From Octopus vulgaris (taxonomy: Eukaryota), in NCBI GenBank assembly GCA_951406725.2, contig OX597824.1:34782001-34846000 (forward strand): a stretch of 64,000 nucleotides of DNA, written 5' to 3'. The notes under the pieces were generated by a model. That model made no database searches. It was not told the DNA's origin and saw only the letters and a program-made list of their open reading frames with translations. The first letter of the stretch is position 1; each line of letters opens with the position of its first letter. The translations under genes and the position numbers were made by a program. Shown piece after piece: positions 1 through 64,000 of the stretch.

Positions 1-1020
1 AGCTAATATTCAATTGGGTATACAACAAAATTTTACGATAGGATTTGTTATTCTGGGTAACTTTCTGATACCCATAATAATATTTATGGCAAAATAGTCT
101 TAATTTCATTTAAGGTTGTGGGAAACTACAAACTATCCTTTCTTTCGCTTTGTTTACATTTAGCGTAACGGATCGTTTCCGCCGTAATGATTTCAAATAG
201 GCTCATTCGAAAAAGTAAAAAGAAATAGTCTAAGGCTTTACTCTCCTGGGAAAGTCTGTGGCTTGGTCCAGTTTCTTCAGAAAAATCACCGAAAGAAACA
301 GTTTTTCAATTTTCACTCCATTCAGGTGCCAATTCATTTTCTTTATCGCTGTCGGAGCTGGGGTCCGAATGAAATCGGGTTATATTAACCAAAAGGTGAA
401 AAGGGGTATAAATGGGGCTGGAAGGGGATTAAAATTTAAAGGAGCGAGTGTTTAGGAATTCTCTGTTACATCAAGCTAAAAAAATTGCGCCAGCCTTTTA
501 ATCTTCAATGTGTTGCCGTCCATGATGAAGAGGTTTTGAATGCTTGCCATGGTGAGTCTACTGTCGTGAGAAAGAATCACTTCAAAACTTGGTGTTTACG
601 AACTTTCTTTTACATCAAGTTCAAAATTTTACGCCAGCCGTTAAACTGTCAATACGTTGCTGTCCGTCGTTAAGAAATGCCAGTCATGGTGACTCTACTA
701 TCTTCAGATTCTATCCCTTCAAACTTTGCTTTCCAATATTTTATTATTTTTATTCAGCTCGCAAGTTCGTCTGTCCCTTTTAAATGTTAGCGTTTTGCTG
801 TCTGCCTTGAAGCAGACCTTTCCGTTGCCACTGCCTGATATTTATGATTGATCTTTCTAAATATTTTATTTCTCAACTTACTCAAGATCTTTTGTTGTTT
901 ATAAATGGGAGAGAGATAGATAAAGATAGAGAGTAAGAGAAAGCGAGGGAGAGTCCGAGAGAAAAGAAAAGTAAGAGAATGGGAAATTGAGAGAGAAAGG
1001 AGAGAGAAACAAAGAGGGAG

Positions 1021-1342
1021 AATCATCATCATCATCATCATCATCATCGTTTAACGTCCGTTTTCCGTGCTAGCACGGGCTGGACAGTTTGACTGGGGTC
1101 TGGGAAGCCAGGAGGCTGCACCAGGCTCCAGTCTGATCTGGCAGTGTTTCTACAGGTGGATGACCTTCCTAACGCCAACCACTCTGTGAGTGTAGTGGGT
1201 GCTTTTTTCGTGCCGCCGGCACAGGTGCCAGGGGGGCTGGCAGCGGCAACAATCGGTTGGTGCTTTTTACGTGTCACTGTCACAGAAGCCAGTCAAGGCG
1301 GCGCTGCAATCGGCCACGTTCGGATGGTGCTTTTTACGTGCT
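1021..1342 (-). mobile_element. 5'-truncated RTE LINE 3' end / RTE-tail SINE
   Basis: (CAT)n tail followed by the reverse complement of the 3' UTR of the RTE at 30655-30890 (ttcctaacgccaaccactc..., tgctagcacggg). Confidence 0.8.
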
Positions 1343-1377
1343 GAAAGGAAGCAAAAGAAAGTAACAACCACACATTT

Positions 1378-1409
1378 ACCCGCGCGTAGAGCGGGTCACC
1401 TTCAGCTAG
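1378..1409 (+). mobile_element. Helitron-type 3' terminus
   Basis: GC-rich hairpin ACCCGC-gcgtaga-GCGGGT, then 9 nt, then CTAG followed by T. Confidence 0.55.
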
Positions 1410-1423
1410 TATATATATATATA

Positions 1424-1970
1424 TGTAGTCACCCTATACAACAGCGCGCGCGCGCAACGCCCTCTCGCGAATACACGAAGTCCGAAAGAGGGAATTTTGC
1501 TGACGTGGCCTTAGCAAGGGAGCGTGAGCCTTAACAAAGAGGCAAGGGAGCGTAAAGGTTGACCATTAGCGTCCGACAGACAGCGGCAGGCATTTCATTG
1601 AAGCAGACGTTTAATTCGCTCTCTCTCCGGTTTTGATAGCAGCAGTCTTTTGGCCGAAGACTTTTAACCTGAATTGTTGCAGTCAAATCATCTTCTTCAC
1701 CCGGACGCCATTTTTGACCCGTTCTGTTTTTGGCGGCTGGACATTGTAAATATTACAATCGATTAACTTTCAGTCTTGCGCGCCCAGAACCAAGGACATC
1801 AGATATACCACTGATTTCTCACCGGTATAAAACAATAAAGTATATCTATTTTTTACGTCTGCGTTTTGTGTTTCTTTGACTGGTAGAGTCTGGATATAAA
1901 GGCAACGGAAAGTGATTGCACCAACTTGCACCCCAAAAGTGCAAGCGGAGATATTCACATATTCCTTACA
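1424..1970 (+). repeat. 5' LTR (547 bp)
   Basis: TGTAGTC...CTTACA, a direct repeat of 6533-7135; contains TATAAAACAATAAA. Confidence 0.96.
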
Positions 1971-1971
1971 G

Positions 1972-1981
1972 TGGTGACCCC
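1972..1981 (+). promoter_or_regulatory. Primer-binding site, tRNA-Trp-like
   Basis: TGGTGACCCC 1 nt after the 5' LTR; matches the first 10 nt of the known tRNA-Trp PBS TGGTGACCCCGACGTGAT. Confidence 0.7.
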
Positions 1982-2420
1982 AAAGTTCCAGAGAACACTC
2001 AACAAAAAGAAAAAATCCAGTTTTCTGCCAAGTCTGAAACACGACCAACCTGTTTTCCAGTCCCTTTCAACAGTTTGTTTCTTCATCTGCACTCACGCAC
2101 GGAAGAAAAAAAAAAAAAAAAGAGAAGAAATTTTTTTCTCGATTAAAACGCGACGAAGGTTGGTAAAAACAAAAAAAAAGAAAAGAATTTTTTTCTATTC
2201 TCTGTGCACACAGTACAAACAAAAAAAAAACCAAAAAAAAAAAACATTTTTTTTTGTAAATTGCACATTCAAAATTTATTGGTTCAATTGTTGGTCTTTC
2301 TTTCTTTCTTCCTTTCTTTTTTCCCTTTGTTTTTCCTTGTTGCGTCTGTTCAGCGTTGGTTCGTTGTCAGTTTTCTTTTTTCCATTTGACAGAGTCATCT
2401 AGTGAATAAAAGGCTACAAA

Positions 2421-3127
2421 ATGTTTATGGGTTCGTTACCTACTTTTACAGGTGATGCCACACTGTGGTTTTCACAGTTAGAGGCACAATTTCGTGCACA
2501 AAGTATTACTCCCGAGCAGCAGTTGGAAATCCTTTATGGTTGCATGCCGCCGCAACTGGCATCTTCAGCAAGGGACCTTATTACAGACCCTAGTCCAGGC
2601 GCTACTTATGCGTCTGTTAGATTAGAGGTTGAAAAAAGAAATACACGAAGCGAGGAAAGTCGTTTCAATGAGTTAATGGCAGATGAGCAACTAGGGGACA
2701 GAACTCCGTCAGAATTTTTACGAAGACTGAGGGAGTTAAGTGGTAATGCATCAGATGCCCCCCTCCTTCGGAAGATTTTTTTCTCGAGGTTGCCCGCCTA
2801 TATACAGACCGTTTTGGCAACCGGCTTAGAGACAAATACAGTGGACCAAATAGCGACGATGGTTGAATTTGCCGTTCAACCATCGTCACGGTCTGCTTGT
2901 GCCTGTTCACAGACCTCTTCGGCCTCAATTGAGGGGCTTTCTAAACTAATAGAAACCCTCACTAAAAGGATGGACGCGATGGTAAGCGATCTTCAAAATC
3001 GCGAAGTCGCAGTCGTTCATCCTCGAGATCAACACAGTCTAAGTCTGGACTGTGTTGGTACCACTCCAAGTATGGAGAGAATGCACATAGGTGCACACAG
3101 CCATGCACTTATAAGTCTTTAAACTAG
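2421..3127 (+). pseudogene. gag: Gypsy gag (frameshift near 2990)
   Basis: LWFSQLEAQF and LGDRTPSEFLRRLR gag motifs. The C-terminal SRSRS...LCWYHSKYGENAHRCTQPC knuckle lies in another frame and ends at TAG 3125-3127. Confidence 0.85.
3118..3124 (+). other. -1 ribosomal frameshift slippery site (gag-pol)
   Basis: T TTA AAC directly before the gag TAG; the -1 frame (TTT AAA CTA GAT TCG GAG AAT TTG) is in frame with pol at 3139. Confidence 0.8.
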
Positions 3128-3138
3128 ATTCGGAGAAT

Positions 3139-6100
3139 TTGAGCACGTCAACTTCCTCCACAACATTTTCTGGTTATCGTGCATTCTTTGTTAAAGATCT
3201 AGTGTCGAAGAAAAACTTCATGGTAGACACTGGTTCTTGTTGCAGTATTTGGCCTCTGCGTTGCACAACTGACAGGCCAAAGCAATCTAACGTCATCTTG
3301 CACGCTATTGACTTGTCACCAATAGCCACATTCGGTCAGATGTCGTTGCGCCTTGATATTGGTCTTCGACGAGACTTTCGATGGGTTTTTGTCATTGCCG
3401 ACATTCCGCATCCTATTTTAGGTGCGGATTTTCTGGATAAATTTGATTTGTTGGTAGATGTCAGACGTCGGAGGTTGGTCGATAGTTCGACTACACTCTC
3501 CACGCCGACCGGAGAATCTACCAATTTAGCTCTTAGCCCGACATTTTTTGTCGGTACATCTGGAGATGTTTTTCACTCTCTTCTAGCTTCTTTTCTAGAG
3601 CTATATGATGTTACCTTTAGGGTGGCTAAGCCATTGCATTCGACACGACACTTTATAACAACAACTGGACCTCCTGTTTTTTCACGTCCAAGGCGTCTTG
3701 CACCTGATCGACTTAAAACTGCTAGGGCTGAGTTTGAGCATATGCTCCAGCTCGGTCTGATACGCCCCTCCACCAGTCCATGGGCATCTCCCCTTCATTT
3801 AGTAAGAAAAGGGGATACAGATTTTCGCCCGGTGGGAGATTATCGGCGTCTAAATTCGGTGACGATTCCAGACAAATATCCCATAAGGATTTTAAACGAT
3901 TTTTCGGCAAATTTACATGGCTGAACTATTTTTTCAAAGGTTGACCTGATACGTGCCTACCATCAAATACCGGTCAACTCAGACGATATTCCTAAAACAG
4001 CAATTACTACTCCTTTTGGCTGTTTCGAATTTTTATTTATGAGTTTTGGTTTGAGGAATGCCACTAGTACTTTCCAACGGTTTATAGATGAAGTTGTTCG
4101 CGGACTGGATTTTGTGTTCGCGTATGTCGATGACATTCTAATCGCAAGTGATACGCATGAAAATCATCTCCTGCACTTGTCTCAGCTTTTTCAGCGTCTT
4201 CGCGACTATGGTGTTCGCATTAATCCAGACAAGTGTGTTTTTGGGCAACCATCTCTTAATTTTCTCGGTCATTATATTGACTCGAGAGGAATCAAACCAC
4301 TCTCATCCAAAGTCGATGCTATTCAGCGCATCGCACCACCTTCTTCTTTGCGTCAACTTCGCCATTTTTTAGGCATAGTAAATTTCTATAGACGTTTCAT
4401 AGATCGGTGTGCGGACAAGTTGTTACCTTTAACACAAATGCTAAAGGGCAATTCCAAGAAGGACGCCCGTCTAACTCTTTCGGCTGAAGCACTGTCTGCC
4501 TTTGAGTTGGTTAAAAAGGAACTGGCTTCAGTCCCTATTTTGGCACATCCGGCTCCTAATGCTCCACTTACTTTATCTGTGGACGCATCAGAGTCTGCAA
4601 TTGGCGCTGTTTTGCAGCACACCGTAGAGGGTGAAGTTAAACCTTTAGCTTTCTTTTCTTGTCAGCTAAAGCCAGCTGAACGCAGATATAGTACCTTTGA
4701 TCGAGAGTTACTAGCGATCTATCTGTCAGTTCGGCATTTTCAACACCAGCTCGAGGGACGAGAGTTTGTGATTTATACTGATCACAAGCCCCTTACTTTT
4801 GCTTTATCTTCTAAAACGGATAAACTCTCTCCTCGTGCTTTCCGTCACCTGGACTATATTTCTCAATTTACAAGTGACATTAGGCATGTGCCAGGCAGTG
4901 AGAACGTCCCTGCAGATGCTCTCTCTAGACTCCCTGTCAATTCCATTTCCTCTCCTGCAGCAATTGATTTAACTGCTATTTCGCAGGATCAACCACCTTT
5001 AGAGGAGTTGGATTTAACTTCGCTTAAGTTTATTAACTGTAAGTTTGACTACCTTCCGCTCCCTACAGCGGAAGGCTCTATTCTTTGTGACGTTTCTACC
5101 GGTTCACCTAGACCATTAGTACCTGAGAAACATCAACGTTCCGTGTTTGATGCTCTTCATTCACTGTCACATCCAGGTATCTCTGCCACAGTAAAGCTTG
5201 TTACTGCTCGGTTCTTCTGGCCCAATATGCGACGATCAATTACCTCTTGGGCACGCTCTTGTTTGAGGTGCCAGAGTGCTAAAGTCCATAGACACGTTCG
5301 TGCTCCACTTGGAAAATTTTCCTCTCCTGAAGCCCGTTTTCGCCATATCCACCTTGATTTGGTTGGACCATGGCCTGTGAGTCGCGGGTTCTCATACATT
5401 TTAACTTGTATTGATCGTTTTTCACGCTGGCCGGAAGCTATTCCTATAGCAGACATTTCAGCTGAAACTGTTGCGAGGGCTTTCGTATCTAATTGGATTT
5501 CGAGGTATGGTGTACCGTACAGTTTAACCACAGATCGTGGTCGACAATTCGAGTCTGCATTGTTTCGTGAGTTATCACGAATCCTGGGGATGCATCATAT
5601 ACGCACCACAAGTTACCACCCCGCTTCTAATGGGATGGTGGAGCGTTTCCATAGGCAACTTAAGGCCGCTTTGCGTGCCTCGCCGAATCCACAGTCATGG
5701 ACTGAATTTCTACCGATCGTCCTGCTTGGATGTCGGACTGCGATTAAAGCAGACCTTGGTTTTTCGTCTGCCGAGCTCTTGTATGGTACCACACTGGCAT
5801 TGCCTGTTGGTGCCAGACAAGTCACAGTCTCTTAATTTAGAGTCTTATGTTGCTCGATTACGCAGATATTTTTCTGCCCTTCCTCCTATGGACCCTCGAC
5901 ACCAAAATCCTCCTTCTAGTGTGCCATCAGACCTTAATTCTTGGACGCATGTTTTTATTCGTGATGATTCTGTCAAAGGACCTCTTGTTTCTCCTTATAA
6001 AGGACCTTTTCGTGTGATTTCTCGCACGCCGAAGGTATTCAAACTTGAAATTAACGGTCGTTCGGAGACCGTCTCCGTAGATCGTCTTAAAAGGGCATAT

Positions 6101-6322
6101 TTTGAGGTGTCCACATCTTTTAATGACCCCACTGCCACAACCATCGTTGAACCTTCACATGCACCTTTGACAACACCACTATTTACACATGCACCATTAT
6201 CAACACCAACATCGACAACACCACCTTCGTCGTCGCAGCCTGCCTCGAACAGACCTTATGTTACGAGGTCAGGCAGAACTGTTCACTGGCCGAAAAAACT
6301 TTCCAAAACTATTTATATTTGA
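3139..6322 (+). pseudogene. pol: Gypsy pol (protease, RT, RNase H, integrase); in-frame TGA 3922-3924 and frameshift near 5805
   Basis: VDTGS protease, SPWASPL, YVDD RT, DAS/TDHKPL RNase H, HHCC, the DLVG/TDRG/VER integrase triad and a GPF (GPY/F) module. Confidence 0.95.
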
Positions 6323-6520
6323 CATTTTCAATTGACTTCCCAGTGACAGTTCAGTACTCATTGAACTTTGCTCATTTGGAGTATTTTTTCTCTTTTTACC
6401 TTTAAGGTGAATTTTTTTTTTGCTGTTTAATGTATTATATTGTGTGCTATTTTTGGTTATCTGGTGTCCACCTTGAGTTTTATGGTCACTACAAGGAATT
6501 GTTGTTCGTGCTTAGGCACT

Positions 6521-6529
6521 GGAGGGGAG
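6521..6529 (+). promoter_or_regulatory. Polypurine tract
   Basis: GGAGGGGAG just before the 3' LTR. Confidence 0.8.
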
Positions 6530-6532
6530 CTT

Positions 6533-7132
6533 TGTAGTCACCCTATACAACAGCGCGCGCGCGCACCGCCCTCTCGCGAATACACGAAGTCCGAAAGAGG
6601 GAATTTTGCTGACGTGGCCTTGCTGACGTGGCCTTGCTGACGTGGCCTTGCTGACGTGGCCTTGCTGACGTGGCCTTAGCAAGGGAGCGTGAGCCTTAAC
6701 AAAGAGGCAAGGGAGCGTAAAGGTTGACCATTAGCGTCCGACAGACAGCGGCAGGCATTTCATTGAAGCAGACGTTTAATTCGCTCTCTCTCCGGTTTTG
6801 ATAGCAGCAGTCTTTTGGCCGAAGACTTTTAACCTGAATTGTTGCAGTCAAATCATCTTCTTCACCCGGACGCCATTTTTGACCCGTTCTGTTTTTGGCG
6901 GCTGGACATTGTAAATATTACAATCGATTAACTTTCAGTCTTGCGCGCCCAGAACCAAGGACATCAGATATACCACTGATTTCTCACCGGTATAAAACAA
7001 TAAAGTATATCTATTTTTTACGTCTGCGTTTTGTGTTTCTTTGACTGGTAGAGTCTGGATATAAAGGCAACGGAAAGTGATTGCACCAACTTGCACCCCA
7101 AAAGTGCAAGCGGAGATATTCACATATTCCTT

Positions 7133-7135
<3 letters not shown>
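6533..7135 (+). repeat. 3' LTR (603 bp) with five copies of a 14-bp unit at 6607-6676
   Basis: Matches the 5' LTR apart from one substitution I could see and four extra TGCTGACGTGGCCT units (56 bp, equal to the length difference). Confidence 0.96.
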
Positions 7136-7169
<34 letters not shown>

Positions 7170-7194
<25 letters not shown>

Positions 7195-7360
7195 CTGTGT
7201 TTGTCCCCCAACATCGCTGGTGTGTTTACGTCCCCGTAACATTAGCGGTTCGGCAAAAGTGACCGATAGAATAAGTCCTGGGGTCGATTTGCTCGACTAA
7301 AGGCGGTGCTCCAGCATACTTACAGTCAAATGACTGAAACAAGTCAAAGAGTAAAAGAGA
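7170..7360 (+). mobile_element. 3' half of the abundant tRNA-derived SINE
   Basis: (TG)n plus ctggtgtgtttacgtccccgtaac...aaggcggtgctccagcat...tgactgaaacaag, shared with 59546-59937. Confidence 0.8.
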
Positions 7361-7565
7361 GAGTATATATCCGGGTCATAGTGGGCAGCACATTTTTTCT
7401 GTCTATTTATTCTGAAGATTTGGATTCTAGTTTATTTCGGAAGGCAGACGCCAATATAATGATGTTGCTGGAGTAGTTATTATCTTGACAATGATCTGAC
7501 TAAAGCTATTCTTATTTACTGCATCGGTATTTCAATCTCGACTAAATTTGTTACAGAAAGACACT

Positions 7566-7628
7566 ATGAAACGATTTTCAACGGTAGTTATCCTGGCACT
7601 GTTGTTTATTTGCAACCTGGCAGATACT
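7566..7628 (+). CDS. IL-17 receptor-like gene, signal-peptide exon
   Basis: MKRFSTVVILALLFICNLADT (basic N-terminus plus hydrophobic core), then a GTAAGT donor in phase 0; upstream acceptor ttacag ends at 7556. Confidence 0.7.
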
Positions 7629-7844
7629 GTAAGTGTGACAATTAATGCAACAATTTCAATTTGGCAATTAATGTATTTTTATCTTATTATCCAGGTATTT
7701 CTGCTTCATCTTTTGAACGAACTGTTTTTTTATGACATTTGTTTTTTCAAGTTGATTTTTCCTTTCAAACCGACGTAATTTATTTTATCATTTATGTTTA
7801 TAAATATGACAGTCATAAAATGAATTAGCAGCGATTTATTTCTA

Positions 7845-8495
7845 CGAGGTAGTGGGTAGCGAACTTCTTCACTACTTCAGGGAGTGACGATCCTGCCTGA
7901 CACGATTTCCGGGCTCAGCTGGCTCCGGCTGACAGTACCCGGTATGGGCCCCTATCCAGGGTTACGGAAAGGAGACAACCTTCAAAGAAATCCGGAGTGG
8001 AGCCCCGAAGGCGGTCTAGTGTTCGACTCGACACTCTTCCGGCAGCTCCTGCAACCAAGCTGGTGCCAAACGTAATGCACTGCACTCCACTGGACTACAT
8101 CAGCAAGGTCGAGAGAGGAAACCTGACGATTGGGCTACCCAGGACTTTCTTATCTATAGCCCAGGCCTGCGCAAAACTGGAGAGGACACTTCAGTGATGC
8201 TGTAAAAAGCTGCAGAAACAACACGGGAGGTAACAGTCACGAGTGATAAGTCCATTCAGATTGGCGTAAAATATGGGCGCTACGGGTTACCTCTGACGGT
8301 GGGAGGGACCTCCGTGTCCTATTGGTTAGCTACTGCCCACCTCAAGCTGGGCAGCCCCCAGTTAATAAGGTGCTGACCCGCCACAAGCCGCCTGCTCCAT
8401 TGGGTGCTTGGAGCTAAGAGTATGACTCGAAAAGCGGCCTGCAACCTCTGCACCAGGCAAGCAACTAAAAGTCAAGCTACTATTTCTACGAACTC
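7845..8495 (+). mobile_element. GC-rich retroelement 5' UTR fragment, probably RTE clade
   Basis: Abrupt GC-rich island whose motifs recall RTE 5' UTRs; it ends near a possible APE-like ORF start. Confidence 0.4.
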
Positions 8496-8800
8496 AACTT
8501 GTTTAACCATTCTATATAAATCTATATTTGTTTTCTCTTTCTTCTCTTTGCCTTTTCTTTATTTTTTGTTTTGTTTTTGTTCCGCTTTTTCTTTTCTTTT
8601 TGGTTTTGTTCCTTTTTTCCCCCTTTTCTCTGTCTTTCTTTTGTCAAACCAATATTGAGGTGGAAAATCTGGTAAGAAGTATGTTCTAAAATTTAAATTT
8701 ATAATTCCTTCTGCTAAATATTAATAAAAGTGATATTTTCTGAGGGGAAAAAAGTTAATAGTAATACAGTTAACTATAATCTACATGTAAGTAATATTTT

Positions 8801-8884
8801 GGCGAAGGTAAAGAATGCGCCCACCCGTGTTTAGGGTTAGGGTTACGCCGAAAACGGGTGGTGTGCGGATTCTTTACCTCTGCC
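8801..8884. mobile_element. Tiny MITE with internal TTAGGG repeats
   Basis: Imperfect TIRs GGCGAAGGTAAAGAAT / ATTCTTTACCTCTGCC; taatattt on both flanks. Confidence 0.65.
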
Positions 8885-9227
8885 TAATATTTAATTATAC
8901 TATAATTAGATTATACTGTAATTAAATTAGTCGACGTATAATTTTATATATTATATGCTCATTGAGACTATTCAATAACCGTTAGTGGTAAATCGAAGTT
9001 CAATGAAGCATCACTCATCATCTTGTATTGACACCTGTTGGATTATCAGAGCATCACCACAACCAGAATTTGTTATGCTAGGCCAGGCCTACTGAAGTAG
9101 ACTTCTAACCAACTAAACGCACCCCAACTGTGACTATCCCGTCTTTTCCTCTGTACAGGAAGCCTCAAAGCACTTTTCCCTCATGTCCTTATCCAAGGCG
9201 ATAAGCAGTGATTTAATGAAAATTGGC

Positions 9228-9653
9228 GGATATTTTCGGTTTGAACGGCAGTTTTTTAAAATAATTTCCACGTAACTAAACACTTTTAAACTTCGTATAC
9301 TGGTAGAATGTGTTTATAAAACATCTTTTTCTTTTGGCTTTATTGAGAAAATTCTATAGTGTGTAAGATATTTGTTGTTGTTTTTTCTTCAATTTGTGCA
9401 ATTTCAATGACGTCTATTGAGGTGAAAACATTCTGTGCCGTATAAATATGTCCCTCGTTTAAGAAACAGATTGGGTTTATTTACATTTCTGAAGAAAAAA
9501 AAATCCAGATTCCTTTCCTCCTAACCCTAACCCTCACTAACCCTAACCCTAAAACAGATTGAAATGCAATAGATCGATACTAGGGTCATAATTATGGGTG
9601 ACAATGTCATATGACACCGCTAGAAAAAACTGCCGTTCAAATCGAAAAGATCC
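9228..9653. mobile_element. Merlin-like MITE with 8-bp TSD and internal (CCCTAA)n
   Basis: TIRs of about 29 bp (GGATATTTTCGGTTTGAACGGCAGTTTTT / AAAAACTGCCGTTCAAATCGAAAAGATCC); perfect TSD AAATTGGC at 9220-9227 and 9654-9661. Confidence 0.85.
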
Positions 9654-9904
9654 AAATTGGCTGCTATTTCTAGCGGGTCAAGCGATTACGCAGGAAGAGG
9701 GCCTTTCGTTGGTTTGTCAAACACTTAAGTCAACAAATAAAACGAACGTGGCTGTGGTTTCAGTTTTACAGTTACTTTGGGGAAGAAAAAAAACCTAATT
9801 AGTTTCCTCACAGTCTGGAAACGTGACATCAATGCACACACACACACACACACACACACTGTATTTTTACACATACATATATATTTTTTCTTTTATCTCT
9901 TTTA

Positions 9905-10305
9905 CATGTTTCAGCCCAAAGGCTGTGGCCATGCGGGAGCACCACCAGTGAGGTCACCTTTTCAGTGACCATTCTTCTGTGATTGTTTTTGGTGAAAAAG
10001 GGAGTTCAACACAGCTTCTTTCCTTTGAGTTTCTTGCCTTGATACAGCTTCATCTGGGACCTTGGACAGCAGGAGATCAAGTTGTTTCTTGAAAACGTCC
10101 ATCCCCACTCCATGAAGATCCCTCAGATATTTTGGCAAGGCATTCAATAACTGTGGGCCCTTGAATCCTACTATAGTACATGGTCCTCACTCTAGACAGT
10201 GTGGCTGAGAGCTTTAGAACAGTTCAGTAACATCCAGTTTGGGGGTTAGTAAAGCTCTTAATGCCAGAGTTTGGTACCAGGCCTTCCAGGATTTCCGATA
10301 CATAT
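9905..10305 (-). mobile_element. CR1-group LINE 3' fragment
   Basis: IWKILEGLVPN...GPQLLNALPKYLRDL...FKKQLDLLLSKVPDE C-terminus. Confidence 0.75.
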
Positions 10306-11222
10306 ATAGTAGCTGTCGGCTGTTCAAGAGCATGTTATCAAATGGAAAAACAGTATGAATCACCATAAGACATTTTTGTGTATAAATATATTGTTTATTT
10401 CGTGTTCACCTTTTGTGATAGAAGCATGTAGTATGATACAAAAACGTGTGTTTACATACAAAGAAAGTTTTGATTTTTGCTTTTGCACTGAAAGAAGTAA
10501 CATATAATATTTGTATTGCAGTATGTATGCATGCGTGTAAAGAGAACAGTCATTTTGAGAATGTGCGTATGATAAAGTATCTTCATTTATGAACCATATA
10601 TCTTGTGTTGAGGTGAATAGACATGTGAGTTGATCTGGGAGATTACATGTAGAGCTGCAGAGAGGACTTATGTTTTTGACTGAAGCCTAGCAGGAACTGA
10701 GAGTTTCTACAGTGTAACTCAGAATGAGGCTACTGTATCAAAAAGCGAGGCTAGATGCCTCATCGATATATTCGTCTGCTGTGCGGGTCAACTCACATAT
10801 TACTATGTAACATGTAGCTCTGCTACATAGCCTCCTGCTAGACTTGAAAGAGTTGGAAAAAAATACAGATGGCGTATGTAAATATGCAGTGCAAAAAGCA
10901 AGTAAGAACATGGAATACAAGCAGAATGATGCAATATAACAAAATATGAGAAACTGAAATGAAAGGACAAATCATGGTAACGGTAAACAGAATATGAACA
11001 CATAGAAATAAGCAAAATGTTCAAGTCTGTTATGTAAAGTTCGAAGGAATACTGTGAAGAACGAAACTGCGTCATTGGTGATATGTGTTGAAAAGTCTTT
11101 GGTAAGTTCACAAATAGTTCATTATAGCTCAGATGTATATAGTTTTAGACAGCTTGGTGGACCAATGTACATGTTTCATGTTGTACTGTGAATGTAGGGG
11201 GTGTATGAGGTGGTATTGTATC

Positions 11223-11455
11223 AAGGCGGCGAGCTGGCAGAAGCGTTAGCACGTCGGGCAAAATGCTTAACAGTATTTCGTCTGCTGCTATGTTCTGCGT
11301 TCAAATTCCGCCGAGGTCGACTTTGCCTTTCATCCTTTCAGGGTTGATTAAATAAGTACCAGTTACGCACTGGGGTCGATATAATGGACTTAATCTGTTT
11401 GTCTGTCCTTGTTTGTCCTCTCTGTGTTTAGTCCCTTGTGGGTAGTAAAGAAATA
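11223..11455 (+). mobile_element. tRNA-derived SINE (second family), tail interrupted by the mariner
   Basis: tRNA-like head with a gttcaaatt B-box; core gactttgcctttcatcc...aaataagtaccag; tail aaagaaata resumes as ggtat after the mariner. Confidence 0.75.
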
Positions 11456-12739
11456 CGAGGGGCGTTCAATAAGTAATGCCCCTGACCCACTTCCCATAGC
11501 AGTAGAGCAACGAAACTTGGAACAGTTATTAGTCTTTTTCTACATAGGAACCACCCAGAGTTACGCATTTCTCCCATCGTTTGATGCAGCTCTGAAGACC
11601 GTTTTTGTAGATGACCCCAGCTTGGTCCTCCAACCACGACGTGACTTCAGAAATCATCATCTGGGAAACGCTTTCCTTTCAAAAACAACTTCATGGCTGG
11701 GAAGAGGTGAAAATCAGAGGGTGCAAGGTCGGGAGAGTAGGGGGGATGGGGGATGAGTTCATAGCCGCACGCCTGTGCTTCTGATCTGGCGACACGCGAG
11801 TTGTGGATCGGAGCGTTGTCCTGCAGGAGGAGGATGCCTTTGCTGATCTTGCCCCGCCTCTTGATTTTGATAGCTTCTCTTAATTTCCTCAAAAGTGAAG
11901 CATAATAGGCTCCTGTAATTGTGGCACCCTTTGCTAGGAAATCTGTCTTCACTACTCCGTCCTGGTCCCAGAAGACTGTAAGCATGACCTTGCCAGCGGA
12001 GGGCTGCACCCTTGCCTTCTTTGGAGGAGGTGAGTCACGGTGCTTTCACTGCATTGACTGGGCTTTGGTCTCTGGATCATAGTGATGGACCCAGGTTTTA
12101 TCTTATGCAATCAGTCTTTTGAAAAATTTTGACTCATCTTCTTGGCACATCTCCAAATTCATCCTCGAGCAATCGACGCGTTCTTGCTTCTGGAAAGGTG
12201 TGAGCAACCTGGGAATCCATCTGGCAGACACCTTTTGCATATGCAAATGGTCATGAATGATAGTTTCCACAGACCCGGTACTAATCTTGACCTCATGGGC
12301 TATTTGGCGAATAGTTATGCGTCGATCTTCCAAAATGGCAGCCTCAACTTGACAGACAGTTGCCTCATCAATGGCAGAAGGGGGCGACCAGATCTGGGAG
12401 CTGTTTCCACAGAGTTCCGACCATGTTTGAATTCACGATGCCAGCGTTTTACAAGGTCATATGATGGGGCATCATCACCATAAGTTACTTTCATTTCATC
12501 AAAAGTCTCCCGTGGTGTGCGTCCTTTCAAATACAAAAACCGGATCACTGCTCGACACTCAACATGCTCCATTTCACACTTGACTCAGTTCAAACACCTG
12601 TAAATCGGAAACCACAATTAATTCAGAGCTGTAATTTGCCACTTAATCTATAGAGATATAAATAATTGCACATGCAAAATTTCAGCTAGATCAAACAACT
12701 GCAAGTGGGTCAGGGGCATTACTTATTGAACGCCCCTCG
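11456..12739 (-). mobile_element. Complete mariner (DD34D) transposon
   Basis: Perfect 37-bp TIRs CGAGGGGCGTTCAATAAGTAATGCCCCTGACCCACTT with TA duplications at 11454-55 and 12740-41. Confidence 0.96.
11530..12572 (-). pseudogene. Mariner transposase with frameshifts and stops
   Basis: WIPRLL, LLQDNA and YSPDLAPSDF motifs split over several ORFs. Confidence 0.93.
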
Positions 12740-13112
12740 TAGGTATCGTATAAGTTTGTGTATACCTCCATTATTTCAGTATTACGAGTCAAAAGTGAAA
12801 CAATAACATCTCTCTATTGTAATGTCAAATACTTTCACTTTAATAGTTTCACTTTAATACTGAAACTAATATATAATGTATATATAGATATATATATGTA
12901 TACATCTGCACGAATGTATATATATATACATGTATATATAAAATAAAATACAAAATGGGACAAGAAACGCAAAACATCCAGAAAGACGATACAAAAAAAA
13001 AACAGATGGGTCATTCGGAGCCTTTTATCTTCAGTCAAGAACTGGATCATCCTCGCAATTTCGGCTAGCTGTATATGTATAGATGTATGTATATACATAT
13101 AGATGTATATGT

Positions 13113-13226
<114 letters not shown>

Positions 13227-13295
13227 GTACAAGTAATATGTATACACATATATACATGCATACCTATATACACCCATACACACACATATACATAG

Positions 13296-13480
13296 GTGCA
13301 GGTGTGGCTGTGTGGTAACAAACTTGGTTCCAAAACACATGGTCCTGGCTTCCGTCCCACTGTGTGGTGGCTTCGCATGTGTCTTCTGCTATAGCTTCAG
13401 ACCAACCAAAGCCTTGACAGTGGATCTTACAAACAGAAACTGATAGAATAAGTACCAGGCTTATCAAAATAAAAAAAGCA
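13296..13480 (+). mobile_element. tRNA-derived SINE, degenerate
   Basis: gtggctgtgtggtaa...acatggtcc...gtcccactg head shared with 59546. Confidence 0.7.
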
Positions 13481-13568
13481 CTAGGCAGTGTCTCATATTT
13501 CTGTTTGCCCACTCAGTTGTATCTATCAATTTATCTTTGTGTGTGTGTGCATGTGTGTATACATACAT

Positions 13569-13611
<43 letters not shown>

Positions 13612-13668
13612 ACTCACACAGAAACACACACATATATATATACATGTATGTATATGTGCATATTCATA

Positions 13669-15618
13669 TCTATTATATAAAAGACAATGCCTTTATGTGT
13701 GTTCGTGTGTTACTTATACATTCAAAAACTGCTGCCCCGATCCCAATGAAATTTAGAACACAAAATCCAAGCCTAAGGAGAAGGGTAATTCTGTGTGTTT
13801 CATACAATTTCATGGACCAAAATTACTGCATGGATCCTTATGATATTTGGAACTTAGATTCAATGCATCAGGGCGGGTATAATGCAATATGTTTGGTTTG
13901 AATTTCAGATGGCTTAAATGGGGCAGAACCCCCATGAAAATTCATAAATTTTCGATGTTTATAAAATTTCAACCACAGGTAATTGATACACATCAAGAAC
14001 AATTCTCAAAGTTTCCACTTCTCATGAGGATTCTAAGACACCCTAATGGGGGTCTTAACTACAAAATTTTAGTGATTTCTTTTATGATCCAAAACTAGGT
14101 CGAAAGTACTGAATGGATCTTTATGAAATTTGGAAATCATATTCTATGCATAAGGGCCATAACCCCCATGACAATTCATATATTTTTGCTGTTGATGACA
14201 TTTTAACCATAGATATTAGACACAAATGCAGTAATATTTATAAAATTTCATCTTCTTACAAGTTAGAAACTCCCCTTCATGGGGACTTAACACCCACAAT
14301 TTAGTCATTTTATTGGTTATTCAAAGACATTTATAGATTGTAAATTTATTCTGTCCAGTTACCTATCAGTATAGTGGTCATTTGCAAACTCCAGAGGTGA
14401 CACTTTCATTTCTCCTTAGCCCTCACATCACACAGTTGTTAATGTTTATTTGAGTTGGGTCACATCCTTCCAATTGCTATAGATCCGTAATGCATCTTAC
14501 AACTGTGTTTCTGACATGCGTATATATAAATATACATATATATGTATATCTACTACAAATGTGGAAAAACGGTATGTGCTTGTTTGTGGCATTGTTAGCT
14601 AACTCCTCCTACATTGTTTAATTGATTTTGATAAAACTTGACACAGGATTAGAACTCATGTCTGGAAATCTCGTGACATACTTAAGTTGTTGAAAAATCA
14701 ATAATACAGCCCCTGGAAGGGACCTTTATATCTACCTCATATAAGTGATTTTTTTTTAACCACCCAAGGGAAATAACCCATTTCATTGTGTATGTTTGAT
14801 TACTTTGAATATTGATTTTTTGGTGTGTCCTATTGCTAATTTTTGCAGACAATATCACTTTTATACTTTATTTCACATGTGAGTAGAACTCATGTCTGGA
14901 AAGCTCGTGACATACTTAGATAGTTGAAAAATATCGATAATAGGGCCTTTCCAATGGATGCTTGTGTCTACTACATATTACTAATATTTTATTTAATCAA
15001 CCCAAGGGAAATAACCTATACCATCTGCAGATTTTAGCAAAGTGATCAATATTTGATTCTCACGATCAGCGGACCTAATTCTGCATTACTCACAGTTTTG
15101 AACTGCTAAACATTATTATTGCACTTTCTTAATTTGAATCGTAAACATTAAAAACTTCATTCATACATTTCTAAACATACATACTTTTTGGAACACCCAT
15201 TACTCTAATAATTCTGCATTTTTACAGTTACACATTTTTCCATGACAGCAGATAAATTTTTTATTCCACAACGTGTTTGTAGTGGCTTCATGCAGGCATA
15301 GCATGGATTCGATCCTTGATTGCCAAATTTCACTTAATACTTCAACAGTGCTTTTCTCACAGTAAAACAATAGTTTTTCTGTGAATGACAATAGTTATAC
15401 ATTTCCCAGCTGCTTTCGGTAAGCAGAATAATGTCTCTGCCTCTCACCAACCTCTGATAATCTTTCTCACCAACCTCTGAAAACCACTCTCGCCAACCTC
15501 CAACAATTTCTCCCTCCTCCAGCTGACAATTTTAACGAAATTGCTTTCTTATATCAGAGTAATAAGAAGTTTCAATAGAACATCTTTACCCCCGGGAATT
15601 ACCAGGTACACCAGCTAC
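13669..15618 (+). mobile_element. Decayed non-autonomous Helitron-like element(s) with an internal duplication
   Basis: 5' TCTATTATATAAAAG start, a second TCTACTA start near 14549, duplicated blocks (about 14650-14790 and 14884-15020) and a degenerate cccggg hairpin/CTAG-like end near 15590-15618. Confidence 0.45.
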
Positions 15619-15939
15619 TATATGTACATATATATCTATATTTACACATACAGATAGATAGATATATGTGTATATTTATATGTAAAATATATAGGGTAGC
15701 GAATTTTTTTTAGAAATTTCACTACCAGTGGTCTAGCATGTATAAAAAGTCAATAGACAACATATTCTCAATATAAAATAGTGTACATTTAAACACAAGA
15801 GTAACTACCTTTAACAGGTAGTTTTACATGTTAGAAGAAGCAGTCAAAACGACCAAAACCACATTTAAGAGCAGTTACTGATGAGAATTTCGCCTAGCAA
15901 ATTACTTTATTTGCTAAATAAATTCGAAATCTAGGTATA

Positions 15940-16850
15940 ACCATAAAAAAATAACAAGGTACTTCCCAGATTTTGTGCGATACTTCCATGAATTCTCCTC
16001 GTCCTTTTGTACCAGAGACCCTCAGACAAACAATCTTCAGCACACTGCTTAACCTGTCACACCCTGGCATCACCCACCACAGTGCTTGGTCATGCACCCC
16101 TTGGCACATTCAACACACCAGATGGGTGTTTAAACCATGTACACATTAACCTTGTTGGACCATGGCCAGTCAGCCAGCCAGGGATATACCTACCAGCTCA
16201 CTTGCATTGATCGTTTCACACGTTGGCCGGAAACTATTTCTTTAGTAGATATCACCGCTGAATCTATTGCCAAAGCTTTTCTCACAGGATGGATATCGTA
16301 GTACAGAGTCCCTAACACCTTCACTACCGACCATGGAAAACAGTTTGAATTGCAACTCTTCCACAAGCTCATGCAGACTATAGGTAACCACCAGTTACTA
16401 TCCACAATCCAATGGTATGGTGCAACGATTCCACCATCAAATGACAGCTGCTTTGCATGCTTACCCAGATTGGCAGGGTTGGCTGTCGATCCTCAATAAA
16501 GGAGGATCTCAGTTATTCCCCAGCAGAACTAGTTAATGGCACACCTCCTTCATTGCTAGGCCAGATGTTGACCCCAGTGGATGTGTCTACACAAGACACT
16601 ACTATGTATGTACACAAACTTTGCAAATACATGCAAAAACTGCCACCTGTGTCAAAACAACACCAAACCACTAAATCATCAATTCCAAAAGACATTGATT
16701 CTTGGACCCATGTGTTATTACGAAACGATGATGTGAAAATCCCTCATACCTCCATACACAAGACCCTATCGTGTCCTGTCACACACAGACAGACTATATA
16801 CCATAGACATTAATGGTAAAAAGGAAACTGTCTCAAAGACGATTTGCTGA
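15940..16850 (+). pseudogene. Old Gypsy integrase remnant related to the element at 1424-7135
   Basis: [46 protein letters not shown] and WTHV motifs with many breaks. Confidence 0.85.
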
Positions 16851-18048
16851 AGGCTGGAATGCCTTTGATGATAAGTTTGCATTATGGTAAATTTCTATAT
16901 TGACACCACGCATGATTTTCACTACCCCCCCCCCCCCCGCAAAAAAAAAAAATGATTTTTTGTGTGGAATCAAGTACCCTGACCTTCTAATATGTTGCAA
17001 ATCCCTTATTTTGGTTCTGAAAAAATGAGGTGGGGTTTCCCCTACCAATCCCGGAATCGCTGGAAATTTGTTTTTTTCATTGAATGAATTCCTGTGACCT
17101 CCTAATATTGCAAAATTAGGTTACTTAAGGTGAGCTTAGCAACTAATGGTTTTGGGGTCTTGTTGTTTGTAACTTTTGGTGATCCATGGTACAACCAACA
17201 ACATGGTAAAAATCCCTGCCATTAATCTAGTGTGGATGGGTAATATGAAATAATTCAATCACAACATATATTTAAATTAATCATGAAAACAATTGAAATA
17301 TTATCATCACTTACCTGGAAAAATTGAAATATTATCTTTCAGTATCTTATAAGGTAAAATCTTAAATTATTAATTGACACATTATTAATTATCTTATAAC
17401 AGCAATGCCTGGAAAAATCAAGGATTACATGGAAAAATGCAAGCTTGAAAGTAATATTCTTAAGATTATAAACCTGGGAAAGTATAGGACAAGTTATTAC
17501 ACCTATAAAACTATAGGACAAGCTATTCTAGTATAGGAAAGAATAAGAAACTTTTTACTTAAAATATTGCAGCTAAATTTGAAATTTGAATATTAAAACT
17601 TATTTTCTTATAGTTTACAAATAACACTATACGTATGTAAGTAGAATTTGGTTAATTTACTACCTTAAATACAGAAAAAAAGTGAATAAGTACTAGGCTT
17701 ACAAAGAATAAGTCCTGGGGTCAATTTGCTTGACTAAAGGTGGTGCTCCAGCATGGCCACAGTCAAATGACTGAAAACAAGTAAGAGAGTAAAAGAATTA
17801 GACAAACTTACAAATTAGCTGAACAGTTTTGTACAATAAATTTAAAAGATGAGAACTGTAAAGAGGTATAAATTAGAAGAACTTGAATTCTTTGCTGCAA
17901 TATTTTAAGTAAAAAGTTTCTTATTCTTTACTTTACTAGAAGTAATAGCTTGTCCTATAGTTTTACAGGACAAGTTATTAACTTGTCGTGTACTTTTCCA
18001 GGTTTATAATCTTAAGAATATTACTTTCCATGCTCGCATTTTTCCATG

Positions 18049-18083
<35 letters not shown>

Positions 18084-18359
18084 CATGTATGTAGGTATGT
18101 AGGTATGTAGGTAGGTAGGTAGGTAGGATGTAAAACCTGCTCTATGTATATATATGTGTGTGTGTGTGTATGTGTATATATATATATATATATATGTATA
18201 TGTACACTCAGGGAACTTTTGTGCGCTCATGATTGCGATCTTGTCAGTCATTCTGCAATCTCTTGTATCTGCATTTGACTCGGCTTGTGAAGATTTTGGC
18301 TTGACCATCAACTTGAAAAAAAACCAGTTGTAATACATTAACCTGCATGTAGTGCTGTT

Positions 18360-18900
18360 TGTAACCCCCGGGAATGTTATTTGAGGTTGTCGATCCGTTC
18401 ATCTGCCTTGGAAGCTCTGTTCAAAATAATGGAAATCTTGATACAGAAATACAGCTGCAAATTCAAAGGGCAGCAAAAACATTTGGTGGCTTGGAGTCAT
18501 GTGTTTGGTGCCAGTGACATAAATTAGAATATAAAGCTGGCTCTTTACAAATCATTTGTCTTACCATCCCTGTTGTAATCCTGTGAAACTTGGACTTGTT
18601 ATGAAAGGCATTTTAAATTGCTAGAACAATTCCACCAAAAATGCCTTCATCACATTTAAAAAATTAAATTGAGTTCTTTTACTCCAAAGACAGATGTCCT
18701 TGCATCTGTAAGCATCACCTCTATTAAAGCTATGATTTTGAGGAACCAGTTGAGATGGTGTGGCCATATTGTTTGAATGGCAGATGAACGCATGCTGAAA
18801 CAGCTGTTTTATGGTGAGCTTGCAGAGGGGAAATGCTAACGGCATAAACCTAAAAAATTGTTTAAGGACAGCTTAAGGACAACTATGAAGTCACTGGAAA
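18360..18900 (+). mobile_element. RTE (BovB-like) ORF2 C-terminal remnant
   Basis: SCETWT, LEQFHQKCL, QLRWCGHIV and KQLFYGEL motifs with stops. Confidence 0.75.
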
Positions 18901-19002
18901 TGTTCCTAGAAGATATAGTACATATATATGTATAATGTATATATGTACATATATATGTATAATGTATATATGTACATATATATGTATATATATATATATA
19001 TA

Positions 19003-19393
19003 CTAGCAGTACCGCCCGGCGTTGCTCGGGTTTGTTTCGACCCGCTGGAATTGGAATTTTTGGAAAGTAAAAATTTTGCATTATGTAGCTTGTTATTCTC
19101 TTTAAGTGAACATTTTTCTGGTTGAAATACACCGCAAAGTGGCGACACAGCAGTGAAAAAATCGTAAAAAATAGGGATTTTCATAGAAAAAAAGCACCTT
19201 TTTGATGTAAATAATTTTTGGTGTTAACATGGTCCGAGTTGAATTTTATCTACTACGGAAGGAAGAGTAACTCTTCTTCTATCATACTCTCAATTTTGGT
19301 CAACTTGCGCCGCAGGGTCTCGGAGAGATAGTGTTCGTTGAAGGCTACCAAACCTGCCGCACACAGACAACTTCAGCTTTATATAGAGAGAGA
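19003..19393 (-). mobile_element. Non-autonomous Helitron
   Basis: On the minus strand: 5' TC(TC)nTATATAAAAGC start, 3' hairpin CCCGAGCAACGCCGGG plus CTAG, inserted between A and T. Confidence 0.8.
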
Positions 19394-19980
19394 TAACACA
19401 CATACATACACACACACGCATGTATGTATGTATGTATGTATATATGTACATCTGTCCACTTCTTGCCATATTTTTATCCTTCACTTCCTACACACACATA
19501 CTCTCTCACACACACACACGCACACATACACACACACACCTTCTTAGCTTACAATTTCTTTCTTTCAACAATTTACAACTGAAGTACGCTCGCCAATGAA
19601 TACTACCAAAAGTTAGCGACAGATCTGTGTTTCCTTTTATCTTTTTTTGAGGATTGGTTTAAGCATTAATAAGAGAAAGTAGCAGAATGTGTGATGTTGA
19701 ATTAGAGTTGCAGAAAGAGGATATGATAGTGGTATACACTTGCAAACAGAAAGTAGGAGAAAGTGTGGTAATAGCAGGAGTAAAGCATTTAAAATGAGAG
19801 AGGCAAATCGTAAAATATTGAGTTTTCTCAAATTTTTGCTGAATTGGGGGTGAAATTGAAAAAAAATTTACATGCTATGACCCAATCGAATCTACTTCGA
19901 AAAATCATAGGTAAATTCCAATTGAAGAAATTCTATATTGTAGAATTGTATTAAAAACAAACTATGTGGAGGCACAGAAA

Positions 19981-22900
19981 ATCTGCCTTTTATCATAAGA
20001 GATAAATGTATATATGCATATATATACTGTTTGTTGTTTACACACCTGTCTTTGTCTTTTGTTGTTGTTTTTTTGTAAATTCTCACTATATATTACACGC
20101 TCACATGGTTGCACGAGTTTTATCCTGTCTCCACCTCCTTCGAACTTTTCTTGGACTATTCTGCCTGGATTCTCCACCTGGACTTTCTCCTACACTCAGA
20201 CTCCTATACTTTGGCTGCACCTCTTCTACCCATGGATTACACTGGACTCTTACTTTGATGAGAAATCGCTCCAATACACCAAGGCATTTGAACCTTTTGA
20301 ACTTTTCTAAACATTTTTGTACTTTCTGATTTTTCCTATTGTCATTTCTCTCAATCTGCACTTGTTACCTTGCCTCTCTCTCCCTCCCTTTCCTTGTCCC
20401 TTTTGTCTTCTCTTCTCCCTTTCTTCCCCTTTCTCTTTGTTTCTTCCTTCTTCCTCCTTTCTTTGCTTGTTTTTATTTTTTCTCCTCCCACCTCCTATAT
20501 TTTTTTCTCCCCACACCTTTTGAATTTTTCTTCCTCACGTCTTTATTTGCCTTTCTCTCTCCCCCTTTTCCCCCCCTTTTTCTCCTTTCCTCTTCTCGTT
20601 TTTCAAACATGCCCAATTACAAACCTTTCTTCCTCCATCTCCACCACTGCCTAAAGAAACACCTTTCTGCACTTCCTTTCCACTGCTTTCAACCTTCTAT
20701 TAACCTTTCCCTACTAATTTTTAAAAAAAAACATGCTTCTGTAGCCACCTTTCCTTTCTCAGTCACTGCCTCATCCCTAAAGGTTTCCGCCTTCATTTCC
20801 ACCATACTCTCTACTCTGCTTCAACCATCCTACCCTTACTTTGTACTACATCCTACCACCTTATGTGCACCTCCATTCGTTCTAATCTCTCCAAAATACA
20901 CACCATCGACCGCCTTCTCCCTCTGTCTTTAACCATCTTCTTCTCCTCTCAGTCAACCTCCTGTGCTAACACTACTTTGCATAATTCATTTAAATCATCT
21001 CTTTCATCAATTTCTCACTCACACTAAACAATGCAAGCTCCACTCCTCCATTCCATCACACCTGATGCCACTACCCCAACTCCTCCTTTACCCCTCTCCC
21101 TCCCTGTTACAATCCCTCATCCTCACCAAACCTCCCGTCCCTTCCAACCCCTACTCACATACCCTCCTTCCCAACCTCCCACCCCACCCACCCCTCCTAC
21201 TTCTGTCCCATCCACCCCTTCTCCACTTCAGTCTGTTGTTACCATTCTTTCAGATCTTCCCCTCTCTGAGGTGGAGCACTCCCTCCTCAGTAGGGGTCTT
21301 CGCTTCATCCCCCTCACTCCAACCAGCAACGAATTTTGGACTCATGCTGATATCCACAGCTTTGTGCACTTTTCCACGACACACCACCTGCATCTAATGA
21401 GGAGGGCTGCTTCACCAGCCTGGACCGCCAACCATTCGAGTGGACGCCAGCTCCTGGCCAGTTCCAAGCAGTCAATCTTTTTGCGAGCCCCTGCCAGTAT
21501 GCTGTGGACCAGTTTGACTTTTCCAAGCATCCCCAACATCTCCCCCCACTGCCTCTAACCTCATTGTCCACATCCCTTGTACTCCCACAATTTACTTCCT
21601 CCTCCAAATCCACAAACCTAACAACCCTGGCCGCTCCATCATCTCCACCTGCAACTGCCCTGCCAAACTCATCTCCAGATATCTTGACTGTGTCCTTGCC
21701 TTCCTAGAAGCTTCCCTCCATGACACCAGCCATGATCTTCGTTTGTTCAACTCTTTCCCCTTCCCTCCTAGCCCCTCTAAACTTCTCTTCACTCTTGATA
21801 TCAAGACTCTCTACATGGTGGTCCCTCACCACGAGGGGCTGCGTGCACTCCAACATTTCCTTGACCTTCGACTGAACCCCCAACCTGACACATCCACACT
21901 CCTTCCTCTGACCAAACTTGTCCTCTCACCTAACTGCTTCAGGTTCGTGGGTAATTTTTACCAGTAGGTCTTGGGAGTGGCCATGGGAATGAGAATGGGC
22001 CCCAACTATGTGAACCTGTTCGCTGGCTATGTTGAAGCCCAAATATTCTCAAGTTTTACTGGTTCCACTCCTGAACTATACAGTCGTTATATTGACAACT
22101 GTATCAGTACGACCTTACTCTCCTGCGAACATCTAGACTCTTTCTTCTCTTTTGTCAAATCTTTCCAGCCTGCCCTCCGCTTCTCCTGCACAATTTCTGA
22201 CACCTCAGTTACCTTTCTCAACATTTCAGTCAGCATTCATCACTCCACTCTCACCAACCCTATTCACTATAAACACACAGACTCAGACTCATACCTCAAC
22301 TTCTCCTCCTACCCTAAACACACCAAGCTCTCCATCCCCTATTCCCAATTCCTCCATCTACACAAGCTCTGCAGTGACAACCATGACTTTGAGACTTAGT
22401 CTCAACTCATGGCTCGCCACTTCATTCTACGTGGATATACCTTCACTACTATCCACACTGCCTTTGCCAGAGCACGTTCTGTGGACCATGCATCTGTTCT
22501 CTCCACTGCACCCACTCTGCCATCACCTGTCTCCCATTTCCCTTCACCTACCACCCCACCATCCAACCTCTCCAATGCACCATTCTCCAAGCCTTCCGGC
22601 AACTCCAGTCCGACCCCTCCACTTTGCACATCTTCCCTCACCAACTCTCCCCTCCTTCAAATGAGCCCACAACCTACGAGACCTCTTGGTTCGCAGCTTC
22701 TTCCCTAGCCCAACCTCCCAACCCAGGTCGTTCCCCTGCTCCCACCCACACTGCCACACTTGCCCTCACCTCTCCAACACCACCCTCCTCACAGGCACCC
22801 ATCATTGACTCTATCATAGCACTAACTCCTTCACCTGCACTTCTAGCAACTGTATCTCCTGCTCACTCTGACCTTCTCTATACATCGGTCAAAGAAGACA

Positions 22901-23100
22901 CTGCTTGGCTGACCGGTTTGCAGAACATCTCCGAGACATCCAACTTGGCAACAACACCCCGGTCTTGCATCATGTCTGCTCTACTGGTCACTCTTTACAA
23001 CACCAGTCTGTGTTTGGATTGTCCTTGTACAGGGGCCATCAGGACTCCCGTCTTCACCTTAAGGAGGGATTATTCTTCTCACTTCACTCCTTTGCTGGTG
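19981..23100 (+). mobile_element. Penelope-like element (RT + GIY-YIG), decayed
   Basis: LLSRGLRFIP, LFTLDIKTLY..VPH, GVAMGMRMGP, RYIDN and GIY-YIG-like LYIGQ...LADRFAEHLRDI; CT-rich 5' region. Confidence 0.88.
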
Positions 23101-23589
23101 CATTTATGTACCCGTAACTTAGCATTTCAGCAAAAGGAACCGATTGAATAAGTACTAGGCTTACAAAGAATAAGCCCTGGAGTCAATTTGTTTGACTTAA
23201 AGGTGGTGCTCCAGCATGGCTGCAGTTGAATGACTGAAACAAGTAAAAGAATAAAAGAATATGCAAAACTTAATGGTATGAGATTTTCTTGCGCCCATAT
23301 ATTTTACTTTCATGAAACTAACACAAAATTATATGATTGCTGAAACTGTTAAAGTTAGCATCAAAATCTTGCTGAAATCATACTGTAGTGTCTTTTAAGT
23401 GGAAGATCACAATGAGTAATTTTGTTCTAGATATGTCTAAATAAAAAATGGGATTGACATGAGCTTGATCTCTTATTATAAGTTAACTTCAATATGGATG
23501 ACTCAAAACTAGTTTAAAACGACAACATTGAAATTAAATTCCCTAAGAATGAAATATTTTCTTTAAATCCCTCTCTTTTTCCTTTTCAG

Positions 23590-23605
23590 ACACAGGCGGA
23601 AGTAT
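23590..23605 (+). CDS. IL-17 receptor-like gene, 16-nt microexon (TQAEV + T)
   Basis: Long pyrimidine tract plus cag, GTAAGT donor; phase 0 to 1 links the signal exon to exon 34514. Confidence 0.55.
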
Positions 23606-24410
23606 GTAAGTATTTTTATTAAATTACCTTTCAGATTGCAAAGCTATATTAGAATCATATTTATCTTTATTAATGCACCTTATTTCTTTTACAATCTTGA
23701 AAGAAACATAGAAATTATCATTTTTTAAATTATTTTACATCAGCAATCTAGTCATAAACTTTTATCTTCGAAACTCATTGGGACAGAGAACCTTTAAAAA
23801 TAAAAAAAAAATAAATGTTCCTTCACGAGCCGTGCCATGTATGTATAACAACAATACTAGTGTATGTATGTATAACAACAATACTAGTAATAATAATAAA
23901 AAAAAACAAAAAAAACTTATATAGTTATTTATATAAGTTTTTTTTAAATTTATTATTATTATTACTAGTATTGTTGTAATACATACATACATACAAGCAT
24001 ATGTAATGATAATAATAAGTGGATGTAAACACATGAACAAAATAAGAATAAACAAAAACAACAACAACAAAAACAAATTACATGAACGTATATAAACAGA
24101 AGATACAAATATTACAGGCATCCCACCTACACACTAAATAAACATAGACGCACATAGAGATATAAGCATGTGCAAATGAAGACATACAATAGAAATACAA
24201 AATGGCTGACGGTTAGTAAGGAGAGACACAAATAAGAAAGAAGAAAACAATGGACCACTGATGCAGTCACAGGAGTGTGACGAAAGAACTCTGGCCGAAA
24301 TAAGATTAAGATTAGTGTAAAAAATAAATAACACTGAAGCAAAATAACACCAAATATATAGTGCGTGTGTTTTTATTGGCTAAACTGGCAGAATGACCAT
24401 TCCGAAATAT

Positions 24411-24414
<4 letters not shown>

Positions 24415-24506
<92 letters not shown>

Positions 24507-24565
24507 GTATGCATATGTATGTATATGTATATGTATATATATATGTGTATATGTATATATATATG

Positions 24566-24596
<31 letters not shown>

Positions 24597-24661
24597 GTAT
24601 ATGTATATATATATGTATATGTATATATATATATATGTATATGTATATATATATGTATATG

Positions 24662-24694
<33 letters not shown>

Positions 24695-24717
24695 GTATAT
24701 GTATATATATATGTATA

Positions 24718-24762
<45 letters not shown>

Positions 24763-24775
24763 TATATATATATAT
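24415..24775. repeat. (TA)n/(TATG)n microsatellite; similar tracts at 13115-13225, 25185-25270, 25460-25770, 30890-31100 and 31505-31840
   Basis: Direct inspection. Confidence 0.95.
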
Positions 24776-24890
24776 ACAAATAAATGAAAGAATGGAGTTG
24801 AACGACGAATTAACAAAATTCCTTTATTTTATTTTCGACATATATTTCGAAGGCTGCATATTCCTAATTTCGAAGGAATAAGTTCCTTGT

Positions 24891-24973
24891 TTTTCCTGAT
24901 GAGAAGGCGGCATAATGCACCCCTTATTCCTTCGAATTTAGGAATATGCAGCCTTCGAAACATATGTCGAAAA
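24891..24973 (+). ncRNA. Type I minimal hammerhead ribozyme (Penelope-type)
   Basis: Stem I ttttc/gaaaa, CUGAUGA 24896-24902, stem II gaaggc/gccttc, GAAA 24957-60, palindromic stem III CATATG, GUC cleavage triplet 24966-68. Confidence 0.75.
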
Positions 24974-25184
24974 TAAAATAAAGTAATTTTGTTAATTCAT
25001 CGTTCAACTCCATTCTTTCATTTATTTGTATTTAAAAAAACACACAAATTTCCACACTATAGCACGTGATTTCTGCCCTAGGCATGTAGCTTCAACCGTG
25101 TTTCTCTGACGTGAATTTGCTACCCAGGTATCGGTTAACCGAATTATCCATAATAAGATAATTCATTCAACTACTCAATTATTT

Positions 25185-25273
<89 letters not shown>

Positions 25274-25458
25274 GGTCCCGGGTTGATTCGGGGTTAACCA
25301 CAGTAAGTAAGGTACTCAATACATAGCAGAGTAAAATTAATTTATTATATAGAAGGAGTTCTACAGGACTAGTACTGTTTCATTCAAGAGAAATCTTCCT
25401 GAAGATTTCTCTTGAATGAAACAGTACTAGTCCTGTAGAAGCTCCTTCTATATAATAA

Positions 25459-25497
<39 letters not shown>

Positions 25498-25670
25498 GTA
25501 TATATGTATATGTATATATATATATGTATATGTATATATGTATATGTATTTATATATGTATATGTATATATGTATATATGTATATATATATATATATGTA
25601 TATGTATATATATATATATGTATATGTATATATATATATATGTATATGTATATATATATATATGTATATG

Positions 25671-25701
<31 letters not shown>

Positions 25702-26289
25702 GTATATGCATATATATATATATGTATATGCATATATATATATGTATATGTATTTATATATATATATGTATATGATTTACCCTATTCATCTTTAGACAAT
25801 GCATTGTTTCAACCTGGCTTCTTTACCGATGAGACGAACCATTGGTAGATTGACTTGATTAGGTTTAATTTAATTTAATTAGGCTGGTTTGCCATTAAAA
25901 ACGTCGAAACAATGCATTGTTAGTTTTTCAGTTTGCATTTACACTGACCGAATGCAATGATGAAGCCACGGACATTTGAATTATGTAAGTAATTCTTTTG
26001 TTAAAGGCCGAAACCGATGTATGCATTTAAGTCTGTTTTTTATATAAATTTTCATCTGTCCTGCCCGCCAAATTTTTTTCTGGTGTTCGCTGAATTTTTC
26101 CTCTAGAGAATTTCCTATGTAGTTTGATCGTTGATGATCGGTTTCTAGCATATGGCCGACCACCTAGCAGTCCAGCCCTGCCAATATACACATATATTAG
26201 AATTTTCTCTGACTTCTCAGATTTTTTGTATGCTAGACTACTGGTTTTAAATTGATATTAAAATTAATATTAATTTATCTCCCTCATTA

Positions 26290-26550
26290 TTTAAATATCT
26301 ATCTCTCTCTCTACGAAATATAACCTTTTAGGCTACCTTTAAGCATTAACCCCATCTTTCCGCCATAACTTGATTTTGGCTTTCCTATCTCTCTCTCTAC
26401 GAAATATAACGTTTTAGGCTACCTTTAAGCATTAACCCCATCTTTCCGCCATAACTTGATTTTGGCTTTCCTATCTCTCTCTCTACGAAATATAACCTTT
26501 TTTAGGCTACCTCCAAGCATTAATCCCATCTTTCCCCATCTTTCCGCCAT
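26290..26550 (+). repeat. Three tandem copies of a unit of about 85 bp at the RTE 5' end
   Basis: ctctctctctacgaaatataac...ggctacc...aagcattaa.cccatctttcc appears three times. Confidence 0.85.
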
Positions 26551-26556
26551 CGACAG

Positions 26557-26958
26557 TGCGCCCCCCCCCACCCCCACCACCAATACCGGTGAACACGCCC
26601 CCCCACCACCACCAATACCGGTGAACACGCCCCCCACCAATACCGGTGAACACGTCCCCCTACCCCCACCACCAATACCGGTGAACACGCCCCCCACCAC
26701 CACCAATACCGGTGAACACGCCCCCCCACCAATACCGGTGAACACGCCTCCACCCCCACCACCAGTACCGGTGAACACGCCCCCACCCCACCCCCACCAC
26801 CAATACCGGTGAACACGCCTCCCTCCCACCCCACCCCACCACCAATACCGGTGGGCACGCCCCCCACCCCCACCACCAATACCGGTGAACACGCCTCCCT
26901 CCCACTCCACCACCAATACCGGTGAACACGCCTCCCCACCACCAATACCGGTGAACAC
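26557..26958 (+). repeat. C-rich minisatellite (core ccaataccggtgaacacgcc, more than 10 copies)
   Basis: Direct inspection; variable C/CCA spacers. Confidence 0.9.
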
Positions 26959-27381
26959 TGTTCTCACCATCTACACCGGATACGCTCTACTCCCTCCTCC
27001 TCCCCCTTCCTACCCCTTCTCCTCATATGCTTTCACTGTGAAAAGACAAGCTGCTAGCGCCACAGCTCATCAACTGCCCACTGATCTTACGCTTCCTCCT
27101 GACACTGCCTCAATCCGACTATCTCCTTCCAGTCCCCTCCGTAATATCCTACGTTTTTATTTCTTACGAACCTACACCAACCCTTCCTGCCATCGTTCCT
27201 CCTTACCCCAACCTTCCCCACTGGTGCTCCCCTATATTGACCGCACCCCCTCTACTATCTCTCCCTCTCTTTTCACTGGTAAAACCTTTCTCAGCTGGAC
27301 CCCCCCCCAACTCAACTCTAGAATATCTGTATTTTCCTCCTTAGTACGCTACCTAATTACGTTACTCAGTGACGATAACGA

Positions 27382-30300
27382 ATGTCCAATGCTAACACCA
27401 GCTCCTGTCCACGGCGTGGACAGGTCGGAAGAGAGATCAAAAGAAAAATGCTACGAAAACTATCACCACCACAACAACCCTCCTCTTCTCAGGCGCTGAA
27501 TTTCCCCCTCCCCCCACATCTCCTTCCCAGTTTTCAGAGTTGGCACTATCAATGTTGGTACATTGACAGGCAAGTCTAGTGAGATTGTAGAGATGCTAGA
27601 GAGAAGACAGGTTGATGTATGCTGCATACAAGAGGTAAGATGGAGAGGTGCTTCGGCTAGGGTCCTCACGGGCAAGGCACTTAGGTACAAACTCTTCTGG
27701 CAAGGTAACGTGGAAGGTGTAGGGGGTGTAGGCATTCTCCTTGCGGAGAAATGGGTGGATGAGGTCATAGAGGTTGTCAGGGTTTGCGATAGAGTGCTTA
27801 AGCTCAGGTTGGTCCTACAGAGTGGCACAGCTATGATTATCTCCGCCTATGCCCCACAAGCGGGACTACCAAATGATCAGAAGGACAACTTTTATGATAG
27901 CCTTCTGCAGGCTACTTCAAAGACTAGTAGCAAGGACCTCATCTTTGTAGGTGGAGACTTTAATGGGCATGTTGGGCGGGAATCGGGTATCTTCACTGGG
28001 GTACATGGTGGCTATGGTATTGGCACCAGAAATGATGAGGGAACTAGACTGCTGGAATTCTGTGATGCATGTAAACTTTCAATCTGCAACACTAACTTCA
28101 AGAAGCCAGTCTGCCACCTTATAACTTATCAGTCAGGAGACTCCTCTAGCCAAATAGACTTCATCCTCACCAGACAGCGGGATGCAGGGTTGCTCTTGAA
28201 TACAAAGACCCTCCCGGGTGAAGAATGTATCCCTCAGCATAGACTAATCATCAGTGACTTTAAGCTTGAGGCCAGAAGGACTCCAAGAAACAAACCAATC
28301 CAGAAAAGAAGGATTTGGAGGCTAAAGAACCCTTCACATGGTCAGAAATTTAGGGACATACTCATCAAGAAATTTGATGAGAGGGAGGAGGAGCTTCAGA
28401 CGTCAGACATAGAAGGTAGCTGGGAATTCCTACGGGACAGCTTGCTGAGTGCCACAGACCGAGTCTGTGGATGGTGCAAAGTCCCTTCCAGACCTAGAAT
28501 TACGTGGTGGTGGAATAGTGCAGTAGATAAAGCCATCTGTAAAAAGAGACAGGCCTGGAAAGCCTGGAAGGATGGGGGCAGCAGGGAACTGTACCAGATA
28601 GCCAAAAGGGAGGCTGGGCGGCAGGTATACATAGCCAAAGACGTAGCAGAAAAGAAGAAGTTTGCCAATGTCCAGCGACGCGAGGATCAAAGAGCTGAAG
28701 TATTTCGGATTGCCAGACAGTGTGTCAGAGAAAATAGTGATGTTATAGGAGAGAAATGTGTCCGCATGGATGATGGGGCACTTGCTTTTACTGCTAGTGA
28801 ATAGAAAGAGGCTTGGAGAAGCCATTATGAAAGACTGCTGAATGAGGAGAATGAATGGGAGGAGGAGAGCCTGCCAAATGTTGACCCAGTAGAGGGACCA
28901 GCTACCCGAATAGACAGCTCCCTTGTAGATAAGGCAATTAAGGATATGAAACCAGGCAAAGCCCCTGGCCTATCAGGAATCACTGCTGAGATGCTTAAAA
29001 CAGCTGGCTATGTGGGCTATACCATAGTCACCCGCATTGTAAACCAGGTAGTTCACAATGGAGTCATACCCAATGACTGGTGCAGCAGCACCATAGTCAA
29101 CTGCTACAAGGGTAAGGGTGATGCTCTAGATAGAAATAACTACAGAGGTATCAAACCTTGGACCAGGTGATGAAGGTCTCAGAGAAGGTCATAACCCATC
29201 TCATTAGGGAGAGAATTTGTTTAGATGAAATGCAGTTCGGTTTTGTACCAGGTAGAAGCACCACTGATGCTATATTCCTGGTCCGACAACTGCAGGAGAA
29301 GTACCTAGCTAAAGATAAACCCCTCTACATAGCTTTTGTAGACTTGGAGAAAGCCTTTGACAGGGTTCCCCGTTCCCTCATCTGGTGGTCGATGCGGAAA
29401 CTGGAGATTGAAGAATGGCTAATAAGGGCTGTACAGGCTCTATACAGAGAGGCTGTCAGCAAGGTTAGGATTGGCAACGAATATAGTGAAGAATTCCGGG
29501 TAGAAGTAGGTGTGCACCAGGGCTCAGCCCTCAGTCCCCTTTTATTCATCATAGTCCTTCAGGCAATAACAGAGGAATTCAAAACGGGATGCCCCTGGGA
29601 GCTCCTCTATGCCGATGACCTAGCTCTCATAGCAGAATCACTACCGGAACTAGAAGAGAAATTTCGGGTGTGGAAGCAAGGGTTGGAATCAAAGGGCCTT
29701 AGAATAAATGTAGCAAAGACCAAAGTATTAGTAAGCAGCAAGAGGTACTCAGCACACACACCCTCGGGTAGGTGGCCCTGCTCAATCTGTAGGAAAGGTA
29801 CAGGTAGAAACTCCATAAGATGCACCCAATGTAAGTTATGGACACATAAGAGGTGCAGCAACATTAAAGGGAAATTAACAGATAAGATAGCTTTCATGTG
29901 CGGCAGATGCACAGGGACAATAGACACAACAGACACTCAGAAAACAGATTCCATCACACTCCAGGGAGAGAAACTAGAAGTAGTTGATAGTTTCCGCTAC
30001 CTGGGTGACCAAGTTAGTAGCGGAGGTGGATGCACAGAGAGTATCACCACTAGAATACGAATAGCCTGGGCAAAGTTCAGAAAGCTCCTACCCCTACTGG
30101 CAACAAAAGGTCTCTCCCTCAGAGCGAAAGGTAGATTGTATGATGCATGTGTGCGAACTGCCATGCTTCACGGTAATGAAACATGGGCAGTGACTGCAGA
30201 GGACATGCGTAGACTTGAAAGAAATGAAGCTAGCATGATCCGCTGGATGTGTAGTGTCAGTGTGCACGCAAGACAGAGTGTAAGCATCCTAAGAGAAATG

Positions 30301-30654
30301 CTGGATATAAGAAGCATCAGATGTGGTGTGCAAGAGCGACGCTTGCGATGGTATGGTCATGTGCTGCGGATGGATGAAGAGAGATGTGTGAAGAAGTGCC
30401 ACTCCCAAACAGTTGAAGGTATCAGGGGGAGAGGTAGACCCAGGAAGACATGGGATGAGGTAGTCAAGCATGACCTCAGAGCATTGGGCCTCACTGAGGC
30501 AATCGCGAAAGACCGAGATCTCTGGAGATATGCTGTGACTGCAAAGACCCGGGCTGCTTTCTGCAGCAATTCCACATACCCCCTACCCATTCAAAGTACC
30601 CCGGATCCCCAAAGTACCCCGGACCCAGTTGCCCCCGTGCCGCTGGCACGTTAA
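27382..30654 (+). pseudogene. RTE LINE ORF2 (APE + RT + PHD-like finger), nearly intact
   Basis: GTINVGTL, CIQE, GDFNGH and SQIDF (APE); KAPG, FVDLEKAFD, QGSALSP and YADD (RT). Disruptions: probable frameshift in the C-run near 27505, TAG at 28802-04, frameshift near 29155. Confidence 0.93.
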
Positions 30655-30919
30655 AAGCTCGAACCGATCGCGACCAATGCCGGACCCCCCGGCCCCTGTG
30701 CAGGTGGCACGTAAAAAGCACCCAATCCACTCACGGAGTGGTTGGCGTTAGGAAGGGCATCCAGCCGTAGAAACTCTGCCAAAACAGACTGGAGCCTGGA
30801 GCGACCCCTGGCTTCCCAGACCACGGTTGAACCGTCCAACCCGTGCTAGCGTGGAAAACGTATGTTAAATGATGATGGATGATGATGATGTATATATATA
30901 TGTGTATATATATATATAT

Positions 30920-30950
<31 letters not shown>

Positions 30951-31106
30951 GTATATATATATATATGTATATATATATATGTATGTATATATATATATGT
31001 ATATATATATATATGTATATATATATATGTATATATATATATGTATATATATATGTATCTATATATATGTATATGTATATATATTTATGTATATATGTAT
31101 ATATCT

Positions 31107-31505
31107 TTTACTTGTTTCAGTCATTTGACTGCGGCCATGCTGGAGCACCGCCTTTAGTCGAGCAAATCGACCCTGGGATTTATTCTTTGTAAGCCCAGTA
31201 CTTATTCTATCGGTCTCTTTTGCCGAACCGCTAGGTGACGGGGACGTAAACACACCAGCATCGGTTGTCAAGCAATGCTAGGGGGACAAACACAGACATA
31301 GAAACACACATACACACACACACACATATATAAACATATATACGACAGGCTTCTTCCAGTTTCCGTCTACTAAATCCACTCACAAGGCATTGGTCAGCCT
31401 GGGGCTATAGCTGAAGACACTTGCCGAAGGTGCCACGCAGTGGGACTGAACCCAGAACCATGTGGTTGGTTAGCAAGCTACTTCCCACACAGCCACTCCT
31501 GCACC
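31107..31505 (-). mobile_element. Full-length tRNA-derived SINE
   Basis: Reverse complement of the 59546-59937 family; another copy lies at 39110-39522. Confidence 0.88.
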
Positions 31506-31587
31506 TGTATATATGTATATATATGTATATATATATGTATGTATATATATATATGTATATATATATATATGTATATATATATATGTG

Positions 31588-31618
<31 letters not shown>

Positions 31619-31715
31619 GTGTATATATATATATGTATATATATATATGTGTATATATATATGTATATATATGTATATATATATATATGTATATATATGT
31701 GTATATATTTATATG

Positions 31716-31746
<31 letters not shown>

Positions 31747-31749
31747 GTG

Positions 31750-31786
<37 letters not shown>

Positions 31787-31803
31787 GTATATATATATAT
31801 GTG

Positions 31804-31835
<32 letters not shown>

Positions 31836-31841
31836 CATATA

Positions 31842-32463
31842 TTTCTACAGCTGGATGCCCTTCCTAACGCCAACCACTCCGACAGTGTAGTGGGTGATTT
31901 TATGTGCCACCGACACAGGTGCCAGACGAGGCTGGCAGACGGCCACGCTCGGATGGTGTTTTTTATGTGCCACCGACACAGGTGCCAGACGAGGCTGGCT
32001 GACGGCCACGCCGGATGGTGTTTTTTATGTGCCACCGACACAGGTGCCAGATGAGGCTGGCGGACGGCCACGCTCGGATGGTGTTTGTTACGTGCCCTCA
32101 GCACGGAGGCCAGTCGTTGCGGTACTGGCTACGGTCACGTTCGGATGGTTTTCTTATGTGCCACCGGCACTGGTACCACAAGGATACAAATTCCATTGAT
32201 GTTCATCTATTTTGATTTGGTTCGATTTGATTTGATTTGATTCGATTCTCACTTGCCTCAACAGGTCTTCACAAGTGTCACAAGAAGGAAGGTATGCACA
32301 GGTGGACTGACTACGTCCCAGGTAGGGGCCACAGATTATGGCTTCACTAGTCTTGCCGGGTCTTCTCACGCACAGCATACTTCCATAGGTCTCGGTCTCT
32401 AGTCATTTCCATGGTGAGACCTAACGTCCGAAGGTCGTGCTTCACCACCTCGTCCCAGGTTTT

Positions 32464-32465
<2 letters not shown>
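31842..32465 (-). mobile_element. Truncated RTE: ORF2 end plus 3' UTR with tandem repeats of about 60 bp
   Basis: [18 protein letters not shown]...DRDLWKYAV followed by repeated tgtgccaccgacacaggtgccag units. Confidence 0.85.
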
Positions 32466-32512
<47 letters not shown>

Positions 32513-32517
32513 GTTTT

Positions 32518-32566
<49 letters not shown>

Positions 32567-32596
32567 ATATTTAGATGAATGCATTTAAACAAATTT

Positions 32597-33020
32597 TACA
32601 TAATATACATCTGGAAGATCCTGGAAGGACTTGTCCCAAACTTTGACATCGAGAGTTATATAAATACAAGAACTGGGCTCCACTGCTTAGTGCTAAGGAC
32701 TCCAAATTTTCTATCAAGATGTAGGACAAGATACTGCAATAGCCTGGGCTTCAGAGGTCCACAGCTCTTCAATATTCTCCCAAAGGACCTGAGAGACCTG
32801 GATGGGGTGGATGTTGGTGTCTTCAAAATAAATTAGGACCTCTTCCTGTCAGGTGTCCCAGATGAACCAACTTCGTGAGAGGAGGTGCAAATGAGTGCAG
32901 CTGCATCAAACTCTCTCATGCACCAAATGTCAATTGCTAAAAAGCATTCATGAAGTAAAATCATGTAGCAACACAAAATGGTGGTGCCCCAGCATGTCCA
33001 CAGCTCCTGAGCTGAAACTA
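32597..33020 (+). mobile_element. CR1-group LINE 3' fragment
   Basis: IIYIWKILEGLVPN...GPQLFNILPKDLRDL...VPDEP, then a ggtggtgccccagcatg...ctgaaac tail. Confidence 0.8.
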
Positions 33021-34513
33021 GATGAAAAGATTAAAAAAAAGAATTTCATATTCTTGACATTGGATATTTCCGAATTGCCAGGTTGCACATTGTGATCTTG
33101 AGAAAAAATGCTTCATCTCATGTTACTCTGCAATTACTTTGACATCTGATGTGTGGCACAGGTATATGCATTGTATATGTGATGGAGGGAATGAGCTAAT
33201 ATACTGCACATTTTGACTACGCATATTTTATGAGTATTTTAATATTTTATATCAGATGTTAGAGAAGACTAACATCAACAACAGATTTAAAGTAAGTATG
33301 TGTAAAGAAGAATTATCACATTTCCTTGTATCTTAAAGAGTAGCCATTCAGTGGTAGAATAAATGGTAGAATCAGAAATATTGACAAAAAGTGTTAGTAA
33401 ATTTAATATTTTTGATGAGAAAAGTAATTGACATAGAAGTGAGGAGGATCAACAAGATTCTAATATACACAGGTAAAATTATGAATGTTGTTGATAATGA
33501 TAAATGTCAATAAAGACGAGATGTGCAAGAAGATAATGATGATGATTCTGCAAAAGCCAGCAGCAGACTAAGATTTTAGTAAGAAGGGAAATCAGACTCT
33601 GATACCATCAGGAAAATGATAGTTTTTGATATGCAAAAAACTGAATAGGTAGAAATTTCATATAGCACACCCAATGTAAATTATGGACATAAAACAAGTG
33701 TAAGTGAGGTCACTGGCTTACAGAGAAGGTAGACTTTGTATGCACAGGAAGAGTTTGCAGATAGAGCTTATGTAAGTCTTTTAAATGCTCAAAAAACCTA
33801 GTTGATCTAATTTACTGTGTAAGTGAGTGTTCCAAAAGCATAGAAGCTGTAGGATGAATGAGGTGGTAAACGGCATTGATGATAATGTGAAAATGGAAGG
33901 TTAACATTTTTTATTTCTATATTTTAATATTGATTTGTAACTGGACTACATATGTAGCCAGTATTATTGGTTTCAAATATTGCCACAAAGTCTGCAAGTT
34001 TGGTTGAAAGAGTAAGTCGATTACATTGATCTCAATCCTTAACTGGTACTTTTTTTTATCAGAATTCTTCCAGCTCACCACCTTATGCAGTAAGTAATTT
34101 TGGTATTCACATGTATTTACTAATATTGATGTATATTCTATGGAAGTGCATTGAAGCTGATTCTTAACTCCTATTTAATTGCACAGAATTATATTAATAG
34201 GAAGAAGGACTTCTTTCTGCTGTTATTGAGTCTAGACATACACAAACATTTCTACTGCAAGTTTCTGACATTTAAGGGGACATGGTGATCTTTAATGTTA
34301 AAGATGAAATTCAGCAATAAAAGTATTGAAGCTTGTTGGTGGGAATCTCTCTTGTAACATTGTGGGAACAATAATCATTCAAATGTTGACATGAAAATTG
34401 TAACCTTAAATATTTTCTTTCCTGCTTAAATTTTGTCAACCTTGGCCTACTTTAACATTTACTATCAGTGTAATGTTTATGTTCACATAAATGGTTTCCC
34501 TTTACTTTTGCAG

Positions 34514-34667
34514 CATGTCGTGAATGGACAACTCCTATTCGTTATCAAAAAAAGGGAACAACATTATTGTGAATTTTGAAGAAGGACCTTCAAAGTGTGA
34601 TATAAAAAGATATAGAGTATCAATTTTGTATGCGAAATCACCCCATTTAAAACCGGTGGCTTCCGAG
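34514..34667 (+). CDS. IL-17 receptor-like ectodomain exon (frameshift at A7, 34547-34553)
   Basis: tttgcag acceptor and GTTTGT donor; (S)CREWTTPIRYQKK/GNNIIVNFEEGPSKCDIKRYRVSILY reads like FnIII strands. Confidence 0.7.
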
Positions 34668-35404
34668 GTTTGTCAAATTTCACAATTTCAGTGTTTTTAA
34701 AATTCCTCTAATCTTCAATAATAATTAGAGAAAACATTTCTTTTTTTTCTAATCTTTATTTCATTATCTTCATTCATATTACCCATTAATTAGTTTTTAG
34801 TCAAACTCAATGATATAAAACTTATTCCATTGCATTGTTTAACTGATTTGTCCTGGTAAATTATTTTTGACTATATTGATGTTAACTATTTTGTAATATC
34901 TGTAATAAATGTAACTTTGCTTCAATACACTCCCTTGTCTTGTCACTCTACACATTCTTATTATTTTCAGTGAATTTTAGCCATAAAACTTAGTATTGAA
35001 ATTTTTTTCCCATTTCTCTAACAGATCTAGTTCTGGCTTTAAAACAAAACAAAGAAAATTAGTTTGTGGCTATTTTGCTTTACATGATGTAATTATGTAA
35101 AGAATGATTGTTTTGGGCATATCAATACTATTACTAGAAAAATCCATTTTGTTTTATTTTTATTTTTTTGTTATTTCAACTATTAAATTACTGATTTTTA
35201 TCTTGACTAAAACTAATTTTAACCATTGAATTCAGTAAAATATAAATCATTTCACCAAATTTAATGAGACCAGAATAATTGGCATATTTTTAAATTCTAT
35301 TTTATAGTTACACCAGGTATCAAATCTTTGAAAATTATAGATTTATTATGAAAAATGTTCAGAGAATCTATTTATAGGCCAACTTTATTATTTTTTTTTT
35401 TCAG

Positions 35405-35464
35405 ATAACCCCAAATCTAACCCAGGAATTTCTTGGAATATGTGATGGAAACTACTACATAACT
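35405..35464 (+). CDS. IL-17 receptor-like ectodomain exon
   Basis: Poly-T plus cag acceptor, GTAAGT donor, phase 0-0, ITPNLTQEFLGICDGNYYIT. Confidence 0.75.
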
Positions 35465-35869
35465 GTAAGTTATTCTCCATATTGGTCTTTGTTTACTACA
35501 TTTTGTTACATTATTACATTTAAAAGGAATTCTGTTAAATAGGATAATTGCATAAATCATTGTTGTATATGTTCCCTGACTTTCCTTCTTGTGGAACTTT
35601 CCACATTTTCAAGTTGTCAGGACTTTCCACTAGCTATGTAATTTTAAAAAAACTTGTCTCTTCCATGACAAACACTTATACACATACTCACATATTTACT
35701 GCTATCAATTCTTTACCAAACTAGGGACTTTTTTTCTTTTCCAAACTTTGCATTAGTTGTATAAGTTGACTCGACTTTTCATTACTGTTTTATAGTCTTG
35801 TTTCTAAATTTCTAAATTTTACAGGCTTCTAACACCTCACCCATTATTACAGGCTTTTCTACTTTTCAT

Positions 35870-37690
35870 GCAACAGCCCAGTTACTCCGAGAAAATATCT
35901 GGAAATGTTTAATTTTTTGTTTCAATCCCTCAGCCATATTTGAACCTTCAACTGAACTGACTATATTCCCACACAAAACACTTTTGGGCATATTCCACAA
36001 TTTGAATAGTTCCATCCACTCTGTGTCGAATAGATTAACTGAAATTTTTAGCTCATAAATTTTTGCCATTTTAATTTAGTCACAAACTGTTACATTAAAT
36101 GAAATTCACCGACAAAATACAGTCTTTTACCTGTAACACCATATGCTACTTTTGTAATGTTTTTTCGCTTACAATGGTAATATCACTTCCAGTGTCTAAC
36201 TGCATTTTTACTCTTATATTTGTAACTAGCAGTATCGCCCGGCATTGCTCGGGTTTGTAAGGGAAATAACCATATAAGCATTTTTAGAGAGATACTTCCC
36301 TTATATAACCCAAGCAAATATCATTAAAAATGCAGAAAAATGATGGTAAATTTTTTTTTAAATTGTAGACTCATCGTAGACACGTGCTAATGCCCAGAAG
36401 TGCTCGATATGAATCACGACTATAAGATACCCGCATTTGGTTAAACTGTACCGCAAAATGTGGGAGTAGTTAGGAATATAAATCGGAGGAGACAGGGTCT
36501 CACACACACAACTTCAATTTTATATATAAAGATTTTCACATTTACGAATTTTCTTTTTACCATTTTCTTTCAATGACATACTGTTTATTCATTTTTCTTT
36601 GTTCCAATGTTTTATGATGTTGGTTTTACAGTGCGCTTTTACGTGTCCAATTTTTTCACAGTGGAAGCATCCTGTTTTCTTAAATGGATAGTTTTTCCTC
36701 AGGTGTAGACCTCCACATGCAAAACATGGGGTTTTTTTTCCCTAATTCTTGTTCTGTTTGTACTATATTTTAGTACACACTTGATTTCTATTCTGCCTAT
36801 TTCACACTTGTTTCATTTGGGAGCAATCTTTTTGACCAATTTTCTCTGTGTTGTGTCTTAAATTTACTATTCTTTCACACTCTTCTGACACTTGGTTTTG
36901 TTCCAGCTTAGCAAGAATTCTTGTTCTTACTTCAGCATCTTTCTTTGCAGTTGATCCCTGAGTAAATATCAGGCATTTGGACATATCTGGCATTAATTTA
37001 TCCAGCTTGAACTTTTCACATTCCCTGTTAACTCTACCAGCATATGTGATGTAGTCCTCCTCGTTCTTTTCTAGGTTCAAACATTTCCAATGTGTATTGA
37101 ATAACAAGCTTTTCTCACTAAAAATTTTACACTATATCTTTATTGTATCTTTAAAGTTTATGTCAGAAGGTTTTTTTTTTCAGGAATATGTAATTGCTGT
37201 AATGCTCATGTTCTCCTGCCAGTTTTCGTAACATAGATTAAACATGTTTTCATACCACCGTCCCAATCTTTGCACTCTTTATTGAAGATTTGTTTGTATC
37301 TTCTATAGGTAACTCCTTTCTCCGGTTTATACTTAAAAAAACTCTGTTATCAAGTTCGCAACGATATCCAGCAAGAACATTTTTTCAGCATTTCCTGACA
37401 ACTTACTCTTCTTAGATTGCAGCATCTGTTGCTGTAATAGTAATTGTTATTGTTGTTGCATCTTCTGTTATTCTTGTTGTTGTTTTTGTTGCTTCTACTG
37501 TTGTTCTTGCAGTTGTAGCTGCTGCTGTTGTTTTTTTCAGTTGTTCTTACAGTTGTGCAGTTGTTGTTCTTGCAGGTGTAGCTGTTGCTGTTGTTCTTTC
37601 AGTTGTTGTTGTTGCTGTTGTTTTTGTTTCTGCTGCTGTTCTTGCAGTTGTAGCTGCCGCTGCTGTTGTTGTTGTTGTTGTTGTAAAAGA
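35870..37690 (-). pseudogene. Gypsy-type gag-protease remnant with polyQ-like N-terminus
   Basis: YAGRVNRECEKF gag, CFHCGKIGHVKAHC zinc knuckle and QLDTGSDITI protease on the minus strand. Confidence 0.8.
36226..36532 (-). mobile_element. Non-autonomous Helitron inserted in the protease remnant
   Basis: CTAG plus hairpin end, TCTTTATATATAAAA start, A|T target; removing it restores FVNVKITNIRVKMQLDTG. Confidence 0.85.
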
Positions 37691-37830
37691 CATGAAGGAA
37701 TAAAGATATAAAGTAATTTAGCAGAGCCTCTTCAAAACTTATTTTTAATATGTTCATATCAAAATAATATTTGAATGATATGAAATTTTTATTTCCTTTT
37801 TTCATGTAGAATATGATAATAGTTGATGAC

Positions 37831-37877
<47 letters not shown>

Positions 37878-39109
37878 TAAAATAATAATAATAATAATGA
37901 TAACAACAACATCGAAAAATACCTTAGGAATGAGAATCCAGATTCGAAATTTCCCCAAGACACCTGTTAAAGGCTGGAGAGTATATCAGCTGAGACGTTG
38001 TGTTAACAACAAAGAAGATGAAGACAAATATCAAGTGCAAATAATGTAATTAATGTACATAATTCCTCATCTTTTAAATATAGAACTGTAGACCAAGGTT
38101 GATTAAATTTAAGCAATAAAGAAAATATCTAAGATTACAATTTTCATGTCAATATTTGAATGATCTTTGTTCCCACAATATTACAAGAGACATTCCCACC
38201 AACAAGCTTCAATATCTTTATTGCTGAATCTCATCTTTAGCATGCTCTGAGTGTATTGTTTTTAGAATGTGAATAAGACGGGGAAAGTTCAGAGCTACTA
38301 CCTCTGTTAGCAACTAAAGGACTCTCTCAGAGTAAAAGGTAGCTTGCTTGATGCTAGTGTACAAATGGCTATACTCCATGGTAGTGAGACATGGGCTCTG
38401 AATACAGAGGACATGTGTAGGCTAGAGAGGAATGAAGGCAGTATGCTCTGCTGGATGTGATAAACCTTGACACTTATTGCCATCCATCCCCAGTTCTTCC
38501 TGTTTCCTACTCTCTCTCTCTCTCTCTCTCTTTTCCTTGCTTTTCCCTCTGGCTGAGTAATCATATATCTACTCTACAGCAACAAACCTGTTTTTGCCCT
38601 CATTCTTGATCACTCTCTCTCCCTCTTTCTCTTGCTCTTACTTCTGGCTAGGTAACCATGTATCCCCTTTACAGCAGCATACCGCTTTCTTGTTAACTCA
38701 CCCTCTCTCTTTAGGTAACCATGTCCCTCCTCTTCAGCAGCACACCCGTTTCTGCCCTCTCTCTGGCTGGGTAACTATGTACCTTCTCCGTAGCAAGACA
38801 TCTGTTTCTGTCTCTCTGTCACACTCTAACTTTTCATCATCTAACACAAGATCACCTCCAATGACCCTCCTCTTTCAAAGATTCCTCATCTTGCAAAGTT
38901 ACTTGGTGACCTTGCCAGTGCAGGTGCTACAAAAAAAGCACCAAGTACACACAGTAAAGTGGTTGGTGTTAGGAAGGGCATCCAGCTGTAAAAACCATAC
39001 CAAAACAGACACAAGCATGGTACAGGCTGCTGCCTCGCCAGCTCCTGTCAAACTATCCAACCCATTCCAGTATGGAAGGAGGACATGAATAAATACATGT
39101 ATGTATGTA

Positions 39110-39522
39110 CTCTTTACTCTTTTACTTGTTTCAGTCATTTGACTGCGGCCATGCTGGAGCACCACCTTTAATCGAGCAACTCGACCCCGGGACTTATTCT
39201 TTTGTAAGCCCAGTGTTTATTCTATCGGTCTCTTTTGCCAAACCGCTAAGTAACGGGGACATAAACACACCAGCATCGGTTGTCAAGCAATGCTAGGGGG
39301 ACAAACACAGACACACAAACACACACACATACACATACATATACATATATATACATATGTACGACGGGCTTCTTTCAGTTTCCGTCTACCAAATCCACTC
39401 ACAAGGCTTTGGTCAGCCCGAGGCTATAATACAAGACACTTGCCCAAGGTGCCACGCAGTGGGACTGAACCCGGAACCATGTGGTTGGTAAACAAGCTAC
39501 TTACCACACAACCACTCCTGCG
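39110..39522 (-). mobile_element. Full-length tRNA-derived SINE
   Basis: Same family as 31107-31505. Confidence 0.88.
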
Positions 39523-39523
39523 C

Positions 39524-39554
<31 letters not shown>

Positions 39555-40081
39555 TGCATGTATGCATGCATACATGCATGCATGCATGCATGTATGTATG
39601 TTATGGAGATGTACTTGCATATTAAGTGACTTGATCTGATATCGTGTGCTGAAACAAAAACAATTGCAGTGTGGAAGATGTTTGAAAGCCATTTAAGATC
39701 ACACAAAAACCATTAGTTTCACTTCAACAATTGAATTTAATTTGTGTCCACAAAGTTTTGTCAGTGAACAGGTTACGATTTTAAAGTGACAAAAATATTT
39801 TGACACAAATTAAATTTAAATGTTGAAGTGAAGCTAATGGTTTTTGTGTGTTCTTAAATGGCTTACAAACATCTTCCATGCTGCAATTGTATATGTGTGT
39901 GTGCGTGTACATACATAAGTCATCTAAGAGTCTATAAGTCAGGGAAAGAATGCACTTGCATATCTGTTAATAGAGTGGGTATATTATCCAAAATGCACAT
40001 TATTATATATCCATCATGGCTGAGCTTACCAATTGGTTTCACACAAGGAATACAATGGAATGTTTGGTAACAATCTGATTA

Positions 40082-40592
40082 CCGTAAATCCTCGAGTATA
40101 ATCCGCATTTTTTCCCAAAACTTTAAAGGTCAAAATCCCTAGTGTGTACTATATATGAGGTTAAAAATGAAACTTATCTTCTAAGCAATGTCCGCGTCTC
40201 TATTTTCTGTCTGGCAATGTTTATTCAGACGCATTTTGTGATGTCGTGCATGAAAATACCTTAAGCTAAGCCTGAAAGCAATGAAGTCATAGAAGAATCA
40301 TCCATAACTTGCAGTAAGCAACATTTATTCAACGTTATTACTGTTATTTCTTTATTTTCTGCAAACAAAATGCACACAAAAGCTACATGTTTGCATTATG
40401 TTATATATACAATAATAATAAAGGATGTTACCGTATACATTTTTACAAACCAAGGAAGTTATATAGACCTCTTTGACTCAAGTTAAAGAAAGGGTGTGTA
40501 TTATACTCAAGGTTTAGGTTTTTCAGAGGTACAGCCCCCTAAAAATCCCCTGCGTATTATACTCAAGGGTGGACTATACTCGAGGATTTATG
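40082..40592. mobile_element. Tc1/mariner-superfamily MITE with CCGTA termini
   Basis: TA-CCGTAAATCCTCGAGTATAATCC and a degenerate inverted GGACTATACTCGAGGATTTATG. Confidence 0.65.
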
Positions 40593-41476
40593 TTCATCAG
40601 AGTTAGCTGATATGGAAGGGAATATGACAACTGCTCTCTATTGTCAGAGGTGAATTAACACATCTAGTTTGTGGCTGCTGTGAAAAAGGGTCAGGGGATT
40701 GGGCTTGGAGTTATGTCCGTTGGTTGGGTTCGCTGTAAGGCCGGTAAGAGTTATCTTGAAGTGTTTATGGGTAAAGTGTATGTTATTAAATGTGGTGCTC
40801 TTTCCTTCAACTGGCTTTGGCCTCTACAGATTAATTTCTATGTAAGATTTCTTTTATTGCACATGTTAGAAATGATCCCCTCAGAAATCCATTAAAAAAA
40901 TTATTTTTTACAGAATTTTGAGAAATCATTTAAAATTAAATTTGGACTTGATTAATGTTGTTTGGGCTCTAACAATACATTGTCTTGCTTCTTTTGTCTG
41001 AAGAAGTAGAACTTTAAGACTACTTGCATTCGTTATTTCCTTGCTAGGATGATCATCTTCCTCATTATCATATAATGTCTTTTTCTCCATGCTGGAATAG
41101 GCTGGACATTTTGACAGGAACCAATGAGCCAGAGGGTTGTGCCAAACTACATCTGCTTTGGTATGGTTTCAACAGCTGGATATCCTTCCTTATACCAACC
41201 ACTTTACAAAGTGTATTGGGTGCTTTTTCTGTGGCACCAGCACTTGTGAAATCACAAGTGAAGTATAGTATTGAGGGAGGCGAAAGTGTGTCAGAGGGAC
41301 AGGGGTAGGTGTCTTGCTGAAGAGGTGAATACATGTGGCTTCCCCAACTGGAAAGAAAGAAAGATGTGAGGTTAAAGTACAAGGATATGTTATGATGAAA
41401 GTATTGAAGCTTCTTTCTCATTTGTTTGTTTATTTAAATATTTATTCAGTAGATGTGTTTTTTTTTCTTTTTAAAG

Positions 41477-41579
41477 GTTGAAATATTTGATGAATTTCGG
41501 AAAGATCATAAGAAATGTATATGTAAAAAATATGGATATTGTGTCAGTTGTTTTCGGTCAAGGGTCAATAATGTTACAG
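41477..41579 (+). CDS. IL-17 receptor-like ectodomain exon, Cys-rich
   Basis: Poly-Y aaag acceptor, GTAAGC donor, phase 0 to 1, VEIFDEFRKDHKKCICKKYGYCVSCFRSRVNNVT. Confidence 0.78.
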
Positions 41580-41919
41580 GTAAGCAAAACTAAAATAATG
41601 CCCAAGAAAAATCATTATAAAAATGCAGATTATATATTGTGTATTTTGCATAAAATGTTTGGGAATCAGCAACAAAGGTTGATGGGGAATGGATATAAGA
41701 CCTGTGGGAGCTTCAGCGTAATATAGTTGCATGATGGTTGAAGTAATGAGTAAGGTGCTTAATGGATGTATGGGAAATAAGACAGTATGTATAATGGGAG
41801 GAATTAGGATGATGGGTAGCCAGCCAGTTCTGATGAGCAGCAGATAGTAGTGGTAGATAAAACAGACAGTGAGGTCACAATTTGAAAATAGTGATTGAAT
41901 ATTATTTTCAAATAAAGGG

Positions 41920-44400
41920 TTGCTTTATAAGGAGGATACAGTAGCCAGATTGACTACATCCCCACCAAACACATGGATAGATATATGCCCATAAATGCAA
42001 AATGTACAACTCAAAATAAGCTAGTGATGAGTGACCTCAGGTTTTGGGCCAGAAAGATTCTGAGATGCAATCCAGCATGGAAAAGATGGCTGTGGAAGCT
42101 CAAGGATCCCTCAAGTAGGTAGAGATTTAGAGATGTTCTCAATGACGCCTATGATGAGAAGGAAGGAGAGATAGAGACATATGATGTAGAGGACAACTGG
42201 AAGTTCTTAGGGGACAATCTACTAAGGGCTACAGACCAAATTTGTGGTTGGAGCAAAATCCCTGCAGAGACCAAGAGTGATGTGCTGGAGGAACAGTGAC
42301 ATTAACAGAGCCATAAAAGAGAAAAGACAAGCCTGGAAAGAGTGGAAAATAGGGTATGAAAAAATCTTATCAGAAAGTTAAAAAGGAGGCTAGATGCCAG
42401 GTCTATTCAGCATAAAGGAAGAGGTTTGCCAAAGTCCTACAGCATGAAGATCAGTTTTCCAGATTTTCAGACAGTGTGTCAGTGAGAATTGAGATATTGT
42501 AGGAGAGAAGTGTGTGCAGATGGATAATGGTATGCTTGCACTTAATGATGTGGACAAGAAAGAAGCATGGAAAAGTTACTATGCAAGACTGTTGAATGTA
42601 GAGAATGAATGGGATAAAGGGAGTCTTCCTCATTTAAACCCAATAGAGAGATCTAGTGGACGGCAGTATGGTACATATTGCAATTGAAAACTTGAAAATC
42701 TGGAAAGCCCTTGGTTCATCCAGATTCACAGCTGAGATGCTTAAAATATCCAGTCAGGTAGGATATGGGCTGGTCACCCACATAATTGATCCGGTCATTC
42801 AGGAAGTTGTAATACCCAGTGACTGGCATAGCTGCATAATTGTTAACTGCTACAAGAGTAAGGTCAATGCACTAAATAGAAGCAATTACAGAGGCATCAA
42901 ACTCCTAGATCTGGTGATGAAAATTACAGAGAGAGTTATAGCCCAATCAATTAGGAGCAGACATAGGCTAGACGAAATGCAGTTCAGCTTTGTCTGGGAA
43001 AGAAGCACTACTGATGCTATTTTCAGTCTGGCAACTTCAAGAGAAGTACTTAGCTAAGAATAAACCATTATACTTGGAATTTGTTGATCTAGAGAAAGCC
43101 TTTGATCAAGTGCCCCACTGTGTGATGTGGTGGACTCTGATGAGGCTGATGAAAGCTGTACAGGCCATGTACAAAGGGGCTGTTAGTAAGGTGAGAATTA
43201 ACCAAGAGTACAGTAAAGAATTTAGTTCAAAGGTAGGGGCTCATCAAGGCTCAATCCTTAGTCTCCTCCTTTTCATCATTGTCCTTCAGGCCATAACAGA
43301 GGAATTCAAGCCAAGCAGACCCTGGGAACTACTATATGCTGATGGTCTTGCTCTTGTAGTGGATTTCATATCAAAGCTAGATGAGAAATTCCAGGTGTGG
43401 CCTTAAAGTTAACATAGCAAAAACTAAGGTCCTAGTAAGCAAGAATACTGACAGGATCCTGCCCAAGTCAGGTGGGTGACCCTGTTTGATTCGTAGGAAA
43501 GGCATAGGCAAGAATTCCATATGGTGTACCCAGTATAAGCTATGGACACACAATCAGTGCAGTGGATTAATAAGAAGGTTATCAGAGAAGATAGCTTTCA
43601 TATGTGGAAGATGCACAGGATCTATAAAAACTATAGAGACTCAGGAAGTTGATTCTCTCAAATGCTCTGGTGGTTCATTAGTGGTAGGAAATCATTTCTG
43701 CTACCTAGGGGATCAAATTAATGGTGGGGGAGGATGCATGGAGTGAGTGATAGCTAGAATAAGAATAGAATTGAAGAAATTCAGAGAGCTGCTACCTCTG
43801 TTGGCCATGAAAGGTTACTGACTCCAAGCGAAAGGAAAACCATGGAGGAATTCCAACCATGTTTCATGGTTCGTTATCTCAACAGATTCTTTATAGGATC
43901 CAATGGCTAAGGACATCATCAAGAGGAACCACATCTGGTTTCGGCCCTTACTCCTCTACCGTTGTCAACATGTGGGGCCCCTCCCCATTTTGGAGGTGTC
44001 TTCAGCTCTGGTGTTGACTACATTTTTTTTTTTTCGTTTTCCTTTGGCCTTTTGTTCTTTGGTTTCAGACAGCATTTCTACATGGTAGTGAGACATAGGC
44101 CCTAAATGCAGAGGACATGCAAAGGTTAGAAAAGAACGAGGCAAGTATGCTCCGCTGGATGTGTAGTGTTAGTGTACATGTTTAACAGAGTGCTAGTGTT
44201 CTGAGACAGAAGTTAGGCATAAGAGGAATTAGTTGCTGTGTGCAAGAGAGAAGACTGTACTGGTTTAATTATGTGATGTGGGTGGATGTCGACAGCTCCA
44301 TAAAGAAGTGCTGATCTCTCAAAGTGGATGGAACACATAGAAGTGGGAGACCCAGAAAGATGAAGGATGAAGTACTGAAGAACACCCTCAGGATGAAAAC
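41920..44400 (+). mobile_element. Old RTE LINE copy
   Basis: SQIDYI, NYRGIKLLD, FVDLEKAFD, HQGS, YADG and PHD-like remnants with many stops. Confidence 0.9.
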
Positions 44401-44715
44401 CTTTCAGGTGAAACGTTTAGTTCAAATGAATTATATGATAGAGAGATGTGTGTGTCAGTAATGATAGTGGATTATTGAAGTCATTGAATTTCATAGCATG
44501 AATTCCTGCAGCAAGTTGATTTTAGCTGTGTTACAACCACTTGTCAGTTATCAGACAAATCGTCTCTCTCTATATATGATGGATTGAAACTAACATCTAT
44601 TGGACCAATTTAACAATACTTTTGTTTATTGAAGTTAAATTGATATTTTTAAAAAGTATTTCCAATTTTGTCTTTGACAAAATAACAAAATTTTGATTTC
44701 TATTTTATTTCATAG

Positions 44716-44871
44716 TGACTGGTACACCATGTACAACCCCATCACCAAAGCACAACAACAAAACATCAACAAAACACAAAGAGAACTCTTCTAAATTAAC
44801 CATATCCCTTGCTATTATTGGTGCTATGATCATTCTTGTGCTTCTTGCTCTCAGTTTTTACTATTTCAAGT
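44716..44871 (+). CDS. IL-17 receptor-like stalk + transmembrane exon
   Basis: catag acceptor, GTGAGT donor, phase 1-1; S/T/P stalk then LTISLAIIGAMIILVLLALSFYYF. Confidence 0.85.
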
Positions 44872-44944
44872 GTGAGTATGCAATCTTTGTTCAGACATAT
44901 GCTCAAGTAGTATCACCAAGATTATCTGTATATCTGATAGCTTA

Positions 44945-47731
44945 GCCCTGATTACATGGTCTTAAGCAGATGAGTTAAATCTCATATATAGGACACCAGT
45001 CTATTTCAGGAAATATTTCTTGTAGATGTGGTTCCTATTTTGTCACAAATTAAATACCTAAGACCATGTTGATGTGGATTCAAGACTTACAAATGTATTT
45101 CCTATTTAGTTCTTTCAGCTTTGTAATATGATGAATTGTGGATATTTATATGAGACATTATTTATATGTATATGTTTTGATGTATGTTTGATGAAGGAAA
45201 TTATTATTACTGTTTGTAAATAGTAATCCATTAAATATCTGATGTTTGTGTTGGATTATTTAGCTTGTGTAACTGACCTCTTGAAATCTAGTAATGTCTA
45301 GTAATGTCAAAGTATTTCCATTTGCAAAACAGTGTACAATCCAAGAATTAACTATTATAGTGTCTAGGAAATTTGTGAATAGACTAAAGTACCAATTCTT
45401 ACATGTAACAGAGATGTGATACTTTTGGATAAGCCAGTCTAAGTGGTCCACACCTCCCATATATTTGTCAAACTTGGCTATGAGAAATGGCTGAGGAACA
45501 AATATTTCTTTTCTATGGCTGGTTGACCATCTTTTAGTATTTCCAACAGGGGTGGCAGACTGATGATTGCTTGCAATTGTGAAAATGCTGTTGTCATGCC
45601 ACTTCAAAACAAAGAATTCTTCCTTTTCTTCAAATTTGTAGTCATAGGATCCATGATTTTCCTTTTTCCTGGATTTGTTATCCTTCATGGGACATCTGGA
45701 TGTTCTGTTTGAATATACTGTACCCATGATTCTGATTCCTAAAGTTATAACTTGAGAAAAAGTTAACATAAATTTCATGATCATTGGGGTTCTCTAAGTG
45801 ATTGGTCATTGATAAAACCACTCTTGAACCTAGACTGTCATCATTCCTGGTATTGGAAGTAGGATTTTTTTTTGCTTTCCTTGATATAAATCCATTCTAA
45901 AATAATAGCCACTAGTGGCACAACAAAGCACCCACTTCTTGAAACCAAATCTTATTGGCTTACTCTTATAAATTGTTTTAGAGAGCTTCTTCCATAGTAT
46001 CTTACTATGTTTTCATCTACTGACAGCCTCTTAGAGAATATTCCAAACTGCTTGAACTTCTGATTCAGAGATTAAAAAATCTCAACTTGGCTCTTGCCAA
46101 GTACTTTATCTTTCATTGATTTCATTCTATCATCTGCTCCATCAGTAGTTGGTGATGCAAATTTGGAAAAATCAGTGTTTTTCCAAGAGAAATCTGAGCT
46201 TTTCTTTTTTTTTTCCTTTTGGTTATGTTACTTCTTCATTATCATACCGATGAAGCTCAACACTTTCTGGCACATCCTACAAGATAATGGTTAGATTTCT
46301 GTTCTCATCATCTAAAATCTCATCATCAAAGTCTTCTTCATCAGTCAGTTCATTTACTGGTGGAGGAAGTTCAACAATATCAATAAAGTTTTCATCACTA
46401 GGAGACTCATTTTCTTCTGCATAATTTACTGTACCATGAACTGAATAGAATGACTTGACTGAATGGTAGAAAGCCATGGGAGAACATCTGAAAATAAAAC
46501 TAAAATTAGAATAATAAAGAAAGAAAATAACAATTTTTTTTTCACAGCTGTCTATACATAGAAAATGTTTTCGGCATAAAAAATTTTATCTCTGCAGATT
46601 GTTTTCTCTTTTATGCAACTTCCATAGAAAATTGAAAAAATGGAGTTCTAGTGACCATGCTCCTTATATTAGGACCAAACATTTAGAGCATGCTATATTT
46701 GAGCAAAATTACTTTCAAAGATTTTCTTAACTTTATTGGACAGTTAGAACAATTGTTTATACTATATACAAATATGGGTTGGATATAAGTAGTACTTATC
46801 AAAAAGTTTTTGATTGAAACTGAGTGTATCCTTTCCCTCAAGATTTTCACACCGTACTGAAAACTGAGACATCAGTGTTGACAATATACATCAGACACTA
46901 GGTGTAATATTTGAAAAACACTCCAGTCTTGATGACTAAAGATATCGCAGAAAAATACAAGTGTTGCAGAAATATGATGTTTAACCTGTCTTCTTTGCTG
47001 ATTATTTTTTTTTCTTTTTGTGGTTAAAATTATTTGTGAGTAACCTGCAGGTTGTTTTCAAACCAATACTCAAGAAATTATAGAAATCTGACTCGCAAGA
47101 TTTTATTCAATGTTATTTTTATTTAATTCAAATTCAATAGTTTTAACTGTATTATAAATATAACAGGTGCTCTCCCTTAGTTTACTTTAAGATTTACGAG
47201 AAGGCAGGTGATAAAAGGCTTTTCCTAATTTCTTCTAAGAATTTACTTGTCTAGAAGAATGATGAGTATTAAATTTCTTAACTAATTCTTCAAACTGCTC
47301 CATGAAGAATTTAGGTAAATTACTTAAGGTCATGATGGAGAATACAGATAATGCAAGGGCGACTTCATGAGTTTGAAAAATAATTCACCACTTCAAGACA
47401 TGCAGATGTGAGGACAAATTCTCTTGTAGCAGCTTAGATGTCACTAAAAATATATTGGAAATCCTGGGTTTTTATAAGCTACTTTGGAGTGTCCAGGAAC
47501 TAAAATTTCAGAACAATTTTTGGTTGAAAACTAGGATGGCTTCGGTTAATATTTTCTTAGTCAATGAAAAAAATCTTTGTCTAAACTTGTATTTTAGTGT
47601 CAGAAGAAAATTTCCACAGAACAAATCTAGTTGATTTCTGTTCAAAATATATCTGCTACAAAGTTTCTTACTACAGATGCGTGATCCTTCTGGGCCTAAA
47701 AAAAAAAAAAGGGACCATGGGCGCTAACGGG
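44945..47731 (-). mobile_element. Decayed piggyBac element (transposase remnants about 45260-46477)
   Basis: YMGGVDHLD, KWHDN and KPIRFGFK motifs. Terminus ...CCATGGGCGCTAACGGG|TTAT at 47731; the other end is uncertain. Confidence 0.8.
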
Positions 47732-48120
47732 TTATGAGAAATGATAGTTTTGTAAAATCACATCGTGAGCTTGTTTTCGTTTTATATAGTGTAACATTTA
47801 AATAGTGTTATTGTCAGGCTGCACTTAAGACTTGTTAACAGTTCACAAGGAAAATGCTGTACCTGTTAAGTATTATTAGCATTTGAATTGTTTATATAAC
47901 ATTTTGATAGTTTAGGAGCTAGGTGGAAAATCCGCCCAAGAAAAGACAATTTTTAGCTTCAAAGAAAAAACACAGTCGCAATTAATATTCATAAAGATCT
48001 CACTGTGCAACACTGAAAAAAAGGATGATAGTTTCAGTTATATTCTGTATTATGAGAGATAATGAAAAAGAAAGAATAAGAGAAAAAGTGATATCCTACA
48101 ATTATATATCTTTACATACA

Positions 48121-49740
48121 TCATCATCATCATCATCATCATTTAGCGTCCGTTTTCCATGCTAGCATGGGTTGGACGGTTCAACTGGGGTCTGGGGAGC
48201 CCGAAGGCTGCACCAGGCCAGTCAGATCTGGCAGTGTTTCTACAGCTGGATGCCCTTCCTAACGCCAACCACTCCGAGAGTGTAGTGGGTGATTTTATGT
48301 GCCACCGACACAGGTGCCAGTCGAGGCTGGCGAACGGCCACGCTCGGATGGTGTTTTTATGTGCCACCGACACAGGTGCCAGTCGAGGCTGGCGAACGGC
48401 CACGCTCGGATGGTGTTTTTATGTGCCACCGACACAGGTGCCAGATGAGGCTGGCGGACGGCCACGATCGGATGGTGTTTGTTACGTCCCCAAAGCACGG
48501 AGGCCAGTCTATGCGGTACTGGCTACGGCCACGTTCGGATGATTTTCTTGTGTGCCACCGGCGCTGGTACCACAAAGATACAAATTCCATTGATGTTCAT
48601 CTATTTTGATTTGATTTTCACTTGCCTCAACAGGTCTTCACAATTGTCACAAGAAGGAAGGTATGCACAGGTGGACTGACAACGTCCCAGGCAGGGGCCA
48701 CGGGTTATGGCCTGACTAGTCTTGCCGGGTCTTCGGATGGTGTTTTTATGTGCCACCGACACAGGTGCCAGATGAGGCTGGCAAACGTCCACGATCGGAT
48801 GGTGTTTGTTGCGTGCCCACAGCACGGAGGCCAGTCGATGCGGCACTGGCCACGGCCACGTTCGGATGGTTTTCCTGTGTGCCACCGGCCCTGGTACCAC
48901 AAAGACACAAATTCCATTGATGTACATCTATTTTGACTTGATTTGATTTGATTTGATTTTCACTTGCCTCAACAGGTCTTCACAAGTGTCACAAGAAGGA
49001 AGGAAGGTATGCACAGGTGGACTGACTACGTCCCAAGTAGGGGCCACGGGTTATGGCCTGACTAGTCTTGCCGGGTCTTCAGTTGGTGTTTTTATGTGCC
49101 ACCGACACAGGTGCCAGATGAGGCTGGCGGACGGCCACGATCGGATGGTGTTTGTTATGTGCCCACATCACAGAGGCCAGTCGATGCAGTACTGGCTACG
49201 GCCACGTTCGGATGGTTTTCTTGTGTGCCACCGGTACTGGTACCACAAAGATACAAATTCCATTGATGTTCATCTATTTTGATTTGGTATGATTTGATTT
49301 GATTTGATTTGATTTGATTTGATTTTGATTTTCACTTGCCTCAACAGGTCTATACAAGTGTCACACACTTGCCTCAACAGGTCTTCACAAGTGTCATAAG
49401 TAGGGAGGTATGCACCGGTGGACTGACTACGTCGCCGGGACTTCGGATGGTGTTTTTATGTGCCACCGACACAGGTGCCAGATGGGGCTGGCGAACGGCC
49501 ACGATCGGATGGTTTTCTTGTGTGCCACCGGTACTGGAACCACAAAGATACAAATTCCATTGATGTTCATCTATTTTGATTTGGTTTGATTTGATTTTCA
49601 CTTGCCTCAACAGGTCTTAACAAGTGTCACACCCTTGCCTCTGCCTCAACAGGTCTTCACAAGTGTCACACCCTTGCCTCTGCCTCAACAGGTCTTCACA
49701 AAGTGTCACACACTTGCCTCTGCCTCAACAGGTCTTCACA
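48121..49740 (-). mobile_element. RTE 3'-UTR-derived insertion with nested tandem arrays
   Basis: (CAT)n tail, RTE 3' UTR, units of about 60 bp within about four higher-order repeats, (TTTGA)n and cttgcctcaacaggtcttcacaagtgtcaca repeats. Confidence 0.85.
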
Positions 49741-51464
49741 ATCCATGTATAATCAGTCAATGAGAACGGGAATTATTTTAGGTGAGTAGGCAAAATATTG
49801 CTAATTTGTGGTTCAAATTTTGTAATTCCTGAAATGGAAACTGATTGCATTTATTAACATTGTTAAAATCGACCTATATATAGATTTCATATATTTCATC
49901 TTTGAAATTTTCTTTTTTTTTTTCACATAAATAGTTTATGCCAAATACAGAAACCCATTGCTAGCAAATGATTTTTAAATATATTGTTCATGTTGGAGGC
50001 ATTAATAAAAGCCAGTCAAGAGTAGTATATCTAATGGGGGTTCTGGGACAGATCACATGATAGGGCCCAGCCCATTTTCCACATAGCCCCAGCTAACCTC
50101 AGGCTGCTTATACTCTGTTCGATTTTTTATTTAGACAAATGCTTGCCTTATGTATAAACAACAGTATGATTGAGTACAATTGATGCGAGTGGTTGGTCGT
50201 CGGGTGGACCAAGCGCTGCGGGAAACAGTGCATCAATAAATTGTGTGGGGTCCACCAGGCTCAGTTACGTAGGAAGCTGGGATTGGAGCCAGATATACAT
50301 CTAGTGGGGGTTCTGGGACAGATCACATGATAGGGCCCGCCCCACACCCCTGGCAGGCCCCAGCCCAATGATACACGTTTGTAATCCCAACCCTATACTA
50401 TACTGAGTACCAATAGGAGCCTTATAGCTTTGCCATAGGGTGGACGACCCCTTGCCAGCCTAAGGGCTTATATTTACAGCAGGGGAGCTCGACAACCAGG
50501 GTTTACCCCAAACCCTAGAAGAGCTATAAATGACTCACCTCTGTGCCATTTCGGCCTGTAAGGCCTCATCAGAACACCTGGCAGGTATTAATGGCTCCTG
50601 GTAGTGTCAGTGTGCCTGAACCCATTCCATTACATGAATAGGCCATCAAGTGGGAGCAATCAGAGTTCCACATATAGGACTGTTGAGATTAACAGCCGAA
50701 AGACTGAGGCATTTACTCATCCTCACCATCTGTCCCTTCCTCTACCACAGACTCTAGCCTTTGAATGTCCTCCTTGACCAGCTGTATTTGAGCTTCCGTG
50801 GTTTCTAAGTCCATTGCTATTTTTTCAGCCTCTCTCTCTGTTTTCTCCTTTACTGTAGATGTCTTGTTCATTCAATCAGTTTTCTGGCCAATTCCGGACG
50901 TGCTTTGCCTTTAGACACATTTGTTTCTTTGACTATTTGCTCCAAAAACGAGAAAACTCTCTTTTTTTTGGTCTGTCTACATCCATTTTTGTCATGCTAT
51001 GATATTCCTGTCACACTGATAGAAACTTGTCACGGTCTAGGAGGTGTGACAACTAATTTACAGCTTATATAAACCGACAGACTTAACAGCCCTTAACACC
51101 ACTTAGCACCACTTAACAGCACTTAGCACCACTTAACAGCCCTTTTTGCTATCCATAGCTATGTATATTCCGATACATTCTAGAAGGCTGATGCAGCTAT
51201 GTGAAATGCTTGTGGTTTTTCAAAGTGGGACAGGAAGTAAATAATAGCACAAGGCAGAATGTAAACATGACGTAGTCATAGCACATGGCTGAACCAGGAA
51301 GTAAACATGACGATGTCATAACAGCAGTATGGTGGCCCAAAGGGAACATAAATAAAAAAGTGGCTGAAAGCTGTGATAGTTACAGAGTAACAGTGTATGG
51401 AAGCAGGCTGTGTGGTGCTCTTTTTGGCCTCATAAAGCAGATTATGGTGCAACCAACTTCTTTA

Positions 51465-52132
51465 TGAAACTGGCCCTGGCCTCGTCCTAGCCTCTCTGAA
51501 TAAGCGAGTTTTTTTATCTCTTCATCCAACACCGGAGGTTTGATTGCAGCATGTGCTTTTTTAGCTCCAGCCTGGATCTCTGCCTTAATCTGGTCATACT
51601 TGTTGAGCTCATCAAGAATGAGGCGAAACTCTTCATCTGAGATTCGACCATCCATGAGTGCACTCGAGACATGGTCTGCGATGGTATTCAGCTTGCTCTC
51701 TGCCAGGAGTCTGACCTCGTTATGCTTTTTGGCTTTGACTGTGAGACGGTGGCCAACAAACTTGCCTATTACTCCAAGGCTGCCACATGCCAGGGCCGCA
51801 ATTTCAAGGCCCAAGACTACTGGGGCCACAATAATGGTAGACAGAAGGCCCACACCACCGATGCCCATCCCCAACACTGTGTCAATGCCATCGACAACAT
51901 TGACCCCATGGCAGTATTTTTTGTACAGTTGACCCCGTTTGTCCCTCTCGTCTTCAAGTCGTTCTTTTTCCAGTTGTGAGACCTCTTGAAGCGAGTGGGA
52001 TTGTGCAGTATCAATGAGATAAGGCAGATGTGGATAAAGTGTTGGCGTATAACTTAGTGTGATGTATGCCTTGCCAGCAGATTCGCTGTTAACTGATGTG
52101 CTATCAGCTGGTGGAGCAGTTGCTTGCTTCAT
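51465..52132 (-). CDS. Maverick-associated membrane protein (coiled coil + Gly/Ala-rich hydrophobic hairpin)
   Basis: YPHL...LYKKY...GIGGVGLLSTIIVAPVVLGLEIAALACG...KAKKHNEVRLLAESKLNTI...ISDEEFRLIL; the C-terminus is probably frameshifted. Confidence 0.6.
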
Positions 52133-52159
52133 GATGTTATGGAGTAACTATGGCAAAGC

Positions 52160-52570
52160 TACAGGTCGAGTTCAATTAAAACGCAGTGAGGACATCAGCG
52201 TTGGTCGTAGCTGACCTGAAGCTTACTCGGTCGCATTGGGCAAGCTCTAGTGGGGTCCCAAATGTATTAGTACCAGAGTATTGGTCTGAGGTTACCCCAT
52301 ATGATGTATGTTATCCCGTTAACCACAATATTGACCGTTGCTATGGTGCCCGGGGAAGTGGTAACTCTGGTTACAGTTAGTCGCATTCGGTGAACCCTGC
52401 CTGCAGCCATCATGTTGTAGCCATGCATTGGCAGATTGGCACCAGCACCGAATGACCATTCATATTGGCCCGTTCCAAGAGTGCCACTTCGTTCAGCCCA
52501 CATGGTTATGAGAGGCTTCCGGCTATCGACATACCTTTTTGTGGCTACATCGTGTTCATCAACTGGAACG
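52160..52570 (-). pseudogene. Fibre/adhesin-like virion protein fragment
   Basis: PVDEHDVATKRYVD (DAATKxYVD-type neck motif) followed by a beta-rich domain. Confidence 0.45.
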
Positions 52571-53463
52571 TCACCAAACTTCAAGTGAGTGCTGGGGACG
52601 GTGTCTCAGGTGGAGCTGACGGTGCCATTGTAGAAGCCTATGGCAACCACTTCTACATTCCCCTCGACTTCAAGCTTCTAGAGAGCCATATGCCCTTCTA
52701 CCAGTCAGCACTTGGTGATAGGCTCGAGTAGGAGTTGACATTTAACGACTACTCCCTCATGGTCCAGGCCACTGGAGACGCTAACCCCAGTTACTCCATT
52801 GAAAACATCTGCCTGGAGTATGACATGGTCACACTCCCTGAACTGGCAAGGATGATCCACAACCAGTACAGTGGCTGCCTGGCCATCCTGTACGACCGTG
52901 TACTGCGGTACCGCAAAATTGCAACCAACAAGAGCAACACTTTGTGGAACGTTAACCTGAACATGCCTGCTCGCTCGATGAAGGGCATTCTGTTGTTGTT
53001 TGAGGATGTTGCTGTGCATCAAGCCTTTCAGCGGGGCACCGAGGCCTTCTACAACCCCAAGATAACCAACGTAGAAGTTACCATTGAGGGGGTCCCCAAC
53101 AAGCTGTACAGCCAAGGCCTGCATGCATACCAGCAGTGGGTCGAAGCAAAGATGTTCTTTGCCGCCGGCTGCAAGTGACATCTCGAGGTGGCCATGGTCG
53201 TGAAAGACCTTGCTCTTAAAGACATGTCTTTGGGGTAGTTCTTGACCTCCAAGTTCACCCTCTGGCATGACCTCCACACCACGGACAATGACCAGCTCCA
53301 TGGCAGTGGCCGGCGCATTGAGAATGCCAGCGAGGGTGTGACCATCCAGATCCTGAAAGCGGTAGAGGCCATGGGTGCATTGAACGTCTACCTGTACATC
53401 ATTATGGGCACACAGCTCAACATCGAAGATGGCCGATTCGTCTCAGTGTGCAACTTATACTGA
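52566..53463 (+). pseudogene. Double jelly-roll-like major capsid protein, N-terminally truncated, three in-frame stops
   Basis: One frame across stops: YGNHFYIPLDF..LESHMPFYQ..LGDRLE*ELTFND..IENICLEYD..WNVNLN.PARSMKGILLLF..FYNPKITNVEVTIEG.PN..LHGSGRRIEN. Confidence 0.7.
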
Positions 53464-53479
53464 TACTTCATATCATCAA

Positions 53480-53597
53480 CTCTTTCCACCGGGCCCCCAC
53501 TCTGCAATTATTTGTGGAATGACCGGGTGTGGGAAAACGGTCTTCACGCTGGACCTCCTGGAGGGCCCCTATCGTAGTTTCTTTCAGCACATTGTGT
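53480..53597 (+). pseudogene. A32/FtsK-like packaging ATPase, N-terminal fragment
   Basis: PHSAIICGMTGCGKTVFTLDLL Walker A directly after the capsid gene; truncated. Confidence 0.7.
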
Positions 53598-53882
53598 GGA
53601 TAATGTTTGAAATTTAGTTAGATTCATTTGTGTCATTTAAATAGCAGAGAACCCCAGTCGCCACAACCTCCAGTGTTTGCAAATAACAGCAGAGCAGAGA
53701 CATTCTCTATCAAAAAACTATACTGAGCTGAAGTTCAAAATTCGGTGATTAATTTTTATCATTCCATAGTGATCTTATAACAGTTGTGTATAGTAAATTA
53801 TTATATTCATCTTCTGTTTCTTCATAAAAAACTATTTGGAACTAGCAAAGGTTAAGTGAATGCAATCAAATGAAATGTAAAT

Positions 53883-56280
53883 ATCATCATCATCATTAAC
53901 ATCATCATCATCATTTAACATCCATTGTCCATGCTGGCATGGGTTGGATAGTTTTACCAGGGCTGGCAGGCTGGAGTCTCCACCAGACTCCAGTTTCTAC
54001 AGCTATATGCCCTTCCTAATGCCTACCACTCTGAGAGTATAATGGGTGCTTTTATGTGCCACTAGCATAGATGCCAGTTGCATGACACTGGTAGCTGTCA
54101 CAACTAGGATTTCATGTAACTTGATGGGTCTTCTTCTCAAGCATGGCATATTGCTGAAGGTCTTGGTCATTTGTCATTGCTCCGTGAGGACTGATTCTTG
54201 AAAGGCACAGCTGCTAGTTATACAACACCAGCACAGGTGTTAGATATGTGACACCAGCATTGCACATTACCTCCATGAGGCCCAACACTCGAAAGGTGCT
54301 TTTTACATGTCACCAACATGGGTACCAGTTATGTGATTCTGGCATTGGCCATAACTGTGATTTCATTTGACTTGATGGTTCCTCTCAAGCATAGCATATT
54401 GTCAAATGTCTCGGTCACTAGTCATTGCCTCTGTGTGGCCCAACATTTGAAGATCATACTTCACCACCTTGTCCCATGTCTTCCTGGGTCTACCTCTTCC
54501 ACAGGTTCCCTCTACAGTTAGAGATCAGCACTTCTTTGCACAGCTCTCCTCATCTATACACATTTGAGGCCCTTTGCTTCTAGGCATTGCCTCAATGCCT
54601 GAAATTTCTTCTCTAGTTCTGGTAGTGATTCAGCTTTAAGAACAAGATCCTCAGCACAGAGGAGCTCCTAGGGGCAGTCCATCTTAAATTCCTCTGTTAT
54701 TGCCTGGAGGACTATGATGAACAAGAGGTGGGTGGAGGACTGATCTTTGGTGAACTCTTACTTCTACCTTGAATTCATCGCTATACTTGTTGTCAACCCT
54801 CACCTTACTGACTGCATCCTTGTACATAGCTTGTACTACTCTCACCAACCACTCATCTATCCCTAGTTTCTGCATTGACCACCAGATAAGGGAACAGGAG
54901 ATCCTGTCAAAGGCTTTCTCCATGTCAACAAAAGTCAAGTACAGAAGTTTATCTTTGGCTAGGTACTTCATCTGCAACTGCCACTCTGGAAATGTAGCAT
55001 CAGAGGTGCCTTTTCCCTGGCACAAAACCAAGCTGCATCTCATCTAAACCAATTCTCTCCCTAATTAGTTGGGCTATGATCCTCTCCGTGACTTACATCA
55101 CTTGTTCCAACGATTTGATGCCTTTGTAATTATTTCTATCTAAGGTGTCACCTTGTAGCAGTTGACTATGGTGCCGCTACACCAGCCATTGGGTATGTCT
55201 TTTTTGTGTACTACCTGGTTAAATATATGGGCAACTAAACCATAGCCCACACCACCAGATATTTTAAGCATCTCAGTGGTGATTCCTGATGGGCCGAAGG
55301 CTTTCCCCATCTTCATATCTTTCATATTTTTGCCTAAAATGCTTCTGTTTATTTGGATTGCTAGTCCCTCTGTTGGATCCATAGGCAGACTCTCCTCCTC
55401 CCATGAGTTCTCTACACTTAGCAGCCTTTCATAGAGGCACTTTCAAGCCTCTTTTTGCTGAGTCACTAAATGCAAGTGAACCATTATCCATGTGAGCACA
55501 CTTCTCTCCCACATCATAATTTTCCCTGGCACACTGTCTTGCAAACCAAAACACTTGAAGCTGATGGTCCTCATGCTGCAGAACATTGGTCAACTTCTTC
55601 CTTTTTGCTCTACCTCTGGCTAAATATACCTGCTTCCTAGCTTCCGTTCTAGCTGCCTGATCTAGCTCCTTGCTACCAACACCCTTCCAATCCTTCCAAG
55701 CCTGTTTCTTTGCTCTGATGGCCCTGTCAGCTACACTGTTCCACCACCACACACCTTAGGCCTGTTTGGCACTTTGCACTAGCCACAAATTTTGTTTGTA
55801 GCTCTCAGTAAGTTGTCTTGTAGGAGCTTCCAGTTATCCTCTATGTTACAAGTCCTCCTTCTTCTCATTAAATGCTTCATTTAGGACATCTTTAAATCTC
55901 TGACTGTTCAAAGGATCCTTAAGCTTCCATATCTTCTTTTTCGAAACTTGGTTGCTTCTTGGGATCCTTTGTGCCAGTAGTTTGAAGTAACTAATGAGTA
56001 ACCTATGCTGTGTGGTACATTCTTCTCCAGGGAAGGTCTTTGCATTTATGAGAAGCCATGAATCCCACTTTCTGGTGAGAATGTAATCAATCTGTGTAGC
56101 ATGGTCACCAGATTTGTAGGTTATCAGGTGACTGGCTGGCTTTCTGAAGTTGGTGTTGCAGATCATTAAGTCATTTGCATCACTGATCTCCAGTAGCCTT
56201 GTTCCCTCCTCATTTCAGGAACCAATTCCATGGCCCCCATGCTCTCCATGAAAGACACCTGGGGCTTGCCCAGCATATGT
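53883..56280 (-). mobile_element. Old RTE LINE copy with internal deletions
   Basis: (CAT)n tail, 3' UTR, FVDMEKAFD, KAFGPSGITTEMLK, WWWNS and TQIDYIL; further RT-end fragments at about 56300-56660 and 60370-60740. Confidence 0.9.
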
Positions 56281-57519
56281 TCAAGAATATCTGATGATTC
56301 TAATGCCCATTTTTTCTTTCAGTACATACGTACTTTGTTGCACATGCACACTAACATTACCCGTCCATCATAGCATGTTAGTTTTATTTCTCTCTAGTCT
56401 TTACATATCTTCTGAATTCTTAGAACAAGTTTCACAACCATAAAGCATTGCTGTTTCATACACAGGCATCATACAATCTGCCTTTCACTCTGGGAGAGAG
56501 GACTTTTGTTACTAAAAGAGTTAAAAGTTCTCTAAACTTTCTCTAACTGCTCCTTATCCTATACTTCCATTGCTTCCACTGATAATTAGGTTACCTAGAT
56601 AACAGAAACTATCTGCTACTTCTAGGGAGCCTCCTGGGCATCCTAGAACATTGTTATCTCTGCCTTTTTTACTGAACCTAGAAGAGGTAACTCATCGATC
56701 TTTAAAGCAGTCTTTAATATTATGGTCATAACATGTCTGCTTGCCATGCTGGCATGAATTGATAATTTCAGCAAGATCCAACAGACTGGAGGATCACATC
56801 TCTCTCCAATTGTTCTTGTGGCTGGATTGCCTTCTTTATGCCATCTACTTGAAAATATGTACTAGTGGCACCAGCATTAGTGATGTTGCCTTGTAATCTG
56901 CAAGACTGAGAGAGAGAGTATCAGAGTATGAGTTGGTTTTATGTGAGATTCAAATATGATGTGAAAAACCAGAAAAGTTTATTGCTGTTGGGGAGATTCA
57001 AGGCTTCCCAATATCATATACGGGTAGGTGGGTTACAGGGAATGGTGCCAAAAGAGAGATTGTGGTGATGAGGTACTTGAGTGTACCTTCAAGGTAACAT
57101 GTTCCAGAAGGTAATATACAAGAAAGCATAGAGACAGAAGGATGAAGAAAGATAGGTAAAGGTTGTTAGAATATATGTGAAGAATGAATGATTGATAGAG
57201 CTTGTGGTTGCTAATATCAAAATAAGAAGTGCTGGTGGTACTAGTTATAACAGCAGTAGGATTATATTAGCAATAATGGGTGACAAAGTAATAATTATAT
57301 ATCAACAGAAGTTGTAATAATCATGACAGTAATGGTAATACTACTATAACTAATTGTGATATTGGTTTATTAGAAACTTATTACAGCTAGGTGGACTACA
57401 ACAGATTCACAGAAATGTTCAGTGAAATAAAACAGCCTACATTCTCCGATGAATGAAAGTTTACAGCCTGTCTTATCATTATTTATATGTGTGTGTGAAT
57501 GTGAGAATATTTTTATTGA

Positions 57520-57835
57520 TATATAAGCTTGCTTCCAAACAATGTGATCTTAGGTTCAGTCCTACTGTGTGACTTGTTGTTCAAATGTCTTCTACTGTAG
57601 CCTTTGGCCAACCAAGGCCTTCTGAGTACATTTGGAAGATTGAAACTATAAGAAATCGACAGTGTGTGTGTATTTTTGTTTGTTCCCCTCCATCTCTTGA
57701 GAACTGGTGTTGGTTTGTCTCCATCCTTATAATATAGCTGTGTGGCAAGAGAGACTGATAGAATAAGTACCAGACTTAAAAAATAACTATTGGGCACTGC
57801 CCCAGCATGGCCACAGTCCAATAACTGAAACACAT
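57520..57835. mobile_element. Rearranged SINE (head on minus strand, tail on plus strand)
   Basis: 57520-57650 matches the SINE head in mixed orientation; 57700-57835 matches the tail. Confidence 0.5.
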
Positions 57836-58258
57836 AAAAAGATCAATTTAAGAAGTTGGTGACTAAGTTAGTAAAGTGAAGTGTCTTTGAACATGGCTTA
57901 GAGTTATTATTATTAGGAATGAGCTATTTCTCTAGAAATTCAATAACCTTTGCTTAAATAACTGATATCAGATTAAGATTACACAGCCACATTTTTTAAG
58001 GTCACATTTAAAAGTTCTTGCATGTCAAGTGACCACATAACTTCTTTACTTCCTCTGTAGATGATTATATCTATTTTGAAATCTCACTTTTCTGAATTCA
58101 AGTTTGATTGTGGCTGGTTTTAGAATTTTATTTTTCTGGGCCATGTAAAATGGTATGATTAATTCTGTTGATCTTGTATGTAGTTAAAGAATTTCAATCC
58201 TTTAATTCTCATATATTGTTGATATTTTATTATTGATTGTGTGAATTTATATTTTCAG

Positions 58259-58977
58259 GAACACTCCAAGAGAAAAGAGGGCTGTTATTTTATACAGAGG
58301 ACCATACTTACCACTGTGAAGCCATTGATAAGTTTATATCTTTCATGAATAAGAGTAAATGTAAACTAGAAGTTGCTGCTCAGCTAGTGAAAGGTGGTGA
58401 TCCATTAAGACTGAGTTTAGAAATTCAAAAGTCTGATTTTATAATTCTTGTTTACTCCAAAGCTCTTCACAAAAGAATTCAGGCATGGAAAAGCAACCAA
58501 GATTACATAAATTTTTTAAAAGAGGATAACTCAGCACTGTTGACAGTTTCCCTTCTTAGAGAACTTAATGCAAGCAACAAACTTATCATTTGTAAGTTTC
58601 CTCAGGTACCAAACTCCAGTATCAGCAGTGAATTACCTTCAATCAAGTGTTACACTCTTACAAAAGAGTTGAACTCGCTTATTAAAAAAATCCATCGATC
58701 AAGAGTGCATCAAGAGCTCGCTATTCGTGTCAAGAGTAACAAGCTCAATCATAAATTTAACTCTTTGACAAACACAATTAAGAATGCTGCCACATTTGAA
58801 GAAAATAATTCCAATTGGTTTCAAGACAAATATATTTGCCCTAAGAAAATGGAATCTTTAAATGAAATGCCTGATTACAGTGCAAACTTTTCAGATGGAT
58901 GTGAACGTAGTATTTTTTCAGTCCCTGTAAGTTATATGTTGGAACAGATCAATGAGTACAATGACTCATCAGTATAA
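58259..58977 (+). CDS. IL-17 receptor-like terminal exon, SEFIR domain
   Basis: ttttcag acceptor. GLLFYTEDHTYHCEAIDKFISFM...EIQKSDFIILVYSKA...IICKF...CYTLTKELNSLIKKIH follows the SEFIR pattern (V.IVYS.D...H...V..LA.FL / ADKVIIVCS / Y.L......L...L). Open to TAA. Confidence 0.85.
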
Positions 58978-59040
58978 AAGGATTCATAGGCTGGATTCAT
59001 TTATTTTAACAAAGATTTGGTTCCATTTTTTTAATTTTTA

Positions 59041-59334
59041 TTAGCAGTATCGCCCGGCGTTGCTCGGGTTTGTAAGGGAAATAACTATATAAGCATTTTT
59101 AGAGAGTTACTTCCCTTATATAAACCGAGCAAAAAATGCGGAAAAGTGATGGTAAATTTTTTTTTAAATCGTAGACTCATCGTAGATGCGTGGTAATACC
59201 CAGAAGGGCTTGATATGAATCACGACTATAAGATACCCGATTTTGGTTAAACTGCACCGCAAAATGTGGGAGTAGTTAGGGATCAAAATCGGAGTAGACA
59301 GACACACACACAACTTTAGTTTTATATATAAAGA
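59041..59334 (-). mobile_element. Non-autonomous Helitron in the probable 3' UTR
   Basis: Near-identical to 36226-36532; starts 64 nt after the stop codon. Confidence 0.85.
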
Positions 59335-59545
59335 TATCTCATCCTGGATCCTTTCTGCTTTTCTTTTACCTTTTCACTCTGCCTTTTTCCTTCCCTTACC
59401 TGACGTTCTGTATTCGTCTTTCTCTCATAGAGACAAAAACAGCAAAATCCACATTTAACATTAAAAAACAAAACAACTTATTTTTTACACTTGCCTACTT
59501 TATTGACATGCTACTGTGAGAAATAATTATATTTTTATGAGGATA

Positions 59546-59937
59546 GGACAGGAGTGGCTGTGTGGTAAGTAGCTTGTTTACCAACCACATGGTTCCAGGT
59601 TCAGTCCCACTGTGTCGCACCTTGGGCAAGTGTTTTCTGCTATAGCCTTGGGCTGACCAAAGCCTTGTGAGTGGATTTGGTAGACGGAAACTGAAAGTTG
59701 CCTGTCATAATATATATGTATGTATGTGTGTATATGTTTGTGTGTGTGTGTGTCCCCCCAACATTGCTTAACAACCGATGCTGGTGTGTTTATGTCCCCG
59801 TAAGTTAACAGTTCGGCAAAAGAGACAAATATAAGTGCTAGGCTTGCAAAGAATAAGTTCTGGGGTTGATTTGCTCGACTAAAGGCGGTGCTCCAGCATG
59901 GCCACAGTCAAAATAACTGAAACAAATAAAAGAGTAA
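59546..59937 (+). mobile_element. Full-length tRNA-derived SINE
   Basis: tRNA-like head (tggctgtgtggt A-box, ggttcagtccc B-box), internal (TA)(TG) microsatellite, CR1-like tail. Confidence 0.88.
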
Positions 59938-61343
59938 AGTTTCCAAAATTCAGACAGTTTATTAAATTGTAAATTTATTGAACTTTTAATGACCCTGAAT
60001 AGGAAGCATCTCCAAGATTTTCTTATCATAATGCCATTTTCTGTTGGCTCCTGCAGGCTTAGAGGAAAATTTGTATTCATCAGTTCAAGCAAATAAAACA
60101 GTATGAAGAATCATGTGAAATAAGTGGTGTAGAGGAAAGCTGGTGATATATGCAGTTCAACTAATATTAAATTACAACAGCAGAATACTGCAGTTAGAGA
60201 GACGATTGGTGGTGGGGTTGTTTTCAAAAGGAAAATGGGTGAGAGGACACAATTGTGCCTATACACATATATATGTACAAAGAGATTGTGCTTCTAGAAT
60301 CTGTGTTACTGAGATGAGTGGATCTGAACTACATATTTCCAGTCACCTTAATTAAGTATCATCCTCTGTGAGCTTCAAGGTCTTGAGATCAGCTTTCATA
60401 ATTTTTCCCCATGTCTTTCCAAGTATCTCTCTTCCAAAAGCTCTATCTACATTAAATGACTGGTACTTTGTTTATTAAGTTGTCCTCATCCATGCACATC
60501 AATTGTCTCTACCAGTGAGTCATCTTACTTGCATTCTACATCTGATTCATTTTGTGCCCAGTTTTTCTCTCAGCATATCTGTACTATGTCTTTCATGTAC
60601 ATCCAACAAAGCATGCTTGCTTCATTTCTTTCTCGTCTACTCAAATCCTCTGTATTCAAGTCCCTAGTTTCACTACAATAGAGCATGAAAACATCATACA
60701 ATCTACCTTTCACTCTGAGGAAAAGGGTTTTGTTTACCCCAGTGGCTCGTAATCATGTGTGTGTGTGTAAAGTTGTGAGGATCTCAATCATCCCGGCAAT
60801 TAACTCTAACATATATTTAGCTAATAGAGTACTCAGGATGAATACTAGTAATATTCACTAGCTATTAACAAGCAATGGAATATTAATTAGTTAAGTTAAC
60901 TAGTTAAATGAAAATAAGTACTTTCTAAATCCAAAGTATGTAGCAAAAAACTGGACATTTCATGCAGTTTAGAATATAAGAGATGAGTTTGTTAAATTAT
61001 ACTTTGCATGTTCATTCTTCACAGGGATGTAAAATATGCTACCAAGCCACTCTAATTTGAGTGATGGATGTTGTATGGATGTGTGTGTCTGAATCCTGTT
61101 ATACATACAATTATATATGTATGTGTACACATTCACACCATCTGGCCAAACACACACACTCACATACACACATACTATTTACAAACTGAGACTTGATAAT
61201 GATAATTATTCAAATTTTTATTTGAAAATACAAAATTCTTTATAAACTAATCAATTATGATTTTATGAGTTTTATTGAAGTTTGCCATTCTAGTATTACA
61301 ATATTGATTTCTTTTCAGTTATTTCAAACAAACCCTCCACATA

Positions 61344-62950
61344 CACTACCGTCAGAAATTAATTAGCAACCTTGATTTTCTCTTCACTCAAGGTATTTGC
61401 TGTCACCTAGTGGCCATATCTCGAACTATTGCTTTGTTGTGAGTTCACTGTTGCGCAGAACGATGACGTAACTTTGTTTGCAGAGCAGTTTGAGAGTCTA
61501 CAGCCTAATGATGTTGACATAGCAGTGCAACAACAACTTGGAGTGCGGATGGAGACAAATCTTCCTTTGTTTAATAGATATAGGTAGCGCCTCGCAAGGA
61601 CCGAAATCACACTGTACTAAGTTTTCTCATCGCGTAAGACGTTTTGAACAGCTCATAGGTTAATTGATTTGTGTATTTGCAAGATTTTTTTTCCTCACAA
61701 ATTCTCCTACACTCTGCTTGATGACGTCACTTCCGGTTCACGAAACTTTCTGTTATACATCAAATAAGGTGAGAAATTCTGCTTTCTTTCTTTTTTGTTT
61801 AATGAATAATAACTCATAGCAGTTTTGTTATAGCATAACATTATTCAAATGAATAGTTTTAATGAAAATAACTGGTTTTTATCGTTCATTCCTAGATGGG
61901 CCCAAGACCTCGCATGACCTTGGAGAGACGGTACGAGGCTCTCTCGTGGCGTGGGAAGCTGTCGGAGGCTGCAATAGCCAGAAAACTTGGTGTAGCCAGG
62001 CGCACAATTCAGTGCTTATTTAAGAAATACGAGGAAACCGGATCAGCAGCTGACAAAAAGGGTAGGGGACAAAAGAGGCTGACGACCCAGCGGGAGGACC
62101 AGATGCTGATCCGAAAGTCGCTGTACAACCGAAGGGCAACGAGCCAGCAACTGGCGGAGGAGATGCAAAAGATGACAGGGAAGCAGTTGTCTACAACCAC
62201 CGTCAAGACCAGATTACTGGAAGCTGGTCTAAAATCCTGTAGGGCCGCCCATAAGCCGCTCCTTACAGCCCAAAACTGGAAGAGGCGGCTGCTCTGGGCC
62301 CGTGCCCACAAGACATGGACCGTGCAGCAGTGGTGGACAGTGATGTTCACTGACGAGTCGCGATTCAGTCTTGTCAGTGACAAGCCTGTCCATGTGCGAC
62401 GCCGCAGGGGTGAGCGCTTCAACAAAGACTGCATTGCTCTCACCATGAAGCATGGTGGGGGTGGTCTGATGGTGTGAGGGGCGTTCAGCTAGTGGTGTTG
62501 GGCGGCTCTATGCCGTCGAAGGCAACATCAACGCAGCAAAGTACGTTGAGATAGTACGGGATACCTCTTTGGTGGCAAGGAGTACGTGCTCCAGCAGGAC
62601 AACGTGCTTTCCCACACAGCCAAGCTCACAACCGGTTTCTTCAAGGACCATGGGGTGACGGTCATGGACTGGCCTGGCCAGTCACCTGACCCCTATTGAG
62701 AACCTCTGGAGTCGATTGGGTAGGGATTTGAATGTGCAGCAATACAGGAACCGACACAAGCTGTTTGGGGCACTTCTTGCTGCATGGAGGGCCATCCCTG
62801 CACAGTACCTGCAGGCACTCATAGACAGCATGCCGACCCCGCGTAGCAGCTGTCATTGCTGCCAAAGGAGGAGCAACAAGATATTGACTAAATTTCACGA
62901 TTAATAACAATTATGTGGTGTGCTGGGATATGTTTTAATAAATTTTTGAT
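61344..62950 (+). mobile_element. Tc1-like transposon; transposase 61896 to about 62900 disrupted, right TIR not found
   Basis: HTH, GRGQKRLTT, KPLLT, WWTVMFTDESRF, KHGGGGLMV, LQQDN and WPGQSPD..PIENLW; TA-CACTACCG candidate left end. Confidence 0.88.
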
Positions 62951-64000
62951 TATAAACGAGTTCGTTTCTGATAATAAGTTAATTAAATTAAGAAAATGTA
63001 AGAAAATGTAGAAAGTGTACAACAATTCTTTTAAATTTAAGAATGATTAATTAATGTTTTGTAAGAAATCTTTTATCATAATATTTGTCTTTCTATTTTG
63101 ATAGCATTTGTTTTAAATACTCATTCATTTTCATTGGAATCTGTATTCTTCTAATTTTCTGAAGGTTAGTTTGATGAACTTGCGACATATGTCGAAATCT
63201 ATTAATTCTTTAATTTTGATACTATGCTTGAGATTATGGACAGAAGCATATCTGAATCTACAAGAAGAGAAATTCCAATGTTGGTTGGGTATATACATTC
63301 TTATGACGCATTTATTTTTGTATATATTAAGATATTGATTCATATAAAATAAATATTCATGTTTATAAGATTGATCATCATCAGAAAGGTTTTAAAACCA
63401 TTAAATATTATGTTTTATTTTTTTAATATTCCATATTGAAAACAAAATGAATTTGTGGTATTAATTACTAAAACTAGATGGATTCACATTTTTCTTCATG
63501 CAAAAACAATACTCTACATTGACATATAGAGAAGTTAGATTTGGCCATGAATAGGTTTAAACATAATTGTTTGGAAAAAATTATGCATAATAACAGAGCT
63601 ACATTTGTGTTTACTGTCATCCTATGGAGATGGATTTCATTGTTAAGGACATCCAGCCATAGAAATTATGCCAAAGCAGATAGTTGGTGCTTGGTGCTGG
63701 TCTCCAACTAGTCAGCTCAAGTCAAAAAGTTCAACCCATGCCAGTATGGAAAACATGTTAAATGACAATGATGATGATAATGATGGTGAGATTTTATATT
63801 TCAAGATTCACGATTAATTAAAATTTGTTAATTATTCACTTTTCATCATGTATATATTTCATCATACATATATTTTTATTACTCACTTTTCATCATACAT
63901 ATATATATTTTACTAGCAAGCTATTCCAAAGAAGACTGAAGCCTGTAAACCTGACAATGATAAATAAATTATTCATATTCCAATTAATATTATAATATTT

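Follow-up and report, generated by a model that had tools for sequence, protein, structure and literature searches.

Polinton-3_NV and N1/N1A/N1B_NV are listed without a protease and are stated to lie outside the mavpol capsid lineage, beside the PgVV group (Krupovic 2014, PMC4028283; Barth 2024, PMC11296320). Animal elements allied to Aquintoviricetes have been described from Octocorallia, Hydrozoa, and Bivalvia in a text that mentions no cephalopod and no gastropod (Bellas and Sommaruga 2026, 10.64898/2026.06.19.733378), and these are compared here by description only. Maverick/Polinton groups 1 and 2, the adintoviruses (Starrett 2021, PMC8502044), resemble the intact relatives of the element reported here in having pPolB, rve, an A32 ATPase, a double jelly-roll (DJR) capsid, terminal inverted repeats (TIRs), and AG-rich ends, but differ from them in a capsid with undetectable similarity and in adenain, which is not found in the relatives. 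From the PgVV/Gezel-14T group the relatives differ in another way, most of them possessing rve and pPolB as typical PLVs do not.

The element and its host gene

The window is a 64,000-nt stretch of the Octopus vulgaris genome (contig OX597824.1, positions 34,782,001 to 34,846,000), in which 50019-53600 is a decayed, internally deleted Polinton-type viral element of about 3.6 kb (Table 1). A preliminary description made from the sequence had proposed such a relic, and the DJR capsid, by the fold of an intact relative, together with the A32 ATPase bears this out. Retained are 2 terminal-repeat copies, 3 accessory genes, half of a fiber-like gene, the last two thirds of the major capsid gene, interrupted by 3 stops, and the opening ~55 codons of the ATPase. 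As had also been noted, there is no pPolB, rve integrase, right TIR, or TSD within 50019-53600; the part corresponding to pPolB is deleted, as is the region of the penton (minor capsid) gene. Terminus copy 2, the zinc-finger-like gene start, the 90-aa gene, and a three-copy tandem array are absent from the earlier description.

Our joint reading, at a probability of roughly 0.85, is that an integrating DNA virus of the Polinton type, its capsid likely of the protease-less Polinton-3_NV lineage, likely entered the germ line a single time and survives as this dead remnant, truncated and with an internal deletion, and that the remnant, located in the last intron of an IL-17-receptor-like gene, was then likely duplicated as a passenger in the triplication of the host gene. 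The gene remnants, their order, their breaks, the intron, and the three copies are observed directly. On its own the relic can neither move nor produce particles, and no helper copy is found; the insertion itself probably has no function.

Table 1. Coordinates of the relic and of the surrounding host gene in the window
Feature	Position	Strand	Basis or remark
Host exon, transmembrane segment of IL-17-receptor-like gene	44714-44871	+	Spliced contigs; hydrophobic stretch in translation
Host intron holding the relic, 13,387 nt, GT..AG	44872-58258	+	Joint in X15, X17, X18
Terminal inverted repeat copy 1 (AG-AGTAGT start; right-hand end of the element, reversed)	50019-50074	+	Matches to L010, L011; GC step
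Cys-rich (zinc-finger-like) terminal gene, first ~42 codons	50166-50291	+	1 stop; cut at start of terminus copy 2
Terminal repeat copy 2, same direction as copy 1 (likely left-hand end)	50291-50344	+	49-nt direct repeat, 92% identical
90-aa coiled-coil accessory gene, broken	50713-50986	-	Two frame breaks; 17 homologues, ~80% identity in pieces
Non-coding element sequence common to left ends of relatives	51177-51301	.	blastn to L020, L034, L035
Helical-hairpin gene (hydrophobic, predicted membrane-active)	51445-52132	-	Frame break near 51510; 345 homologues, up to 72%
Fiber/spike-like gene, C-terminal half	52179-52584	-	Frame break near 52300; tblastn to L009, L010
Major capsid gene, last two thirds	52561-53463	+	~300 codons, 3 internal stops; homologues; fold of intact relative P0005
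A32-like packaging ATPase N-terminus with Walker A	53429-53596	+	Element truncated at this point
Host last exon, SEFIR domain	58259-58977	+	PF08357 27.6 bits (cut-off 23); paralogues

Placement in an immune-receptor intron, already suggested, is upheld by spliced contigs and by the transmembrane and SEFIR exons on either side. The splice joint from 44870/44871 to 58259 is present in 3 of 4 runs (2 studies) that we presume to be RNA, none being on record as such, and is readable as GT..AG in one. The 4 runs give zero contigs across 51108-53603; at 50232-50477 and at 50611-50826 there is one low-depth contig each, looking like other intronic scraps. Neither result is evidence on expression. A conserved block at 53633-53884 was considered as an exon and rejected, having no open frame in any copy and being skipped by the spliced contigs.

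The capsid and its lineage

Because Pfam and PDB sequence searches with the relic capsid matched nothing, its identification relied on homologues and a fold. The frame aligns to residues ~135-430 of proteins of ~431 aa with 61-73% identity (best 120 of 1007 matches), confirming the capsid-like frame of about 300 codons that had been picked out ahead of the ATPase start, and the N-terminal ~135 residues are truly gone rather than too diverged to recognize. The sequence folded was that of the intact relative P0005, a stand-in for the broken relic capsid and 71% identical to it over the last two thirds. The predicted model of P0005 has the jelly-roll fold anticipated for the capsid, in the double form (pLDDT 77), and Foldseek finds its best PDB matches in the PBCV-1 capsid (E = 3.5 × 10−17) and iridovirus capsids.

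From the sequence comparisons, the lineage of the relic capsid is likely a little-studied one that was first noticed in a sea anemone, Nematostella, as Polinton-3_NV. The link runs through a proxy, P0397, and a comparison by eye: 36 of the first 50 residues of P0397 and the printed Polinton-3_NV capsid are in common by eye count, and P0397 scores E = 9 × 10−71 against the profile of the capsid family (hhalign 100%) and E = 4 × 10−33 with 26% identity against the relic itself. At only ~29% identity to this proxy, the relic clade is sister to Polinton-3_NV rather than a near copy of it. Polinton-3_NV and N1/N1A_NV (PMC4028283, PMC11296320) resemble the elements here in the capsid lineage, in the ATPase, and in the protease, which is not listed there and not detected in the relatives; their sizes are 14-16.5 kb versus 13-14.5 kb for the relatives here. 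They differ in that capsid divergence, in that the hosts of the relic clade include mollusks, and in the state of the copy here, a broken remnant of 3.6 kb whose terminus is doubled. The relatives may be protease-less, as suggested by blank Pfam and motif scans run with no positive control: no protease family is found among the ORFs scanned in L010 (14), L015 (13), L008 (11), and L011 (8), several of whose genes are unannotated, and an adenain-like protease motif occurs in no ORF of 7 loci.

The preliminary description called the relic adintovirus-like, and this did not survive. PF21738, which we take to be the marker of mavpol capsids, has no match in 3 + 40 capsid relatives, although the same model does match a second Maverick relic (C2) on another contig of this genome. 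Similarity between the relic capsid family and the PF21738-type capsid of C2 is undetectable, with an hhalign probability of 0.1% obtained on a broken fragment of 180 aa, and in BFVD there is no close adintovirus capsid, the best such row standing at rank 15 with 10% identity. An ordinary Maverick/adintovirus remnant of group 1 or 2 would explain the pPolB, rve, TIRs, and AGTAGT ends of the relatives, the hairpin and fiber-like genes that the relic has in common with C2 at 30-42% identity, and the SF1 helicase of L008, as group 2 is described as exchanging pPolB for such helicases; PF21738 also appears in 10% of members of one Atlas neighbor cluster. Set against the capsid results and the clear link to Polinton-3_NV, which is stated to be outside the mavpol lineage, this already weakened reading is highly unlikely. 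The donor cannot be named because 36 of 70 inner branches are open in the capsid tree, a quick version of 76 rows comprising the relic and 75 intact, unnamed close relatives chosen by length and rank. Motif searches found no match in the supplements of PMC10120064 and PMC11131425 or in the available portion of that of PMC8502044.

Intact relatives and the inferred parent

The order of the remnants is colinear with intact marine metagenome contigs of 13-14.5 kb, which encode hairpin (−), fiber (−), three more genes, major capsid (+), ATPase (+), small genes, rve, a replicase (−), and a Cys-rich gene (−). Relative L010 combines TIRs and an AGTAGT start with both rve and pPolB. pPolB is found in L011 and L015 as well, with an SF1 helicase instead in L008; rve is found also in L008 and L011, and no such ORF is listed in L015. 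A 224-aa gene of L015, a candidate penton by its motif, has only viral look-alikes without names in the Atlas. A named host is available for a minority of relatives only, among them gastropods (Elysia) and bins of lucinid clam symbionts, and the names on record for 10 distant representatives are uninformative. Of the pattern matches in two IMG/VR scans, none of 5 and none of 15 proved to be a relative; in GTDB 1 of 26 did, a short contig that is assigned to a bacterial MAG and likely mis-binned.

By analogy with these relatives and with established Polinton biology, the parent would have been a linear genome of 13-14.5 kb with short TIRs. A protein-primed polymerase (or a helicase module) would have replicated it starting at the ends, the A32 ATPase would have filled a fiber-bearing DJR capsid with it, and the rve integrase would have inserted it into host DNA. 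After insertion, the block from mid-fiber to mid-capsid and all beyond the ATPase start would have been lost; the remnant would then have decayed neutrally and been copied passively by the triplication of the host gene.

The other genes and the termini

The packaging ATPase adjoins the capsid gene, as had been described from its GxxGxGKT start; the Walker A motif is GMTGCGKT at 53516-53539, and homology to intact Pox_A32 ATPases stops at ~53596. This N-terminus is 59-71% identical to the ATPases of relatives, whose proteins exceed the Pox_A32 cut-off. The two genes recognized earlier on the other strand are likewise substantiated. The fiber-like fragment carries DVATKRYVD, an instance of the DxATKxYVD pattern, and is 45-48% identical to genes of relatives that match the phage tail-fiber profiles PF03906 and PHROG tail-fiber families. 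The hydrophobic-hairpin gene, leftmost in intact relatives, is open across ~200 codons; the predicted model for a relative is all-helical with long helices, and its best VIA matches are BAR-like bundles at Z = 12, an ordinary score for helical proteins. No gasdermin (compare GasderminX, an accessory gene of the adintovirus Beta-class module) is among the 50 fold matches listed for the hairpin protein, which does not exclude gasdermin. In tblastn, the Cys-rich start matches the last gene of L008, L010, L011, L015, and L031 at 34-44%. The best cluster for the 90-aa gene contains a protein of Elysia crispata, and the gene is not found in the loci of relatives L008-L039.

AGTAGT at the left edge (50021) had been taken as the terminus. 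The hexamer alone is weak, with 26 occurrences in the window, but the terminus stands: 13 nt at the edge are identical to the start of TIR-bounded L010, the window contains a 14-nt word of the L011 end at two sites only, 50037 and 50307, and GC rises from 0.26 to 0.46 at copy 1. TIRs themselves are present in L010 and L015, while the two terminus copies of the relic point the same way, and each of the three genomic copies shows the same doubling. Derivation of the doubled terminus from a circle junction was rejected, as it would place the Cys-rich gene on the opposite strand. The TSD is unreadable by empty-site alignment, the right end of the relic being lost and its left flank unalignable to the paralogous intron, which has a different repeat at the corresponding site and gives no clean empty site.

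Copies, decay, and origin

In searches of the octopus genome (five queries in all), whether the query is capsid, ATPase, or terminus, the only matches are the same three tandem copies, ~93 kb apart, 98.6-99.1% alike, and each within a duplicated host block; the corresponding intron of an 86% host paralogue is without the relic. The copy number of three likely reflects tandem duplication of the host gene. It had been suggested that intact relatives may exist elsewhere in the genome, and complete copies with TIRs and TSDs were to be sought; the searches produced only these three broken copies. Further degraded copies may be missed because only best candidates are scored and the pPolB family search, which found none in this genome with these queries, was also silent in every control genome. 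The integrase query gave 3 weak, stop-bearing matches, one belonging to C2, a relic unrelated in capsid.

Decay is evident in the capsid, where 13 of 111 conserved columns are changed (median for 84 intact rows, 1.8%) and 3 stops interrupt the frame, in an end branch of 0.33 versus a median of 0.11, and in a CpG o/e of 0.51 versus 0.87-1.14 in 7 of 9 relatives, L008 and L025 being CpG-poor also. Estimates are discordant between genes, with ~5% per site for the capsid and 3/68 to 6/87 columns changed for the hairpin gene, within the range of intact rows. That lesser decay of a frame open for ~200 codons, and the retention of the relic in four labeled organisms and three receptor copies, might suggest co-option of the remnant by the host, for example of the hairpin protein or of intron sequence in immunity along with the receptor. 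We consider this most improbable: the hairpin frame is broken in 3 of 3 copies, 200 stop-free codons are by our estimate not unusual at 1.5-5% neutral decay, and linkage to the duplicated host block accounts for the retention. Differences between copies are nearly all replacements (silent:replacement 0:4 and 1:20, the second probably indel-inflated), and replacements exceed silent changes in 4 of 4 comparisons; the test has little power because the host SEFIR exon also shows an excess, at 3:2.

The relic likely arrived by one germ-line infection and never spread. Alternatively it could be the last insertion of an old, vertically inherited molluscan transposon family, otherwise extinct in this lineage, with no need for recent horizontal arrival. 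Close relatives do exist in gastropods (Elysia) and in lucinid clam symbiont bins, Mavericks have been reported by repeat annotation in all mollusk genomes analyzed, cephalopods included, and extinct families can leave few traces, so that the copy search is a lower bound. The lineages concerned split some 500 million years ago, and because of that date the identities of ~73% in the decayed capsid and ~80% in the 90-aa gene are high for inheritance, lying near the nearest-neighbor identity of intact rows (median 87%, minimum 79%). An active resident family should also have left other copies of similar age, and none are found. We therefore regard vertical inheritance as unlikely.

Implications

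The debate over viral spread of animal Polintons still turns on indirect evidence. A lone insertion that was never amplified, with a capsid sharing ~73% identity with elements from other marine hosts, is more in keeping with infection than with inheritance, and the age of the insertion is bracketed by the host duplications. Cnidarians and bivalves are the hosts named so far for the one animal lineage that falls outside the Maverick/adintovirus capsid cluster; the relic extends this lineage to a likely cephalopod, and intact relatives of 13-14.5 kb with a fixed gene order are now available for defining it. We suggest tentatively, at somewhat under even odds, that protease-less DNA viruses with PgVV-type capsids form a large clade whose infectious particles circulate in several classes of marine invertebrates, with exchange of polymerase and helicase modules and, in some cases, no integrase, and that the relic may be a datable record of one cephalopod germ-line infection by a virus that was never a resident transposon. 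The value of the relic lies in the host range that it records for a poorly described lineage and in the indirect sign that it gives of horizontal arrival.

Anatomy of the relic

The relic, a decayed and internally deleted Polinton-type element, is a real viral fossil, and all of the features named in the preliminary description are present in the window; its remnants, their order, the breaks, the intron around it and its copy number are direct observations. In 5 relatives the Cys-rich gene lies at the right end and reads inward, so the two terminus copies, this right-end gene and the left-end sequence together mean that the relic keeps both element ends, lying in tandem with the same orientation. 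The doubled terminus could have come about if a sister copy had inserted itself into the terminal gene, or through a template switch in replication. A deletion of ~4-5 kb separates the fibre-like and capsid pieces, whose homologies overlap briefly at 52561-52584, and host AT-rich DNA resumes near 53600.

Features of the relic, from left to right, and of its surroundings (window positions)
Feature	Position	Remark
Terminus, copy 1	50019/50021	leftmost part of relic
Cys-rich gene, first ~42 codons	right of terminus copy 1	broken off at 50291
Terminus, copy 2	from 50291	begins at Cys-rich gene breakpoint
Broken 90-aa gene	right of terminus copy 2	17 homologues; best cluster includes an Elysia crispata protein
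Non-coding stretch	between 90-aa gene and hairpin gene	common to left ends of relatives
Hairpin gene, then C-terminal half of fibre-like gene	left of deletion	
Capsid and ATPase pieces	right of deletion	
Intronic block	53633-53884	directly right of relic; 85% conserved in the 86% paralogue; no open frame
Broken piggyBac-like transposase (PF13843)	45260-47000, minus strand	in the relic's own intron
Nested tandem arrays (62, 346, 39 nt units)	48100-49750	common repeat; missing from relic copies 2 and 3
Long ORFs	2406-6322, 11647-12432, 21518-22399, 27500-30654, 61896-62477	

By eye, the five long-ORF regions are reminiscent of a Gypsy gag-pol that is nearly intact, of mariner/Tc1 transposases, of a Penelope-like RT and of an RTE-like LINE.

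Capsid, relatives and lineage

Frame +1 of 52456-53463 is readable with 3 internal stops. With X at the stops, this capsid frame finds 1007 proteins at E ≤ 0.001, and the best 120 of these are 61-73% identical to the relic, ~431 aa long in most cases, with one, from Elysia marginata, named 'major capsid protein'. Homology begins at 52561, corresponding to about residue 135 of the intact proteins. The double jelly-roll expected of this capsid is borne out by the predicted structure of P0005, an intact relative 71% identical to the relic: the AlphaFold model, from 84 aligned sequences (pLDDT 77, pTM 0.77), matches double jelly-roll capsids among known structures, PBCV-1 scoring highest (E = 3.5 × 10−17, TM 0.55), and does so again in BFVD at 8-16% identity. 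As in relatives, the end of the capsid frame and the beginning of the ATPase overlap; the ATPase piece ends at ~53596.

A metagenome scan gave 31 loci out of 212 pattern matches, and ORFs were mapped on 12 of the longer ones. Their common order is hairpin(-), fibre-like(-), ~230 aa(-), ~430 aa(+), ~450 aa(-), capsid(+) and ATPase(+), followed by 4-5 small genes(+), integrase(+), replicase(-) and the Cys-rich gene of ~95 aa(-). Locus L010 (14.5 kb) has AGTAGT after 6 nt at its start and a TIR; L015 (13.2 kb) likewise bears a TIR, extending into the hairpin gene end, and its ORF map has no integrase. Pfam matches rve in L008, L010 and L011, and pPolB in L010, L011 and L015. L008, whose capsid is 79% identical to P0005, carries an SF1 helicase and endonuclease VII domain (9967-13596) in the slot of the others' pPolB. 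No protease family was matched by Pfam among the scanned ORFs of L010 (n = 14), L015 (n = 13), L008 (n = 11) and L011 (n = 8), and a protease motif was absent from 7 loci, both scans being run without a positive control. Several capsid relatives (P0012, P0022, P0057, P0133, P0162-P0175, L039) are deposited under 'Candidatus Thiodiazotropha' and other bacterial MAGs; these are likely viral contigs that come from the host and were wrongly binned with its symbionts' genomes.

The capsid family matches only the NCLDV Capsid_N model, mostly under its cut-off, and does not match PF21738, though that model does ring on a second element in this genome. A whole-library profile search with the family gave 2778 matches at E ≤ 0.001, including P0397 (E = 9 × 10−71), which is 29% identical to P0005, alignable over the full length, and shares 36 of the first 50 residues, counted by eye, with the Polinton-3_NV capsid (Krupovic 2014, Figure S3). 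In that paper (PMC4028283), Polinton-3_NV and N1/N1A/N1B_NV are entered without a protease, and the PgVV capsid groups with Nematostella Polintons. Later studies place the 3_NV and N1A_NV capsids likewise outside the Maverick/adintovirus cluster (Barth 2024, PMC11296320), give cnidarian capsids as the sole metazoan ones outside it (Bellas 2023, PMC10120064), and add Aquintovirus-allied ATPases from octocoral, hydrozoan and bivalve (Bellas and Sommaruga 2026, 10.64898/2026.06.19.733378). The Polinton-like part of the original label thus stands, the relatives having pPolB, rve and TIRs, whereas its adintovirus-like part is not supported, as the capsid gives no adintovirus-type (PF21738) match and is linked through P0397 to Polinton-3_NV. 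The relic is best filed in a sister clade of Polinton-3_NV.

The second element, on contig C2 (139,508,800-139,517,100; L075, L076, L070), is another Polinton relic, also broken, with a capsid of the PF21738 type; it retains integrase (rve) and hairpin and fibre-like remnants. The two hairpin genes are 33-42% alike. The C2 capsid fragment has no similarity to the window relic's capsid (hhalign 0.1%, hmmsearch E = 0.16), and therefore two lineages reached this genome.

Host gene, copies and history

A splice joint from 44870/44871 to 58259 occurs in 3 of 4 presumed RNA runs (two studies), reading GT..AG in run X17 with a short side of 78 nt. Because the joint spans the relic, with a transmembrane exon upstream and a SEFIR exon downstream, the relic is intronic in an IL-17-receptor-like gene, which confirms the proposed immune-receptor intron. 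The SEFIR receptor array (C11:34.59-34.95 Mb and C30:9.14 Mb) comprises three genes at 98% identity, a fourth at 86%, a pair at 78% and some more distant members, and is a recent expansion in ~93-kb units.

Intact relatives had been thought possible elsewhere in the genome; capsid, ATPase, terminus and middle-stretch queries, as lower-bound searches, each return only the same three C11 sites, 93 and 94 kb apart. The host block around each copy is itself duplicated and brings along a SEFIR exon that is 98% identical, and the relic copies diverge by 0.9-1.4%. Contigs of four runs, labelled as four organisms, cover all 30 bins of the relic stretch, long pieces being ~99% identical, with some length variants within the viral genes; the coded labels may stand for close or synonymous species. 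Since the relic is in three blocks and four runs, insertion is older than the triplication and the split of the labelled organisms. It is probably younger than the 86% paralogue, in which the right flank aligns at 85% and the relic is absent. A rough estimate of neutral decay based on the capsid (13/111 conserved columns changed) is ~5% per site, whereas the hairpin gene gives only ~1.5%.

From the relatives and established biology, the parent would have primed replication from its ends, packed DNA into a jelly-roll capsid by its ATPase, and integrated by rve. The pattern suggests a single germ-line integration without amplification, then deletions and neutral decay, the relic being triplicated passively. 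The relic's high identity to elements from other marine hosts, together with the failure of the searches to turn up a resident family, favours horizontal arrival. Against it stand the genome searches being lower bounds, most relatives having no named host, a capsid tree that points to no donor, and Mavericks in general being reported from cephalopods by repeat annotation.

The available portions of the literature on Polintons and Mavericks, searched for octopus and cephalopods and for Polinton-3_NV (including PMC11131425, 10.1101/2025.04.19.649669, PMC8502044, 10.64898/2026.10.13.758929, 10.64898/2026.06.19.733378, PMC11071308, 10.1101/2023.08.22.554363, PMC10294476, PMC11071296, PMC4642659, PMC11296320, PMC10120064 and PMC4028283) do not describe any cephalopod element belonging to the Polinton-3_NV-type lineage; bioRxiv supplements may already list the cluster or cephalopod matches. 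The relic adds to a known but thinly described kind of element.
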